IMG/VR virus record: IMGVR_UViG_3300025083_000046
Span: 1-52,993 of that record
Length of the DNA stretch: 52,993 nt
Direction: 5' to 3' (one strand)
From: a virus
Taxonomy: Duplodnaviria; Caudoviricetes
In this document: positions 1-52,993 of the stretch, piece after piece
Numbering within the stretch: the stretch's first letter is position 1
Layout of the letters: every line of letters starts with the position of its first letter
Notes under the pieces: model-generated
Databases searched by the model: none
Told to the model about the DNA's origin: nothing
What the model saw: the letters and a program-made list of their open reading frames with translations, nothing else
Translations under genes and position numbers: made by a program

Positions 1-474
1 CATATAGGAAACTATCTATTTGAAACGGGTCAGTTTACTTTTGATGCAAACTCATCAATGTATGTGCAGGCATCGGTAAAGGACTCCACAAACACTTTAG
101 GTGGTGACGGTCAGATTCTTGTTTCAAACGCAAGCGGTAAACTAATTTGGCAAGACAGTGTACCTACAACGGTACGCTCAAGTGCGTTGACTACCACAAA
201 TATTATTCTTGCTGACAAGAATGGTGTTGTTATTACAACTGCATCAACAGCTACTGACGTAAGGATACCTACGAATGCAGGTGCAGCATTCCCTATAGGG
301 ACTAAGATAACCATCATTCAAGAGGGGTCGGGTACTGCTACTGTAGTGGGAACAGCGGGTGTGACACTTCAGTCAGCTCAAGGACACGATAGGTTGACTC
401 ATCAGTATTCAGTAGCCACTGTTGTGAAGACAGCCATAGACACTTGGTATCTGTACGGAGACATAAAAGCATAG
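1..474 (+). CDS. C-terminal part of a virion fibre/structural protein (5'-truncated by the window edge)
   Basis: Frame is open from base 1 (HIGNYLFETGQF...) through the ATG at 58. T/G/V-rich beta-type sequence ending ...WYLYGDIKA, a common fibre C-terminal pattern. Confidence 0.6.
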   Translation, partial: HIGNYLFETGQFTFDANSSMYVQASVKDSTNTLGGDGQILVSNASGKLIWQDSVPTTVRSSALTTTNIILADKNGVVITTASTATDVRIPTNAGAAFPIGTKITIIQEGSGTATVVGTAGVTLQSAQGHDRLTHQYSVATVVKTAIDTWYLYGDIKA

Positions 475-693
475 ATGATACGAAAAGTTTCCATAGGTAC
501 AGATTATAAAGCGGCTATGCATTATGTGCTAGGTCAATCTGTGTTAGGAGGGAACTACACGATACATTTAATTCAGATAGACGATAAGTCGGGTAACACA
601 AAAATTTGGATAGAAGCAAAAAATGAGGTTGTACTTTGGAAAGAGTTCAGTTCATCGATGCCGATATCTATAGAGTACAATATAAATTTTTAA
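475..693 (+). CDS. hypothetical protein, 72 aa
   Basis: ATG abuts the previous stop; plausible globular composition; tightly packed with the next gene. Confidence 0.75.
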   Translation: MIRKVSIGTDYKAAMHYVLGQSVLGGNYTIHLIQIDDKSGNTKIWIEAKNEVVLWKEFSSSMPISIEYNINF

Positions 694-697
694 TATA

Positions 698-1261
698 ATG
701 AAATCACCCCATTGCTTTATTGTAAAGCCAATAGGGGGTAGACGTTACGACAATCTAAAGAAAATAGGAGGTATAGATTTTATAACCTCATCTTCAAAGG
801 AAGATCATACTGTTTCAAATAGGTTCGCTAAAGTAATCGAGACACCCCTAAGATATTCCGGAGACATTCAGGTTGGAGACACTTTATTAGTTCATCATAA
901 TGCATTTAAGTTTTATAACGATATGCAAGGTAAAGAGAGGAGTGGTAGAAGTTTTTTCAAAGAAGATTTATTTTTAATTGATGAGGATCAATACTTTGCA
1001 TATTCACATGATGGAGTTTGGAAAAGTAGAGATAAGTTTTGTTTTATAAAACCTGTACCTCCAAAAAAATACACCATAGATAAAGCCATAAAAGAAGAAG
1101 AACTTATTGGTGTATTGAAGTATGGAAATAAATTTCTATCTTCAATGGGAGTTAATGAGGGGGACGAGGTAGGATTTGTTCCTGACTCAGAGTATGAATT
1201 TAATATTGATGGTGAAAAGTTATATCGAATGTATAACCATGCTATTTGTGTAAAGACATGA
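698..1261 (+). CDS. GroES/Cpn10-like co-chaperonin, two tandem GroES-like halves
   Basis: Two repeats of a GroES-like pattern (FIVKP...IQVGDTLLV; FIKP...GVNEGDEVGF...EFNIDGEKLYRM), upstream of the terminase. Confidence 0.65.
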   Translation: MKSPHCFIVKPIGGRRYDNLKKIGGIDFITSSSKEDHTVSNRFAKVIETPLRYSGDIQVGDTLLVHHNAFKFYNDMQGKERSGRSFFKEDLFLIDEDQYFAYSHDGVWKSRDKFCFIKPVPPKKYTIDKAIKEEELIGVLKYGNKFLSSMGVNEGDEVGFVPDSEYEFNIDGEKLYRMYNHAICVKT

Positions 1262-1533
1262 ACGTAGACGATTTAAAAAAACAAATCATAGACGCTGGCG
1301 AAAGGGCGGTGAAGCAATTGATAAAGGTTGCAAAAGAAGATATTATCAAGCCCGATCCAGATGATGAGCTTGCAGCAGATAGATTAAAGAATGCTGCTGC
1401 TACAAAGAAGTTAGCCATATTCGATGCGTTTGAGATTCTAACAAGAATTGAAGGAGAGAGAGAACTATTAAATAAAGGAGTTGATAAAGTAGTAGACTCC
1501 AAACAAGGATTTGCAGAAAGACGAGCTAAATAG
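1258..1533 (+). CDS. probable terminase small subunit (helical hypothetical protein)
   Basis: ATG at 1258 overlaps the previous stop (ATGA). Small charged helical protein directly before the large terminase; function is positional inference only. Confidence 0.5.
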   Translation: MNVDDLKKQIIDAGERAVKQLIKVAKEDIIKPDPDDELAADRLKNAAATKKLAIFDAFEILTRIEGERELLNKGVDKVVDSKQGFAERRAK

Positions 1534-3757
1534 CATATACAAAGAGGTGTTCGATATAATACCTACCACTGTTCTAAAGAATAAGAACAGAGCAAAGTCT
1601 TGGCTATATGGTTACAATCAGAAGTATGATATTGTTGTAATATCAAAGACTGGGGAGATAGGCCCGATATATAATATTAGTGGTCTACTTGTAGCACTTC
1701 CAAAACCTCCATCTAATCCAATATCAAGAAGTAAGGTAAAGAGTGAGCAGTATTGGGAAAGACAAGACTATCCTAAGCAGTTGTCTAAAATTAAATCAAT
1801 ATTCCAATGGAACGAAATGCCTTCGGCATTTAAAAATTTATGGGTAGATTATATTGAGACAGAGTTTGATCGTAGAGAGTATGGGCATTGGTTTATGCGT
1901 AATGGTAAACCTACTTATATCACTGGTTCTCATTATATGTATTTACAATGGACAAAGATTGATGTGGGATATCCTGACTTCCGGGAGGCTAATAGAATAT
2001 TTTATATATTCTGGGAGGCGTGTAAGGCTGACCATAGATCATTTGGAATTTGTTATTTAAAGATAAGACGTTCAGGATTTTCATTCATGGCATCTGAAGA
2101 ATGCACCAACATAGGAACTCTAGCAAAAGATGCTCGTATTGGAATCTTGTCTAAGACTGGAGCTGATGCCAAGAAAATGTTTACCGACAAGGTTGTTCCT
2201 ATATCAAACAACTATCCATTCTTTTTTAAACCCATACAAGATGGTATGGACAAACCAAAGACTGAGTTGGCATATAGAATACCAGCATCCAAGATTACCA
2301 AAAAGAATATGTCTACCATAGATGAAAACGATATGGAGGGGCTAGACACTACTATTGACTGGAAGAATACTTCTGACAACAGTTATGATGGTGAGAAGCT
2401 ACAGCTACTAATCCATGATGAGAGTGGTAAGTGGGATAAGCCTGATAACATATTAAATAACTGGCGTGTTACAAAGACTTGTCTTAGGTTGGGTAGTAAG
2501 GTTATTGGTAAGTGTATGATGGGTTCAACATCTAATGCTTTAGAAAAAGGAGGAGGTAACTTCAAGAGTCTATATAATGATTCCAATGTAAAGAACAGAA
2601 ATGCGAATGGTCAAACAAAGAGTGGACTGTATAGTTTGTTTATTCCTATGGAGTGGAATATGGAAGGGTTTATAGATAGATATGGAAATCCAGTATTAAG
2701 AACACCTGATAAACCTGTTGAAGGTATTGACGATATGCTTATAGATACAGGAGCAATAGACTATTGGGAGAACGAAGTTGATTCTTTAAAGTCAGATCCT
2801 GATGCCTTAAACGAATACTATCGTCAGTTTCCTAGAAATGAATCACACGCTTTTAGAGATGAGAGTAAACAATCGTTATTTAATCTAACAAAGATATATG
2901 CTCAGATAGATTACAATGAAAGTTTAATACAACAACAGTTTTTAACTAAGGGTACATTTAAGTGGTTAAATGGAGAGAAGGATACTAAAGTAGTTTGGAC
3001 TCCTGATAATCGTGGTAGATTTTTAGTTTCTTGGTTGCCGAGTGCAGCATTACAAAACAACATTATAACAAAGGGTGGAAGAAAACTTCCAGGTAATGAA
3101 CACATCGGAGCGTTTGGATGTGACTCCTATGATATATCAGGAACGGTGGGTGGTGGTGCATCTAATGGTGCGCTTCATGGGTTGACAAAGTTTCACATGG
3201 ACGATGCTCCAACAAATGAGTTTTTCTTACAATACATAGCAAGACCTCAGACTGCTGAGATATTTTTTGAAGAAGTATTAATGGCTTGTATATTTTATGG
3301 TATGCCTATACTTGTAGAAAATAATAAGCCAAGGCTACTATATCATTTCAAGAATAGAGGATATAGAGGGTTTAGTATTAATAGACCTGATAAGCATATA
3401 TCAAAACTTTCTAGAACTGAAAAAGAATTAGGTGGTATACCAAACTCTAGTGAAGATGTAAAGCAGGCTCATGCGACAGCTATAGAGTCTTACATTGAAA
3501 AATACGTTGGTATAGATATGGAGTCAACCTATCGAGAGTCTGATGAAATGGGGTCTATGTATTTCACAAGAACCTTAGAAGATTGGGCAAAGTTTAATAT
3601 AAACAATAGAACAAAGTTTGATGCTACAATTAGTTCAGGCTTGGCCATAATGGCGTGTCAAAAGCATATATATACACCACAAAAAACAGAGTCAAAAATA
3701 AGTATTAACTTTGCAAGGTATAGTAACACAGGTTCTATAAGTGAATTAAGGAAGTAA
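1511..3757 (+). CDS. terL: terminase large subunit
   Basis: Walker A-like LKIRRSGFS, Walker B LLIHDESGK, coupling motif MGSTSN, RNase H-like nuclease start AFGCDSYD, and late acidic KFDATIS; lies before the portal. The TTG start is uncertain. Confidence 0.9.
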   Translation: MQKDELNSIYKEVFDIIPTTVLKNKNRAKSWLYGYNQKYDIVVISKTGEIGPIYNISGLLVALPKPPSNPISRSKVKSEQYWERQDYPKQLSKIKSIFQWNEMPSAFKNLWVDYIETEFDRREYGHWFMRNGKPTYITGSHYMYLQWTKIDVGYPDFREANRIFYIFWEACKADHRSFGICYLKIRRSGFSFMASEECTNIGTLAKDARIGILSKTGADAKKMFTDKVVPISNNYPFFFKPIQDGMDKPKTELAYRIPASKITKKNMSTIDENDMEGLDTTIDWKNTSDNSYDGEKLQLLIHDESGKWDKPDNILNNWRVTKTCLRLGSKVIGKCMMGSTSNALEKGGGNFKSLYNDSNVKNRNANGQTKSGLYSLFIPMEWNMEGFIDRYGNPVLRTPDKPVEGIDDMLIDTGAIDYWENEVDSLKSDPDALNEYYRQFPRNESHAFRDESKQSLFNLTKIYAQIDYNESLIQQQFLTKGTFKWLNGEKDTKVVWTPDNRGRFLVSWLPSAALQNNIITKGGRKLPGNEHIGAFGCDSYDISGTVGGGASNGALHGLTKFHMDDAPTNEFFLQYIARPQTAEIFFEEVLMACIFYGMPILVENNKPRLLYHFKNRGYRGFSINRPDKHISKLSRTEKELGGIPNSSEDVKQAHATAIESYIEKYVGIDMESTYRESDEMGSMYFTRTLEDWAKFNINNRTKFDATISSGLAIMACQKHIYTPQKTESKISINFARYSNTGSISELRK
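3706..3713 (+). promoter_or_regulatory. Bacteroidota-type -7 promoter element (TAACTTTG) upstream of the portal gene
   Basis: Matches TAnnTTTG, about 45 nt before the portal ATG; no clear -33 element checked. Confidence 0.35.
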
Positions 3758-6193
3758 ATGAGAGAGGTAACGGTAAACATATCGCCTACAGGATTCCCAA
3801 GTCAGTTTGTTTCAGACGCTGAAAAGAAAACCGATGAGTTCGGTTTGCAGATTGGACAAGCTATTCAGTATGAGTGGTTTAAAAAAGATGGGACAAATTG
3901 TAGATTCTATAGCCAATGGGCAGAATTTAATAGATTAAGACTGTATGCTAGAGGTGAGCAGTCAATAGCAAAGTATAAGAATGAAATCGCCATAGATGGT
4001 GATTTGTCTTACATTAATTTAGATTGGACACCTGTACCTATTCTTCCAAAGTTTGTTGATATTGTTGTCAATGGAATGTCAGATAGACTATTCCATGTTA
4101 GAGCATATTCTCAAGATGCTTTATCAGCAGAGAAACGTTCTCAATATCAAGACATGATTGAAGCAGATATGGTTGCTCGTCCTGTACTAGAACAAATAAG
4201 TAAAGACTTTGGGGTTGATCCTTTTATGACTGACCCGCAAGAACTTCCTACTAATGACCAAGAGCTGTCATTATATATGCAATTGAATTATAAACCAGGT
4301 ATAGAGATAGCAGAAGAAGAAGCTATTAATACTGTGCTTGAAGAGAATCATTATCAAGATGTTAGAAAGCGAGTTGATTATGATCTCACAGTGCTAGGTA
4401 TAGGATGTACTAAGCATCAATTTTTACCCGGTCAAGGTATTCAGGTTGAATATGTAGACCCAGCAAATATTGTTTACAGCTATACCGAAGATCCTCACTT
4501 TAAAGATTGTTTTTACTGGGGAGAGATTAAGACTGTTCCAATGACAGAGTTGGTAAAAATTAATCCTGACATTACTGACAAGCAGATGGAAGAGATTAGC
4601 AAGTATAGTCAGTCTTGGTACGATTATTACAATGTGGCTCAACAATATCAGAACGATATATTTTATAGGGACTCTTGTACATTATTATACTTCAACTATA
4701 AAACCACAAACACATTTACTCATAAAAAGAAAAGACTTGAGTCTGGTGGGTATAAGGTAATTGAAAAGGATGACCAATTCAATCCACCTGCTGAAATGAT
4801 GGAAGAAGGTAGGTTTGAAAAGGTAGAAAAGAAAATAGAGGTTTGGTACGAAGGTATCATGGTTATGGGTACAAATATAATATTGAGATGGGAGATGATG
4901 GAGAACATGGTTCGTCCAAAGTCTGCTAGTCAATATGCTATGCCTAGTTATGTGGCGTGCGCTCCTAGAATGTACAAAGGAAACATTGAATCATTAGTTA
5001 GAAGAATGATTCCATTTGCTGACCTTATTCAAATTACTCATTTAAAGTTACAACAAGTAGTTTCTAGAGTTGTGCCTGATGGTGTGTTTATAGATGCCGA
5101 TGGTCTTAATGAAGTAGACTTAGGAACAGGTCAAGCATATAACCCTGAAGATGCACTTAGAATGTACTTTCAAACAGGTAGCGTTATTGGTAGAAGTTAT
5201 ACTCAAGATGGAGATTATAACCAAGCAAAAGTTCCTGTTACGCAGTTAACTGCAAATTCAGGTCAGGCTAAGATGGCTGCTTTGATTGGAAACTATAATC
5301 ATTATCTAGACATGATTCGTTCAGTCACAGGACTAAACGAGGCAAGAGACGGATCAACACCTGACCCTAACTCTTTGGTTGGTGTTCAAAAGTTGGCAGC
5401 ATTAAACTCAAACACTGCAACTAGACATATATTAGATGCTAGTCTTTATATTACACGCACAATTGCTGAAGGACTTTCTTGTCGTATATCGGACTTGTTA
5501 GAGTACGCAGATTTCAAAGATGAGTTTGCTATGCAGATAGGTAAATACAATGTTGGTATACTTGATGAGATTAAAGACTTGTATATATATGACTTCGGAG
5601 TATTTATAGATGTTGCTCCTGATGAAGAGCAAAAGCAGAAGTTAGAAGAGAATATACAAATGGCTTTATCTAAAGGAGACATAAACTTAGAAGACGCTAT
5701 AGATATTCGTGAGCTTCGTAATATTAAGTTGGCAAATCAATTGCTAAAAGTTAAGCGTACACAGAAGGCTGAGAAAGATCAGCAGATGGCTATGCAACAA
5801 CAGCAACAGCAGGCAGAGATTAATATGCAGTCACAACAGATGGCGGCACAAACTGCTATGCAAAAATTAGAAGCAGAGACTCAGTCTAAGATGCAAATCA
5901 AACAAGCAGAGATTGCATTTGAGATTGATAAGATGCAACAAGAAGCTCAATTGAAATTTGCATTAATGGAGAAAGAATTCCAATTAAATATGCAGATTAA
6001 AGGTGTAGAACAAAATGGATTAGCGGATAGAGAGGTTCAACGTGAAGACGCTAAGTCACAACGTATCAGTCAGCAAAATACTCAACAGTCTAAATTAATA
6101 GATCAGCGTAAAAAAGATTTACCACCTATTGATTTTGAATCAAATGAAGATTCATTAGATGGCTTTGACTTTGCTGAGTTTAACCCTAGATAG
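3758..6193 (+). CDS. portal protein
   Basis: 811 aa, directly after terL, with a long Q/M-rich C-terminal coiled coil (P22-like barrel), as in podovirus/crAss-type portals. Confidence 0.85.
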   Translation: MREVTVNISPTGFPSQFVSDAEKKTDEFGLQIGQAIQYEWFKKDGTNCRFYSQWAEFNRLRLYARGEQSIAKYKNEIAIDGDLSYINLDWTPVPILPKFVDIVVNGMSDRLFHVRAYSQDALSAEKRSQYQDMIEADMVARPVLEQISKDFGVDPFMTDPQELPTNDQELSLYMQLNYKPGIEIAEEEAINTVLEENHYQDVRKRVDYDLTVLGIGCTKHQFLPGQGIQVEYVDPANIVYSYTEDPHFKDCFYWGEIKTVPMTELVKINPDITDKQMEEISKYSQSWYDYYNVAQQYQNDIFYRDSCTLLYFNYKTTNTFTHKKKRLESGGYKVIEKDDQFNPPAEMMEEGRFEKVEKKIEVWYEGIMVMGTNIILRWEMMENMVRPKSASQYAMPSYVACAPRMYKGNIESLVRRMIPFADLIQITHLKLQQVVSRVVPDGVFIDADGLNEVDLGTGQAYNPEDALRMYFQTGSVIGRSYTQDGDYNQAKVPVTQLTANSGQAKMAALIGNYNHYLDMIRSVTGLNEARDGSTPDPNSLVGVQKLAALNSNTATRHILDASLYITRTIAEGLSCRISDLLEYADFKDEFAMQIGKYNVGILDEIKDLYIYDFGVFIDVAPDEEQKQKLEENIQMALSKGDINLEDAIDIRELRNIKLANQLLKVKRTQKAEKDQQMAMQQQQQQAEINMQSQQMAAQTAMQKLEAETQSKMQIKQAEIAFEIDKMQQEAQLKFALMEKEFQLNMQIKGVEQNGLADREVQREDAKSQRISQQNTQQSKLIDQRKKDLPPIDFESNEDSLDGFDFAEFNPR

Positions 6194-6210
6194 GGATAAA
6201 TTTTTTATTG

Positions 6211-6218
6211 TAACTTTG
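6211..6218 (+). promoter_or_regulatory. Bacteroidota-type -7 promoter element (TAACTTTG)
   Basis: Intergenic, 15 nt before the scaffold ATG; the same motif recurs before several late genes. Confidence 0.55.
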
Positions 6219-6233
6219 TAAAAATTAAATTAA

Positions 6234-7373
6234 ATGGAAATTAAAGTAAGAGCAGTAGAGGATCATGGAGAAAAGTCAGTTCAAGAAGTTGAACAAGAGT
6301 TGCTTGAGAAGCATGAACAACAACTTGAAGAAAGTGGTAGTAACGAATCAGGAAATGAATCAAGCCCTCCGAGTGCCGCCTCCACGCAAGAGCAAGAAGA
6401 TATACAGCCGCAAGGCGAAACACAAACTCAATCCTCAGAGTTAAAAGAGGAAGACGTTCTTTCATATATAGGAAAAAGATATGGTAGAGAAATATCATCT
6501 TTAGATGAACTAAATCAAGTTCGAGAAGAAGCTGAAGAGCTTCCTGAAGATGTGGCTACCTATCTTAAATTTAAAAAAGAAACTGGTAGAGGTTTAAATG
6601 ATTTTGTTAGTGCTAACAAAAATTATGATGACCTTGAGCCAGACCAACTCTTAGCAGATTATTATCGTCAGACTCAGAAGGAGTTAGATGCGGAAGATAT
6701 TAGTTACCTCATCAAAGACAAATTCGGTTATGATGAAGATTATGACGAAGATGATGTCATAAAGAAAAAGAATATCGCTAAGAAAAAGGAGCTTGCTAAA
6801 GCTAAAAATTTCTTTGAGGAATATAAGCAGAAATACTCAACCCCTCTAGAGTCTAGTACGGGGATGCCTTCTGTTGAAAACCAAGAAGAGTTTGAGGCTT
6901 ACAAGAAATATATAGATGATGCAAAGACGTATCAAGAGGAGCTAGAGAGAAAGTCAAATTGGTTTGTAAATAAAACCGAGGAGGTGTTCAACGATGATTT
7001 CAAAGGTTTTGATTTCAATATTGGAGAACAGCAAATAACATTTTCGCCTGGTGATAAGTCTGAGTTAAAGAAGAATCAGCTAGATGTAAACAACTTTGTA
7101 AATAAGTTTCTAGATGAATCGGGAATGATGAAGGATGCCAAAGGATATCATCGAGCATTATCGATTGCAATGAACCCTGAAAAGTTTGCTCAATTTTTTT
7201 ATGAGCAAGGGAAAGCTGATACGGTTACAGAGTCTGCAAAGAAGTCGAAGAATATAAACTTCAATTCTGTGCGATCTACACCAGAGGTTACCAACAAGGG
7301 GGGGACGCAAATTAAGGCACTCAGTTCGACTTCGAGCCGGGGTCTTAAAATTAGATCGAAAAAAAATAACTAA
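6234..7373 (+). CDS. capsid scaffolding/assembly protein
   Basis: Very acidic, helical 379-aa protein between portal and major capsid, with a basic C-terminal tail. Confidence 0.7.
   Translation: MEIKVRAVEDHGEKSVQEVEQELLEKHEQQLEESGSNESGNESSPPSAASTQEQEDIQPQGETQTQSSELKEEDVLSYIGKRYGREISSLDELNQVREEAEELPEDVATYLKFKKETGRGLNDFVSANKNYDDLEPDQLLADYYRQTQKELDAEDISYLIKDKFGYDEDYDEDDVIKKKNIAKKKELAKAKNFFEEYKQKYSTPLESSTGMPSVENQEEFEAYKKYIDDAKTYQEELERKSNWFVNKTEEVFNDDFKGFDFNIGEQQITFSPGDKSELKKNQLDVNNFVNKFLDESGMMKDAKGYHRALSIAMNPEKFAQFFYEQGKADTVTESAKKSKNINFNSVRSTPEVTNKGGTQIKALSSTSSRGLKIRSKKNN
6313..6444 (+). CDS. putative overprinted small basic protein (+1 frame inside the scaffold gene) with an ArfA-like motif
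   Basis: Manual translation MNNNLKKVVVTNQEMNQALRVPPPRKSKKIYSRKAKHKLNPQS*; an alternative upstream ATG is at 6265. Locally atypical GC-rich codons in the main frame. Confidence 0.5.
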   Translation: MNNNLKKVVVTNQEMNQALRVPPPRKSKKIYSRKAKHKLNPQS

Positions 7374-7411
7374 AAAAAGTCCTCTGAATAAAATAGGAGG
7401 CATTAAAAAAA

Positions 7412-8827
7412 ATGGCTGGTAATTTAGTCGCTGGTGGAGTTGCGTTGCAACCATCAGCAGAACAGGTAGCATTGTCTACCAATTACATTACAAACTTTGA
7501 TTTCTTGAATCAGTATCTTCCTGATACTTACGAGAAGGAGTTTGAGAGATATGGTAACCGTACCATCTCTGGATTTTTAAGAATGGTTGGCGCAGAGATG
7601 CCATCCAACTCTGACCTCATCAAGTGGGCAGAACAAGGACGTTTGCACACAAAGTACACTGCGTGTACATTAGCTACTTACACTGGTGCTGAAACAACTC
7701 AGACAGTTACAGTTCCACTTGCACAGTTAAACCCTGGTACAGGTGCAATCGCTGTTCGTGTTGGTCAGACAGTTTTTCTTTCAGACGAGACTGCTGCTTC
7801 AACATTTTCTAACAAAGCAATTGTTACTGCTGTTGGAACTGGTGGGCTTGCAGCTAACGAATTCACAATCGCATACTACGAAGCTACTCAAGCTGCTTAC
7901 GCTGCTGCAAGTACTGTTTCTATGTTTGCATATGGTTCTGAGTTTCAAAAAGGAACAAGTGGAATGGTAGGCTCATTAGAGTCTGATGACTTATTCCTTG
8001 AGAACAATCCTATCATCCTAAAAGATACTTACGCTGTAAGTGGGTCAGACATGGCACAGATTGGATGGGTTGAGGTTACAACTGAGAATGGAGCGAATGG
8101 ATACCTTTGGTACTTGAAGTCTGAGCATGAAACAAGATTACGTTTCGATGATATGCTTGAGACTGCAATGATTGAGGCTGTTCCTGCTGCTGCTGGTTCA
8201 GGTGCAGCTACTTCAGGATTTATTGGTTCAGAAGGTATCTTTAGTGCTGTAGGCGCAAGAGGTAATGTTTGGAACGGTGGTTTCCCTGTAGCATTAGCAG
8301 ACTTTGATGCTATCATTTCACGACTTGATAAGCAAGGTGCAATTGAGGAGAATGCAATCTTCCTTGATCGTCAGTTTGGTTTTGCAATCGATGATATGCT
8401 TGCTGCTCAGAACTCTTATGGAGCAGGTGGTACATCTTACGGATTGTTTGACAATGACGAGGAGATGGCACTTAACCTTGGATTCTCAGGATTCCGAAGA
8501 GGTTATGACTTCTACAAGACGGATTGGAAATACCTAAATGACCCAACAATGCGTGGTGATTTAGTTGGTGGTAAAATAAGTGGACTTTTAGTTCCTGCTG
8601 GTTCAACTAGCGTTTACGACCAAGTGTTAGGAAAGAACGCAAAGCGTCCATTCCTTCATGTTCGTTACCGAGCTTCTCAGACTGAGGACAGACGATACAA
8701 AACTTGGATGACTGGTTCTGCTGGTGGTGCAAGAACATCTTCTCTAGATGCAATGGAAGTTAACTTCCTATCTGAGAGAGCTGTTTGTGTCATGGGAGCA
8801 AACAACTTTGTATTATTCCAAGGATAA
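7412..8827 (+). CDS. major capsid protein
   Basis: 471 aa after the scaffold, with highly biased codon usage and a strong downstream terminator. Includes a T/A-rich beta insertion near the N-terminus, like crAss/flavophage capsid proteins. Confidence 0.85.
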   Translation: MAGNLVAGGVALQPSAEQVALSTNYITNFDFLNQYLPDTYEKEFERYGNRTISGFLRMVGAEMPSNSDLIKWAEQGRLHTKYTACTLATYTGAETTQTVTVPLAQLNPGTGAIAVRVGQTVFLSDETAASTFSNKAIVTAVGTGGLAANEFTIAYYEATQAAYAAASTVSMFAYGSEFQKGTSGMVGSLESDDLFLENNPIILKDTYAVSGSDMAQIGWVEVTTENGANGYLWYLKSEHETRLRFDDMLETAMIEAVPAAAGSGAATSGFIGSEGIFSAVGARGNVWNGGFPVALADFDAIISRLDKQGAIEENAIFLDRQFGFAIDDMLAAQNSYGAGGTSYGLFDNDEEMALNLGFSGFRRGYDFYKTDWKYLNDPTMRGDLVGGKISGLLVPAGSTSVYDQVLGKNAKRPFLHVRYRASQTEDRRYKTWMTGSAGGARTSSLDAMEVNFLSERAVCVMGANNFVLFQG

Positions 8828-8840
8828 TATAAAATCAAAT

Positions 8841-8868
8841 AGGGGGAGGTTCGCCTCCCCTTTTTTTT
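8841..8868 (+). terminator. intrinsic terminator after the major capsid gene
   Basis: GGGGAGG-TTCG-CCTCCCC hairpin followed by T8. Confidence 0.9.
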
Positions 8869-8885
8869 AACTTTAATTAAATCAA

Positions 8886-9641
8886 ATGAAAAAAAAGAAC
8901 AACACACCAAAAGACATGATATTTGTCTTAAATCAAACAAACCCTCCATTGAGTTTTATGTTGAACTCTAGAAACTCTTCAAGTAATCCCCTTATGCATT
9001 GGGACGGTTCTCAGAATAGAGCCTTACGTTATGCAAAGAATCAAAAGTCTCCTTTTGAGGATGAGCAAGATGGCAATTTTATTTTAGAGCCTATTGTATT
9101 TGAAGATGGATCTTTGGTTGTTCCAAAGACTAATCCAGCGTTACAACAATTTTTAACCCTCCACCCAGGTTTTAATAAAATATTTAGTTTATTAGATCAT
9201 GAGAAGGAAGCTCAAGAAGATGTAGAGATATTAAACATGGAGGTAGATGCTTTAATAAAAGCAAAAGAATTAAGTCTAGACATGACGCTCACTATTGCTA
9301 GAGTTCAGTTAGGATTAGATGTTGATAAGATTAGTACTTCTGAAATCAAAAGAGATGTTTTAGTTTACGCTAGAAACTATCCAGAAGATTTCTTAATTGC
9401 TATTCAAGATCCAAACCTTTCTGTTCAGGATACTGTTGCTCGATGTTTTGACCAAACTATTCTTCGTTTAAGAAATAAGAATAGAGATGTTTTCATTAAC
9501 CTTCCTAACAACAAGACAAAGTTATTGACGCTTCCTATCGGAGAGGAAAAGAATTATGCTGTTGCGGCATTCTTAAAAACTGATGATGGATTGCCAACTT
9601 TAAAGATGTTAGAGAAACACTTAGAAAAAGAATACGCATAA
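8886..9641 (+). CDS. hypothetical virion-module protein, 251 aa
   Basis: Long ORF with an A-rich leader, directly after the capsid gene. Confidence 0.75.
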   Translation: MKKKNNTPKDMIFVLNQTNPPLSFMLNSRNSSSNPLMHWDGSQNRALRYAKNQKSPFEDEQDGNFILEPIVFEDGSLVVPKTNPALQQFLTLHPGFNKIFSLLDHEKEAQEDVEILNMEVDALIKAKELSLDMTLTIARVQLGLDVDKISTSEIKRDVLVYARNYPEDFLIAIQDPNLSVQDTVARCFDQTILRLRNKNRDVFINLPNNKTKLLTLPIGEEKNYAVAAFLKTDDGLPTLKMLEKHLEKEYA

Positions 9642-9642
9642 T

Positions 9643-11784
9643 ATGTCAATGCAGATATCCATATCAAATGCTATAGGTGGTGGCGGAGGCACACAGGGTG
9701 GTGGTACTCCTCCATTCAGCAATGTAAATTCATTTTTATTTGATGGTGTAGACGAAAAGATGTTTTCAACTGCAAACTATACTGAGCTAAATGGTTCTAC
9801 AAATTTTAGCATTAGTTTTTGGATTAAACCAATAGGTACTAATAGTAATGGAGTATGGGAAATAGAAACACAAGGTAATAGTGAGAGATTAACTTGTCGG
9901 TATATAGGTAGTCAACAACGTATATATATTACATTTAGGTCACAAAGTTATTATTATGGTTCAGCCGTTAATTCAGTATTGTTGAATCAATGGTCACATA
10001 TAGTATATACTTATAATGCTTCATTATCAAGATATAACAGACCAGAAATATATGTAAATGGTGCATTATCTCAAGGCACAAATAGTGGTGTACCTTATGC
10101 TTCATCTAATTTTAATGGTACTTTAACTTTTGGTGATTCTGTTAGATATGCATATGGAAACAATTACATAGATGAATTTGCAGTATGGAATAGTACAACA
10201 TTAACTCAAACACAAGCAAACGAATTATATAATGGAGGTACTCCTTCAGACCTTAACAATATTGCTAGTGGTTTAGCACAACCGACAACTTGGTTTAGAA
10301 TGGGTGAAGAAGCAACTTGGAATGGCTTTACTTGGACAATGACAGATGTCAATGGAGGAACAGTTGTAAGAGCTGCAAATATGCAAGAATCAAGTAGAAC
10401 AACAGACGTACCACCTAATCCATTTTCAAATACTTTAAGCACATACTTTGACGGTGTTGATGACAGAGTAGAAATTAATAGAACATTAGGAAGTGGATAC
10501 GCAGAACTTTCTATTTCTACGTGGGTTAAGTATAATAATAATGTTGCTACTTCAAATAAATATCATCCAATAGTTGCAAAAATTGGACCTTCTTTTGGTA
10601 ATTCTTTTGCTCTGCAAAATTTGAGAAGTGGTGCCTCGTCTAATGGTGGAGAATTATATTTCAATGTACAGACACCTAACGGAAGTTTTACTGCTTTTAG
10701 TGGCGTAGTGCCATCTCAAAATGTTTGGTATAACATAGTAGGTACATACGATGGTTCTAACGTAAAGATTTATATTGACGGAGTATTAAAAGGAACGTTA
10801 AGTGCAAGTGGTAACATTAATAGTAATAATGAATTAATGATGCTAGGAGATGCAGGTTATGGAGGATATAGTTCCATTCTAAACGGAAACCTTGACGAAG
10901 TTAGTGTTTATAGCAGAGGTTTAACACAAAGTGAAGTGACTGACATATTTGGTCAAGGTGTTCCTTCAGACGTTTCATCTATTCCTAATATAGAGGCTTG
11001 GTTGCGTATGGGAGACGGAGATACTGCAAACACAATTAAGGACAATGTAGGTAGCAATAACGGAACAATGGTAAATATGAATGCAAGTAACTTTGTAACA
11101 GACGTACCAACATTTTCAAAAAAGAGCATAGCTTTAGATGGTGTGGATGACTATGTAAACTGTGGTACTAATTTGGCGTTATTAGGTAGCGCAACAACTT
11201 TTAGTGCTTGGATAAAGATGACAGATGCTACAAGTTTCAGAGTATTACACAAAGGTATCGCAGGAAATAGAGAATATGCTTTTGGCGTAGGAACAAGTGA
11301 TACTTTATTTCTTATTCTTTATAATGGTTCAACTAATTACATAGGAAAAGTAAGCACTTCAACAATGACATCATACCAAGGTCAATGGATTCATATATGT
11401 GCAACTTATGATGGTAGCACCAATGCAAGTGGAATCACATTATATGTTAATGGCTCTGTATTTAATTCAAATTCAATAAGTGGAGGTTCATACACAGCGC
11501 CAAGTGGTAACAGCAATGGTAATGTCTATATAGGTCGATATAATACTGAATACGCAGATGGAAACATAGATGAGGTCTCGGTTTTTAATTCAGAGTTATC
11601 ACAAAGTGACGTAACATCTATATACAACGGAGGAGTACCCAATGACATATCAAGTCTATCACCTCTGTCTTGGTGGAAATGTGGTGACGGTGATACGGCT
11701 CCGATTTTAAGTGACAATGGTTCAGCAAGTAATGACGGAACAATGACAAACTTTAGTGCATTTTCAACAGATGTGCCAACATAA
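9643..11784 (+). CDS. LamG/concanavalin A-like protein with three tandem modules (head/tail appendage)
   Basis: Three copies of (F/L)DGVD...S(I/F)SxW(I/V)K...W.HI..TY...(I/L)Y(V/I)(N/D)G...(I/L)DE.....W.R.G...TDVP; Gly-rich N-terminal linker. Confidence 0.85.
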   Translation: MSMQISISNAIGGGGGTQGGGTPPFSNVNSFLFDGVDEKMFSTANYTELNGSTNFSISFWIKPIGTNSNGVWEIETQGNSERLTCRYIGSQQRIYITFRSQSYYYGSAVNSVLLNQWSHIVYTYNASLSRYNRPEIYVNGALSQGTNSGVPYASSNFNGTLTFGDSVRYAYGNNYIDEFAVWNSTTLTQTQANELYNGGTPSDLNNIASGLAQPTTWFRMGEEATWNGFTWTMTDVNGGTVVRAANMQESSRTTDVPPNPFSNTLSTYFDGVDDRVEINRTLGSGYAELSISTWVKYNNNVATSNKYHPIVAKIGPSFGNSFALQNLRSGASSNGGELYFNVQTPNGSFTAFSGVVPSQNVWYNIVGTYDGSNVKIYIDGVLKGTLSASGNINSNNELMMLGDAGYGGYSSILNGNLDEVSVYSRGLTQSEVTDIFGQGVPSDVSSIPNIEAWLRMGDGDTANTIKDNVGSNNGTMVNMNASNFVTDVPTFSKKSIALDGVDDYVNCGTNLALLGSATTFSAWIKMTDATSFRVLHKGIAGNREYAFGVGTSDTLFLILYNGSTNYIGKVSTSTMTSYQGQWIHICATYDGSTNASGITLYVNGSVFNSNSISGGSYTAPSGNSNGNVYIGRYNTEYADGNIDEVSVFNSELSQSDVTSIYNGGVPNDISSLSPLSWWKCGDGDTAPILSDNGSASNDGTMTNFSAFSTDVPT

Positions 11785-11799
11785 TAAACAAATAAAAAA

Positions 11800-12060
11800 A
11801 TGAGTACAAGAATAGCAGACACATACGCAATAATAAACATTGCAGATTTAGGAAACATTGATTTTTCACAAGTGGGTGAAACGGATGAGAACACAATCCG
11901 AAAGTCATTAGACGAAACACAATTCGTTTTAAAGTGGAATACAGAACCAAGCTTTATTGCTGACGGTACTGTAACGCCTTTACAAACTTTAACGCACGAT
12001 GAAGCTTTAGCGCTTATGGCTACCGCTGAATGGTCAGAGCCTATACCTGTAGAAGAGTAA
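11800..12060 (+). CDS. small acidic protein within the LamG cluster
   Basis: 86 aa, A-rich leader, packed between LamG genes. Confidence 0.7.
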   Translation: MSTRIADTYAIINIADLGNIDFSQVGETDENTIRKSLDETQFVLKWNTEPSFIADGTVTPLQTLTHDEALALMATAEWSEPIPVEE

Positions 12061-12061
12061 G

Positions 12062-12775
12062 ATGTCGGGTAACTATCGTTCCATATTAAATGTTCAAGGC
12101 TCTGCCTTTAGCAATACAAAGAGCATACTATTAGACGGTGTTGATGACTATGTTGACTTAGGAAGCGGTTCAACGGTTGCCAATGGTGGTCAATTTACTT
12201 TGTCATTTTGGATAAAAGGAGGAACTGCACCTACAAGTGGGTATCCTTATTTATTTAGTGCTGATTATTATAATCAACATACTTTATGGTTAGTTAGAGG
12301 AAATGATATTCGGTGGGTTAATGTTAATAATGTTAATAGAATTGTAGCTGTTGGGGTATTAGATAATAGTTGGCACCATGTATTAATTATATGGAATCCA
12401 GATGGAGCAAATACTACAATACGTTGTTTCGTAGATGGAGCAAATGAAGTTAATGTATCTACAGATTGGAGATATGGAACAGGCGGTATATATAAAGGTG
12501 CTTTACAATATATTGGAAATAGAGCAGGTCAAAATTTAGGATTCAATGGGAATTTAGATGAGTTTGCAATATGGGATGATGACCAATCTGCAAATGTAAG
12601 TGCTATATATAATAGTGGACAAGTACACGATTTAAATGCTTTAAGTTCTCCTCCTGTTAATTGGTGGCGTTGTGGGGACGGAGACACGGCACCGACTCTA
12701 ACTGATAACGGTTCGGGAGGTAACAACGGAACAATGACAAACTTCAGTACCTTTTCAACTGACGTACCTACATAA
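12062..12775 (+). CDS. single-module LamG/concanavalin A-like protein
   Basis: LDGVDDYV...SFWIK...WHHV...FVDG...LDEFAIW...WWRCGDGD...TDVPT. Confidence 0.85.
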   Translation: MSGNYRSILNVQGSAFSNTKSILLDGVDDYVDLGSGSTVANGGQFTLSFWIKGGTAPTSGYPYLFSADYYNQHTLWLVRGNDIRWVNVNNVNRIVAVGVLDNSWHHVLIIWNPDGANTTIRCFVDGANEVNVSTDWRYGTGGIYKGALQYIGNRAGQNLGFNGNLDEFAIWDDDQSANVSAIYNSGQVHDLNALSSPPVNWWRCGDGDTAPTLTDNGSGGNNGTMTNFSTFSTDVPT

Positions 12776-12784
12776 ATAATTTAT

Positions 12785-12792
12785 TATCTTTG
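12785..12792 (+). promoter_or_regulatory. Bacteroidota-type -7 promoter element (TATCTTTG)
   Basis: Intergenic TAnnTTTG, 16 nt before ATG 12809. Confidence 0.55.
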
Positions 12793-12808
12793 TATAAAAC
12801 AAAACATT

Positions 12809-13219
12809 ATGGCAACAATACCAAATGACGAACAGTTTGTAGGAATATCAGCCTCGGAGGATTTAATCGAGAGAGGTTCAGCCCAAACCAATAGTGCAAG
12901 AACAATCTATACATATGCAGACCTAAAGGCAGGATCGCAGTCCGCTGTAGCCAATACTGGCGCAGTGATATCATTCACACAGAATGAAATATACAACACA
13001 TCATCATCGGCAGGGACAGGTAACATCACAAATGATTTGACTGACGCACAGTTGGGAATCGTACAGAAGATTTATCACCAAGAGGGTACAGAGCCTCAGA
13101 CACCTGCGGGATGGGTTCTTATGGGTTCGGGTACATATAGCACTACAGCTCTTAATGTAATCTATGCTGAGTGGTGTGGAGGAACGAGAGTTGAGTATTG
13201 GATTGTACAGCCTGCGTAG
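12809..13219 (+). CDS. hypothetical structural protein, 136 aa
   Basis: ORF with its own promoter-like element, inside the appendage cluster. Confidence 0.7.
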   Translation: MATIPNDEQFVGISASEDLIERGSAQTNSARTIYTYADLKAGSQSAVANTGAVISFTQNEIYNTSSSAGTGNITNDLTDAQLGIVQKIYHQEGTEPQTPAGWVLMGSGTYSTTALNVIYAEWCGGTRVEYWIVQPA

Positions 13220-14620
13220 ATGTCTAACCGCTACCGTTCCATACTATCATTGGGGAGTAGCACTCCTCCATTCAGCAATGTAAATTCATTTAGCTTTGAC
13301 GGAGTAGATGACTACTTTATAGTGCCTGACACAAGTGGTTTAAGTTTTGGTAATGGTACAACAGATTCGCCTTTTTCAATTAGTGCTTGGGTTAAAATTG
13401 GTCAAACAACTGCACAAGGTATTGTGACAAAATACGGTTCAAGTAGTAGAACAAGAGAATATACATTTTATACTACAGGCGGTAAATTAAGGTTATTGCT
13501 TTGGGGGAACGGAACAAACAATTTTGCAACAGGCACGACAACTTTTACTACTGACACTTGGTATCACGTTGCTTGTACTTATGATGGTAGGGGTGGCTCT
13601 ACCGCTTACAACGGAATTACTCTTTATATTAATGGTGTTGCGGAATCCGTAACAACAAGTGGTGGTTCATATACTGCAATGAGCAATACGAGCCAACCTC
13701 TTTATATCGGAAAGGAAAATGCAAAATTAATTGACGGCAACATAGACGAGACGGCTATTTTCACAACAGAGTTATCAGCAAGTGACATAAGCGCAATTTA
13801 TAACAACGGTGAACCGCAAAGCCTTGACGCATACTCACCATTTGTTTGGTTCAGAATGGGAGACAATGCAACTTGGAATGGATTCGCTTGGACAATGACA
13901 AGCGTAGGTACGGATACACGAACTGCAAGGTCTGCAAATATGGTAGAAGCCAATAGAACCACAGACGTACCACCTAATCCTTTTGTAAATACTTTGAGTA
14001 CATTATATGATGGTGTTGATGATAGAATTAATTTTGCAAGTACAATAACTTTTAGCGGAGAATTTAGTTTTAATTGGTGGATGAAACCGCAAGGATATGC
14101 AACAAACTCAAAAGCGTACATTTGGGGAAGATGGGGAAGTAATACAGATTTTTTAAAATTAAATAACAATAGTCAACTTGTACTACAAATAGGAGGCATA
14201 TCAAGGACTTTAAATAGAATTTTAGGCGGTGATACAATTGATTTAAATGTATGGAGTCAAATATGTTTAACAAGAGATTCATCAAACAACATTAAGGCAT
14301 ATGTAAATGGAAATTTATTTGCAAGTTCTTCAGCATCAACAACATTAAGAGTGCAAACTATAGGCAGAATAATAAACAATGGTTTTGGTTTTTTAGGAGC
14401 AATTGATGAGGTTTCGTTTTTTAATAGAGAATTAAACTCAAGTGAAATTACGACAATATACAACGGTGGTTTGCCATCAGATGTTTCAAGTATAAGCGGA
14501 ATTATTCATTGGTATAGATGCGGAGATGGAGATACGGCTACAACCATAACGGACAACATAGGAAGCAACAATGCAACAATGATAAACTTTACAACTTTTA
14601 GTACAGACGTACCAACATAA
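13220..14620 (+). CDS. LamG/concanavalin A-like protein with two tandem modules
   Basis: Two LamG modules with the same boundary motifs as 9643-11784. Confidence 0.85.
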   Translation: MSNRYRSILSLGSSTPPFSNVNSFSFDGVDDYFIVPDTSGLSFGNGTTDSPFSISAWVKIGQTTAQGIVTKYGSSSRTREYTFYTTGGKLRLLLWGNGTNNFATGTTTFTTDTWYHVACTYDGRGGSTAYNGITLYINGVAESVTTSGGSYTAMSNTSQPLYIGKENAKLIDGNIDETAIFTTELSASDISAIYNNGEPQSLDAYSPFVWFRMGDNATWNGFAWTMTSVGTDTRTARSANMVEANRTTDVPPNPFVNTLSTLYDGVDDRINFASTITFSGEFSFNWWMKPQGYATNSKAYIWGRWGSNTDFLKLNNNSQLVLQIGGISRTLNRILGGDTIDLNVWSQICLTRDSSNNIKAYVNGNLFASSSASTTLRVQTIGRIINNGFGFLGAIDEVSFFNRELNSSEITTIYNGGLPSDVSSISGIIHWYRCGDGDTATTITDNIGSNNATMINFTTFSTDVPT

Positions 14621-14643
14621 ATAAACACCTCTTTTTTTTTGTT

Positions 14644-14651
14644 TATCTTTG
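14644..14651 (+). promoter_or_regulatory. Bacteroidota-type -7 promoter element (TATCTTTG)
   Basis: Intergenic TAnnTTTG, 17 nt before ATG 14669. Confidence 0.55.
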
Positions 14652-14668
14652 TGTAAAGAATACACGAG

Positions 14669-15400
14669 ATGATTAACTCAGTACGAAATACAGTTCTATC
14701 TATACTGAACAAAAATAATTACGGATATATTTCTCCTTCAGATTTTAACTTGTTTGCAAAACAAGCTCAGTTAGATATATTTGAGAACTATTTCTTTGAT
14801 TACAACTATCAGATACAAAAAGAGAATGCTAGACAATCAGGAACAGGTTACGCTGATCTCAAGCAGAATGATGAGGAAGTTATAGATTCTTTTTCAGTTA
14901 CTTCAAACCTAACAGTTGTAGCAGCAACAAATACATTCACTTTACCATCTGACTGGTATCTATTAAATAGCATATTCTATGATGCTCAAGCTACACCTGC
15001 TGTTCCCTTGAGACAGATGGAGAGAGTGTCTCAGAAGAAAATTAGATTGCTTTTGAATTCAAACATTACTGCTCCAAATACTTTTTATCCAGCGTATACT
15101 ATGGAGGGTAATTTATTGACAGCATATCCTACTACAATAAATACTCAAGATGATGTGGTGTGTCAGTATATAAGATATCCTAAAGATCCTAAGTGGACTT
15201 ATGCAGATGTTCCTACTGCAACTGGAGAGCCATTGTTTGATTCTACAGCAGCAGATTACCAAGACTTTGAGATTCCTGTTTCGGATGAACCTACGCTAGT
15301 AGTTAGAATACTAGAGTATGCCGGATTATCTATAAGAGAAAGTGACGTTGTAAACGTAGCGTCAAGTATGGACAATAGAGAAACTGCTTCAGAAAAATAA
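14669..15400 (+). CDS. probable head-tail adaptor/ring protein
   Basis: Size, position and the pattern LPSDWY...Y.RYPKDP resemble podovirus adaptor/tail-tubular-A proteins. Confidence 0.6.
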   Translation: MINSVRNTVLSILNKNNYGYISPSDFNLFAKQAQLDIFENYFFDYNYQIQKENARQSGTGYADLKQNDEEVIDSFSVTSNLTVVAATNTFTLPSDWYLLNSIFYDAQATPAVPLRQMERVSQKKIRLLLNSNITAPNTFYPAYTMEGNLLTAYPTTINTQDDVVCQYIRYPKDPKWTYADVPTATGEPLFDSTAADYQDFEIPVSDEPTLVVRILEYAGLSIRESDVVNVASSMDNRETASEK

Positions 15401-15405
15401 TAATT

Positions 15406-16329
15406 ATGGCTTATATATCAGCATATCAATATTACGAGAATGGTGGAGCTGCACCTGAGAATGCCAACTGGGGTTCATATCAATACATATCTTTACAAGA
15501 CATTGTGAACAACTTCTTGTTGATGTACGATGGTAATAACTCTTTGGTAAATAACGAGGAGAGGTATAAAATATTGTTTCATGCTAAGAGAGCAGTTCAA
15601 GAATTAAACTACGATGCGTTTAAGGAGGTTAAAATTTTAGAGTTGGACGTATGCGACAACCTGCGTTTTATTCTTCCTCCTGACTACGTCAATTGGGTTC
15701 GAATATCTATGTACAAAGATAATGTGTTGATGCCTCTTACTGAAAATATTCAAACTAATTATAGCGATGCGTATCTTCAAGATAATAACTGTAGAATTTT
15801 ATTCGATCAGGATGGTAATGTTTTGAAGCCAGAGTATTCTAACTTAGATGTAGATAGAATCACAAAGCAAAAGAAGAGCATATACTTAAATGAGAACAGT
15901 CCATTTGATCAGACGCTAGGATATTGTTGTGATGGCTATTGGTATTTTGATTATGCAATCGGAGCGAGATATGGTCTCAACACAGAGACAGCAAACATCA
16001 ACCCTACCTTTAAGATTGACAATAAGGGTGGTGTCATAAACTTTAGTTCTGGTATGGCAGGAGAGTTATGCGTATTAGAATATGTTAGCGATGGTCTATA
16101 CAATGGAGATGATTCTCAGATTACAGTAAACAAGTTGTTTGAGAGTTATGTCTATGCATATATAAAGTATGAGATACTTACAAATAAGCTAGGTGTTCAG
16201 GAGTATGTGATAGCGCGAGCAAAGAAAGAAAAGACTGCGCTTCTTAGAAATGCTAAGATTAGAATCAGCAACATTCACCCAAGTAGATTATTAATGAACT
16301 TGCGTGGACAGAATAAGTGGATAAAATAA
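15406..16329 (+). CDS. probable second tail ring/adaptor protein
   Basis: LPPDYVNWVRIS pattern similar to the previous gene; lies between adaptor and nozzle. Confidence 0.55.
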   Translation: MAYISAYQYYENGGAAPENANWGSYQYISLQDIVNNFLLMYDGNNSLVNNEERYKILFHAKRAVQELNYDAFKEVKILELDVCDNLRFILPPDYVNWVRISMYKDNVLMPLTENIQTNYSDAYLQDNNCRILFDQDGNVLKPEYSNLDVDRITKQKKSIYLNENSPFDQTLGYCCDGYWYFDYAIGARYGLNTETANINPTFKIDNKGGVINFSSGMAGELCVLEYVSDGLYNGDDSQITVNKLFESYVYAYIKYEILTNKLGVQEYVIARAKKEKTALLRNAKIRISNIHPSRLLMNLRGQNKWIK

Positions 16330-16330
16330 A

Positions 16331-19300
16331 ATGAAAATAGAAAGAAGTTTTGTTAGAGGTCGCATGAATAAAAGTGTTGACGAGAGACTCTTGCCTCAAG
16401 GTGAGTATGTTGACGCAATGAACATTCGACTAGGGTCTACAGAAGAAAGTGAAATAGGTGCAATTGAAAACGCTAGAGGTAATGAGCTTATTGCTGAGGT
16501 GCAATATCTAAACCAATCATTATCTTCTCAAGCAGTATGTTTAGGCTCTCTTGAAGATTCTGAGAACGAAACAATATATTGGTGTGTTCACGATCCTGCA
16601 AATGCACAAAGTACTACAACTGGTAAGGTAGATATAATTGTGTCATACAATACTTTAAATGATGCTCTTACATATCATGTGATATCTACTGATGATGGCG
16701 ATGGTGTAAACACTGCATTGAACTTTAGCACTACATATCGTGTAAATGCAATGACATTCATTGATGGTCTATTGTTTTTTACAGACAACAACAATCAGCC
16801 GATGCGAATCAATGTTGATCGTGTGTATAACGAGCCTAGTGTTAAAGACCTTTTAGTTATCGTTCAACCTCCTAATGAATCTCCAACCGTACAGTTACAA
16901 ACTGTTGCAGGTTTAGAGAATTACATGGACACTAGATTCATATCATTTGCATATAGGTATAAGTATAGAGATGGAGAGTACTCAGCGTTGTCTCAGTTCT
17001 CTGAGATAGCATTCGACCCAAAGCCATTTTCTTTAAGTGTTGATACTTATCAGAATGAGGGAATGGTTAATGAGTTTAATTCTGCATCTGTTTCTTTTAA
17101 TACCGGAGGAGAAAATGTAACTGGTATTGACCTTGTATTTAAACTTTCTAATCAATCGGTTGTAAATGTAATCGAGAAGTTTGATAAGTCAAGTCAAGGT
17201 TGGTTGGACAATCAGACTAAAACTAGAAACTTTACGAACAGAAAGATTTATACCACGCTAGGGACGAGTGAGATACTTAGAGTATTTGACAATGTGCCAA
17301 GAAAAGCACAGGCTCAGACTATAATGGGTAATCGCTTAATGTATGGTAATTATGTTGATGGATATGATGTGAAAGATTCTGATGGTAATGATTGTGACAT
17401 AGTATATAATACTGAGTTAGTAAGTGAAGATTTGACTCCTGTAGAACTAGGGGTTTCATTTGACCCTTTCGATTTTACTATAGACCCTGCTGTAACTAGA
17501 ACAGTTTCTGATGGTCAAATAGATATTGATTGTAGTGCAATTGCTTCAGGCTTAGAGCAAGGAGCAAGTCTTGATTTTACAATTAGAATAGTACATGATA
17601 GTTTTTCTGGATCGGGCGCACCTAGTACTACACAAGCTCCTTTTACAATTACATTCTCAGTAGTATTAGACCAACCATATGCAAGTATTGCAAATCTTGT
17701 TTCAAGCGCAGTTTTTACTGAAGCCTTACAAGGAATTACTTTCCCTACAGACCTAACTCAATGCGGCACTACTGCTCAAGGGTTTTCTACTACCGATCAA
17801 TTTAACTGTACAATACAAGCTCCTTTAGACCCTTCTATTACTTGGAACAAAGACATGAGTAGTCCGACTGCTACGATTGGTGTTCCTATTACAGCTATTG
17901 CTTATAATACAAATACAATTAGAATCACACTAATTGCAATGAGGTATGTAGATGCAGCAACTCCTGGAGTGTATTTATATGAATACTTTGGTTCATCTGG
18001 TGCTGGTGCAACATTTAGTACGTCTGCAAATAAAAGAAGTCTTCATAGTGATAGAGATTATGAAGTAGGCATTGTTTATATGGATGATTTTAATCGTTCA
18101 ACTACAGCATTAGTAAGTACAAACAACACAGTGTTTGTGCCACCTGGAGAGTCTACAAGTAAAAATAGTATAAAGGTTACTATCCCTCCTAATCAAAAAC
18201 CTCCATCATGGGCAACGAGGTATAAGTTTGTGGTCAAACCTTCTAGTATTGACTATGAGGTTATATATAGTGATTTGTTTTTTATAGACCCTGCTGATAG
18301 TGCAACATATGTAAAGTTAGAGGGGGACAATCAAACTAAAGCTGCTAAAGGTGATAGGCTTAGAGTTAAAAGGGATACCGATGGAGCATTGAGTCAGCGT
18401 ATAGAAACAGTAATATTAGAGTTACAGTCTCAACCTGCAAATTTTATTTCTGACAATGTTGATGGTGATGGAGATAATATTTCAGAGCCAGGTGGCTTAT
18501 ATATGAAAATTAAACCTAATGGTTATAATACTCAGTATGACCCTAATAGTTTTCTTGGTGGCAGTACGGTAACTAATAGTTCGGACGTTCCTAACTCTTT
18601 AGGGATTCCGCCTTCTAATAGACCTAACTATATGCCTACCGTAAATTATTTATGTTCAATACCTAACCCTAATTTTGATTCTGTTGCTGGGCCATCATTG
18701 ACAAACCTTCCCTTTTTGCCTTGGACTATTCCAGCTAATAGTAGAGTGGTGTTTGACATAACCTTTAAAAGAGAAAGAAGGGGTAATGCTTGTGACCAGT
18801 ATATTTATAGGTTTCAAAAAGAAATTACTGCTTCAGAAGATTATTCAAGTTTGTACGATTTTGTAATAGGTCAAAATGTAAATTTTGATAGTGGGGAAAA
18901 TGATCCTAATAATGGTGAAAGCCCTAATCAAAATGTTTTTGATCCTAACATTGTGCAGTTACCTTTTGATATATCTACATCTCCAGGTATGCCTATAGGC
19001 CCAGCCGCTACTCCCGATGCTCCTGCTCCCATAACAGGAACAAATCAATACGGGTTTGTGGGTAGTGATGTAGATTGGACAGGTAGTGGTGGAAGTTCTT
19101 CTGCTGATTATTATGCTGGTAAACAATTCTTTCAAATAAGAAGTGGAATGCAGCCTTGTGATAGTGCAACAATTTTTAACAAGCCTAGACAATCTATTCT
19201 TAGCGCATCCGTTAGAGTATTTACTTCTGAGAACTTGTTGATATTTGAAACAATTCCAGTTGAAAGTGATGCAAATATATACTATGAAGGCAGTGATAGT

Positions 19301-21055
19301 TATCCTATTACCAATGGCTTTCATATGGGTAATGCGGGTAATCAAACTGCAACTGATTCAGCTATAATAAACTCATCATTCTTTAATTGCTTCTCATTTG
19401 GCAATGGAGCTGAGAGTTATAAGATTAGAGACAGCTTGGCTGCCCCATCATTTAGATTGGGCGAGCGTACTACCGCAGTATCCGAGCAAGATTTTAAGGA
19501 AGCACATAGATTTGCTGATATTACATATAGTGGTATATACAATGCTGACACGAATGTTAATAGATTAAATGAATTCAATCTAGGGACAGCAAACTTTAAG
19601 GAATTAGAGAAGAGCTTTGGGCCTATTAGAGTGCTTGATGCAAGACAAACCGATATCCTTACGCTACAAGAGGATAAGATATCCTATGTGTTGTCTAGTA
19701 AGACTTTACTATCTAGCGCATCAGGAGGGGGTAATGTTGCAGCAATACCTGAAGTGTTAGGTAATCAAATAGCAAGAATTGAGAAGTATGGTATTAGTAA
19801 TAATCCTGAGAGTTTTGTTTCGTGGGGGTTTGATAAATTCTTTACAGATACTAAACGAGGAGCAGTACTTCAATTAAAAGGAAGTGGACAAGCAGAGCAG
19901 TTAAAAGTTATATCAGACACTGGTATGGGGTCATGGTTTAGAGATTACTTTATTCTTACGCCTAACACACAGAAGTTAGGTGGATACGATCCATATATGA
20001 ATGAGTATGTTTTGTCAGGCAACTTAACATCTCTACCTACAGCACCTGTTATTTTAGAGTGTGGTGCAGATTATAGAGTATACACATCAGGATCAGGAAC
20101 AACGAATTGGGAAGTACTTTTAAATGAACCTGTAGGTACATCTACTGTAAATTGGACTGCATCATTTAAAGACCCCTCTACAACAATAACTGTGAGCGTT
20201 GCTTATAATGGTGTTGTATATACATCAGGTACTACAAGTGCATCTTCTGGTAGCTTTACTTTTGATAAAAACTTCGCTGGTGTTAGTGAGGCTCAAGTGG
20301 GTGTTGTCATTGTTGGAAGCGCAGCAGACTTTACTGTAAATGTAGGATGTCCTGTAGTGACAACATTGAATGTTGTTAAAGTGTGTTTGAATAACAATAC
20401 ATACAATGGTCAGTACATTCACAACGATTACTATTGGACTCAAGGTACATTTGACAGTCCTACAAGTAGCGACTTAGTGTTACTTCAAGCGCAAGATAAT
20501 ACACCTATAAACTTTGCAATATCTCAGTATGATGTGTTGTCAGGCCCTTCGGGTGGTGGTGTTATTCCTCCTGTGCCTACTGTTGCTGATCCAGTTACAA
20601 TTCGAATTCAATCTACGAAGATTGGTTTTGATGATTTCAACTTTGACCCCACAGTGCATCAGTTAAGATATGCTTTAGAGTCTACCCTTTATGGTAACAC
20701 TCCTGCTGACATGAACACCTTACTAGGTTTATCTACGATACTTGCTCCAACGCAAAACCCTACGACAGGTGTATACTACTACGACATAAACTATGTTCAG
20801 TCAGGAACATTCAAGCCATACTTATACTTAATATATAGTTACATAACCTGTGAAAGTCTTGGTTCAACTTGTAAAGAGTATAGTGTTGAGAACACTGCTG
20901 CTTTTGCTGCTACAATTAGATACAATGATTGCTCAGGTGTTCTTCAAACCTTAAATGTAAACCCAGCAACAACAATTACCTTATGTATACAGAGTATAGT
21001 GGCTTATAACACAGACGCTTTAAATGTTAACTTAATAGATTGTAGCTGTCCATAA
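16331..21055 (+). CDS. tail nozzle/stabilisation protein (P22 gp10/crAss muzzle-like), N-terminal part with inserted domains
   Basis: Starts F..GRMNKSVDERLLPQGEYVDAMNIR; beta-propeller-like repeats (GISNNPESF, FFTDTKRGAVL, GGYDPYMNEYVLS). Confidence 0.75.
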   Translation: MKIERSFVRGRMNKSVDERLLPQGEYVDAMNIRLGSTEESEIGAIENARGNELIAEVQYLNQSLSSQAVCLGSLEDSENETIYWCVHDPANAQSTTTGKVDIIVSYNTLNDALTYHVISTDDGDGVNTALNFSTTYRVNAMTFIDGLLFFTDNNNQPMRINVDRVYNEPSVKDLLVIVQPPNESPTVQLQTVAGLENYMDTRFISFAYRYKYRDGEYSALSQFSEIAFDPKPFSLSVDTYQNEGMVNEFNSASVSFNTGGENVTGIDLVFKLSNQSVVNVIEKFDKSSQGWLDNQTKTRNFTNRKIYTTLGTSEILRVFDNVPRKAQAQTIMGNRLMYGNYVDGYDVKDSDGNDCDIVYNTELVSEDLTPVELGVSFDPFDFTIDPAVTRTVSDGQIDIDCSAIASGLEQGASLDFTIRIVHDSFSGSGAPSTTQAPFTITFSVVLDQPYASIANLVSSAVFTEALQGITFPTDLTQCGTTAQGFSTTDQFNCTIQAPLDPSITWNKDMSSPTATIGVPITAIAYNTNTIRITLIAMRYVDAATPGVYLYEYFGSSGAGATFSTSANKRSLHSDRDYEVGIVYMDDFNRSTTALVSTNNTVFVPPGESTSKNSIKVTIPPNQKPPSWATRYKFVVKPSSIDYEVIYSDLFFIDPADSATYVKLEGDNQTKAAKGDRLRVKRDTDGALSQRIETVILELQSQPANFISDNVDGDGDNISEPGGLYMKIKPNGYNTQYDPNSFLGGSTVTNSSDVPNSLGIPPSNRPNYMPTVNYLCSIPNPNFDSVAGPSLTNLPFLPWTIPANSRVVFDITFKRERRGNACDQYIYRFQKEITASEDYSSLYDFVIGQNVNFDSGENDPNNGESPNQNVFDPNIVQLPFDISTSPGMPIGPAATPDAPAPITGTNQYGFVGSDVDWTGSGGSSSADYYAGKQFFQIRSGMQPCDSATIFNKPRQSILSASVRVFTSENLLIFETIPVESDANIYYEGSDSYPITNGFHMGNAGNQTATDSAIINSSFFNCFSFGNGAESYKIRDSLAAPSFRLGERTTAVSEQDFKEAHRFADITYSGIYNADTNVNRLNEFNLGTANFKELEKSFGPIRVLDARQTDILTLQEDKISYVLSSKTLLSSASGGGNVAAIPEVLGNQIARIEKYGISNNPESFVSWGFDKFFTDTKRGAVLQLKGSGQAEQLKVISDTGMGSWFRDYFILTPNTQKLGGYDPYMNEYVLSGNLTSLPTAPVILECGADYRVYTSGSGTTNWEVLLNEPVGTSTVNWTASFKDPSTTITVSVAYNGVVYTSGTTSASSGSFTFDKNFAGVSEAQVGVVIVGSAADFTVNVGCPVVTTLNVVKVCLNNNTYNGQYIHNDYYWTQGTFDSPTSSDLVLLQAQDNTPINFAISQYDVLSGPSGGGVIPPVPTVADPVTIRIQSTKIGFDDFNFDPTVHQLRYALESTLYGNTPADMNTLLGLSTILAPTQNPTTGVYYYDINYVQSGTFKPYLYLIYSYITCESLGSTCKEYSVENTAAFAATIRYNDCSGVLQTLNVNPATTITLCIQSIVAYNTDALNVNLIDCSCP

Positions 21056-21064
21056 AATATTAAT

Positions 21065-21883
21065 ATGCCAATACCAACTATACCACCAAGTACCGAGCCA
21101 AGTCTTCAAGCGTACACAGTAACGTACAGTGAGAATGTGCAAGGGTTTCCTTCGTTTTATTCTTATATACCAGAACAGATACAGGGACTCAATCAATATT
21201 TATACACCTTCAAGAATGGAAGTATGTATAGACACAACACAAAGCTTCCTAATAAGAGGGGTGTGTTTTATGGTGACTTCACTTCTAGTAAGGTGCAAAG
21301 CATTATAAATATTGAGCCTACTACAGTAAAGGTGTTTAAGACCATTGAATTGGAGTCTGATGATAGTTGGGGTTTTGCTGGTCAAACAGATTTAGAGAGT
21401 GGTAACATTGATGATAGTTACTTTGAATTAAAGGAGGGTAGTTACTTCTCTTATATTCGAGGGATTGATTCTGTGCCTGTACTAAATAATGAGTTAGCAC
21501 TTAGATCCGCACAAGGAATCGGAGCAATAACTTCTGTTGATGCGTCTACACCATCAGCGATTATTATCACTTATGCTGCAAATGTTTTGGACTCAATGTT
21601 AAGTATAGGAGACTTGTTTTATTTTGTTCAGTCTAATGTTACTGTATTAGGAGGAAAGATTACAGCAGTAAATTTAACGAACAATACAATCACAGTAGAT
21701 TCTACCATTACAGGAGGTAGTTCTGGAATGCTTGCAACAAACTATTCTTTTTATATTAAGAACGCAGTAGCTGAGTCTCATGGACTCCGGGGGTACTATC
21801 TAGAGTTTGTGGTTGAAAATGACAACCGTTCAAAAGTGGAGTTGTTTACGTTGTCATCAGATGTCATGAAAAGTTTTCCATAA
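21065..21883 (+). CDS. probable C-terminal part of the nozzle protein, encoded separately
   Basis: TVTYSE..GFPSFYSYIPE, LYTFKNG, KVFKTIELES, GLRGYY and ELF motifs resemble the end of nozzle proteins. Confidence 0.6.
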   Translation: MPIPTIPPSTEPSLQAYTVTYSENVQGFPSFYSYIPEQIQGLNQYLYTFKNGSMYRHNTKLPNKRGVFYGDFTSSKVQSIINIEPTTVKVFKTIELESDDSWGFAGQTDLESGNIDDSYFELKEGSYFSYIRGIDSVPVLNNELALRSAQGIGAITSVDASTPSAIIITYAANVLDSMLSIGDLFYFVQSNVTVLGGKITAVNLTNNTITVDSTITGGSSGMLATNYSFYIKNAVAESHGLRGYYLEFVVENDNRSKVELFTLSSDVMKSFP

Positions 21884-21890
21884 TTTTTTT

Positions 21891-21898
21891 TAACTTTG
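21891..21898 (+). promoter_or_regulatory. Bacteroidota-type -7 promoter element (TAACTTTG)
   Basis: Intergenic TAnnTTTG, only 5 nt before ATG 21904. Confidence 0.5.
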
Positions 21899-21903
21899 CA
21901 TTA

Positions 21904-22314
21904 ATGCAATTCACTATTCGACCCCTTGAATACAAAGACTATGACGAGCTTTTATTAAAGTGGTGGAAAGATTGGCGAGTTGTTGCACCGAGTAGAGACT
22001 TCTTACCTAGCAATGGTTTAGGAGGATACATAGTATACGATGGAGAAGTTCCTGTATGCGCTGGATTTATTTATAACACAGATTCAAATGTTGCTTGGTG
22101 TGAATTTATTGTATCAAACTTCGACTATAAAGATAAGGAGCGTAAGAAAGAATGCTTAAATCTTTTAGGTTCTAAGGTGTCAATGGTAGCAAAGGATGCA
22201 GGTAAGAGTTATCTGATGACAATGCTAAAAAGTAAATTATTGATGGATGTTTGTGCAGATCAAGGATATATGAAAATGAGTGGAGGTTATACTCAAATGA
22301 CAAAAATTTTATAA
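21904..22314 (+). CDS. GNAT-fold protein (T7 gp13-like position)
   Basis: IRPL...D start and GYIVY...VCAGFIY...AWCEFIVSN pattern; sits between nozzle and ejection proteins. Confidence 0.5.
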   Translation: MQFTIRPLEYKDYDELLLKWWKDWRVVAPSRDFLPSNGLGGYIVYDGEVPVCAGFIYNTDSNVAWCEFIVSNFDYKDKERKKECLNLLGSKVSMVAKDAGKSYLMTMLKSKLLMDVCADQGYMKMSGGYTQMTKIL

Positions 22315-22315
22315 T

Positions 22316-23272
22316 ATGGGAGCAGCAGCAGTAGCACAATTAGTACCATTGGTAGCAACTACAGGGATGAGTTTGTATGAGATGGGGCAAGCAAAAGAGT
22401 CAGCCAATAAGGGTAATAGAAAGTTTCTTGAAGGTATTCAAAAGACTAGAGACCTTCTTGAGCAGAATGTAATGGAAGAGATTAATGTAAGTGATGAGGC
22501 TACTAGATTAAAGGGGCAGCAAAATCTTGCAGCACTTCAGCAATTAACTGACGCTACTGCTGGAGCAGGACAGCGTGCAGTGCTAGGTGCAACACCTGGA
22601 CTGATGACAGCCGCTGATGCCGCGAATGAAGCAGAGAGAGCAAATCTACAGCAAAGACTTGAGGCTAGAGAAAAAGCGATTTTAGGTCAAGATGAGGTTA
22701 ATCGCCAAGGTAAGATGGATTTAGAATTAGACATTGCTGCGGTAGGGAAAGAGCAACAGCTCGCTGAAGATGCTCGTAGACAAGAAATGATGGGGCAAGT
22801 GTTTCAAGGGTTAGGGAATATAGCTTCTGCCGGAATAGAGTCTGCTGCTTTATATCGACAAGATGGCAATGCTCGTAGGGCAGGTAAATTTGTTGACTCA
22901 TTGGGAAAGGATCAGTTAGGTGGTCTATCTAGAGGTCAAGCAATTGACGCTGTGATGGAGCAAAACTATGACCGAGGAGTTATAAATAATGCTAGGCGTG
23001 CAGGCTTTGTTCCTGATGAAGGTTTATTTCAAAACTATAGAAGTAATTTAATGGGAGCAAAAGGTTCTACAGGTAATCCTTTTGTTACACCACCATCGGC
23101 TGTGTTGCAGAATACTTTGACACCACAGACACCAGCGTCACCATTTGATATTGGAGGGTCAAGACCTTTCTTTATACCACCAACATCTTTAGGTGGAGGT
23201 GCGCTTCAAGGTATGGCTCAGGCTCAAGGATATTTTCCATACACGCAAAGTCAGATTTTAGGGTTAGATTAA
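22316..23272 (+). CDS. probable internal virion/ejection protein
   Basis: A/G/Q-rich and helical with a hydrophobic N-terminus; first of three genes of increasing size. Confidence 0.6.
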   Translation: MGAAAVAQLVPLVATTGMSLYEMGQAKESANKGNRKFLEGIQKTRDLLEQNVMEEINVSDEATRLKGQQNLAALQQLTDATAGAGQRAVLGATPGLMTAADAANEAERANLQQRLEAREKAILGQDEVNRQGKMDLELDIAAVGKEQQLAEDARRQEMMGQVFQGLGNIASAGIESAALYRQDGNARRAGKFVDSLGKDQLGGLSRGQAIDAVMEQNYDRGVINNARRAGFVPDEGLFQNYRSNLMGAKGSTGNPFVTPPSAVLQNTLTPQTPASPFDIGGSRPFFIPPTSLGGGALQGMAQAQGYFPYTQSQILGLD

Positions 23273-23282
23273 ACAAAACATA

Positions 23283-25187
23283 ATGGCAGATTTTTTTAAG
23301 TACGTTGGCAAGGCTGATAGAGGAATACAGGATTGGTCTAAGATAGGTAAAGACATTAGTGATGGCCTTAAAGAGGTTACTGATAAGAGACAGGCTGAAC
23401 GTGCTAGAATCGACAAGCTAACTTCTGATGCAATCAATGAGGTTAATAATGTTCAGTTAGGTCAGAACAAAACCTTCAATCAATTTTTACTTAATGGATC
23501 GGGACAAACAAAAGAGTTCTTGTTGATGCAGGAAAAACTTTTGAAGCAGGGTGTATTGAAACCACAGGACTATCTAAACTCTAGACAAATTGTTGCTGAT
23601 GACTGGGCGAATCTAAGCGAGGCTGCTAAGTCATTCAATACTGACTATGCTGAATCTATGAAAAGACTTCAAGATGGTGAGGCTGCAATGCAAGAGATGT
23701 ATCAGAACGAAAAGTATGATGCATTTATGAACATTCAAGATAAGGATGTATTTATAAACCCTGTAGATGGTAGGATGTATTTAACAACCACCGATGGTGA
23801 TGGTAACATTCAAAGAGACCCATCATCTATGTTGAATGTAAATGCAATCAATGCTAGGCGTAAGGACAAGATAAATAAGTTCAACGTCCAAGCAGAGGTA
23901 CAAAAGGCAACAGGCGCATTAGGAGAAGTTGTAAAGGCTCTAAATGCTGATGGTGTCATTACTCGTACCGACAAGAGATTAAATGAGATGATGCTCATCG
24001 GTGGAGTTGAGACAACATTTGATGATGCCAAGAATGACATCATTGATTCATTGATGACATCTCCTCGTAACAATGCTAGTATCCTTACCGATGATGTGGG
24101 GGGATACACATTTACAGAAGTGGAGTCTGAGGCTGGAGGCAAGGTGATATACCTAAAGGAGAATGGTATGGGTCTTCTAGAGCCACAACTTACTGACGAG
24201 CAGTTGGGTGTGGTAAGAAACAATCTTGACATGGAGATTGAGAAGCAGTTAGGATTCGAAGAGAAGAGTTCATACGAGGCAGACTTGCGTAAGAAGATTG
24301 CTGATGCTGATCGTGCAGAAAGAAGAGCTGCTAGAAAAGACAAAGAGGTGGATTACTCTGATGTATATGGCTACGCTGCTGATTTAGCATCAGGTGATGA
24401 TAAAGGTGTAAATAGAGTAATTCAATCTTTAGAATCTACACACCCTCATTTAAGTATTGTTCCAAGTGAGGGAGACACTCCTGGATATGAAGTCTTTGAT
24501 AGTAAGACAGGCGCAAGCAAAACAATTGAGATAATTGATGGAGATGTTGCAGGATTTACTGATGCTTTATTTAATATGATTGTAGGCCCAGAAGGAGTAA
24601 AAGGATTACAAACAACTACAAAGGCTAGAAAAGAATATCTAAAAGAAAACACCTTACCTACTGATGTTGTCAAGGCTAAGTCAGGTGGTACAAGAAGAAA
24701 GCTATCAGTTATATCAGCAGGGGATATTAGTTCTGGAGGAGTTAAAACAAAAGAGGGTAAACTTTTAAATGTAAGTGATGCTATTAATGAAAAGGGAGAA
24801 GATAAAGATTATAAATTACAAACTCGTTCAGACTTTGAGAAAGCAATTCACACTATGCAGTTACCTGCTGAATATAAATCTATTCAGAATAAAATACCTA
24901 AAGAGTTTACATTTAGAAATGTAGATGGAGACATCATGATGTATTATCCAGGGCCAGGTGGCAAGAGATATAAGGCTGATTTGTCTAAAGATGGTATTAG
25001 AGGTGATATGTTAAAGTATGTCAACGAAGGATTAAGGAATTTAATACAAAATGAAAACGCTCGTATAGATGCAATAAATAAAAGAGCAACAGGCAAGACA
25101 TCATCTAAGAAAACTATTGCGCAATTAAAAGCACAAAATCCTAATATGTCTGCTAAAGAATTGATAAACCTTTTCAATAATCAATAA
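23283..25187 (+). CDS. probable internal virion/ejection protein
   Basis: 634-aa helical protein, second of the trio. Confidence 0.6.
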   Translation: MADFFKYVGKADRGIQDWSKIGKDISDGLKEVTDKRQAERARIDKLTSDAINEVNNVQLGQNKTFNQFLLNGSGQTKEFLLMQEKLLKQGVLKPQDYLNSRQIVADDWANLSEAAKSFNTDYAESMKRLQDGEAAMQEMYQNEKYDAFMNIQDKDVFINPVDGRMYLTTTDGDGNIQRDPSSMLNVNAINARRKDKINKFNVQAEVQKATGALGEVVKALNADGVITRTDKRLNEMMLIGGVETTFDDAKNDIIDSLMTSPRNNASILTDDVGGYTFTEVESEAGGKVIYLKENGMGLLEPQLTDEQLGVVRNNLDMEIEKQLGFEEKSSYEADLRKKIADADRAERRAARKDKEVDYSDVYGYAADLASGDDKGVNRVIQSLESTHPHLSIVPSEGDTPGYEVFDSKTGASKTIEIIDGDVAGFTDALFNMIVGPEGVKGLQTTTKARKEYLKENTLPTDVVKAKSGGTRRKLSVISAGDISSGGVKTKEGKLLNVSDAINEKGEDKDYKLQTRSDFEKAIHTMQLPAEYKSIQNKIPKEFTFRNVDGDIMMYYPGPGGKRYKADLSKDGIRGDMLKYVNEGLRNLIQNENARIDAINKRATGKTSSKKTIAQLKAQNPNMSAKELINLFNNQ

Positions 25188-25199
25188 AACAACAACTAT

Positions 25200-28100
25200 A
25201 TGTTTGAAGTAAAAGACCTTTACGATTTAACTTTACCAGGCGCATTTGCTTCGGCAGAAGAGTGGGTACAGTTTTCATCATCTGCTAGCCCTGAAGACTT
25301 ATATGGTTTATTGCAGGATGGTGCGTTTAGTTCAGTAGAGGAATTTCAACAGCAAGTTAATTTTGGAGCATCTCCTTTAAAAAAAAAAGAAGATACGGTA
25401 TCCGTATTGGAGGATGGTTCTTCGGACTTACAAGAGCCTAGTGTTCAGGTTGAGGAAGAGCAGATTGACTTTGACCCTACTGCGGGAATAACAGCACTAG
25501 AAGAAACAGGGGTACTACCCACTCAAGCACAACGAGATTTTACACAAGAACCATTAGGGCCTGTTCAAAAAGTTCCTACAAAAGAGGAGCAGATAGAGGT
25601 GGTAAATAAATACTTATCACCTGAAAGAGAAACAGGGGAGATGGACGCTTTAGTAAAAAGAAGAAGATCATCAATGACTTCAAAATTAAAACCTGTTCTT
25701 ACTCAAGAAGGTTTAGAAAAGAATCAGAAAGATTCTCAAGTTAAATATATTATTGAAAGTCTTGATGAAGCTGATCGTTTAAATGTAGTTGCAAATTTGG
25801 CATCTATAGATGGCGAGATTACCGATGAACAATTATCACAATTAAAAAGTAAAGCAGATGCAAATATAACTTCTAAGTATGGAGAGGAAGAGATGTCTCT
25901 TTTAAATAAAATTACAGGTGGTGTAGATGCTAAAGATGTATTTAATAAATCTATACGATCTACTAATAAGTCTATAATTGATGATTTAGTTGTTGAAGGA
26001 GATGAAACTGCTACAGTAGCAAACTTAAACAATGAGTTTGCTGGAACACCATTTTCTTTTTCAGAAGCCATAATAGGTTCAGATGCAGTTGAGGTTAGCG
26101 TACTTGATGTGTCAGGCGTACCTATTAATAGTAAGATTGTACGGATAGATGATGCTATTAAAGGAAGTCAGAAATTAAAAGACTTTATGGCAAAAGCCAA
26201 TCTCTCAAAGGGTAATAAAGAATTTTTACAAGGTAAGATTAATGGTAAAGACATCAGCAATCTTCCAATGGATCAAAAGCGTTTAGCTAATTATAAGTAT
26301 ATGCTAGAGAACAAAGATAAGTTCTCAGCAGGTAAAGGTGTAGGGTTTAGTATTAATGCAGACGCTATCATGCGTTTTGTAAACGAGAACCCTGGTTTCT
26401 TTCCACCTGAAGAATTACAAAGCATAAAGCTACAACTTGATGCAGCATTAGCAGGTCAATACAAAGAGGATAAAGAATTAGAAGGTTCATTCTTTGGTTC
26501 ATTGGGAGAATCCTTTTTAAAAGGAGCAACACAGACATCTAAGTTTACTACTAACCTTGGCATTGATATAGGAGGGGCTTTGATGCCTAGTATGTTTATG
26601 CCTTCAAATTCATTTAGTGCTATAAACTTTGACGAGAATGGTAATCGATTATCGGATAGTGAGGTTATAGATAAAGTAAAGAAAGAAGGTAAGAGAGAGA
26701 TGATAGCGGCAATGGACAACGCTGTTGAATCATCCTTTACTGGTACTACTCAGGCGTGGATGAATAGTGAGGAAAGAAATGATTTAGCAAAAGCATTAAA
26801 CTTTGTGTTTGAAAGTCTTGGAGTTGTGGCTTCAGTAGGTGCTAATAAATTAGCACTAACACCCGCAGCCGCTAAGACACTAAATGGTCTAGCGTTCTTT
26901 GCATATGCTGCCAATGGTATTGAAGATGAAATGGCAGGTACTGAATACGATGAATTGTCTGAGTGGAAAAAGAAACTTATATCATTCCCATATGGAGTAA
27001 TGATTGGTGCTTTAGAAAACTTAGGATGGGAGGCATCAACAGGTGCGTTTGGAAATAAGGTGTTCGACAAAATATCTAAGGGAATAATTAGCAGGGCTAT
27101 GAAGAGTGTTCCTAAGAACGCATCTGAAAAAGTTATTAAAACAGCAATAGAAAACAGTACCAAGGCGGCAATAGCAGATGGTACAATTAAGATTATTAGT
27201 GGTGCTTTAAGTGAAGGACTTGTTGAAGGAACTCAAGAGTTTGGAGATGTTGGTTTAAAAAATGTGGTCAATCTTATAATGGATAAGGATTACTTTGCTG
27301 ACGCTCCTGATTTAAGTACTAAGGAGGGTTGGTTAGAAACGATAAAGCAAGCAAAAGAGTCTGGCTACTATGGCTTACTAGCGGGTGGTAGTTCAGCAGG
27401 TGGTGGAGGTATCATTCAAGGAACTAAAAAGCGACTACAAAGAGATGCTGACATCCGAGAGTACAATGAGAAAAAGCAAGCCCATACCAATAAGACTCAA
27501 AGAGAAAAATTAATTTTTAATATTAATAATGCACAAAGGCAGGGGCAAATGACTGCCGAACAAGCAGAGGCTGCAAAGGAGCAAGTTCTTGAGGATGCTG
27601 CTACCTATGAACAGATACCTGATGAGGGGCTATCTAATAAAAATAAATTAGAATCATTTGATTTAATTACTGAAAGAAACAATCTAGAGAAAGAGATTGC
27701 CGGAAAGAATGAAGAGCTTGTTACGAAACAGAGGGATCGTATACGAGATATTAATGCACAACTAACAATAATAGGAACACAAGATGCCACTACAGAGCAA
27801 GAAGCAAGCGGTTTGGATGAGGATCAACAAGCCAGAAATGTACAACAAATGGAGGAAGGAACACCCCAACCAGAACCTAAGCAGACTACCGCTGAAGAAG
27901 TTGAAGTCAAAGAAGAATTAAAACCTACCGAAGAGCAACGTGAGAAGCTAGAGAAGCAAGCGGTAAGAGAGTTAAAGAAAGAGAATCGTAAGACTAGACG
28001 AGAAGGATTTAAGGGTGACAAAATTAAGGGTACTCGTAAGAAGTATGAGCCTACTCAAGAAGAGATTGACGCTAGAGTTGATGAGTTATTTCAAGCACAG

Positions 28101-31100
28101 CAACAAGAAGACCAAGAGGTATTAGACCTTGAGGCTGCGATTGAGGGTGAGGTCAAAGAGGGGAGAGCATTACCTAGCGAGACTACTGCTGTTGAAGAAG
28201 TAACTACCGAGGAAGCACCTGTAGCTGAGACAGTGGTTGAGGAGGTAGAAACAGGTAAAAGAGAAGTTGAAGAATATTTTAAAGCCTTAGAAGAACGGAG
28301 GAAAAAAAGTGAAATCGAAAGAAAGCTTTTTTTTGAATACGATGATTCTCCAAAATCATCAAAAGAAAGAAGAGAATTAAAGAAGAAGCTCATAGAAGCT
28401 CAAAGAGATAAAAACGAAGCTGATAAAGTGCTTCAAGAAAAAGAATCTGTTATAACAAATAAGTTTCCAAATTTAAAAGAAGCCTACCAAAAAAAGGAGG
28501 AAGCTGATAGTGAGGAATGGTATGATGCATCAAAAGAATATTATGATGCATTTAATGAAACTATAAATAATATATTAAATCAAGAAGCACCTGTAGCTGA
28601 GACAGCAGTTGAGGAAGAGGTGACTACTGAGGAAGCACCATTAGTCAATCCAAAGGTTGATGGTGTAGTGATGAGCGATAAGAAGCGAAACAAAAAGGAG
28701 CAGGCTCTTGTCGACAGAGCCAAGCGAGCTGCCAAGGCGTTGACAAGGATTGGTAAGGGAGGTGTAACCATAGAGTTGCATGATGACACCGATAGTTTTA
28801 AGAAGGTTACAGGGCAAGATGGTCGTGGCGCATATGACAAGACTAGCAACACAATCCATATCAACTTATCCAAGGCTAACAATACCACCGTTGCACACGA
28901 GGCGTTTCACGCTGTGCTACTACAGAGGGTAAGTAATACCGCTGAGGTAACCAAGACAATGTTCGATGCTGTGCGTAAGGCAGGTAAGGGAGATACTAGG
29001 GTTATGGAGTACACCACTACTAAGGAGGTGGATGGAAAGACTGAGACAGTGACTAAGACTGCTACAGTTGAAGAGTACTTAGAAGACTTTGCTAGCAAAT
29101 ATGAGGAGAACATTCAAGACGAAGAGAAGCTCGCTGAGTTGACAGGTCTACTTGCCTCAAGTTATGTTAACCTTGCACCTGCACCAAAGTCAAAGGTACG
29201 TCAATGGGTTGAAAAGGTGATGACTCCTATTGCAGAAAAACTAGGCATAAAGGTCGATCAGTTTACCAAGACCGATCAGGGCGTTGTTGATTTGTTGAAT
29301 GCAATCTCTGCCAAGGTAACAATAGGTGAAGAGATTCAAGAGGGGGATGTCAAGGTGCTTGAGGAGATAGAGACTAAAGAGGAGTATTCTGAAAGTGCAG
29401 ATGTTTTAAAAGAGTATAACAATAACGAGATAGCAGAGATAACAAGAAACTCTAACAATAATGCAGAAGAATTTTTAGGTAAATTAATCTCAAAGGAAAC
29501 TAAAAAAGTAGAGGGAGGAAGTATTGAACAAGAAGTGTATCAATATGGCATCATCCAAAGAATCTTTGCAAATGATGGTTCTAAAATCCAAAGACTAACG
29601 GACTATTCTGGGAAGGTTTATGGTACACCTATTATAAATTTAACCATGGACTCTATGGAATCTGGTTTGCTTTTTGGAGGTAAAAAAGATTTTAGTTTAA
29701 GTGAAAAAGAAATCACTTATTTTTTCAACTCTAAATTTAAGCCTGTACAAGAGATAGAGACTAAACCTGAGACCAAGAAGAAAGGTAAGGCAAAGAAAAT
29801 AAATTGGACTAAGTCTGAGGGCAAGAGACCCAAGAGACAGACTACAGGTACAGAGATGGGTAAGGTAGTGCGAAGCTATGAGGCGGGTGAGATTACTCTA
29901 GAAGAGTACAACAAGAAGGCAGATGAGTTGATGCCTACTCGAATGAAAGAGAAGTTCACAGAGCCTGCAACAAATCCGGAGCTAGGAAAATTAAGAGGGC
30001 AAAAGAAAGCCAAGATAAATGCTCCTATAAAAGAAGGTGCTGACGTTGGTCTAAGGTTAGACATTCCTCTTATGGAAGATACAGGTGTGTCTGCTGTTAC
30101 GATACACCCTGGTCGAGGATTAACATCTTCGGCTTCATCGTATAGAGGTGCTGCTGTGATTAGTGACGTTGAATTTAAAAGCAACCCTAAGTCTTCATTA
30201 GGTCTAGCATCAGAGGCTACCACAAAGAACCCAACGATTGCTCGTATGGCAGGTAGCTTTGTCAACATTGGAGAGACTATCGAGGAGCAGAACGAGGCGG
30301 CTAAGAAGTTAGCACAACAAGCAATGAACGAGGGGTGGACACAGGTTGGTGTCAATCCATCTAAGCACTCATACTTCTATGACCGATCCAATGGGAAACC
30401 TTTGAAGAGTGCTGACAGAGTTGTTCAGGTAGGAGACCTCATCTATGCAGAGAATGCTAAGACCACTACAATATATGACGATAGATTTATTGTCAAGGGC
30501 AAGACCGATAAGAAGGGAGGCCCACTACGTTTCCAGAAGGCAAATCAAGATATTGAATTTGGAAGGTTAACGAATCCTACTAGAATATCTGTAGCCGGAA
30601 AAGATATTTCTAATTTAATATTTCTTCAAGGTTTAGGAAATACTTCTGTAATAGATGACTACATAAGAAGATATAAAGATATTATAAAGATATCTAATAG
30701 TAGGAGATTTAATAAATCTGAAAAATTACAGACAGATTATTTAAGAAGTGAATTAACAAAACGGATAGACCTAACCATAAAAAGATTACAAAAAGAAATT
30801 GAATTTAACAAGTCTAAATTAGTAGACAAAGATGGGGATGTTTCTCCTTTAAGATCTGAAAAAATAAAAGATGCTCAGGTTAGAGTTGAGTTATTAGATG
30901 AGATTAAAAACACTATATCTGAAAACTTATTTTCACCAAGTGATCTGGAAATTACAACAGAACCTGAAGAGCAAGGAGAGGGTGGTGAAGTAGGTACTAT
31001 TAGACTACAAAAAGCAAACATACAATTCAAACCAGCTCCAGGGATAGGAACAGACACAAGATCATTTGCAAAATTCTATGAGGAAAAAAGTCTGAGAGAT

Positions 31101-34100
31101 TTTAATGGTAAGAAGTTTGTAACTAATATGTATGACTTTACCAACGCTGGAGAAGTGGATTTGGGGAATGGATATGTTATTAATCTATGGGGTGGTAAAA
31201 GTTATGTCCCATATATGTTAGAAAAAAGAGGTAAGAATTTAGGAGAGGTTTCTAATCTTGCTGCTTTTAATACAGAAGAACAGGCTGAAACTTTTATCAG
31301 AAATTCTAAAGAAGAAAATGCTTCTTTGTTCATACCACACTCTGGTACTACTAAAGGTTCATGGCAGTTTCAGCAATCAATATTTCAAGAGCTTACAAAT
31401 TTAGCACTAGACAAAAAGATTCTAAGCAAAAAACAATTAATATCATTGTTTAATGAATCTATTAAAAGTGATAAGGGTAAGAAAGCGTTTAAAACTTTTG
31501 TAAAGAACTACAATCAGAAGAGAGAAAAAGAAAAAAAGAAACCAAAAAATATAAAAGACTTTAATTCTTTTATAACTAATCCTAAAGAAATAATTGAACT
31601 GCTTGACATAGAAAACAATATGTCTCCAGACTTAAGAAAGATTTTTAACAGTAAATATTCTACAAACGAAGCATTTAAAGAAGCGTTAGGTGTAAAGAAC
31701 TCTATTGACTTTGCATTAAAAATGGAAGATCCGTTGAATAATGGTATATCAGGGGGAGACCTTATGGGTATAATTGAGTTTGATAATACTTCTTTTAAAA
31801 TAAGAAAACCTAACAAGAACGACCCTGATTATCATCCATCGTTTGCATATACTGTTGAGGCAAAAATAAATGGAGTGTATCAACCTACAGAGTTTTATAA
31901 GTCTAATGAAGTTACTGATTCCTATACAAAAAACAATAAGGATGGCGCAAAGGTGTCAAGAAAAACTGACTTTACCTTAGAAGAGTATGAGCTAGCTAAA
32001 AAAGGTATTGCTATTAATGATGAAGGCAAGAAAGTTAAAAGGAAACCATTCAAAGGTACACTAGAAGAGTTTCAGGAAATGAAATTTGAAAAGTCTAATG
32101 TATCTAGTAGTGCTGGTTCAATACCAAAGGTAGCAGAGTTATCAGAGACTGCGATGCGAGAGCAGAAGAGTCTTATGCAGATAGGTAGGTATTACAATGC
32201 CAACAACCAAGGGTTCTTCCCAGTGCAGGTAAATGCATATCAACTCAAGCAAGACCTAGAGCAGATAGGATTTGGTTTGAAGCGTGCTGTTAATGGAGCG
32301 TACTACGCCACAAGGAATGGGCGTAAAGTAAATCCATTCCCACCTGAGCCAAGTAGATATAGAAGACAAAGGGATGACATTGGTATCGTAGAAGAAAAAA
32401 GTTTTACAAGTAAGAACACCGTAGCAGATATCATCATTGCTGCTAGACGAGAAGGGTTCAAAGATAAAGCCATCCGATTCTATATACTAAAGAGACGATC
32501 AGATATCAAGGAGGAGAATGGTAAGCCTTTGCGAGCGAAGACTGTAGATGATATGCTTCGAGTACCTGCAAATATATTAGAGAATGTGCCGGATAGTTTC
32601 AAGGAGATTGAAGGTGGAGCAGCAGCAGGTCTAAGGTTGTATCAAAAGGTTGAGCAGCTTAGAGATAAACTTCTTGCCGCCAACGCTAGAATAAAATCTC
32701 CTAAGTTATCTGACGCTGGTATCAAACAGAAGATAAAGGAGAAGAGAGAGGAGTTAAAAAAGAAAAAACTTTCAGACGAGCAACTCGCCAAAGAGTTAGA
32801 TGCTTTCACTAAAAGAGAATACAAGAACAACAAAGCTCGTAAGGAGATGAAGACCGAGAGTGAAATCATGGATGAGGTTATTGAGTTCTTAGAGAAACAA
32901 CCTGAGTACATCGAAGCTGGTGACAAGGGTAAGAAGACACCATCTCTACTTCAGTCTAAGATGCAAGCAGAACTCCAAGCAACGATTGCCTTCCGACCAT
33001 CTAGAGAGGTGGCTCAGAATCTTTCTAAGTTAAAGAATAGAGCAAGAGCAATGGAGAAGGCAGGTAGAGACCTTCAAGAAATAAAGCGTCAGCTTAGAGC
33101 AACACTTCGTAAGTCACTACCAAAGACTGAGTACTCCAAGCCAGAGGTGATGAGACTTTTAGGTGAGATTGCAAAAGTAGATGCAAGTAATTTACAAGAC
33201 GTAATTGGAGAGATAGAAAGTTTTATTGTTAAAAAGAACGTACAAATACTAGAGGCTCAGATAGACAAGCTATTAGGTACGAAGGTTACTAAGAGTGAGG
33301 CTGGAAGACGTAAGGGTAAGTTTGGATATGATGAAGCGGCTAGACTAGAAGCCATCAACAACAATATTGTTAAGGATAAAAAGGTTGATGGTAAGGTAGT
33401 TAAGTATACTGCTGAAGAAATCATGGATAAAAATGAAAGACTTCGTAGAGAGCTTAATGAAATTATGCGTCAACCTGAATTAAGTTCGGAGAATATAAAC
33501 AAGCTAACCGATCTTCAGATAGCAATCAATATCAACAGTGCCAATCTGATGAAGGCACAGTTAGGAACAAAGGAAAGAATCAGTCCTAATATTATTGCAC
33601 CATTGGTAACAGCACAAGAGTCACTGCAAGAATTAATTGAAGAGGGTCGCTCTAAATTTAAAGTAGAACTTCAAGAAGCGCATCAAAAATACCAAGAGCA
33701 ATTCACTATGCTTTGGGAAGAGATTACAGGAGAGAAGATAGATATGTCTGACCCTGATGTAAGAGATAAAATAAATGCTAGATTAAAAGAATCTTCTAGG
33801 ATAAGCAAGGCTGAGAAAGCCAAAAACAGAGGGAAGTTTAGAAATGTTCTTACGAATATGTACGACTCTTTAGTAAGAGGATTAAATAAGGCAGAAGATT
33901 TATCTGGTTTAATGAACAAGATATCTATTATGCCAGGGGAGTTAGCAGGTGGTCGTATTCAAGAGATGATTACTGATAGGGTAGATGAATCTACTAGAGT
34001 ATACAAAGGTAGAATGATGATACAAGAAGATGTCATCGAAAATAAGATGGAAGAAATATTTGGAAGAAAGTGGAGAAAGAGAGCTGTACAGTTAAACGAC

Positions 34101-36011
34101 ACTAAAACAAATGGCATAACTCTAGAGACAAAAGATGAAGTCCAAACAATTTCTCAAAACCAATTGGCATACCTATACAATCAGTATAAAGACCCAGCTA
34201 ATGCAGGTTCGTTCAAAGCAATGTTCGGAGAAAACTATGAGCAAGAAATGAGTAAGCTCATATCACAGTTAGATCCTCAATTAAAAGAGTGGGCAGATTG
34301 GCAGGTTGATGAATTCTTTCCATCAGTTTATGAATACTACAATGATGCATACAAAAAGATATATAGAACTGATATGCCATGGAATCAATTCTATGCAGGT
34401 AGAATATATAGAGAAGGATTTGAGCAAGAGCCATTAGATATGTTGGCAAACTCTTCAATATTCCAAACCTCTGTGGGTGCAGCTTCAACATTAGAAAGAA
34501 AAGTAAATAATTTGCCTATCCAAGCAATGAATATCAACAACGCTTTGACAAGTTATATTCAGGACATGGAATACTTTGCCGCCCATGCTGAAACAGTAAG
34601 GGACATTGATAAAATGTTTACTAATAAGGATGTTAGAAAATACTTAAAAAACATTTATGGTGATGACATCAATAACCTAATTGATTCTATGATCAAAAAG
34701 GTGTCGGCTAAAGGACAGCAAAAGTTTAAGATGGCTAGCTTCATAAATAAAAGTATGAATGCATTTATAATATCTAAACTTGCATTTAACCCGGTGGTAT
34801 TTATAAAACAGCTTACATCTATACCAACATATGCTAATGACATTGGCATTGCAAATTGGATTAAGTATTCTAAGCTAGGTAGTACATTGTCTCAAAGACG
34901 TAGTGCAATAATGGAGGACTACAATGAGGTTATAAAAAACTCTGTGTACTTACAAGACAGAGCCAAAGGTTTAAATATTAGAAATGCTATTGCTCATTAC
35001 GAGGATCATTCAAATTCTATTATAGATAAAAGTTTTGGAGCTGAAGCTCAGAGGATAGCAATGATGCTTACCAAGAGTGGTGATAAGGCAGCGATTATGT
35101 TGGGAGGTCTTCCAAACTACAGATACTACAAAGCTCAATACAAAAAGCAAAATCCAAAGGCTACTGAGCAAGAGGTTATTGATTATGCTATTAGAAAGTT
35201 TGAGCGTGACACCAAGAAGACACAGCAGTCTAGTGACATACAAGACCGAGACTATTATCAGACTGATGATCCATTGATGAGGTCATTCAATATGTTCATG
35301 ACTACACCTAAGCAATACTTGAGGAAAGAAATTGATGCCTTTAGAAATTTGGGTAGAAAAATTAAGTCTCTTGACAAAAAGAAAAGTTTAAAAGAAAATA
35401 TAAAATCTTTTAAAGAAACAGGCAAAGGAACAGTGGGTCAAAACCTAAGACAGTTAGCAATGTATCATGTAATGATGCCTGCATTGTTTCAATGGGCAGC
35501 TTTAGGATTCCCGGTAGATATGGATGATGAGGATAAAGCAGACATGGCGGGAGCAATGTTGTTAGGAAACTTAAATGCATTATTTATAGTAGGAGATTTA
35601 TTTACTATGACTAAAGATGTTCTATTAGAAAAGCCTTGGGGGGGAACGCCAGAAACTTTATCTATAATGCAATGGGCATCATCTGTTTTACGAAAGTGGT
35701 CAAAGTGGCAACAAAAAATAGATGCTAAAAAACCAGACCCTACTAAGATTGATGATGCTAGATATGATTTCTATGGTACTATTTTAGAAGGAGCAGGTAT
35801 ACCAGCCAGACAAGGTATGAGATACTATGACAACTATACCAAATTGTTTACCGAAAAAATGGATACGCCTGAAAAGATAAGAAGGATTCTAAACTATTCT
35901 GATTACACTATAGAAGGTAAGAAAGATGACAAGAAGAAAGGTTCAGGAATGTCATCAGGAGTTTCTTCAGGAATGTCATCAGGAGTTTCTTCAGGAATGT
36001 CTAGCAACTAG
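25200..36011 (+). CDS. giant (3603 aa) polyvalent virion/ejection protein with a zincin-like metallopeptidase domain
   Basis: GAY...IHINL...VAHEAFH (HExxH at 28896-28910) with downstream EEKLAE; G/A-rich hydrophobic helices at about 26500-27420; multiple inserted modules; helical C-terminal region. Confidence 0.8.
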   Translation: MFEVKDLYDLTLPGAFASAEEWVQFSSSASPEDLYGLLQDGAFSSVEEFQQQVNFGASPLKKKEDTVSVLEDGSSDLQEPSVQVEEEQIDFDPTAGITALEETGVLPTQAQRDFTQEPLGPVQKVPTKEEQIEVVNKYLSPERETGEMDALVKRRRSSMTSKLKPVLTQEGLEKNQKDSQVKYIIESLDEADRLNVVANLASIDGEITDEQLSQLKSKADANITSKYGEEEMSLLNKITGGVDAKDVFNKSIRSTNKSIIDDLVVEGDETATVANLNNEFAGTPFSFSEAIIGSDAVEVSVLDVSGVPINSKIVRIDDAIKGSQKLKDFMAKANLSKGNKEFLQGKINGKDISNLPMDQKRLANYKYMLENKDKFSAGKGVGFSINADAIMRFVNENPGFFPPEELQSIKLQLDAALAGQYKEDKELEGSFFGSLGESFLKGATQTSKFTTNLGIDIGGALMPSMFMPSNSFSAINFDENGNRLSDSEVIDKVKKEGKREMIAAMDNAVESSFTGTTQAWMNSEERNDLAKALNFVFESLGVVASVGANKLALTPAAAKTLNGLAFFAYAANGIEDEMAGTEYDELSEWKKKLISFPYGVMIGALENLGWEASTGAFGNKVFDKISKGIISRAMKSVPKNASEKVIKTAIENSTKAAIADGTIKIISGALSEGLVEGTQEFGDVGLKNVVNLIMDKDYFADAPDLSTKEGWLETIKQAKESGYYGLLAGGSSAGGGGIIQGTKKRLQRDADIREYNEKKQAHTNKTQREKLIFNINNAQRQGQMTAEQAEAAKEQVLEDAATYEQIPDEGLSNKNKLESFDLITERNNLEKEIAGKNEELVTKQRDRIRDINAQLTIIGTQDATTEQEASGLDEDQQARNVQQMEEGTPQPEPKQTTAEEVEVKEELKPTEEQREKLEKQAVRELKKENRKTRREGFKGDKIKGTRKKYEPTQEEIDARVDELFQAQQQEDQEVLDLEAAIEGEVKEGRALPSETTAVEEVTTEEAPVAETVVEEVETGKREVEEYFKALEERRKKSEIERKLFFEYDDSPKSSKERRELKKKLIEAQRDKNEADKVLQEKESVITNKFPNLKEAYQKKEEADSEEWYDASKEYYDAFNETINNILNQEAPVAETAVEEEVTTEEAPLVNPKVDGVVMSDKKRNKKEQALVDRAKRAAKALTRIGKGGVTIELHDDTDSFKKVTGQDGRGAYDKTSNTIHINLSKANNTTVAHEAFHAVLLQRVSNTAEVTKTMFDAVRKAGKGDTRVMEYTTTKEVDGKTETVTKTATVEEYLEDFASKYEENIQDEEKLAELTGLLASSYVNLAPAPKSKVRQWVEKVMTPIAEKLGIKVDQFTKTDQGVVDLLNAISAKVTIGEEIQEGDVKVLEEIETKEEYSESADVLKEYNNNEIAEITRNSNNNAEEFLGKLISKETKKVEGGSIEQEVYQYGIIQRIFANDGSKIQRLTDYSGKVYGTPIINLTMDSMESGLLFGGKKDFSLSEKEITYFFNSKFKPVQEIETKPETKKKGKAKKINWTKSEGKRPKRQTTGTEMGKVVRSYEAGEITLEEYNKKADELMPTRMKEKFTEPATNPELGKLRGQKKAKINAPIKEGADVGLRLDIPLMEDTGVSAVTIHPGRGLTSSASSYRGAAVISDVEFKSNPKSSLGLASEATTKNPTIARMAGSFVNIGETIEEQNEAAKKLAQQAMNEGWTQVGVNPSKHSYFYDRSNGKPLKSADRVVQVGDLIYAENAKTTTIYDDRFIVKGKTDKKGGPLRFQKANQDIEFGRLTNPTRISVAGKDISNLIFLQGLGNTSVIDDYIRRYKDIIKISNSRRFNKSEKLQTDYLRSELTKRIDLTIKRLQKEIEFNKSKLVDKDGDVSPLRSEKIKDAQVRVELLDEIKNTISENLFSPSDLEITTEPEEQGEGGEVGTIRLQKANIQFKPAPGIGTDTRSFAKFYEEKSLRDFNGKKFVTNMYDFTNAGEVDLGNGYVINLWGGKSYVPYMLEKRGKNLGEVSNLAAFNTEEQAETFIRNSKEENASLFIPHSGTTKGSWQFQQSIFQELTNLALDKKILSKKQLISLFNESIKSDKGKKAFKTFVKNYNQKREKEKKKPKNIKDFNSFITNPKEIIELLDIENNMSPDLRKIFNSKYSTNEAFKEALGVKNSIDFALKMEDPLNNGISGGDLMGIIEFDNTSFKIRKPNKNDPDYHPSFAYTVEAKINGVYQPTEFYKSNEVTDSYTKNNKDGAKVSRKTDFTLEEYELAKKGIAINDEGKKVKRKPFKGTLEEFQEMKFEKSNVSSSAGSIPKVAELSETAMREQKSLMQIGRYYNANNQGFFPVQVNAYQLKQDLEQIGFGLKRAVNGAYYATRNGRKVNPFPPEPSRYRRQRDDIGIVEEKSFTSKNTVADIIIAARREGFKDKAIRFYILKRRSDIKEENGKPLRAKTVDDMLRVPANILENVPDSFKEIEGGAAAGLRLYQKVEQLRDKLLAANARIKSPKLSDAGIKQKIKEKREELKKKKLSDEQLAKELDAFTKREYKNNKARKEMKTESEIMDEVIEFLEKQPEYIEAGDKGKKTPSLLQSKMQAELQATIAFRPSREVAQNLSKLKNRARAMEKAGRDLQEIKRQLRATLRKSLPKTEYSKPEVMRLLGEIAKVDASNLQDVIGEIESFIVKKNVQILEAQIDKLLGTKVTKSEAGRRKGKFGYDEAARLEAINNNIVKDKKVDGKVVKYTAEEIMDKNERLRRELNEIMRQPELSSENINKLTDLQIAININSANLMKAQLGTKERISPNIIAPLVTAQESLQELIEEGRSKFKVELQEAHQKYQEQFTMLWEEITGEKIDMSDPDVRDKINARLKESSRISKAEKAKNRGKFRNVLTNMYDSLVRGLNKAEDLSGLMNKISIMPGELAGGRIQEMITDRVDESTRVYKGRMMIQEDVIENKMEEIFGRKWRKRAVQLNDTKTNGITLETKDEVQTISQNQLAYLYNQYKDPANAGSFKAMFGENYEQEMSKLISQLDPQLKEWADWQVDEFFPSVYEYYNDAYKKIYRTDMPWNQFYAGRIYREGFEQEPLDMLANSSIFQTSVGAASTLERKVNNLPIQAMNINNALTSYIQDMEYFAAHAETVRDIDKMFTNKDVRKYLKNIYGDDINNLIDSMIKKVSAKGQQKFKMASFINKSMNAFIISKLAFNPVVFIKQLTSIPTYANDIGIANWIKYSKLGSTLSQRRSAIMEDYNEVIKNSVYLQDRAKGLNIRNAIAHYEDHSNSIIDKSFGAEAQRIAMMLTKSGDKAAIMLGGLPNYRYYKAQYKKQNPKATEQEVIDYAIRKFERDTKKTQQSSDIQDRDYYQTDDPLMRSFNMFMTTPKQYLRKEIDAFRNLGRKIKSLDKKKSLKENIKSFKETGKGTVGQNLRQLAMYHVMMPALFQWAALGFPVDMDDEDKADMAGAMLLGNLNALFIVGDLFTMTKDVLLEKPWGGTPETLSIMQWASSVLRKWSKWQQKIDAKKPDPTKIDDARYDFYGTILEGAGIPARQGMRYYDNYTKLFTEKMDTPEKIRRILNYSDYTIEGKKDDKKKGSGMSSGVSSGMSSGVSSGMSSN
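27784..27921 (+). CDS. putative overprinted small basic protein (+1 frame inside the giant gene)
   Basis: Manual translation MPLQSKKQAVWMRINKPEMYNKWRKEHPNQNLSRLPLKKLKSKKN*; A-rich context before the ATG. Confidence 0.55.
   Translation: MPLQSKKQAVWMRINKPEMYNKWRKEHPNQNLSRLPLKKLKSKKN
28212..28605 (+). repeat. 22-bp direct repeat (GAAGCACCTGTAGCTGAGACAG) flanking an AT-rich module
   Basis: Exact copies at 28212-28233 and 28584-28605. Confidence 0.9.
29364..29765 (+). repeat. 15-bp direct repeat (GAGATAGAGACTAAA) flanking an AT-rich module
   Basis: Exact copies at 29364-29378 and 29751-29765. Confidence 0.85.
35942..36001 (+). repeat. 24-bp tandem repeat, 2.5 copies, encoding (SGMSSGVS)n
   Basis: TTCAGGAATGTCATCAGGAGTTTC twice plus a partial third copy. 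Confidence 0.9.
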
Positions 36012-37036
36012 AACAAGTGGGTGAGTCTTGCGACTTGCCCATGGAGTTTGCTATGAAGGAAGCCTTCGCAAGCCTGTGGGGCGTGCTGATATCCTTTCTT
36101 GTGATGCCATGAGTCTGTCGCTGATGGGGATCGGAGCGACTCTATAGTACATCCCGCCATATCTTTAGAAAATTTATGATGCACATGATGGGTGTAAACA
36201 TATCTGTGTTTGGTCTTTGCCCACTCAAGAGGGAACTCAGTAGCCATCAGTAGTGGTAAGTCCTGAGTCTTTGCACCATCGCCATGGGTAGTACCGATGA
36301 GGTTCTTACCGTAGGTGTAGGATTTACGATGAGCCATACTACAATCGAATGTGATATCATCACAGTTCTTGAACCAAGTCTTTATCACATCGGATAAGAA
36401 AAACCCTGACATCATATCGTGGTTACTAGGATTAAAAGTAAAATGCACCGGGGCTATAGCAAGAAGAATCTCAAGCACATCTACATATAAGTTCTTGGCT
36501 ATCAAGAAGTTACTATACCACATGCCATCAACGTCCTGCCTCGTCCCCTTTGACGTAGCACCTGGTTGGTCGATATGTAGGATGTCATTACCTCCAATGA
36601 AAAGTATCTGGTCGATGTTAAAACCTGTGGCCTTGTCAAGTATTCCTTGCACGCCATCCTTAACTCTCTTCACTGCAATCTGATTGTTATAAGACTCGCC
36701 TGTCTCAAAAGAATCTGCGAGCTTACCGATATGAATATCAGCAGGGTCTACCACCAATAGGTGTCCATCTTTGGATGGAGATCGTAAAATCTTTGGAAAG
36801 GATGGAGAGTATTGCTTTATGTCTTCTAGCAGTGAGTCCTTCAGTCTTTGTAACTGTTGGAATCTATCGTCCTTGAATGAAGGGTTGTTAAAGAATAGAC
36901 TTGCCTCCTTGGTTTTAAGCCACCCATGTTTAACGTCTTCAACATTTACTCCGGCTTCTTTGGATGCTCGTTTTATTCCTCTATACTTCCTGATTAATTC
37001 TTGTTCATCTTTTTTAAGTCGTGGTCTCCAGGTCAT
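36008..37036 (-). CDS. calcineurin-like metallophosphoesterase
   Basis: Motifs DIHIG, GNDILH, SNHD, THGD and HHVHH in canonical order. Confidence 0.8.
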   Translation of the reverse strand: MTWRPRLKKDEQELIRKYRGIKRASKEAGVNVEDVKHGWLKTKEASLFFNNPSFKDDRFQQLQRLKDSLLEDIKQYSPSFPKILRSPSKDGHLLVVDPADIHIGKLADSFETGESYNNQIAVKRVKDGVQGILDKATGFNIDQILFIGGNDILHIDQPGATSKGTRQDVDGMWYSNFLIAKNLYVDVLEILLAIAPVHFTFNPSNHDMMSGFFLSDVIKTWFKNCDDITFDCSMAHRKSYTYGKNLIGTTHGDGAKTQDLPLLMATEFPLEWAKTKHRYVYTHHVHHKFSKDMAGCTIESLRSPSATDSWHHKKGYQHAPQACEGFLHSKLHGQVARLTHLF

Positions 37037-37214
37037 CTTGTATCGATTGGTTTAATTCTTCTAGGATATTTTTCAACTTAGAAATCTGAACCTCAACCTC
37101 CTTGTAGTTTGCATCTACAAGCTCTTCATATATCCCATCAGAACAGTCGTTGATCTGCTTCATCAAATAATTAATGAAGATGATATTGATTCCGTCTGAG
37201 GATGGTGATGTCAC
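37014..37214 (-). CDS. hypothetical protein, 66 aa
   Basis: Fills the gap in a tightly packed minus-strand operon. Confidence 0.6.
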   Translation of the reverse strand: MTSPSSDGINIIFINYLMKQINDCSDGIYEELVDANYKEVEVQISKLKNILEELNQSIQDDLETTT

Positions 37215-37215
37215 A

Positions 37216-37455
37216 TTAGTTGTCTTTATCCATTACAGATATTAAAGTAGTCCCTAGAGTGGGATCGATTTGTTTGATGGCTTTGTATATGTTACGACTG
37301 TGCTTTCTTACCTCTTCCTTTTCCTTCTTGGTTGAGTCTGTGCCTAACGATGCATACATACTACAATCCATTTCTAGTAAAGAGTCTATCTTTTTTTTAT
37401 CAGTCCAAGTCTTATACGAAAGGATTTTATTTATACTTTCTACTCTACTTATCAT
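37216..37455 (-). CDS. hypothetical protein, 79 aa
   Basis: Packed operon; plausible helical protein. Confidence 0.65.
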   Translation of the reverse strand: MISRVESINKILSYKTWTDKKKIDSLLEMDCSMYASLGTDSTKKEKEEVRKHSRNIYKAIKQIDPTLGTTLISVMDKDN

Positions 37456-37479
37456 TTGCTGGTAATATAATAAATTAAT

Positions 37480-37860
37480 TTAATGTAAATCAATATCGTA
37501 CATATTATTTTTCAACCTTCTCTTGATGATATCTAGATCATGAATAGTAGTTGCTTTTCGTACATCTTTTGCTAAATTGTACACTGGCTTGGGTGCAGGG
37601 ATGCTTGCAAATATTTGCTCGTACTCTTCTGTATCAACCTTTATCATAGCATCATTAGATTTTATCAAGTCTTTATATCTATTGAGACCATTGATAACGG
37701 TAGCATGAGTACGATTAAACTCTTTAGCTATATTGTGATATGACATTCCTTGTTTACGCATAAATGTATATAGATACATACGCTTATTGTTTAAAGTTGC
37801 GTGTCGTTCTGGTGAATCAAGTTTGTCTCTTTGAATTATTTCTTTAATTAGTTCTGTCAT
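37480..37860 (-). CDS. DnaA domain IV-like helix-turn-helix protein
   Basis: SYHNIAKEFNRTHATVING resembles the DnaA signature (IGxxFxRDHTTV). Confidence 0.6.
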   Translation of the reverse strand: MTELIKEIIQRDKLDSPERHATLNNKRMYLYTFMRKQGMSYHNIAKEFNRTHATVINGLNRYKDLIKSNDAMIKVDTEEYEQIFASIPAPKPVYNLAKDVRKATTIHDLDIIKRRLKNNMYDIDLH

Positions 37861-38176
37861 TTGATTTTAAATATTTATTTTCAAGTATTAAGTCTAGGTA
37901 ATCATCAGAGGCGATAAGGTTGAAGTCCATTAGATATGGCGATTCCTCCTCGCTATTATATATCTCAATGCTAAAGAAGATTGCCTCCTTCTTATTATGA
38001 ACAACGCCCCCATGTATCTGACTATCCATATCATTGTAGGGAATGTTTGGGAAGCACTCGTCAATAAGTCTAGCCACACTAAGAGATACTGATAGAGGAA
38101 CTTCTTTAAGTTTATCAATAAAGTTTTGATCCACCTCATAACTATTCACCTCTGTATATTTCTGTTCTGCACCCAT
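37844..38176 (-). CDS. hypothetical acidic protein, 110 aa
   Basis: Overlaps both neighbours in the operon. Confidence 0.6.
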   Translation of the reverse strand: MGAEQKYTEVNSYEVDQNFIDKLKEVPLSVSLSVARLIDECFPNIPYNDMDSQIHGGVVHNKKEAIFFSIEIYNSEEESPYLMDFNLIASDDYLDLILENKYLKSNDRTN

Positions 38177-38384
38177 GTTTTTCTAACTCTTTAATTCTAT
38201 ACTCTTGAAGTTTTGATACCTTTCCATTGGGTGTCTTTACTTCGCTAAAAAGAACTCCGGTGTTTGGTGGTATCGCAATGATGTCTGGTATCCCATTCTT
38301 ATTAGTGCGTACCAATTTGATTACATAGTATCCTTGATCCTCTAACTCTTTAATACGTTTGCTTTGTATCTGCTGCTCCGTCAT
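38142..38384 (-). CDS. VRR-NUC-family nuclease (resolvase-like)
   Basis: TEQQIQ...GIPDII...FSEVKTPNGKVSKLQ. Confidence 0.85.
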   Translation of the reverse strand: MTEQQIQSKRIKELEDQGYYVIKLVRTNKNGIPDIIAIPPNTGVLFSEVKTPNGKVSKLQEYRIKELEKHGCRTEIYRGE

Positions 38385-38842
38385 AGCTTGTTTAATTTAT
38401 GTCTACTTAAAAAGTATCCCTTGCCATGTCCTAAGTCTTTTATGTTCTCATCTTTTATTAATGTTTCTTTTGATGCCCATCCTATAAAATCAACAATGTT
38501 ATTATCTACAACAGCTAATATATATATGTCTACATCTTTATTTATTTTTAACGTGCTTAAAAGATTCCCTTTTTTATGGCTTGTAGATTTGATGTCATAC
38601 CTATTATTATTTCGTGTAATACCATCGTAGCTGCCACTCCTAGGGCTTAATCCAAAATCAGGAAATAGATTGTTTGCTTTTGCAAAAGCATACTCTGCTT
38701 TGAACCCTTGTACATCTGCCTCTACTCCATCTTGGTTTCCAATCTTTGCATCTACCACACCATTAGATCTAGCAATTGAAGACCTAAGAGTTCCTATGTA
38801 TTTACATAAAGAAACTTCTTTATCATCTAGCCTAACCTTCAT
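38381..38842 (-). CDS. hypothetical protein, possible PD-(D/E)xK-like fold
   Basis: G..AE.A, YDG and YDIKST pattern; AT-richer than its neighbours. Confidence 0.5.
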   Translation of the reverse strand: MKVRLDDKEVSLCKYIGTLRSSIARSNGVVDAKIGNQDGVEADVQGFKAEYAFAKANNLFPDFGLSPRSGSYDGITRNNNRYDIKSTSHKKGNLLSTLKINKDVDIYILAVVDNNIVDFIGWASKETLIKDENIKDLGHGKGYFLSRHKLNKL

Positions 38843-38843
38843 A

Positions 38844-40076
38844 TTACAAATTTAAGAATTCTCGTTTAAAGTGTCTGACCGTATAGTTCTTCTTCTTAGA
38901 CACCGCCTTGTAAATGTCAGACTCAATCCCATCGATGGAGAATATCCAATACACTTGGTTGTGCAACCTATCCTTGGTACTCATCCTATCCCTTGCTTGC
39001 CAATAACTTGTGGCACTAAAGTCAATGTTAAAAAACACAAGGCAGTCGGCTTGGCGTAGTGATATACCCTCACGCCCAGAGACAATCTGTAGAGCAATGT
39101 TTTTATCGGTGGTGTTGAACTCTTCAAGATCCGTAGTGAGGTTATCCTTGTACACCTTCTTCAATACGTTCAGCTCCTCCTTGAACTTGTAGAAGATGCC
39201 AATCTTCTTGCCCTCAAACTTCTTCTTGATGAACTGACCCTTACTTAAATCCATCACCATTGAGTTACCACTCTCAAACTTTATAGTCCCGGAGTATATC
39301 TGATGTAGCTTAGACATCAGCTTCACTGCGGTGTCTGCAAGTATTACTTCCTCATTTCCTTCCACTACTAAGTCCTTCTTGAGTCTATTAGCTAGGTTAT
39401 AAGTCTCTCTACTCATAGCACAATGCAACACTGTCTCCTTGGTTTCTACCTTAAACCCTGCCTCCTTCTGACTATAGCTAATCATATAGGGTTGCATCAC
39501 ATCTAATATCTTTGTGCTTCCCCTAGAGTAATCATTAATCATGTGGCTACCTATCTTCCTTTGAAATACATTAACAAACTCAGAGGCAAACTTATAGAAG
39601 CTCTTGTGATGACTGAATGGATTCGTTCTTATGCTATACACCTGATGATACATCTGAGAGAAACTCTCAGGGGTAGGCGTACCTGACAAGAGGATAACCT
39701 TGGAGTTGCAATCTCTTACAATGTCTCTTACTTGCTTCGCTCTTTTGCTAGGCTTAGGGAATGCTCCCATCGTATGGGCCTCATCACATATCACCATATC
39801 CCAATTTAACTTAGGCAGTTTATGTAGGCTTTCGTAGTTGATGACATACAATGGGAAGCTAGGGTTGAGGTTGTCATAGTCTTCAATGATACTTTGCATA
39901 GCCTTCTTCTTGGTTATAAACAAAGCATTGACTGCTCCAACCTTATCCACTATGCCAAGACTCGTAAGCGTCTTTCCGGTACGCACCTCCATCGCTAGGT
40001 AAAGAAAGCCATGATTACTAATAACCTTTGCGCCTCTTTGTATTATGTCTTCTTGGTAATCTCTAAACTGTATCAT
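38844..40076 (-). CDS. SF2 (SNF2-like) DNA helicase
   Basis: FRDYQ, RTGKT, DEAH, LSGTP, EGISL and QARDR motifs. Confidence 0.9.
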   Translation of the reverse strand: MIQFRDYQEDIIQRGAKVISNHGFLYLAMEVRTGKTLTSLGIVDKVGAVNALFITKKKAMQSIIEDYDNLNPSFPLYVINYESLHKLPKLNWDMVICDEAHTMGAFPKPSKRAKQVRDIVRDCNSKVILLSGTPTPESFSQMYHQVYSIRTNPFSHHKSFYKFASEFVNVFQRKIGSHMINDYSRGSTKILDVMQPYMISYSQKEAGFKVETKETVLHCAMSRETYNLANRLKKDLVVEGNEEVILADTAVKLMSKLHQIYSGTIKFESGNSMVMDLSKGQFIKKKFEGKKIGIFYKFKEELNVLKKVYKDNLTTDLEEFNTTDKNIALQIVSGREGISLRQADCLVFFNIDFSATSYWQARDRMSTKDRLHNQVYWIFSIDGIESDIYKAVSKKKNYTVRHFKREFLNL

Positions 40077-40950
40077 CGTCCCAATTTAATTCTAACTCAG
40101 TCTGTGACCTAGGAGACAGGTCGTTTACACCACACATACCATTGCAGTCAAACAGAGGTTCGACATTTCTTTCAGGCATATCATCTAAGCATTTGTTGTT
40201 AGGATACAATGGATGCTTCTTTAAGAAAACTAGATGGGCTTTTTTATCAGTCTTCATTTTTTCCTTTGCTTCATTTGACTGATCCTTTAGCATGGTGACA
40301 GGGCTTCCTCTTAACTCAGTAAGTTCATGCTCTAAGTCAGACATGACATCAAACTTTTCGGGAAAGTTCTTACGCATCTTCTGCCAATAACCTATACCTC
40401 CTTGAACACATCCTGTTGAAAAGCAATTGTTGTTTTTAAAACCTAGCTTATACATCTCAGGTATCTCAATGCCTGCTTCCTGAACTATATCAATGCACTT
40501 TTGTTTGTCATATCCAAGTAGAAGCAATGGGTATATGGGCTTTGCTCTATCATAATAGTTCTTGGTCATAGATAAGGCACGAGCGAACTCCTTCTTGTCG
40601 AACTCAAATCCAAACACTTGATGTTTAAAGTCATTCTTCTTCTCCCACTTCTGCCTAACCAACCTCTTTAAATGTGTAGAACATATTGCTCCAGTCGCTG
40701 TGTTCAGAGACTTGAACTTCCTCCATACATCAAATATGTTTCCATACTTATCACCTATCCCGGAGATAGTTTCAATAGGTAATCCATACCACTGCTCACA
40801 GTCCTCTTTAAATCTATAGGTGTCGGGGTGTTCATTCTTAGTATCAATCATAATAATTCTACAGTTATCAACACCATACATATCAATAGCAATCTTACAC
40901 GCTACCGCTGATGTTATACCACCACTCCACCATCCAATTATCTTTTCCAT
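40063..40950 (-). CDS. PAPS-reductase-like / PP-loop family protein
   Basis: N-terminal WWSGGITS PP-loop variant; C..HLK and YxLGFKNNNC..GCVQGG Cys cluster. Confidence 0.7.
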   Translation of the reverse strand: MEKIIGWWSGGITSAVACKIAIDMYGVDNCRIIMIDTKNEHPDTYRFKEDCEQWYGLPIETISGIGDKYGNIFDVWRKFKSLNTATGAICSTHLKRLVRQKWEKKNDFKHQVFGFEFDKKEFARALSMTKNYYDRAKPIYPLLLLGYDKQKCIDIVQEAGIEIPEMYKLGFKNNNCFSTGCVQGGIGYWQKMRKNFPEKFDVMSDLEHELTELRGSPVTMLKDQSNEAKEKMKTDKKAHLVFLKKHPLYPNNKCLDDMPERNVEPLFDCNGMCGVNDLSPRSQTELELNWDDDTV

Positions 40951-40953
40951 ATT

Positions 40954-43380
40954 TTAAAATTCAAATTCATTAGTATCTTCAACACCTTTCTTACGAGTCT
41001 TTATCCAACGACCACTCATGTCACGCCCCTCTTCTGGAGCAAGTTTGGTGTGGTACATACAGTAAGCGTGAAGCCATTTGTAAAACTTGGTTCGACTCAC
41101 AGTCATCTTTGCCTTAGGTGCAAAGTCAGGATTGTCTTGAATGAAATCAAAGTACAAGTCCTGCTTCAATGTCCTAGTTCCTAGTGAGAAGTTTTTAAAC
41201 ACCTCGTTAGGCTCATTGCCATCCACCAATCCACACCACTCAATAAACTCATGACAAGTCTCAGCAGATAACTTACGGATACTAAGGTTTACAAAGGTAG
41301 ACTTTATCAATCCAGTGTCTAAATATCTACTCAAGCAACGGATCATGTAGTTATCAAACTGACACCACTCATTGTCATCCCATTCACCGAACATCAACTT
41401 ACCGAACTCATCCATCGGAGTGTACTCCTTGGTGTAGTATTGATTCAGCTCAAGCTCCCACTTACGTCTCTCAAAACTATTGCCAGCACCCTTGATAGCG
41501 TAGTTAGTTGTGATTGTAATCTTAGGAGACTTACCGAATGGTATCTTGATAGCATCCTTATTCTTCTTCTCAAGCGTTAACCCCTCCGTAACTACACTAA
41601 ACAACCTCTCGAAGTCAAAGTGCTTTCTAACGTCATCAAAGCATAGTATCTGAGTGTCTGCACTAACCAATTGATATGCAAAGCTACGCTCAAAGTTAAA
41701 TGACTTTCCATCTATGACCACTAACTTCTTCAGTTGAGAGAGTGCGTTCATAAACAATCCCTTACCTGTACCTCCTTCAGGGTGATCGCTTATCACCTCA
41801 TCGTTAAGAATTACAGCTGGGCAATATCCTAAATCTTTGTATGCGTGCATAAGAAATCCTATAGTAGACTCCATAGACTTTGCTCGCTCGTTATCAGATC
41901 CACAGATATTAAATACAAACTTTTCAAAGTCACATTTAACAATGTCACATATACTAAACACCCTATCAATCACATGGTCTTTCCAAACGTATCCACCCAA
42001 GTCTAGGTAGTCAATCATCTCTACTCCAGCCTTAGTCACCTTGACTGCTGCATTGCGATAGTAAAGGTATGCTGCATTCTTGGTGTCCTCAATGAAGAAC
42101 ACATCAATGCTACCTAGCAATGTCAAGAACTCTTCTCTAAAGTATCTAGTGTTGTCGGCAAAGTAATTGTACACCTGTACATCATCAAGCTCCAACAAGT
42201 ATTCCAATATGAAATCTTTTATATCCTTCTCAGATGTGTGGTCGATGAGGTTGTTAGTAACCTTAACGAACACATAGTTCTTACTACCTTCTGGATTGTA
42301 TTTGTAAAAGCCATTGTCCTCAAGGAACTTCTTGAAAGATATGTGAACAATTTTTATTACACCCCGGTCAGACTTTGTCCAGAACTTTTGATTGGATGTC
42401 TCTTCTTCGAGCCTACCAATGACAGCCTCAGCTACACCATCATCAACCGAAGAGTCTAGAAGTTGATGACGGATTTCTTTTTTTGATATACCCCTCCTCA
42501 TCTGAGACTTGACATTGTTTATCTTGTCCTCATCCTCATAGTACTTTGTACCAAACGCCTGAGTGTTTGCATACGCAGAATCAATCGTCCTTTTTATCTC
42601 TGCTGAATTAAAATCCTTTGTCGCATAATTTGCTAGCACATACTCAGTCAAGCTCTTGTTAACACCGAACTCATTCATAGCCATAGCCAACACATATACG
42701 TTGTGATTACGTTGGCCCTCCACCATAGGATACTTTTTCTCCCACCACTTTACTAAGATGTCTACAATCTTATTCTCATCTGTAATTGGAATGGTTGCTC
42801 GGTCTTTAAACTTTACCACCTCTTTGAAGTTGTCATCCTTAATCTCTGTCCATACACTTGACTGAGGATTGATATAAATTAAAGGATCGTAACTCTCGTA
42901 ACAAACTCGGCTAACATTCTTGCTCGTCTTGTCAAAGTGTTCAGAGTTAAAGTGTTCATCTAGTGCATTGAAATAATTTTTGTGGTTGTCTCCATCACTA
43001 GGTATCTTAACCAATACCTTGAGACCATTTCCAGATGGTGATATGAATATTGCATACACATAATTATCCTTACTGTAAAGCTCCTTCACCTCAAGTAAGT
43101 CCTTCTGCTTCTTGTAACCATCAAAGTCTAAGCATATCAATCCACTATGCTTCATCAATGAAGAGTCGGTTCTCTTGTTAAACTTTCCAGAGAAACATAT
43201 CGCTGGGAGCTGTTGCTTTAGTTCGTTTATAATGGTCTTATCCTTCTCCTTTCTGATCCTCTTAATTAAATCTTTGGATGATCCCTCTTTGATTCTTTCT
43301 AAGATAAATTCTACCTTCCTAAAGAATGGTTGCTCGGTAGATTTGATATCTCTGAATATAGTTATGTCGTTTTCTGTCAT
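40954..43380 (-). CDS. primase-helicase (BT4734/VirE-N-like primase, PriCT, SF3-like helicase)
   Basis: K.QLP...FSG.F, LICLDFD, FISPSGNGLKV, EGQRN, Walker A GGTGKG, FDD, ITTN and SFERR. Confidence 0.85.
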   Translation of the reverse strand: MTENDITIFRDIKSTEQPFFRKVEFILERIKEGSSKDLIKRIRKEKDKTIINELKQQLPAICFSGKFNKRTDSSLMKHSGLICLDFDGYKKQKDLLEVKELYSKDNYVYAIFISPSGNGLKVLVKIPSDGDNHKNYFNALDEHFNSEHFDKTSKNVSRVCYESYDPLIYINPQSSVWTEIKDDNFKEVVKFKDRATIPITDENKIVDILVKWWEKKYPMVEGQRNHNVYVLAMAMNEFGVNKSLTEYVLANYATKDFNSAEIKRTIDSAYANTQAFGTKYYEDEDKINNVKSQMRRGISKKEIRHQLLDSSVDDGVAEAVIGRLEEETSNQKFWTKSDRGVIKIVHISFKKFLEDNGFYKYNPEGSKNYVFVKVTNNLIDHTSEKDIKDFILEYLLELDDVQVYNYFADNTRYFREEFLTLLGSIDVFFIEDTKNAAYLYYRNAAVKVTKAGVEMIDYLDLGGYVWKDHVIDRVFSICDIVKCDFEKFVFNICGSDNERAKSMESTIGFLMHAYKDLGYCPAVILNDEVISDHPEGGTGKGLFMNALSQLKKLVVIDGKSFNFERSFAYQLVSADTQILCFDDVRKHFDFERLFSVVTEGLTLEKKNKDAIKIPFGKSPKITITTNYAIKGAGNSFERRKWELELNQYYTKEYTPMDEFGKLMFGEWDDNEWCQFDNYMIRCLSRYLDTGLIKSTFVNLSIRKLSAETCHEFIEWCGLVDGNEPNEVFKNFSLGTRTLKQDLYFDFIQDNPDFAPKAKMTVSRTKFYKWLHAYCMYHTKLAPEEGRDMSGRWIKTRKKGVEDTNEFEF

Positions 43381-43520
43381 TTTAATGTCAATTAAATGTC
43401 AATTATTTTTATTTAACTTATTGATTATCAATACTTATGTCGATTATGTCGATTTTATAGTCAGTTTCTAATAGAAAAAACAAAACTATAAAAGTATAAT
43501 TTATATATAGTAATGATGAA
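43361..43520. other. candidate replication origin (TGTC-core iterons, IHF site, AT-rich)
   Basis: TGTC cores at 43365, 43375, 43386, 43397, 43438 and 43447; palindrome at 43419-43433; IHF consensus at 43414-43426 (- strand). Confidence 0.5.
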
Positions 43521-43534
43521 TGTTTTTTTGGCAT

Positions 43535-43568
43535 AGATAAAGAGAGGGGACACCAAAAATCCCCTCTC
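43535..43568 (-). terminator. intrinsic terminator after the SSB-like gene
   Basis: GAGAGGGGA-loop-TCCCCTCTC followed by TTTAT on the - strand. Confidence 0.7.
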
Positions 43569-43588
43569 ATGTATCACCTTCTGATTAA

Positions 43589-43879
43589 TTAGAAAGGCAA
43601 TTCATCCTTGTCTTCCTCGACTGTAGCACGTTGGTCTTGCTTCGGCTCAGGCTTCGGTTCTGACTTTGCATCTGGCTTGTAAGTATCAATGCTCACATGA
43701 TGGGTTTTACCATACTGATCCGCACCACCTTTCTTTGCACCCACATTTAACTTAGTGTACTTCTTACCGTTGTACTCAAAGATGTGTTCTTGTGGTATGT
43801 CTGTTAGACATAAACTTACTGATATCAAGTTATCAAAAACTTGCTTACCATTTCCTACGAAAATTTTATCTTCCGCCAT
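43589..43879 (-). CDS. probable single-stranded DNA-binding protein
   Basis: Small beta-rich core, flexible (PKPE) linker and acidic C-terminus EEDKDELPF; next to recombination genes. Confidence 0.65.
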   Translation of the reverse strand: MAEDKIFVGNGKQVFDNLISVSLCLTDIPQEHIFEYNGKKYTKLNVGAKKGGADQYGKTHHVSIDTYKPDAKSEPKPEPKQDQRATVEEDKDELPF

Positions 43880-43896
43880 AAATTATAATTTAAAAA

Positions 43897-43954
43897 GTTG
43901 CCTCTGATTAAAGAAGCCTGCACCCTAGACAGAGGACACTCCAAGGAACAGGCT
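43897..43954 (-). promoter_or_regulatory. predicted RNA hairpin/pseudoknot in the SSB 5' leader
   Basis: AGCCUG/CAGGCU and CCUUGGA/UCUAGGG stems; loop CCUCUG is complementary to downstream CAGAGG. Confidence 0.55.
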
Positions 43955-43962
43955 ATTATCTA

Positions 43963-44433
43963 TTAGTCTATTGTGAAATTAAACTTGTATCTAGACTCAG
44001 TATACTTTCCCTCATAGTTTAGCAAGAATGTATAGTCACCACTCTGTGATATTGCATCCTTAAATATAGGGTAGTCTTCCTCTGAGAATAGTATCTGACC
44101 TTTCTTGTAACAGAATCCACTAAGCACTGCAACATCTCCAGATGGTTGCTTGAGTTTGATTTCTTGGAAGGTACTACTTATCCAGCTCTCCTTTGACTTT
44201 CTGTTGTATGGGTAAATTGAAATGGTGTAAGACTTAGTCTGACCATCATGCTTCACAAAGAACCCACAGTCACTATTAGTTGTTGCTGAATTAGTAAACA
44301 CCCCGACCACATCAAAGTACTCAAAGGTTTCGTTTGTCTTGTCACCGAAGTCATCTACATAGTACTCGGTGTTCCATTGAGCATAGCTCACTCCTATCAT
44401 TGCTAATGCAATGCTTAAAAATAATTGTTTCAT
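43963..44433 (-). CDS. secreted/periplasmic hypothetical protein
   Basis: Sec signal peptide MKQLFLSIALAMIGVSYA followed by Q. Confidence 0.7.
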   Translation of the reverse strand: MKQLFLSIALAMIGVSYAQWNTEYYVDDFGDKTNETFEYFDVVGVFTNSATTNSDCGFFVKHDGQTKSYTISIYPYNRKSKESWISSTFQEIKLKQPSGDVAVLSGFCYKKGQILFSEEDYPIFKDAISQSGDYTFLLNYEGKYTESRYKFNFTID

Positions 44434-44437
44434 AAGA

Positions 44438-45193
44438 TTAAATTAATTCTTGTTGAATAATAAAATGTTCAGGGTCATGGGTAGGACTTTCCCCCCAGAA
44501 TTTTTCATACTGATCCAAGGCGGTCATCACCTTTTCCCTTCCTCCCTGAATGAAGGTGTCAGTTGGTGGAAATATTCCAAGATTATGCGTCTGCTTATCA
44601 ACCACATAGAAGACCAATGGCTTACCAAATATTTGTTGGTAAATGTAGCACTGGCTGTCGTAGTTGTATCGCTTTGCGGATCGTGGAAAGTTTTGAATGT
44701 CACTCGTTGTTTTTAAATCAATTATAAAATCATCGGTGATGATGTCAGCCTTACCCTTCCACCATACTCCTCTGATTTTTTCTACTCCAGGTACTTCGTA
44801 AGTGTTACCCGGCTCATAAATGTCATCAAAGAATCTGATGTTAGACTTCATTGCCGACACCCATTCCATACACTCTTCTTGCTCCTTAGAAAGTAGTAAC
44901 ATCTCCTCAGAACTTTTCTCCACTGCCTCTTTGTATAGCTTTGTGTTGCGACTTGCAACGTCAAGTACCTCATAGAGTCCTGTCTTGTTTGGCTCAAGCA
45001 TTGCAGTGTGAAAGTATCTACCCAACAACATTGCCTTGGTCTGCTCAGTTGGTTTACCAAAATCCTTTGGGTTGTTCAACAACACATCAACATTGGAGTT
45101 GGATAAAAACTTACGTCCATACTCACCATAGTATTGGTCATCATTCTTCAGAACTTCCTTGACCTCTAGAAGCTCTTTCTCTGTGAATTGCAT
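44438..45193 (-). CDS. PD-(D/E)xK exonuclease (RecE/exonuclease VIII, DUF3799-like)
   Basis: LSNS, GRYFHTAMLEP, KGKADII, IIDLKTT and YDSQCYIY. Confidence 0.8.
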   Translation of the reverse strand: MQFTEKELLEVKEVLKNDDQYYGEYGRKFLSNSNVDVLLNNPKDFGKPTEQTKAMLLGRYFHTAMLEPNKTGLYEVLDVASRNTKLYKEAVEKSSEEMLLLSKEQEECMEWVSAMKSNIRFFDDIYEPGNTYEVPGVEKIRGVWWKGKADIITDDFIIDLKTTSDIQNFPRSAKRYNYDSQCYIYQQIFGKPLVFYVVDKQTHNLGIFPPTDTFIQGGREKVMTALDQYEKFWGESPTHDPEHFIIQQELI

Positions 45194-45801
45194 TACTTCT
45201 GAACGCTTTTATGGTATGCACTAATCTCTTTCTTTGCCTTAGCATTTATGGTATACTTCTGACTAAGCAGCTTTGTGATTTGAGCAAGTGTCTTGGCGCT
45301 ATTGTTAGAGACATAAGCCAATACCCTCTCCATGTTTTCAGTTCCTACCTCAAGGGCAATGAGTTTCTTTTCCTCTACCTCTTTAGGTACTTCAATCGAC
45401 AAGTCCTCACCTGTCCACAATGCTAATCCGATACCATGCATAGCAATGGCTTTGGCTGTGGATCGTTGGATGGTCTTGTTGACATCGAACATATTTACCT
45501 TGTCTACTGGTATTGCATTATTGCGAAAGTCCATGATAGGTAGATAGTCAATATGCTCAACACCATTTGCTGTTACACCGACCTTCACATAACAAGTGCG
45601 ACCATCAGTAAAGTAATTTAACCCGGTATGCTCATGCTCATACACCTTTCTTTGTGCATCTGGACAATGGGTTTTTAATAGATCCCACGCAGAGGCCCAA
45701 CTGATGTAGGACTGTGCGCCTTTCTTTTCAATGAAGCCTTTTATGTCAACGCTTTTGAGCGTCTCATAGGTAGACTTTACCTTTGTTTTTGTATTTGACA
45801 T
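45193..45801 (-). CDS. Sak/Rad52-like single-strand annealing protein (DUF1071-like)
   Basis: EKKG..SYISWASAW, LPIMDFRN and NKTIQRSTAKAIAMHGIGL. Confidence 0.8.
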   Translation of the reverse strand: MSNTKTKVKSTYETLKSVDIKGFIEKKGAQSYISWASAWDLLKTHCPDAQRKVYEHEHTGLNYFTDGRTCYVKVGVTANGVEHIDYLPIMDFRNNAIPVDKVNMFDVNKTIQRSTAKAIAMHGIGLALWTGEDLSIEVPKEVEEKKLIALEVGTENMERVLAYVSNNSAKTLAQITKLLSQKYTINAKAKKEISAYHKSVQK

Positions 45802-45805
45802 TTGA

Positions 45806-46201
45806 TTATAATTTACTAATTTGTGTTACAACTTTTAAGTAGTTGTCCATTATTTTTTGACGAGATGTTTTTAAACTTTTCAAGTGTTTATCATTTCGTC
45901 TCGTATTGATTTCAAACTTAACTCGTTCAGCTATTTTGTCTAACTTTACTTGATAAGAATTCAACACTAACTTCAGCACTCCCTTGCGCCATCCATTCTC
46001 ACATAAAATATCGTACTCCTCTTGGTTTAGTTCCTCATAAACCTCTCCCTTTGGTTTGTACACATATATGTTATGCTTATCCCCAGACTCAATCTTAAAT
46101 CCTTTATATATTAAACACTCAGTATTTTTGTATGCATCCACCATATGAAACGCATCGTGTTGATTGAAGGCATCGTCCCAAATGCTATCTAAACTACACA
46201 T
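45806..46201 (-). CDS. hypothetical protein, 131 aa
   Basis: Packed operon. Confidence 0.65.
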   Translation of the reverse strand: MCSLDSIWDDAFNQHDAFHMVDAYKNTECLIYKGFKIESGDKHNIYVYKPKGEVYEELNQEEYDILCENGWRKGVLKLVLNSYQVKLDKIAERVKFEINTRRNDKHLKSLKTSRQKIMDNYLKVVTQISKL

Positions 46202-46488
46202 TCCTCAATGTTCTTTATGATTGTTCTGATGTCTCCATCGTTTATCATACGCTCACGCATCTTGTTTGCTCCATGCAAAATTGTAGAGTGAGCCATACGC
46301 TTACCTCCCCTAGCCATATAGTCCTGGATGTACTTTACATTCATAGGTCTATCAATGCATAGTAAGAATAACATTCCCCTAGCATCTACAATTCTCATTT
46401 CCTGAGAGTCCGAGAAGAACTCATCGTCTGCAATGTCGAAGCGTTTACATACTGCTTCCAAGTACTGATCAAAGATTTCACTTTTCAT
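46189..46488 (-). CDS. DnaA domain IV-like DNA-binding protein
   Basis: AVCKRFDI...FFS.S...IVDAR.M...HSTILHG resembles DnaA_C. Confidence 0.65.
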   Translation of the reverse strand: MKSEIFDQYLEAVCKRFDIADDEFFSDSQEMRIVDARGMLFLLCIDRPMNVKYIQDYMARGGKRMAHSTILHGANKMRERMINDGDIRTIIKNIEECVV

Positions 46489-46514
46489 TTTATTTTATTT
46501 TATTTTATTTTTAG

Positions 46515-46594
46515 AGGGTATGAGGGGAATCGAACCCCTCTGTACCTTGCAGATTATATGAACTAGAAAACAAATTAAATCCTGCAAATACCCT
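46515..46594 (-). ncRNA. tRNA-like structured element lacking a D-arm
   Basis: AGGGTAT/ATACCCT closing stem, TTGCAG/CTGCAA arm and GAGGGG-TTCGATT-CCCCTC T-arm; no canonical anticodon arm or CCA. Confidence 0.55.
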
Positions 46595-46649
46595 AACCTA
46601 TTATGAACATTCAAAACTACACAAAGTTGATTAATTGTGCAAGATATAT

Positions 46650-47567
46650 TTAAGAAATGTTTATACCTTTTAATATGTGAGCCACCACATCCACAGTCCA
46701 TCCATCACCGAGTAATGATGCTGCTTGATCTCTCGTTACCATAGAGGTGTATCCTTCAGGTACGGTTTGCGCCCTCTCCATCTCGGATCGGTTCAAATAT
46801 CTCACGCCCTCGTACACCGACATATCAATGTTGTTGTTAATAATATGTTGCTCTACACCCTTAGCATCCAAGCCACCAAAGTTAAGATTGAAATGCTCAA
46901 CGCACGAATTGTAATGGCCCTCGCTTTTAAATATTACTTGCCAGAACCCATACAATAAATACCTACGAGCAATCTTAATCGGTGTCTTTAGAGGTCTTGA
47001 TAAGCTCTCCAATAAACACATCCCAAACTCCCGGTCAGTATACCCCTCGTCTAAGATATCTTTGAGTCGGATGCCCTTGTCCTCAATGGTAGCATCGAAT
47101 GGTATGTTCGTCCAGTAGTTTCGTTTACGATACACACCACTCACTAAGTAGCTATCAAAGAGGACTGGCTCGACACCAAGTAGTTCACTCAGGGCATCTT
47201 GATATTCCTTTTTCATCTTAACATTTTCAAGTAAGAAATACTTTGGCTTTAGTTCCTTGAGTAGTCTGAGGTACTCATAGAATAATGAGCTTTTAGTTCC
47301 CTTCAATCCACTCTGAACCAGGTTGGCTGCACTAAAGTCTTGACAAGGCGAACCACCTATCAGTAGGTCAATCTTATTATTACCAAAGGTTTCTTTAGTT
47401 ATAAACTGAACATCCCCTAACTGAATTGTATCAGGGTAGTTCGCTTGTGTTACCTTCATTGCGTATGGCTTAATCTCACTCGCAAAATACTTGTCAACCT
47501 TTATCCCACATCGCTCAAGGGCGATGCGACCACATGACATTCCATCAAATAAACTTAATACTTTCAT
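46650..47567 (-). CDS. C5-cytosine DNA methyltransferase
   Basis: Motif I SLFDGMSCG, motif IV GGSPCQ, motif VI LENV, RKRNYW and motif X LGDGW. Confidence 0.9.
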   Translation of the reverse strand: MKVLSLFDGMSCGRIALERCGIKVDKYFASEIKPYAMKVTQANYPDTIQLGDVQFITKETFGNNKIDLLIGGSPCQDFSAANLVQSGLKGTKSSLFYEYLRLLKELKPKYFLLENVKMKKEYQDALSELLGVEPVLFDSYLVSGVYRKRNYWTNIPFDATIEDKGIRLKDILDEGYTDREFGMCLLESLSRPLKTPIKIARRYLLYGFWQVIFKSEGHYNSCVEHFNLNFGGLDAKGVEQHIINNNIDMSVYEGVRYLNRSEMERAQTVPEGYTSMVTRDQAASLLGDGWTVDVVAHILKGINIS

Positions 47568-47812
47568 TGTTCTGATTTTTTATTCCACTTCTCAAAAATT
47601 TGCTCATTGGTTGAGTCATCAATGTAGTAGGTGTAGTTGCCTATAGTCACATACAATGACTTGTTAGATCTTACATCTATTACCATCTTGTTGCGCTCAA
47701 TCCATCGTGAGTACATCTTACTTGCTATCGCCAACCTTTGTGGTCGGAATGGATAGTCTTTCTTGATGATAGCCATAGCTATCCTTACAAAGTTATCTCT
47801 TTCTTTACTCAT
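47564..47812 (-). CDS. hypothetical protein
   Basis: Between the two methyltransferases, overlapping both. Confidence 0.6.
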   Translation of the reverse strand: MSKERDNFVRIAMAIIKKDYPFRPQRLAIASKMYSRWIERNKMVIDVRSNKSLYVTIGNYTYYIDDSTNEQIFEKWNKKSEQ

Positions 47813-48446
47813 AGTCACACTCTTTTATAACTTCTAAACACAACTCGTGAGGTATCTTACTACGCTCATAGTTTCCCTTCAACCCTTGAGTCCCAGTTTG
47901 TGAACCCCTCGGAGCAGCCACATGACAAGGGTCACCATTCTTACACGCTGGGCGTGGCTTCCAATAAAAATTGTTCGTCCAAATGTCGGTGGGTTTCATT
48001 CGCTCATCACCATACTGACAATAGGTTACGGTTCTTCTTATCATAAAATGGCTTATCTCTTTTAACCTTGGAGACTTACGCATCTTACCCCTTGGGTTCT
48101 CAATGAACCATATCACTTCAGGGTTTATCTTTATGAACTCAGTAATCAAGTCCAAGGTAGCATCTAATATCTCAACACCCAACCTTGCACTCTCAGTTTT
48201 CGGTGTGAAGATTTCACCCTTTACCCAATTCCTTCCGATAGCCGCAACGCTAAACCCAGTGCAAGGAGGTGATGCCCATATCACATCGGGAACGAAGGGG
48301 CAATCACTCACCTGAAAATCTCGGATGTCTCCAACGTAATCAATGTCCTCAAAGTCATTGATGTCTGAACTGAACACCTCGTGTCCAAGCTCCTCTGATG
48401 CCTTCCCTATGGATCGGCTACCAGCAAATAATTCTAATACTTTCAA
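47805..48446 (-). CDS. short C5-cytosine DNA methyltransferase-like protein
   Basis: ELFAGS, WASPPC, IENP, YCQYG and KPTDIW motifs. The TTG start overlaps the upstream TGA. Confidence 0.8.
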   Translation of the reverse strand: MKVLELFAGSRSIGKASEELGHEVFSSDINDFEDIDYVGDIRDFQVSDCPFVPDVIWASPPCTGFSVAAIGRNWVKGEIFTPKTESARLGVEILDATLDLITEFIKINPEVIWFIENPRGKMRKSPRLKEISHFMIRRTVTYCQYGDERMKPTDIWTNNFYWKPRPACKNGDPCHVAAPRGSQTGTQGLKGNYERSKIPHELCLEVIKECDYE

Positions 48447-48613
48447 TTTAATTGTTTTATAAGGTTATTAAATAATTGTTGTGTTGCGTTGTGCTTTAAT
48501 GCAAAGTCACACGCCTCTTGGAATTCACCAAAGATGTGAATCTCTAAGTGGTTATTAGACACCTCCAAATGGATTGCCCAGCACTTGCTACTTACTTGTA
48601 ATATATCTACCAT
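48443..48613 (-). CDS. hypothetical protein, 56 aa (below the ORF-track cutoff)
   Basis: MVDILQVSSKCWAIHLE...KQLN*; its TGA overlaps the methyltransferase TTG, and its ATG overlaps the end of the upstream ORF. Confidence 0.55.
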   Translation of the reverse strand: MVDILQVSSKCWAIHLEVSNNHLEIHIFGEFQEACDFALKHNATQQLFNNLIKQLN

Positions 48614-48711
48614 AACTCACAAGAATTAACTCCAACACATACTACGTTGTAGATTACCAAGGTGACCAACGTAATCGCCACCATTACCGAAAATAAATTT
48701 AAAGATTTCAT
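48607..48711 (-). CDS. small membrane protein, 34 aa (below the ORF-track cutoff)
   Basis: MKSLNLFSVMVAITLVTLVIYNVVCVGVNSCELW*, preceded by the repeated A/T-rich leader. Confidence 0.55.
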   Translation of the reverse strand: MKSLNLFSVMVAITLVTLVIYNVVCVGVNSCELW

Positions 48712-48783
48712 ATAATTAATTTAATTTGTTTAACCCACAAATCCCCCCTAGTTTCCTAGGGAGGTACTCATAAGCGAATAGAG

Positions 48784-49047
48784 TTAGATTGATTCCCACC
48801 TTCGTAAATCCTCATCCAAACGTGGGATGTTTAATCTCTTGAGCATTGTGTTTACATTGCACCACTCTTTATTGTCTTTACGAGTGCGCCAGTCTAACCT
48901 ACCAAAGTAAAATATACTTTCCTTGTAAGACTCATAGCAATGCAATTCATACATTTGTAACTGTGATATCAACTCCTCCTTTGTGAGCTTACTGATGTCT
49001 TGATTAGACAAGTCGGTTGTTTCTTCTGACAATTTCATAGCATCCAT
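48784..49047 (-). CDS. hypothetical protein
   Basis: The ATG at 49047 directly follows the upstream stop and is more plausible than the longer ORF call. Confidence 0.6.
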   Translation of the reverse strand: MDAMKLSEETTDLSNQDISKLTKEELISQLQMYELHCYESYKESIFYFGRLDWRTRKDNKEWCNVNTMLKRLNIPRLDEDLRRWESI

Positions 49048-49048
49048 T

Positions 49049-49549
49049 TTAATAAAAGTATCCTTGGTACTGACAATCTTTGGGTGCTTTCTTGGTGTAC
49101 TTCCACCCATCTAATTTCTCCACAAGGTTAGGGTTTACAATGCCCTTTTCCTTTATCGTTATCCTTGCCCACTCGCCACTATCAACGAGTTGACTTGCAC
49201 TCATTCCATCTTCTAAGATGTCATCTCTCCAATTAAAGAAATCAATCCCACCACCCTTGTAAACTTTCTTGGTGTCGAGATTGATGATAGCATTGATTCC
49301 AAAGTGTAAATTGATTCCGAGATCTCGCATCTCTTGACCTTCTGATAGGTCATCCTTTGTCTTACCATTCATCTCGGCAAGTAACTCATAAAAGTCTTTG
49401 CCTCCGAATCTACCATACCCCTCGTAGTTTGCCTCATACCAATGGTTGCCCTTATTGTCACATAGGTACACTGGTCGTGCCTTTTTAGAGCTATGACTTG
49501 ATGGTATGCTCTTGTTTGTGTCTTGTGTTTTCCAACTGAAAAATCCCAT
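49049..49549 (-). CDS. hypothetical phage protein (MGFFSW... type)
   Basis: ATG at 49549 follows the repeated leader; YEGYGRFGGKDFYELLAEMN motif. Confidence 0.7.
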   Translation of the reverse strand: MGFFSWKTQDTNKSIPSSHSSKKARPVYLCDNKGNHWYEANYEGYGRFGGKDFYELLAEMNGKTKDDLSEGQEMRDLGINLHFGINAIINLDTKKVYKGGGIDFFNWRDDILEDGMSASQLVDSGEWARITIKEKGIVNPNLVEKLDGWKYTKKAPKDCQYQGYFY

Positions 49550-49627
49550 AATAATTAATTTAATTTGTTTAACCCCCAAAGCCCACAACGAACTAACGAG
49601 GTGGGGCATCAGAGGTGCTATGAACAC

Positions 49628-50119
49628 TTATTCTCTTAACTTCAAATCTTTTTGAGCAATGCTGTGGGCAAGATGCTCAATCAAGTCTTCAGGTGTCTTA
49701 AAATGAAATTCCTTACCATTGTAATTCCAAATGGACATCGCAACACTTGGTGTTGGATTTGTGTATATCGTATTTAACTGGATTTTACAGTTTAAGTGGG
49801 CATCGGCTTGAATATCCATACAAGGCAATGTCGATGCATACTCCTTAGAAAATCGTTTATCTCTTGGTTCGTAATACACCAAGTCATTGCTAAGGCAAGT
49901 TCGGTAAAGATTATTTGCACACAACGTAAACACATCTTGTTGGCCACCATCATATGGTCTACTATCGTATTTGTCATTGCAATATTCTAAGAACTCATAT
50001 AGCTCTCCACACACCTCACTTAAATATTCAATCCTACGTTCCAATAGACTTTGTGTTGCTTTTCTTTGGGCATCAACTTTCATCTCGCCTTGTTTTAAAA
50101 TGTTGTCAAATTTGTTCAT
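49628..50119 (-). CDS. hypothetical protein, 163 aa
   Basis: Downstream of a promoter-like element, with an A-rich leader. Confidence 0.7.
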   Translation of the reverse strand: MNKFDNILKQGEMKVDAQRKATQSLLERRIEYLSEVCGELYEFLEYCNDKYDSRPYDGGQQDVFTLCANNLYRTCLSNDLVYYEPRDKRFSKEYASTLPCMDIQADAHLNCKIQLNTIYTNPTPSVAMSIWNYNGKEFHFKTPEDLIEHLAHSIAQKDLKLRE

Positions 50120-50160
50120 AATAACTTGTTTAAATAATGTTCATAAAATGTTTATACTTG

Positions 50161-50192
50161 CAATACTAAGGATAATATCTCAGACCACCAAA
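50161..50192 (-). promoter_or_regulatory. Bacteroidota sigma70-type promoter
   Basis: TTTG-N20-TAGTATTG (one mismatch to TAnnTTTG). Confidence 0.6.
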
Positions 50193-50227
50193 TGTAATCT
50201 GAAATATTTTCCCCAGCCTGATTTAAT

Positions 50228-50473
50228 TTACTCCCTAAATCCATCGTAATACACCTTGTTTAAAGCGATCTCCTTGACCTCGCCACCGAAATATTCCATA
50301 GCATTTTCAAAGTCACTCATATAACGATGCTTTTTGTAAGCGTTTCTTTTTATTCTATTGAATTCATCATCCAAAAGAACCATTGCTTCTTCTTTACTTT
50401 TGGCTATGACATTTACACCATAACCTCCATTGATTTCAGGTATTATTCCAACCCATACTTTCTCTACGCTCAT
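50228..50473 (-). CDS. hypothetical protein, 81 aa
   Basis: A-rich leader; early-region small ORF. Confidence 0.65.
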   Translation of the reverse strand: MSVEKVWVGIIPEINGGYGVNVIAKSKEEAMVLLDDEFNRIKRNAYKKHRYMSDFENAMEYFGGEVKEIALNKVYYDGFRE

Positions 50474-50830
50474 ATCTATTTGTTTTTAGTTATGGTAAAT
50501 TGTCTCGTAGTAGTATATAGTCCACTCAGATTGGAAGTCATCATCCCACTTTCTATATATAATCCTTTCGCATCCATTTTCACTCTTTAAAAACCCCCTA
50601 CAAATTGGAGCTTGAGGGTGGGACTTGAAATACTTTTCCCTAACGTGATTTTTGATAGCATCCAACTCATCATCAAAGGACAAATCATCTTCAACTGGCG
50701 TGAGCCAAATTGTTAACTTGTGATGGGTTGTTGATGAGGTTGCCCAAGGGTTGTTGTTGCCCTCTTTAATCGTCTCATTTGAGACCTCTTTGTACTTGAA
50801 ATTCTCTATGCTCATATCTATTTGTTTTTA
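50460..50830 (-). repeat. 29-bp direct repeat (1 mismatch) spanning two gene starts
   Basis: TTCTCTAYGCTCATATCTATTTGTTTTTA at 50460-50488 and 50802-50830. Confidence 0.85.
50486..50815 (-). CDS. hypothetical protein, 109 aa
   Basis: Bounded by the 29-bp repeat. Confidence 0.65.
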   Translation of the reverse strand: MSIENFKYKEVSNETIKEGNNNPWATSSTTHHKLTIWLTPVEDDLSFDDELDAIKNHVREKYFKSHPQAPICRGFLKSENGCERIIYRKWDDDFQSEWTIYYYETIYHN

Positions 50831-51114
50831 TTGGTTTCTAATTCAATACCCATTTTTATATACAAGTGCATCGTACAAAGGTTGTCGAGAAACTCAATGT
50901 CTTTGTCACTTTTCTCAAAGCACATCAATCCAATCTTTACAAATTGTAATAGCGCCTCCTCTGAATCCCCTACTTTAAATACATCAATTGGACTATCAAT
51001 TCCTTGGAAAAAATTTAGTCCAATTAACACTCCACTATCATCCCTTGTGATAGCCATTAATCTATCCGATTCTTCTATTCGGATAATCTCAAATAATACA
51101 TCTTTTTTGTTCAT
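50818..51114 (-). CDS. hypothetical protein, 98 aa
   Basis: Follows a hairpin leader. Confidence 0.6.
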   Translation of the reverse strand: MNKKDVLFEIIRIEESDRLMAITRDDSGVLIGLNFFQGIDSPIDVFKVGDSEEALLQFVKIGLMCFEKSDKDIEFLDNLCTMHLYIKMGIELETNKNK

Positions 51115-51238
51115 AATATGTAATTAAAATTGTGCAATATTGCACCCCAAAACCCCAAGCCGAATCAACGTACTTGGGGCAAAAAATGGGTTCGCCAGTT
51201 AAACTGCAGCAACCTTGGATCGGACGCTCACACTTGAT

Positions 51239-51541
51239 TTATTCTCGGCATTCATCCGAACAATAACCACCATTGTATTCTCCACCATACTCTTTTCGGC
51301 ACGTTGGATTATCACACGAATATGGTGTACTATCACCATTGATTAAAAAATTGTACTCATTCTCATCAAGAATAATGTAATCCTCTAAGACAAATTGCTC
51401 CAATATAGCAATGGTGGTTTGCCGAGATTCTTCATCGGTAAATTCAATCCTCTTGACCTCATCTAAACTAATGTCTTGAATCTCGTTATCATCCCAAGAT
51501 TCAATGTTGTGCTTTCCGATAATTAAATATAATACGTTCAT
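51239..51541 (-). CDS. acidic hypothetical protein with a C-terminal Cys cluster (possible Zn finger)
   Basis: CDNPTC...YCSDEC. Confidence 0.6.
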   Translation of the reverse strand: MNVLYLIIGKHNIESWDDNEIQDISLDEVKRIEFTDEESRQTTIAILEQFVLEDYIILDENEYNFLINGDSTPYSCDNPTCRKEYGGEYNGGYCSDECRE

Positions 51542-51780
51542 AGTCTCTCAATTTTAAGTTCTTTAGAATTTACACTAACCGAAAAACTCGGTGTCGGTAG
51601 TGTTAGATGGTTCGTGTGAGTAATGGTCGCTAATGGAGAAAAAGTTAGGTACACAACGTGATACCCATCACCATCATCAAATGAATTTTTACCATCAATT
51701 TTGAATGGTCTATTACTTCGAATTCCGAGCGTTTTTTCGCCATCCTCAATGTAAGTTTTTGTCTCAAATAATCGTGTCAT
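51538..51780 (-). CDS. hypothetical protein
   Basis: ATG at 51780 follows a hairpin and A/T-rich leader; ATGA overlap with the next gene. Confidence 0.6.
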   Translation of the reverse strand: MTRLFETKTYIEDGEKTLGIRSNRPFKIDGKNSFDDGDGYHVVYLTFSPLATITHTNHLTLPTPSFSVSVNSKELKIERL

Positions 51781-51856
51781 AATAAATTTTATTAAAGTGT
51801 TATACCACCAAAAGCCGACCACTATCTCAAGGTCGGCTCGGTGAAGGTGAGTGGTT

Positions 51857-52411
51857 CTAAATCGTATCTTTAGTATTAGCCAAGGTCAACTCAATTCGTT
51901 GATGTGCTTTCAGATAAGGTTCACGATAGTATTCTTGTGGGTCAGTTTCTAATCCACCTTTTGAAGCATCTCTATCTAAATAGAACATACCAACTGAATC
52001 TTTATTAGGGTTCGCAATAGCAACACCATCACATTTCACAACTGAATCTTTAGAAGATAAGAACCAATGACCATCATCGTTACCTACTTTACCCAACAAT
52101 AACTTGTTTGAGATAAACTCAACCATTTCATCAAACTTAGCAAATGATACTATCTCATCGTGGTTACCAAATGGACATCTGATTGTGAACATAGTGAACT
52201 CCTCGTTGTCGTGGTTATCAAATACTGAATTAGGTAACATAATAGCAATCATACCATCCATCTCGATGGTGTCGCATAAGTCATTTTTCCAACTGATGTT
52301 TGTGAATTCGTGACCCTCGAATATCTCCTCTAATTTAGCAACGTATTGCTTGGTCAACCACTCGGTGTGGTACTGAAATTTTGTGTTCATAATAAATCGT
52401 GTTTCGTTCAT
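51857..52411 (-). CDS. hypothetical protein (first gene of the early operon in this window; start could be 52390)
   Basis: 184-aa ORF directly below a promoter-like element. Confidence 0.65.
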   Translation of the reverse strand: MNETRFIMNTKFQYHTEWLTKQYVAKLEEIFEGHEFTNISWKNDLCDTIEMDGMIAIMLPNSVFDNHDNEEFTMFTIRCPFGNHDEIVSFAKFDEMVEFISNKLLLGKVGNDDGHWFLSSKDSVVKCDGVAIANPNKDSVGMFYLDRDASKGGLETDPQEYYREPYLKAHQRIELTLANTKDTI

Positions 52412-52419
52412 AATTAGTG

Positions 52420-52450
52420 TAAAGATAGTCTAATGTTTGATATAAACAAA
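52420..52450 (-). promoter_or_regulatory. Bacteroidota sigma70-type promoter
   Basis: TTTG-N19-TATCTTTA (one mismatch to TAnnTTTG). Confidence 0.6.
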
Positions 52451-52769
52451 TACATATGGAGTAAATATAATTCTCACACCACTACTCAATCGCTCTGAAA
52501 ACCTTGCTACACCTATGCTGCAGCATATCAAATCCCTTGTTTTAAGTGACCCAAATTTATTTGAGGGGGCAAAGGATGGGTGCGTTCATTACCCACGACC
52601 TCTTGGTTCGTGAGGGAAGGTTTTGAGACCATAATCATACTGGAGAATCGTCTACATCCCTCGTCATTGCTACGATTCGTGAGTTAAGATCTTACAAAGC
52701 ACCTCGCTATCAGCACGTTCATAATAGGTAGGTGCATCCATCCACATATAGGTGTTGATTGTGTGTGGT

Positions 52770-52993
52770 CGGTGAGGGGGTGCGAGGGGGTAGGGGTGCG
52801 AGGTGGGATGGGAGGGTGCGAACCAATGCGATGAACCAAGCACATAGGTGGGGGTGGGGTGGGGCATATCACTATACGTTACGCGCCATAGAAAAAACGC
52901 CAAAAAATCCGAGGTGCGCCAACGAAAACAACACCCCCCCCTTGAGCGCAAAGTCACTTCCGCTCACCCGGGCGCGCGCGTGCAGCCCCATAT
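52770..52993 (+). other. GC-rich non-coding segment with G-runs, GGTGCGA repeats and A-tracts
   Basis: Nine runs of 3-5 G between 52776 and 52864; composition is sharply different from the AT-rich genome. Confidence 0.6.

What the first reader, a model, noticed from the sequence alone, without database searches (positions are those of the whole stretch)
6265..6444. Hidden +1-frame gene inside the scaffold gene with an ArfA-like ribosome-rescue motif
Seen: the acidic, low-complexity N-terminal linker of the scaffold contains a +1 ORF, MNNNLKKVVVTNQEMNQALRVPPPRKSKKIYSRKAKHKLNPQS (6313-6444; longest start 6265). Bases 6361-6420 are GC-rich with codons unusual for this genome in the main frame (CCG AGT GCC GCC TCC ACG), as expected under dual coding. 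Known: ArfA has a basic KKGKGSYxRKxKH segment that enters the mRNA channel of stalled ribosomes; YSRKAKH matches the YxRKxKH core. Inference: a late-expressed ribosome-binding peptide (rescue or translation take-over) that gene callers miss. Caveat: Glu-rich frames give Lys/Arg-rich +1 frames automatically.
Basis: partly seen in the sequence, partly recalled or inferred. Interest (0 to 1): 0.8.

Follow-up and report, generated by a model that had tools for sequence, protein, structure and literature searches.

The report
Hidden basic mini-gene inside scaffold gene
A 43-codon gene for a very basic mini-protein is read in a second frame inside the head-scaffold-position gene of this marine phage; selection has kept it there in many relatives, and its tail resembles the part of the bacterial ribosome-rescue factor ArfA that plugs the ribosome's mRNA channel, though that function is untested.

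Summary
The +1 ORF is real and is a gene. Its family-consistent form is 6313-6444 (43 aa); the 59-aa form from 6265 is not conserved.

In relatives picked through the host protein, the selection signature switches frame over the linker. Frame +1 pN/pS is 0.27-0.43, against a minimum of 0.65 in 279 control windows. Frame 0 is 0.84-1.47, against a control maximum of 0.77. A second set of 63 nested copies, in scaffold homologues only 32-50% identical, gives 0.28 against 1.21.

The peptide belongs to an uncharacterised phage small-protein family: 55 called proteins and 59 clusters at 50% identity. Eight of 80 viral loci carry free-standing copies. The gene is accessory: 27 of 55 distinct scaffold relatives lack it.

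It is not an ArfA family member. The Pfam ArfA model finds nothing, and ArfA's invariant KGKGS is absent. Its tail nevertheless resembles ArfA's mRNA-channel tail beyond what composition explains:
- ArfA gives the top four PDB hits, but only at E 0.58-0.97.
- hhalign gives 51% probability.
- 1 of 20,000 tail shuffles reaches the observed score.

Earlier notes of this scan report the same kind of nested gene in other genomes (e1-5854043, e1-6267413, e1-6219162).

The parts
6313..6444 (+). Nested gene: 43 codons plus TAA, in frame +1 of the host gene. Product: MNNNLKKVVVTNQEMNQALRVPPPRKSKKIYSRKAKHKLNPQS.
   Evidence: ORF seen. It aligns over its full length with the family. A six-frame search of the window with family profile A3 hits 6310-6441 at E 7.8e-22, but the window peptide is one row of A3. 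Frame +1 pN/pS is 0.27-0.43.
6265..6312 (+). Probably not part of the gene.
   Evidence: Main-frame codon periodicity here. The ATG at 6265 is absent in L008, L012, L014 and L015. Family members begin at the position that aligns with 6313.
6370..6426 (+). Basic tail RVPPPRKSKKIYSRKAKHK, the part that resembles ArfA residues 28-45/46, including the K-H pair.
   Evidence: BLASTP 9/18 identities, E 3e-4 for this single comparison. hhalign A3 against ArfA alignment A5: 51% probability over 26 columns. PDB profile search: top 4 hits are ArfA at E 0.58-0.97. Shuffle controls.
6346..6366 (+). Conserved N-terminal helix region (QEMNQAL here; QEW..AL in the family).
   Evidence: AlphaFold2 model from A2: helix at residues 12-18, block pLDDT 91. 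A18 and L19 are invariant, E14 nearly invariant.
6234..7373 (+). Host gene: a 379-aa acidic protein in the scaffold position, between the portal gene (3758-6193) and the major capsid-like gene (7412-8827).
   Evidence: ORFs. PHROG portal and virion structural hits for the neighbours, and phrog_16786 (unknown function) for the host. 496 relatives in viral contigs.
6330..6420 (+). Linker-coding stretch of the host gene. Frame 0 evolves as if unconstrained but stays open.
   Evidence: Fitch changes per 10 codons: main-frame position 1 = 25-34, position 3 = 8-20, which is the reverse of the rest of the gene. Frame 0 pN/pS is 0.84-1.47.
6442..6444 (+). Stop codon of the nested gene (TAA). It is built from host codons GAG TTA A.. 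of the conserved host motif SSEL.
   Evidence: Codon alignment. The nested frame ends at this same place in 24 of 27 distinct relatives. L052, L020 and L023 end about 5, 1 and 1 codons earlier.

Best explanation
Bases 6313-6444 are a real 43-codon gene nested in frame +1 inside the part of the scaffold-position gene that encodes a floppy acidic linker. The linker tolerates almost any residue, so selection at these bases acts on the nested frame.

The nested gene is probably translated from its own ATG on the late head-gene mRNA. This is inferred. The context is A-rich with no Shine-Dalgarno sequence, as recalled for Bacteroidota.

Its product is a member of a phage-wide family of 36-65-aa proteins. 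Each has a short conserved N-terminal helix (L-T-x-Q-E-W-x-x-A-L) and a basic tail (K-N/S-K-K-x-Y-x-R-K-x-K-H-K).

The single most likely mechanism is inferred, not shown. The tail binds 16S rRNA in the empty mRNA entry channel of the host 30S subunit, as the ArfA and BrfA tails do. The conserved N-terminal half engages a partner, either a release factor or another ribosome site. The phage would thereby recycle or control ribosomes late in infection.

My odds: real, selected nested gene about 0.93; ribosome or mRNA-channel binding about 0.4, of which RF-dependent rescue is about half.
For: Gene reality:
- In 27 distinct relatives picked by the host protein, variability per codon position inverts over 6339-6415.
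- In 87-nt windows starting 6300-6360, frame +1 pN/pS is 0.27-0.43. That is below all 279 control windows (minimum 0.65). Frame 0 is 0.84-1.47, above all controls (maximum 0.77).
- Paired changes are silent in +1 but radical in frame 0. For example, CCG AGT against GAG AGT or GAG GGT is Pro to Glu in frame 0, but CTC CGA against CTG AGA or CTG AGG is Leu-Arg in both.
- An ATG lies upstream in 26 of 27 and 68 of 69 nested copies.
- Replication: 63 distinct nested cores give nested pN/pS 0.28, host 1.21 and third frame 1.07. Their hosts are scaffold homologues 32-50% identical to the window's; the four ~54-55%-identical hosts were excluded before this count.
- Family size: 55 called small proteins and 59 representative clusters.
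- In 8 of 80 loci the gene stands alone between other genes.

Ribosome reading:
- Profile A3 against 177,635 PDB sequences gives 7 hits at E<=10. The top 4 are all ArfA, but at E 0.58-0.97.
- hhalign A3 against an ArfA alignment: 51% probability, P 1.5e-4.
- BLASTP: 9/18 identities.
- Shuffles reaching the observed score: 15 of 20,000 (whole peptide), 1 of 20,000 (tail), 3 of 20,000 (ArfA tail).
- The language-model atlas lists an ArfA-domain cluster at rank 14, score 0.90.
- The aligned K-H pair is the motif that ArfA and BrfA use to contact U534 in the mRNA channel (passages of PMC6881298; PMC8012679).
Against: Against the ribosome reading:
- The Pfam ArfA model finds nothing in the peptides or in the six-frame window at E<=10.
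- A PDB search with the narrower profile A2 gave 0 hits at E<=10.
- The ArfA hits are not significant on their own (E about 0.6).
- KGKGS, invariant in my ArfA alignment, is absent.
- There is no likeness outside the tail.
- The resemblance is uneven across the family: P0030 is reached by 252 of 3,000 shuffles.
- All the likeness measures read the same roughly 19 residues, so they are not independent.
- The atlas recognition value is below the level at which a high score counts.
- Free-standing copies sit next to unrelated genes: SPFH, an SLT-like lysozyme, a 5' nucleotidase. None is a translation gene.

Against importance: 27 of 55 distinct relatives lack the gene. Five complete relatives without it have no copy elsewhere.

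No translation evidence exists. Contigs in metatranscriptome libraries cover the gene in relatives but do not show transcription or start sites.
Confidence: 0.4

Rival explanations
1. The nested gene is real, but its basic tail binds something other than the ribosome. Candidates are phage DNA (a charge-neutralising or packaged internal peptide made alongside head proteins), RNA in general, or a host defence or regulatory target. On this view the ArfA likeness is convergence of lysine-rich nucleic-acid-binding tails.
For: The gene sits in the head module, inside the scaffold-position gene. The ArfA similarity is confined to about 19 basic residues and is only borderline database-wide (E 0.58). 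The same tail also hits DUF7230 and small PHROGs of unknown function weakly, and ArfA itself hits DUF7230 at E 0.11, which suggests a generic basic-tail signal. No translation genes lie next to the free-standing copies.
Against: Order-specific similarity to ArfA exceeds what composition gives. ArfA, rather than a histone-like or DNA-binding protein, tops the PDB list. Free-standing copies are not in head modules, so a capsid-specific role is not general.
Confidence: 0.45
2. The +1 frame is reached by a programmed +1 (or -2) ribosomal frameshift from the scaffold frame. This would give a short scaffold N-terminus fused to the basic tail, rather than a separately initiated peptide.
For: The +1 frame is open from 6259 in the window, so a shift anywhere in 6259-6440 would give a fusion. 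One relative, L019, has no ATG, GTG or TTG in the open +1 stretch.
Against: An in-frame ATG is kept in 26 of 27 and 68 of 69 nested copies. Free-standing family members start at the aligned position with Met. In L005 and L006 a +1 stop lies directly before an ATG, so there the tail can only be reached by a shift after that stop or by initiation at that ATG. I found no conserved slippery site, but I did not search for one systematically.
Confidence: 0.05
3. There is no second gene. The conservation reflects an RNA or DNA element, or codon and composition effects in an acidic linker, and the open +1 frame is a by-product.
For: The stretch is unusually G+C-rich.
Against: Three-base periodicity and pN/pS point to the +1 frame specifically. 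Arg and Leu are kept through codon-family switches. RNA folding is no more stable than shuffles (z = 0.11). No Rfam match lies within 6265-6444. Homologues exist as stand-alone genes with no overlapping frame.
Confidence: 0.03

Closest known systems
ArfA (alternative ribosome-rescue factor A, Pfam PF03889) of E. coli and other Gamma/Betaproteobacteria
   Same: Both are small proteins: active ArfA is about 55 aa, this peptide 43 aa. Both have a basic tail with the ordered pattern R-V-...-K-x-K-...-Y-x-R-K-x-K-H. Identity is 9/18, and 26 columns align by hhalign. The shared K-H pair is the motif that contacts 16S rRNA U534 in the mRNA channel (passages of PMC6881298).
   Different: No Pfam ArfA hit. 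The KGKGS motif, invariant in my ArfA alignment, is replaced by K-K-x. The N-terminal half is unrelated, with no counterpart of the RF2-binding strand or F25 (passages of PMC6299226). The nested gene has its own conserved stop codon, whereas arfA is expressed from a truncated non-stop mRNA (passages of PMC8012679). ArfA is reported only from Gamma- and some Betaproteobacteria and the B. subtilis group (passage of PMC11633108), whereas this phage's cultured relatives infect Flavobacteriia.
BrfA (Bacillus) and ArfT (Francisella): independently evolved release-factor-dependent rescue mini-proteins
   Same: They are small (about 62 and 40 aa) with a positively charged C-terminal tail that probes the empty mRNA channel. 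BrfA shares only the K-H motif with ArfA. They show that this job has been solved several times by unrelated small proteins.
   Different: I made no sequence comparison with BrfA or ArfT, because no tool gave me their sequences. Neither appeared in the PDB profile search, although a BrfA structure (6SZS) is cited in PMC8012679.
Same-strand nested (overprinted) phage genes, such as lambda Rz1 inside Rz and the phiX174 overlaps (recalled from my own knowledge; the reviews PMC8227390 and PMC6195259 were seen only in a search listing)
   Same: A short gene lies wholly inside a longer one on the same strand in another frame. The embedded frame is under its own purifying selection.
   Different: Here the host is a head-scaffold-position gene and the embedded gene lies under a disordered acidic linker. 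The embedded gene also has stand-alone homologues in unrelated phages. The two products have no evident shared function.
Pfam DUF7230 (PF23876) and small PHROGs of unknown function (phrog_6310, 18092, 2701, 37108)
   Same: These are families of 42-48 aa with a similar basic segment. 13 of 20 nested peptides hit DUF7230 at E down to 2.6e-4, and family members hit these PHROGs at E 0.001-0.1.
   Different: All scores (11-20 bits) are below the DUF7230 cut-off of 27 bits, and the window's own peptide does not hit it. A true DUF7230 member in a Sphingobacteriales MAG (36.9 bits) has a different sequence pattern. No function is known, and no paper holds the word DUF7230.

Membership tests
ArfA (PF03889) | Match to the curated Pfam ArfA model at or above 25.5 bits | tested here: not met
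   No ArfA hit at E<=1 or E<=10 for the window peptide, 20 nested peptides or 10 family members. A six-frame search of the window gave 0 matches at E<=10. The control genome E. coli scores 89.7 bits.
ArfA (PF03889) | Conserved KGKGS motif in the tail | tested here: not met
   K34 G35 K36 G37 S38 are invariant in my 10-sequence ArfA alignment, which includes three divergent members. The family has K-N/S-K-K-x at this place, with no Gly.
ArfA (PF03889) | Y-x-R-K-x-K-H tail including the K-H pair that contacts U534 | tested here: met
   Window peptide YSRKAKH against ArfA YMRKGKH. Y, R and K are invariant and H nearly invariant in A2. The role of K-H is taken from passages of PMC6881298.
ArfA (PF03889) | N-terminal part (residues 15-31, with F25) that extends the RF2 beta-sheet | tested here: not met
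   hhalign aligns only from ArfA residue 28 onward. The AlphaFold2 model predicts a helix, not a strand, at residues 12-18. The feature itself is taken from passages of PMC6299226.
ArfA (PF03889) | Expression from a truncated non-stop mRNA, regulated by trans-translation | tested here: not met
   The nested ORF ends at an in-frame stop codon in all 27 distinct relatives. There is no unusually stable hairpin. The feature is taken from passages of PMC8012679.
ArfA (PF03889) | RF2-dependent peptidyl-tRNA hydrolysis on non-stop ribosomes | not testable with these tools
   This needs biochemistry.
DUF7230 (PF23876) | Match at or above the 27-bit gathering score | tested here: not met
   Best scores are 13-20 bits in 13 of 20 nested peptides and 11-20 bits in 9 of 10 family members. 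The window peptide gives none.
Same-strand nested (overprinted) coding gene | Purifying selection specific to the alternative frame, in relatives chosen independently of that frame | tested here: met
   Frame +1 pN/pS is 0.27-0.43 against a control minimum of 0.65. Frame 0 is 0.84-1.47 against a control maximum of 0.77. The position-wise change counts invert.
Same-strand nested (overprinted) coding gene | Conserved start and stop codons, with the frame kept open | tested here: met
   ATG present in 26 of 27 and 68 of 69. The stop is at the same place in 24 of 27 distinct relatives. The gene is present in 28 of 55 distinct relatives of the unbiased set, so it is not universal.
Same-strand nested (overprinted) coding gene | Evidence of translation (ribosome profiling or mass spectrometry) | not testable with these tools
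   Only contigs from metatranscriptome libraries were available. They show neither starts nor translation.
Uncharacterised phage small basic protein family (this report's A3) | Full-length alignment with the pattern L-T-x-Q-E-W-x-x-A-L-(R/K)-x-P-x-P-x-K-(N/S)-K-K-x-Y-x-R-K-x-K-H-K | tested here: met
   The window peptide aligns from Met 1 to the end. The profile built without outside sequences (A2) finds 55 called proteins down to E 4.9e-13 and 59 clusters.

The most novel reading that the evidence does not exclude
Flavobacteriia phages carry their own release-factor-recruiting ribosome-rescue factor, or an mRNA-channel plug. It would be a fourth, independently evolved ArfA/BrfA/ArfT-like mini-protein, hidden in a second reading frame of the most highly expressed late head gene. 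It was probably born by overprinting of an acidic linker and later exported as a stand-alone gene to other phages. It would let the phage recycle or commandeer ribosomes stranded on degraded host mRNA in hosts that have no ArfA.
Probability: 0.2. Interest if true: 0.85.

Novelty: new variant of a known kind. Interest (0 to 1): 0.66.

Why it matters
It adds a well-supported case of dual coding. A disordered linker of a structural gene serves as the carrier for a conserved second protein. This shows why small phage genes escape annotation: the records of cultured relatives that I read show no such gene, and those phages lack it.

The product defines a widespread, unstudied family of phage mini-proteins. 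Its only resemblance to anything known is to the ribosome-probing tail of ArfA.

If that resemblance reflects function, it would be a phage-encoded factor acting on the mRNA channel. I found no report of one in the papers I could search. It would also give a directly testable 43-residue peptide, both for studying ribosome control by phages and as a channel-binding probe.

Tried and rejected
Searches that found nothing or nothing useful:
- PDB profile search with the narrow alignment A2: 0 hits at E<=10. The broader A3 was needed to see ArfA.
- Foldseek of the AlphaFold2 model against the PDB: 0 matches. The model is only two short helices, so this says little.
- tblastn of family member P0003 against 50,697 GenBank phage records: no match at E<=0.01.
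- Profile search of six GenBank phages: 0 of 6 have the family. They are Maribacter phage Panino, Flavobacterium phages elemoE, elemoC and elemoD, a Manatee Spring podovirus and Cellulophaga phi46:3. No cultured carrier was found among those tested.
- Five complete relatives without the nested gene: no copy elsewhere.
- RNA element reading: folding z = 0.11. Rfam gave only a sub-threshold isrF hit outside the region.
- tRNA and tmRNA: none in the window.

ArfA diversity: a class-wide search centred on a MAG titled Pseudomonas gave only 3 of 300 genomes with ArfA. My ArfA alignment is therefore shallow: 10 rows, 7 of them enterobacterial.

Neighbours of the free-standing copies gave no common theme.

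Metatranscriptome libraries: contigs about 91-92% identical cover the whole stretch in X4 and 6236-7500 in X5. Contigs cannot show transcription, strand or start sites, and DNA may be present in such libraries. Parts without cover in X1 and X6 mean nothing.

Complex prediction was not used. No partner protein is known, and the ribosome cannot be modelled with it.

The first presence/absence regex was too strict and mislabelled several carriers. It was replaced by hmmsearch.

Supplements of the papers were closed. The ArfT and BrfA alignments and the ArfT family list of PMC6514570 may bear on whether this family was already linked to them.
Full report
WHAT IS THERE. The window is an IMG/VR virus record of 52,993 bases, 87% complete by CheckV. 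Positions 6234-7373 (+) encode a 379-aa acidic protein. It lies between a P22-like portal gene (3758-6193) and a major-capsid-like virion protein gene (7412-8827). This is the scaffold position. The label is positional: homologues in Elemovirus records are annotated 'structural protein'. The capsid protein's nearest cultured relatives are phages of Flavobacterium (68 records), Cellulophaga (15) and Maribacter (1), so the host is very probably a marine member of the Flavobacteriia.

THE OBSERVATION. The stretch 6361-6420 has 58.3% G+C in a 37.6% genome, which puts it in the top 0.38% of 60-base windows. It uses main-frame codons that are rare elsewhere in the window: CCG 4%, TCC 4%, ACG 8%, GCC 9%.

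IS IT A GENE? A scan of viral contigs with the host protein found 496 relatives, of which the best 80 were given. These were chosen without regard to the +1 frame. Two loci with cut genes (L017, L045) were dropped, which left 60 distinct genes including the window's.

In 27 distinct genes the +1 frame reads ..EW/M..ALRVPPP..KK.YSRKAKHK..PQS*. The host protein over the same bases differs freely, for example SPPSAAST against STEGATAT.

Parsimony counts on a tree of these 27 show a reversal. Everywhere else the third codon position of the host frame changes most (about 20-45 changes per 10 codons). Over 6339-6415 the first position changes most (25-34) and the third little (8-20). That is the periodicity of the +1 frame.

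Nei-Gojobori ratios between the two subgroups, in 87-nt windows starting at 6300-6360, are 0.27-0.43 for frame +1 and 0.84-1.47 for frame 0. In the 279 windows downstream of 6444, frame +1 is never below 0.65 and frame 0 never above 0.77. These pairs are not independent, so I treat this as an outlier test and not as a probability.

Single examples make the same point. CCG AGT, GAG AGT and GAG GGT are Pro/Glu-Ser/Gly in the host frame. In +1 they are CTC CGA, CTG AGA and CTG AGG, which is Leu-Arg each time. Keeping Arg across the CGN/AGR codon families is selection on the amino acid, not on the bases.

RNA folding of 6300-6450 is no more stable than shuffles (z = 0.11). No Rfam family matches within the ORF.

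EXTENT AND START. The stretch 6265-6312 has ordinary host-frame periodicity. The ATG at 6265 is missing in several close relatives. An ATG 5-15 codons before ALRVP is present in 26 of 27. L019 has no ATG, GTG or TTG. L005 and L006 have a +1 stop immediately before the ATG that corresponds to 6355, which leaves a 29-aa form. The form from 6313 aligns from its first residue with the family.

The stop codon is made from the host's conserved SSEL codons. The upstream context is A-rich with no Shine-Dalgarno-like motif. That fits what I recall of Bacteroidota initiation, but it is also simply the composition of this coding region.

A FAMILY, WITH STAND-ALONE MEMBERS. A profile of 20 nested peptides (A2) found 55 small proteins that public gene callers had called (36-65 aa, E down to 4.9e-13). 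It also found 59 clusters at 50% identity in an exhaustive HMM search. All but three are 32-111 aa long; those three are long proteins matched in several short stretches.

- In 72 of these 80 the peptide lies in frame +1 of a long ORF. In 8 (L089, L091, L096, L114, L117, L122, L135, L139) no long frame overlaps it, and it sits in a gap between same-strand genes unrelated to the window's.
- All 68 complete host ORFs are homologues of the window's scaffold-position protein (31.7-55.1% identity, median 35%). The peptide begins 94-364 nt after the host ATG.
- After four loci from the first set's clade were dropped, 63 distinct nested copies align without gaps over 26 codons. They give pN/pS of 0.28 (nested frame), 1.21 (host frame) and 1.07 (third frame).

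This second set was picked by likeness of the peptide. That lowers pN by construction, so it is a replication of the pattern and not an independent proof.

Over the same bases the window's nested core is on average 54% identical to these copies, and the host-frame peptide 38%.

DISTRIBUTION. In the set picked by host protein, 28 of 55 distinct proteins carry a nested family member and 27 do not. On a tree of the C-terminal 290 residues of 119 distinct host proteins, presence and absence need at least 7 changes. Five complete relatives without it have no copy elsewhere at E<=1. The same search finds the window's copy at E 7.8e-22, though that copy is a row of the query.

So the gene is old in this scaffold family, often lost, and accessory.

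In 185,579 species genomes only 13 loci were found, all on MAG contigs. Six of them are titled as Bacteroidota lineages. This is essentially a phage family. None of six GenBank phages tested has it.

THE ARFA QUESTION. E. coli ArfA was taken from the annotated K-12 record.

Membership fails:
- The Pfam ArfA model matches none of the peptides and nothing in the six-frame window.
- KGKGS, invariant in my 10-row ArfA alignment, is absent.
- Nothing aligns upstream of ArfA residue 28.
- The nested gene has a normal stop codon.

Resemblance holds for the tail:
- BLASTP gives 9/18 identities (RVPPPRKSKKIYSRKAKH against RVEKNKKGKGSYMRKGKH), E 3e-4 for this one comparison.
- Profile-profile comparison gives 51% probability, P 1.5e-4, over 26 columns.
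- Only 15 of 20,000 shuffles of the peptide, 1 of 20,000 of its tail and 3 of 20,000 of ArfA's tail reach the observed score. Other family members vary from 0 of 3,000 to 252 of 3,000.
- In an unbiased search of 177,635 PDB sequences, the four best of seven hits are ArfA chains, though at E 0.58-0.97.
- The language-model atlas lists an ArfA-domain cluster (rank 14, score 0.90) and a DUF7230 cluster (rank 12). The recognition value is below the level at which such scores carry weight.

These measures all read the same short segment and the comparison was suggested post hoc. I take them together as a moderate lead.

The aligned K-H pair is the one feature that ArfA and the unrelated BrfA share, and both use it to contact U534 in the mRNA channel (passages of PMC6881298; PMC8012679). 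ArfA is reported only from Gamma- and some Betaproteobacteria and the B. subtilis group (passage of PMC11633108). A Flavobacteriia phage would therefore not have taken it from its host.

MECHANISM. Shown: a second, selected reading frame; a conserved start and stop; a protein family with stand-alone members.

Inferred: translation from its own ATG on the late head mRNA; a helix-plus-basic-tail mini-protein (AlphaFold2 mean pLDDT 79.7, helices at 12-18 and 33-39); and binding of the tail to nucleic acid.

My single most likely target is the 30S mRNA entry channel (about 0.4). The conserved N-terminal half would then engage a release factor or another ribosomal site. The combined alternatives in which the tail binds DNA, other RNA or another target are together about as likely. 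Frameshift fusion (about 0.05) and 'no gene' (about 0.03) are minor.

NOVELTY. Nested same-strand genes in phages are a known kind (recalled: Rz1 in Rz, phiX174). I found no paper that describes this family, a gene nested in a scaffold gene of Flavobacteriia phages, or a phage-encoded ArfA-like factor. The searches were 'DUF7230' (0 papers), ArfA with bacteriophage (7 papers, none on this), ArfT with ArfA and phage (2), overlapping gene with scaffolding protein (listing only), and phage-encoded with ribosome rescue (listing only). Subscription journals and supplements were not searchable.

Earlier notes of this scan report the same kind of nested basic peptide in scaffold genes of other genomes: a follow-up (e1-5854043) and two first-reader notes (e1-6267413, e1-6219162). 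This window is therefore a further instance, here tested independently.

VERDICT. The hidden gene is real (about 0.93). The ArfA-like function is an open, testable lead (about 0.4 for ribosome binding, about 0.2 for rescue). The kind is a new variant of a known kind. Interest is 0.66.

Noticed in passing
It has no Pfam hit at E<=1 and only a weak PHROG hit (phrog_14333, E 0.17). No conservation test was done.
   Followed up: partly
L187, L190, L191 (Flavobacterium Elemovirus records), host-gene homologues: The homologue of the 'scaffold' gene is annotated 'structural protein' in the Elemovirus GenBank records (in elemoC/D the portal and capsid genes carry the same label). The scaffold label in this report rests on gene position only, and the protein may be present in virions.
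   Followed up: no
L005 and L006, positions about 3119-3208; L019 3074-3211: Natural variants of the nested gene. L005 and L006 have a +1 stop just before an internal ATG, which leaves a 29-aa form with PPL instead of PPP. L019 has no ATG, GTG or TTG in the open +1 stretch. These may be decaying copies or may use other starts.
   Followed up: partly
L177 1474-1620 (-) (Sphingobacteriales MAG, G008:C58): A true DUF7230 member (49 aa, 36.9 bits) lies in the same MAG that also holds a copy of the nested-gene family on another contig. E. coli ArfA itself hits the basic part of the DUF7230 model at E 0.11. This hints at a loose super-group of small proteins with ArfA-like basic tails, or at a shared composition artefact.
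   Followed up: partly
L135 3909-4835 and L096 1506-2927: Two of the eight free-standing family copies lie next to SPFH/Band 7 proteins. The L135 hit is strong (E 2.7e-21). The L096 hit is weak (E 3.6e-4, below the cut-off).
   Followed up: no
window 6708-6787 (+): A sub-threshold Rfam match to isrF (19.1 bits against a gathering score of 40, E 0.0075) lies inside the host gene. It is probably chance.
   Followed up: no
window 5900-7500: Contigs about 91-92% identical cover this stretch in marine metatranscriptome libraries of at least two studies (X4 whole stretch, X5 6236-7500). This is compatible with expression of the head genes in nature, but contigs prove neither transcription nor start sites.
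   Followed up: partly
window 25200-36011 (+): A single 3,603-aa ORF follows a 1,574-aa ORF (16331-21055) in the structural arm. Such giant virion or ejection proteins are typical of these Flavobacteriia podoviruses (recalled). Not examined.
   Followed up: no

What the first reader, a model, noticed from the sequence alone, without database searches (positions are those of the whole stretch)
27784..27921. Second overprinted gene: a 45-aa MPxxSKKQxxWM peptide nested in the giant ejection protein
Seen: +1-frame ORF MPLQSKKQAVWMRINKPEMYNKWRKEHPNQNLSRLPLKKLKSKKN, with an A-rich upstream context including AGGA. It underlies the main-frame linker DATTEQEASGLDEDQQARNVQQMEEG. From recollection, not searched: it resembles a widespread family of small free-standing phage hypotheticals of the form MPFKSxxQRxWMxxNxPExAxxW. 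The spacing of W, M, N, P, E and W is not explained by Glu-to-Lys frame bias. Inference: a real internally initiated gene, possibly a nucleic-acid-binding core peptide or a chaperone co-expressed with the giant protein.
Basis: partly seen in the sequence, partly recalled or inferred. Interest (0 to 1): 0.8.

Follow-up and report, generated by a model that had tools for sequence, protein, structure and literature searches.

The report
Real small gene nested in giant gene
A 45-codon gene for a small, strongly basic protein is written one base out of step inside the 3,603-codon virion-module gene of this marine phage; related phages keep the same unannotated gene inside that gene, inside the scaffold-position gene, or free-standing, so it is very probably real, though what it does is unknown.

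Summary
The ORF is there exactly as described (27784-27921, +1 frame of the 25200-36011 gene). Its length alone is chance level: codon shuffles expect 1.6-1.7 such ORFs and 2 are seen. Homology decides the case. A profile built only from six free-standing phage genes finds this ORF as the single significant hit among 1,365 six-frame segments of the window (E 2.3e-9). The family has at least 1,548 members, all "hypothetical", with no Pfam family.

In records chosen by scaffold similarity rather than by the peptide, 14 of 20 hold exactly one copy (5 of 5 among near-complete ones). In 13 of those 14 it is nested in the +1 frame of a giant ORF. The peptide frame is better conserved than the host frame in 100 of 105 pairs, and the flanking giant-protein sequence is barely alignable. 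Other phages carry the gene nested in the scaffold-position gene (78 of 80 loci), or free-standing after the giant gene or next to portal and terminase genes.

Expression and function were not shown. The four closest relatives alone are not decisive (p = 0.14). GenBank records of cultured Flavobacterium phages do not annotate it. Earlier reports of this scan describe the same kind of nested gene on other DNA.

The parts
27784..27921 (+). Nested gene: 45 codons plus TAA, in the +1 frame of the giant gene. It encodes a basic peptide (13 K+R, 2 D+E, pI 10.9).
   Evidence: Family membership.
25200..36011 (+). Host gene: a 3,603-codon ORF of the virion module. Its frame stays open across the nested gene. 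The overlapped part reads as an acidic linker (14 D+E, 3 K+R, pI 4.1).
   Evidence: Homologues are annotated 'structural protein' in Flavobacterium phage elemoA. No Pfam or PHROG match.
27763..27783 (+). Leader of the nested gene: A-rich, with +1-frame stops at 27763, 27769 and 27772 and AGGA at 27773-27776. There is no alternative start between the last stop and the ATG.
   Evidence: All 19 nested leaders listed are 50-80% A in their last 20 nt, with an upstream +1 stop 2-10 codons away.
27784..27891 (+). Conserved core, residues 1-36 (MP[FL]xSKxQ..WM..N.P.M...W..E.P....LP). The model predicts helices at residues 6-15 (27799-27828) and 17-26 (27832-27861).
   Evidence: Alignments A2 and A4. 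AlphaFold2 model with mean pLDDT 84. Contigs of other phages match the window only at 27810-27873.
27892..27918 (+). Lys-rich C-terminal tail, residues 37-45. It varies in length and sequence across the family and is predicted to be disordered.
   Evidence: pLDDT 59 for the last block.

Best explanation
27784-27921 is a real protein-coding gene embedded in the +1 frame of the giant virion-module gene. It belongs to a large, unnamed family of 40-60-residue phage proteins. These have an N-terminal MP(F/L)xSKxQ motif, two short predicted helices held together by conserved aromatic and Met residues, and a Lys/Arg-rich tail. There is one copy per genome.

The same DNA is read in two frames. The host frame gives an acidic, fast-evolving linker that is only kept open. 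The +1 frame gives the conserved basic peptide.

Inferred, not shown: the peptide is made by independent initiation at its own AUG on the giant gene's mRNA. The leader is A-rich, there is no conserved Shine-Dalgarno sequence, and stops lie just upstream. From my own knowledge, this fits how Bacteroidota start translation.

Inferred from gene context only: it acts in head assembly or DNA packaging, or is packaged itself, most likely as a nucleic-acid- or virion-protein-binding cofactor. I hold 'real nested gene' at about 0.85 and the functional clause at about 0.4.
For: Homology independent of the window: an HMM of 6 free-standing copies hits only this ORF, at E 2.3e-9, among 1,365 six-frame segments. 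phmmer over 1.84 billion proteins gave 6 collinear small proteins. The family profile gave 1,548 proteins of 2,130 candidates.

Free-standing copies. Some start 2 nt after the stop of a homologous giant gene (L006, L007), or directly after a long ORF (L200). Others lie after a portal-position ORF and before the scaffold-position and major-head genes (L013, L014), before terminase subunit genes (L008-L012), or as Send513 gp7 directly after the annotated portal gene.

Sample not chosen by the peptide: 80 loci were picked by scaffold C-terminus, and the whole records of 20 of them were searched. 14 of 20 have exactly one copy, and 5 of 5 of those at least 90% complete do. 13 of the 14 are nested in the +1 frame of an ORF that is open over at least 1,039 codons, or 545 where the locus is cut by a contig end.

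Frame-specific conservation. Among giant-nested copies the +1 peptide averages 54% identity and the host frame 39%; +1 is higher in 100 of 105 pairs, and the flanks are 21-23% identical. For elemoA against MW202828.1 the figures are 77% (+1), 45% (host) and 19-25% (flanks). In the scaffold-nested set, variable sites by peptide codon position 1/2/3 are 16/15/31, and host divergence is 0.34 against 0.16, higher in 664 of 666 pairs.

The host-like frame carries stops in 6 of 7 free-standing copies. Its openness in nested copies is therefore maintained rather than intrinsic.

One copy per genome: 26 of 38 records searched have exactly one and none has two. In the complete genome G001 the nested copy is the only one.

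The AlphaFold2 model is confident for so short a peptide (pLDDT 84). The best BFVD matches are uncharacterized 44-aa phage proteins (probability 0.96-0.97).
Against: There is no direct evidence of translation or of an internal start.

ORF length is at chance level.

Within the four closest relatives the test has little power. Of 14 variable sites, 7/4/3 fall at host codon positions 1/2/3, against 20/12/26 in the flanks; Fisher p = 0.14 for position 3 and 0.36 for position 1. Variable residues are 7 of 45 in +1 and 8 of 46 in frame 0.

The scaffold-nested loci were found through the peptide itself, which biases their codon-position pattern.

The gene is not universal. None was found in L003's record (85% complete). 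None was found in 5 of 5 more distant cultured relatives: Maribacter Panino, Cellulophaga phi38:1, phi19:3 and phi13:2, and Tenacibaculum Gundel_1. None was found in 6 of 20 scaffold-chosen records, all fragments 41-88% complete.

Two of 80 scaffold-nested loci have ATA in place of ATG.

Function: no Pfam, PDB or informative PHROG match.
Confidence: 0.82

Rival explanations
1. Relic: a small gene was once absorbed into the giant gene. In the window's own lineage it is no longer expressed and persists only because too little time has passed.
For: No expression data exist. The close clade of 4 sequences shows no significant frame-specific pattern (p = 0.14). Some related phages lack the family altogether.
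Against: The ORF, its ATG and its stop are intact in 4 of 4 close relatives and in 13 of 13 much more diverged giant-nested copies. It is the only family copy in the complete genome G001. All seven residue changes in the clade are conservative: K/N, V/T, E/Q, N/K, K/E, R/K and K/R. Sequence conservation peaks exactly on the ORF, while the flanks are 21-23% identical.
Confidence: 0.08
2. The conserved element is the host-frame acidic motif, or a nucleotide-level signal such as an RNA structure or DNA site. The +1 ORF is a by-product.
For: The host frame is kept open in all nested copies. Its reading also shows a recurring pattern (DA..EQ...VD..Q...V..VE.G).
Against: The host frame is less conserved than +1 in 100 of 105 and 664 of 666 pairs. 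The most variable positions are the third positions of the +1 codons (31, against 16 and 15). Free-standing homologues encode the same peptide while carrying stops in the host-like frame in 6 of 7 cases.
Confidence: 0.03
3. Chance open frame in a Glu/Gln/Lys-rich linker, where +1-frame stops are rare.
For: 1.6-1.7 ORFs of this length are expected by chance in this gene and 2 are seen. A 50-codon +1 ORF lies nearby.
Against: Profile E of 2.3e-9 from free-standing genes only. The alignment is collinear from Met1. The ORF recurs in the same frame in 18 searched records with giant-nested copies.
Confidence: 0.01
4. The +1 frame is reached by programmed +1 frameshifting from the giant ORF. This would give a truncated giant N-terminal part ending in the basic peptide, rather than a separate small protein.
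For: Both frames lie on one mRNA, and phage structural genes are known to use frameshifts (own knowledge).
Against: +1-frame stops lie 3, 4 and 6 codons upstream of the ATG. An upstream +1 stop lies 2-10 codons away in all 19 nested leaders listed, which leaves almost no room to shift. Homologues start at the same Met as free-standing genes. No slippery motif was examined.
Confidence: 0.03

Closest known systems
Embedded two-component spanin genes, lambda Rz/Rz1 type (Kongari et al. 2018, PMC6139136; I read passages found with 'embedded', 'overlapped' and 'separated')
   Same: A small gene lies wholly inside a larger phage gene, in another frame on the same strand. The family also occurs in a separated architecture. 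Automated annotation often misses it.
   Different: This is not a spanin: the peptide has no Cys, no lipobox and no signal sequence. The host is a virion-module gene, not a lysis gene. That paper states that no spanin family had members in both embedded and overlapped or separated architectures. Here one family has embedded copies in two different host genes and also free-standing copies. The embedded gene is the older, better conserved partner, and the host frame over it is the fast-evolving one.
phiX174 gene E inside the scaffold gene D, and K inside A/C (recalled from my own knowledge; no paper read for this)
   Same: An out-of-frame gene nested in a morphogenesis gene of a phage.
   Different: In the phiX174 case the nested gene is usually taken to be the novel, overprinted one. 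Here the nested gene belongs to a family that is widespread as free-standing genes. The genomes are 50-60-kb double-stranded DNA and are not under comparable size pressure.
Free-standing 'hypothetical protein' members of the same family, for example Mycobacterium phage Send513 gp7, IMG/VR loci L006-L014, and uncharacterized 44-aa proteins of uncultured Caudovirales in BFVD
   Same: Same N-terminal motif, length, predicted two-helix core and basic tail, and the same head and packaging gene neighbourhood.
   Different: Those copies occupy their own intergenic slot, and 6 of 7 have stops in the frame that the giant gene uses here. The link to Send513 gp7 is weak (tblastn E 9e-4).
Pfam DUF3008 (PF11450)
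   Same: It is the nearest named cluster in the ESM Atlas search: score 0.85, with the family on 15% of that cluster's members. I also recall a similar MPxKSKAQ start; that is recollection, not a tested result.
   Different: No sequence-level match. P0001 and the 16 members of A4 gave no DUF3008 hit at E<=10 or E<=1. The Pfam model found nothing in the window at E<=10.

Membership tests
Unnamed MP(F/L)xSKxQ small phage protein family (no Pfam accession) | Significant match to a profile built from members other than the query | tested here: met
   An HMM of 6 free-standing copies gives E 2.3e-9 (33.6 bits); the next segment has E 3.3; 1,365 segments were scanned.
Unnamed MP(F/L)xSKxQ small phage protein family (no Pfam accession) | Collinear alignment from the initiator Met, with invariant M1, P2, S5, Q8, P17 and P36, and a length of about 40-60 aa | tested here: met
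   A4 alignment of 16 members. P0001 has all six invariant residues and is 45 aa long.
Unnamed MP(F/L)xSKxQ small phage protein family (no Pfam accession) | Located in the head, packaging or virion gene module, with one copy per genome | tested here: met
   26 of 38 records have exactly one copy and none has two. Gene contexts.
Embedded overlapping gene (Rz1-in-Rz architecture) | Lies wholly inside another ORF, on the same strand, in a different frame, with its own start codon | tested here: met
Embedded overlapping gene (Rz1-in-Rz architecture) | Both frames under selection | tested here: met
   The +1 frame is better conserved than the host frame. The host frame is kept open, although it has stops in 6 of 7 free-standing copies. 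Within the window's close clade alone the result is inconclusive.
Embedded overlapping gene (Rz1-in-Rz architecture) | Both products are made | not testable with these tools
   An RNA-library contig covers 27620-27900, but this shows neither transcription for certain nor translation.
o-spanin (Rz1) | N-terminal lipoprotein signal with a lipobox Cys | tested here: not met
   P0001 has no Cys and no hydrophobic signal segment.
Pfam DUF3008 (PF11450) | Match to the Pfam model at or above its 24-bit cut-off | tested here: not met
   No match at E<=10 for P0001, at E<=1 for the 16 family members, or for the model against the window. The only support is an Atlas lead at 0.85.
PHROG phrog_1375 (unknown function) | Match to the PHROG profile | tested here: inconclusive
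   P0005 gave E 8.1e-4 and P0009 E 0.018. P0001 itself matched only phrog_14333, at E 0.17.

The most novel reading that the evidence does not exclude
The ~110-140-nt gene behaves as a portable dual-coding cassette. An old basic-peptide gene has been absorbed repeatedly into different virion genes (the scaffold-position gene, the middle of the giant gene) or sits at their ends. Its -1 frame, which is necessarily acidic, supplies the disordered linker of the host protein. In this reading, some acidic linkers of phage virion proteins were born as the alternative frame of a small gene, rather than the small gene being overprinted on the linker.

A bolder extension: the peptide has 13 K+R and 2 D+E, and the linker written on the same bases has 14 D+E and 3 K+R. 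They could be physical partners, for example the peptide neutralising or chaperoning the linker during assembly or packaging.

Support. A well-supported peptide clade (97/92) unites all 15 scaffold-nested sequences in the tree with the giant-nested copies of the window, L001, L002 and L191, while other giant-nested copies lie elsewhere. From my reading of the host-frame sequences, similarity between the window's linker and the scaffold-nested loci seems to stop at the ORF borders; this was not measured. 0 of 80 scaffold genes closest to the window's carry the gene.
Probability: 0.3. Interest if true: 0.8.

Novelty: new variant of a known kind. Interest (0 to 1): 0.62.

Why it matters
Gene callers and GenBank records miss this gene. 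In the 60 rows listed of 69 phage records that hold the elemo-type copy, the only annotated feature under the match is the giant CDS. A conserved, single-copy component of the head and virion module of a large group of marine Flavobacteriia phages is therefore absent from proteomes, pangenomes and proteomics search databases.

It is also a clean natural example in which the embedded gene is the older, constrained partner and the host's disordered linker is the passenger. That bears on how giant multi-domain virion proteins and their linkers arise. The case is directly testable, because cultured carriers exist (Flavobacterium phage vB_FspP_elemo isolates).

Tried and rejected
Searches with the peptide alone that found nothing:
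- PHROGs gave only phrog_14333 at E 0.17.
- Pfam gave nothing.
- tblastn against 50,697 phage records gave nothing at E<=10.
- The word-indexed protein search found no candidate.
- tblastn and megablast of the giant gene against the phage collection gave nothing.
- A scaffold-nested peptide (L025) against the phage collection gave one chance-level hit, E 4.

Structure and family look-ups that did not help with function:
- The PDB sequence search with the family profile gave only a designed repeat protein (no single stretch significant) and two hits with E above 0.6.
- Foldseek against PDB gave no match at E<=10.
- Pfam on 16 members gave only scattered single hits at E 0.028 or worse.
- The DUF3008 model found nothing in the window.
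- P0007, a 456-aa repeat protein, matches only residues 17-39. I set it aside as unrelated and left it out of all alignments.

Complex prediction of the portal (alignment A6) with the peptide (alignment A4) returned no answer: score 0.00, mark 0.32, controls not run. It counts neither for nor against binding.

Sequencing runs. DNA runs hold the stretch. RNA runs hold only 5-8% of its sampled words. One contig from an RNA library covers 27620-27900, but the tool warns that DNA can be present in such libraries. Parts without cover mean nothing.

The metagenome scan added only one close relative, L005.

Papers:
- A search for the motif strings and 'DUF3008' found 0 papers.
- A search for 'Elemovirus', 'elemoA' and 'vB_FspP_elemoA' listed 10 papers, none of which describes this gene by its title or abstract start. 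The primary description of these phages was not among them.
- A search for 'overlapping gene', 'scaffolding protein', 'bacteriophage' and 'overprinting' found 83 papers, of which 15 were listed; none is on this family by title. I saw only the listings.
My statement that the nested gene is not in print rests on these three searches only.

I considered the AGGA as a Shine-Dalgarno sequence and rejected it. It occurs only in the window clade, in 3 of 19 nested leaders listed.

The window's other +1 ORF, in the scaffold-position gene (6265-6444), is not a member of this family.
Full report
THE OBSERVATION

The window holds an ATG-to-TAA ORF at 27784-27921. It lies in the +1 frame of a 3,603-codon ORF, 25200-36011, and begins within host codon 862. 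The host frame over it reads as an acidic linker with 14 D+E, 3 K+R and pI 4.1. The nested peptide has 13 K+R, 2 D+E and pI 10.9.

Three +1-frame stops (27763, 27769, 27772) lie just upstream of the ATG. The last 20 nt before it are 60% A, against 38% for the gene, and contain AGGA.

IS THE ORF MORE THAN CHANCE?

By length it is not. It is the second longest of 98 ATG ORFs in the +1 frame of this gene. A 50-codon one lies at 28780-28932, and others of 42, 41 and 38 codons follow. Permuting the gene's codons 1,000 times gives a mean of 1.73 +1 ORFs of 45 codons or more. Resampling synonymous codons 1,000 times gives 1.63. Two are observed. The case therefore rests on the sequence, not on the open frame.

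HOMOLOGY

Quick look-ups with the peptide failed: PHROGs E 0.17, Pfam none, phage tblastn none, word-index search none.

A full phmmer scan of 1.84 billion representative proteins did find relatives. It returned seven hits at E<=0.001. Six are proteins of 42-63 aa that align collinearly from their own Met-Pro start, with 50-74% identity and E from 2.1e-10 to 5.5e-4. The seventh is a 456-aa repeat protein that matches only residues 17-39, and I set it aside.

A profile of 16 members found 1,548 proteins at E<=0.001 among 2,130 candidates. Every listed member that carries a source name is called 'hypothetical' or bears only gene-call coordinates, and none has a Pfam domain.

Those profiles contain the window's own peptide. 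I therefore built an HMM from six free-standing copies only. Among 1,365 stop-to-stop segments of the window in six frames, it hits this ORF alone, at E 2.3e-9; the next best has E 3.3.

WHERE THE FAMILY LIVES

Free-standing copies:
- L006 and L007 start 2 nt after the stop of a giant gene that is 35% identical to the window's over about 1,250-1,315 residues.
- L200 lies directly after a long ORF and before genes on the opposite strand.
- L013 and L014 lie after a 660-aa ORF and before a 254- or 261-aa ORF and a major-head-protein gene.
- L008-L012 lie directly before terminase small and large subunit genes.
- Mycobacterium phage Send513 gp7 is annotated directly after the portal gene. This link is weak (tblastn E 9e-4).

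Copies nested in the scaffold-position gene. A scan of IMG/VR with the closest members found 158 stretches and kept 80. In 78 of the 80, the 42-53-codon ORF sits in the +1 frame about 47 codons into an ORF of roughly 390-400 codons; the other two are cut by contig ends. That host gene is the homologue of the window's gene 6234-7373, which lies after the portal gene and before the capsid gene. The C-terminal 250 residues are 36% identical and the neighbouring genes are the same.

Copies nested in the giant gene:
- the window, L001, L002 and L005;
- Flavobacterium phage vB_FspP_elemoA_7-9A, at about codon 1,221 of its 3,694-codon 'structural protein' gene;
- MW202828.1, at about codon 865, which is nearly the window's position.
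In the 60 listed rows of 69 GenBank records that hold the elemo-type copy, only the giant CDS is annotated under the match.

A SAMPLE NOT CHOSEN BY THE PEPTIDE

The 80 scaffold-nested loci were found through the peptide itself, so I drew a second sample by the scaffold protein's C-terminus. This gave 80 loci, 48-100% identical to the window. None of the 80 has a family member within 1.5 kb of the scaffold match.

I then searched the whole records behind 20 of them. Fourteen hold exactly one copy, including 5 of 5 that are at least 90% complete. The six without are fragments, 41-88% complete. Thirteen of the 14 copies are nested in the +1 frame of an ORF that stays open across the whole fetched locus, at least 1,039 codons (545 in the one locus cut by a contig end). 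One, L200, is free-standing.

Over all records searched with a family profile, 26 of 38 hold exactly one copy and none holds two. Of the 26, 18 are giant-nested, 5 scaffold-nested and 3 free-standing after the giant gene.

The 12 without a copy are:
- L003's record, 85% complete, whose linker at this position is unrelated and has no +1 ORF;
- the six fragments;
- five complete genomes of more distant cultured relatives, with portal identity 28-47%: Maribacter phage Panino, Cellulophaga phages phi38:1, phi19:3 and phi13:2, and Tenacibaculum phage Gundel_1.
The gene is therefore characteristic of a clade, not universal.

WHICH FRAME IS UNDER SELECTION?

Giant-nested copies (15 unique sequences: the 13 above, of which two have identical cores, plus the window, elemoA and MW202828.1). 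The first 28 residues of the peptide average 54% identity. The host-frame reading of the same bases averages 39%. The peptide frame is higher in 100 of 105 pairs. The 100 host residues on either side average 23% and 21%, which is barely alignable. For elemoA against MW202828.1 the figures are 77% for the peptide, 45% for the host frame and 19-25% for the flanks. The nested ORF is thus an island of conservation in a hypervariable part of the giant gene, and that conservation is best read in the +1 frame.

Scaffold-nested copies (37 unique cores from 80 loci). These encode 21 distinct peptides but 36 distinct host-frame sequences. Variable sites fall 16/15/31 on peptide codon positions 1/2/3. 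Host-frame divergence (0.34) exceeds peptide divergence (0.16) in 664 of 666 pairs. This set is biased by how it was found.

Free-standing copies. In 6 of 7, the frame that the host gene would use contains 1-6 stops. Its openness in nested copies is therefore maintained, which makes the stretch dual-coding.

The window's own clade. Four sequences give little power. There are 14 variable sites in the overlap, 7/4/3 at host positions 1/2/3, against 20/12/26 in the flanks. Fisher p is 0.14 for position 3 and 0.36 for position 1. Seven of 45 peptide residues vary, all conservatively, against eight of 46 host residues.

Laid contigs agree with this picture. Contigs of other phages match the window only at 27810-27873, and their loose ends read as other MPF... 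starts.

HOW IT PROBABLY WORKS

Shown: two frames of one DNA stretch are conserved, and the small one more strongly.

Inferred: the peptide is translated from its own AUG. In all 19 nested leaders listed, the start codon (ATG, or ATA in L086) is the first possible start after a +1 stop 2-10 codons upstream, and the last 20 nt are 50-80% A. A Shine-Dalgarno-like AGGA occurs only in the window clade (3 of 19). From my own knowledge, Bacteroidota rely on A-rich, unstructured leaders rather than Shine-Dalgarno pairing, and this fits. Two of the 80 scaffold-nested loci have ATA in place of ATG.

AlphaFold2 with the 16-row alignment gives a confident small fold (mean pLDDT 84). It has helices at residues 6-15 and 17-26, joined at the invariant Pro17, followed by a disordered Lys-rich tail. 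The best BFVD matches are uncharacterized 44-aa proteins of uncultured Caudovirales (probability 0.96-0.97, E 0.19-0.27). PDB gives nothing.

Every context found belongs to the head, packaging or virion module. I therefore take the peptide to be a small basic cofactor of head assembly or DNA packaging, or a packaged peptide. This is context-based inference only.

COMPARISON WITH WHAT IS KNOWN

The architecture is that of embedded phage genes such as lambda Rz1 inside Rz. Kongari et al. 2018 describe embedded, overlapped and separated spanin architectures, found in 182, 228 and 118 of 528 systems, and state that no family combined the embedded architecture with the others (PMC6139136; passages read).

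This case differs in three ways:
- It is not a spanin: the peptide has no Cys, lipobox or signal sequence.
- One family occurs embedded in two different host genes and also free-standing.
- The embedded gene is the older, more constrained partner.

A peptide tree places all 15 scaffold-nested sequences together with the giant-nested copies of the window, L001, L002 and L191 in one supported clade (97/92), apart from the other giant-nested copies. The gene has therefore changed host gene at least once. The tree has only 54 columns, and 15 of its 35 inner branches are unresolved.

DUF3008 is the nearest named family by language-model features only. It fails every sequence test.

NOVELTY AND VERDICT

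I found no paper on this family or on its nesting (listings only). Earlier reports of this scan describe the same kind of thing on other DNA, including an 'MPxKS-type' 58-aa gene in the +1 frame of a giant virion gene and a basic peptide gene in a scaffold gene. This is therefore a further instance of a pattern the scan has already met, not a first sighting.

I rate it a new variant of a known kind, a real gene with probability about 0.85, and of moderate to high interest.

Noticed in passing
Its basic tail (QALRVP.P...KK.Y.RK.KHK...PQS) recurs in the +1 frame of the scaffold genes of L111-L113 and also of L133 and L140, whose scaffolds are only 52-53% identical to the window's. That is 5 of the first 40 loci printed. 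It may be a second real nested gene.
   Followed up: partly
window 28780-28932: This is the longest +1-frame ATG ORF of the giant gene (50 codons), just upstream of or across the HEAFH motif region. It was not searched for homologues.
   Followed up: no
L086 6001 and L087 4988: Two scaffold-nested copies have ATA where all others have ATG, with the rest of the ORF intact. This is either a non-canonical start or a recently lost one.
   Followed up: no
L008-L012 (for example L012 6001-6126): In this 'free-standing' subtype the host-like frame is open (0 stops). A 125-codon ORF on the same strand overlaps the small gene (for example L008 618-995), directly upstream of the terminase small-subunit gene. 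It may be a third kind of overlap.
   Followed up: no
window 28194-28204: Contigs from three runs (X11, X12, X15) carry or begin the same 31-base insertion here. It matches the extra 'VTGAVPEDVAVEE'-like segment seen in L002, so this is an indel polymorphism in a repeat-rich part of the giant gene.
   Followed up: no
L101 1501-1626 (Flavobacterium phage elemoA) and L102 (MW202828.1): The elemo-type subfamily of the nested peptide carries two conserved Cys (..KACY....NPKWDCKKW..) that are absent from the window's subtype.
   Followed up: no
window 25200-36011: The giant protein has no Pfam or PHROG match at all, despite an HEAFH zincin-like motif, and it ends in a Gly/Ser/Met repeat (GMSSGVSS)n.
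   Followed up: no
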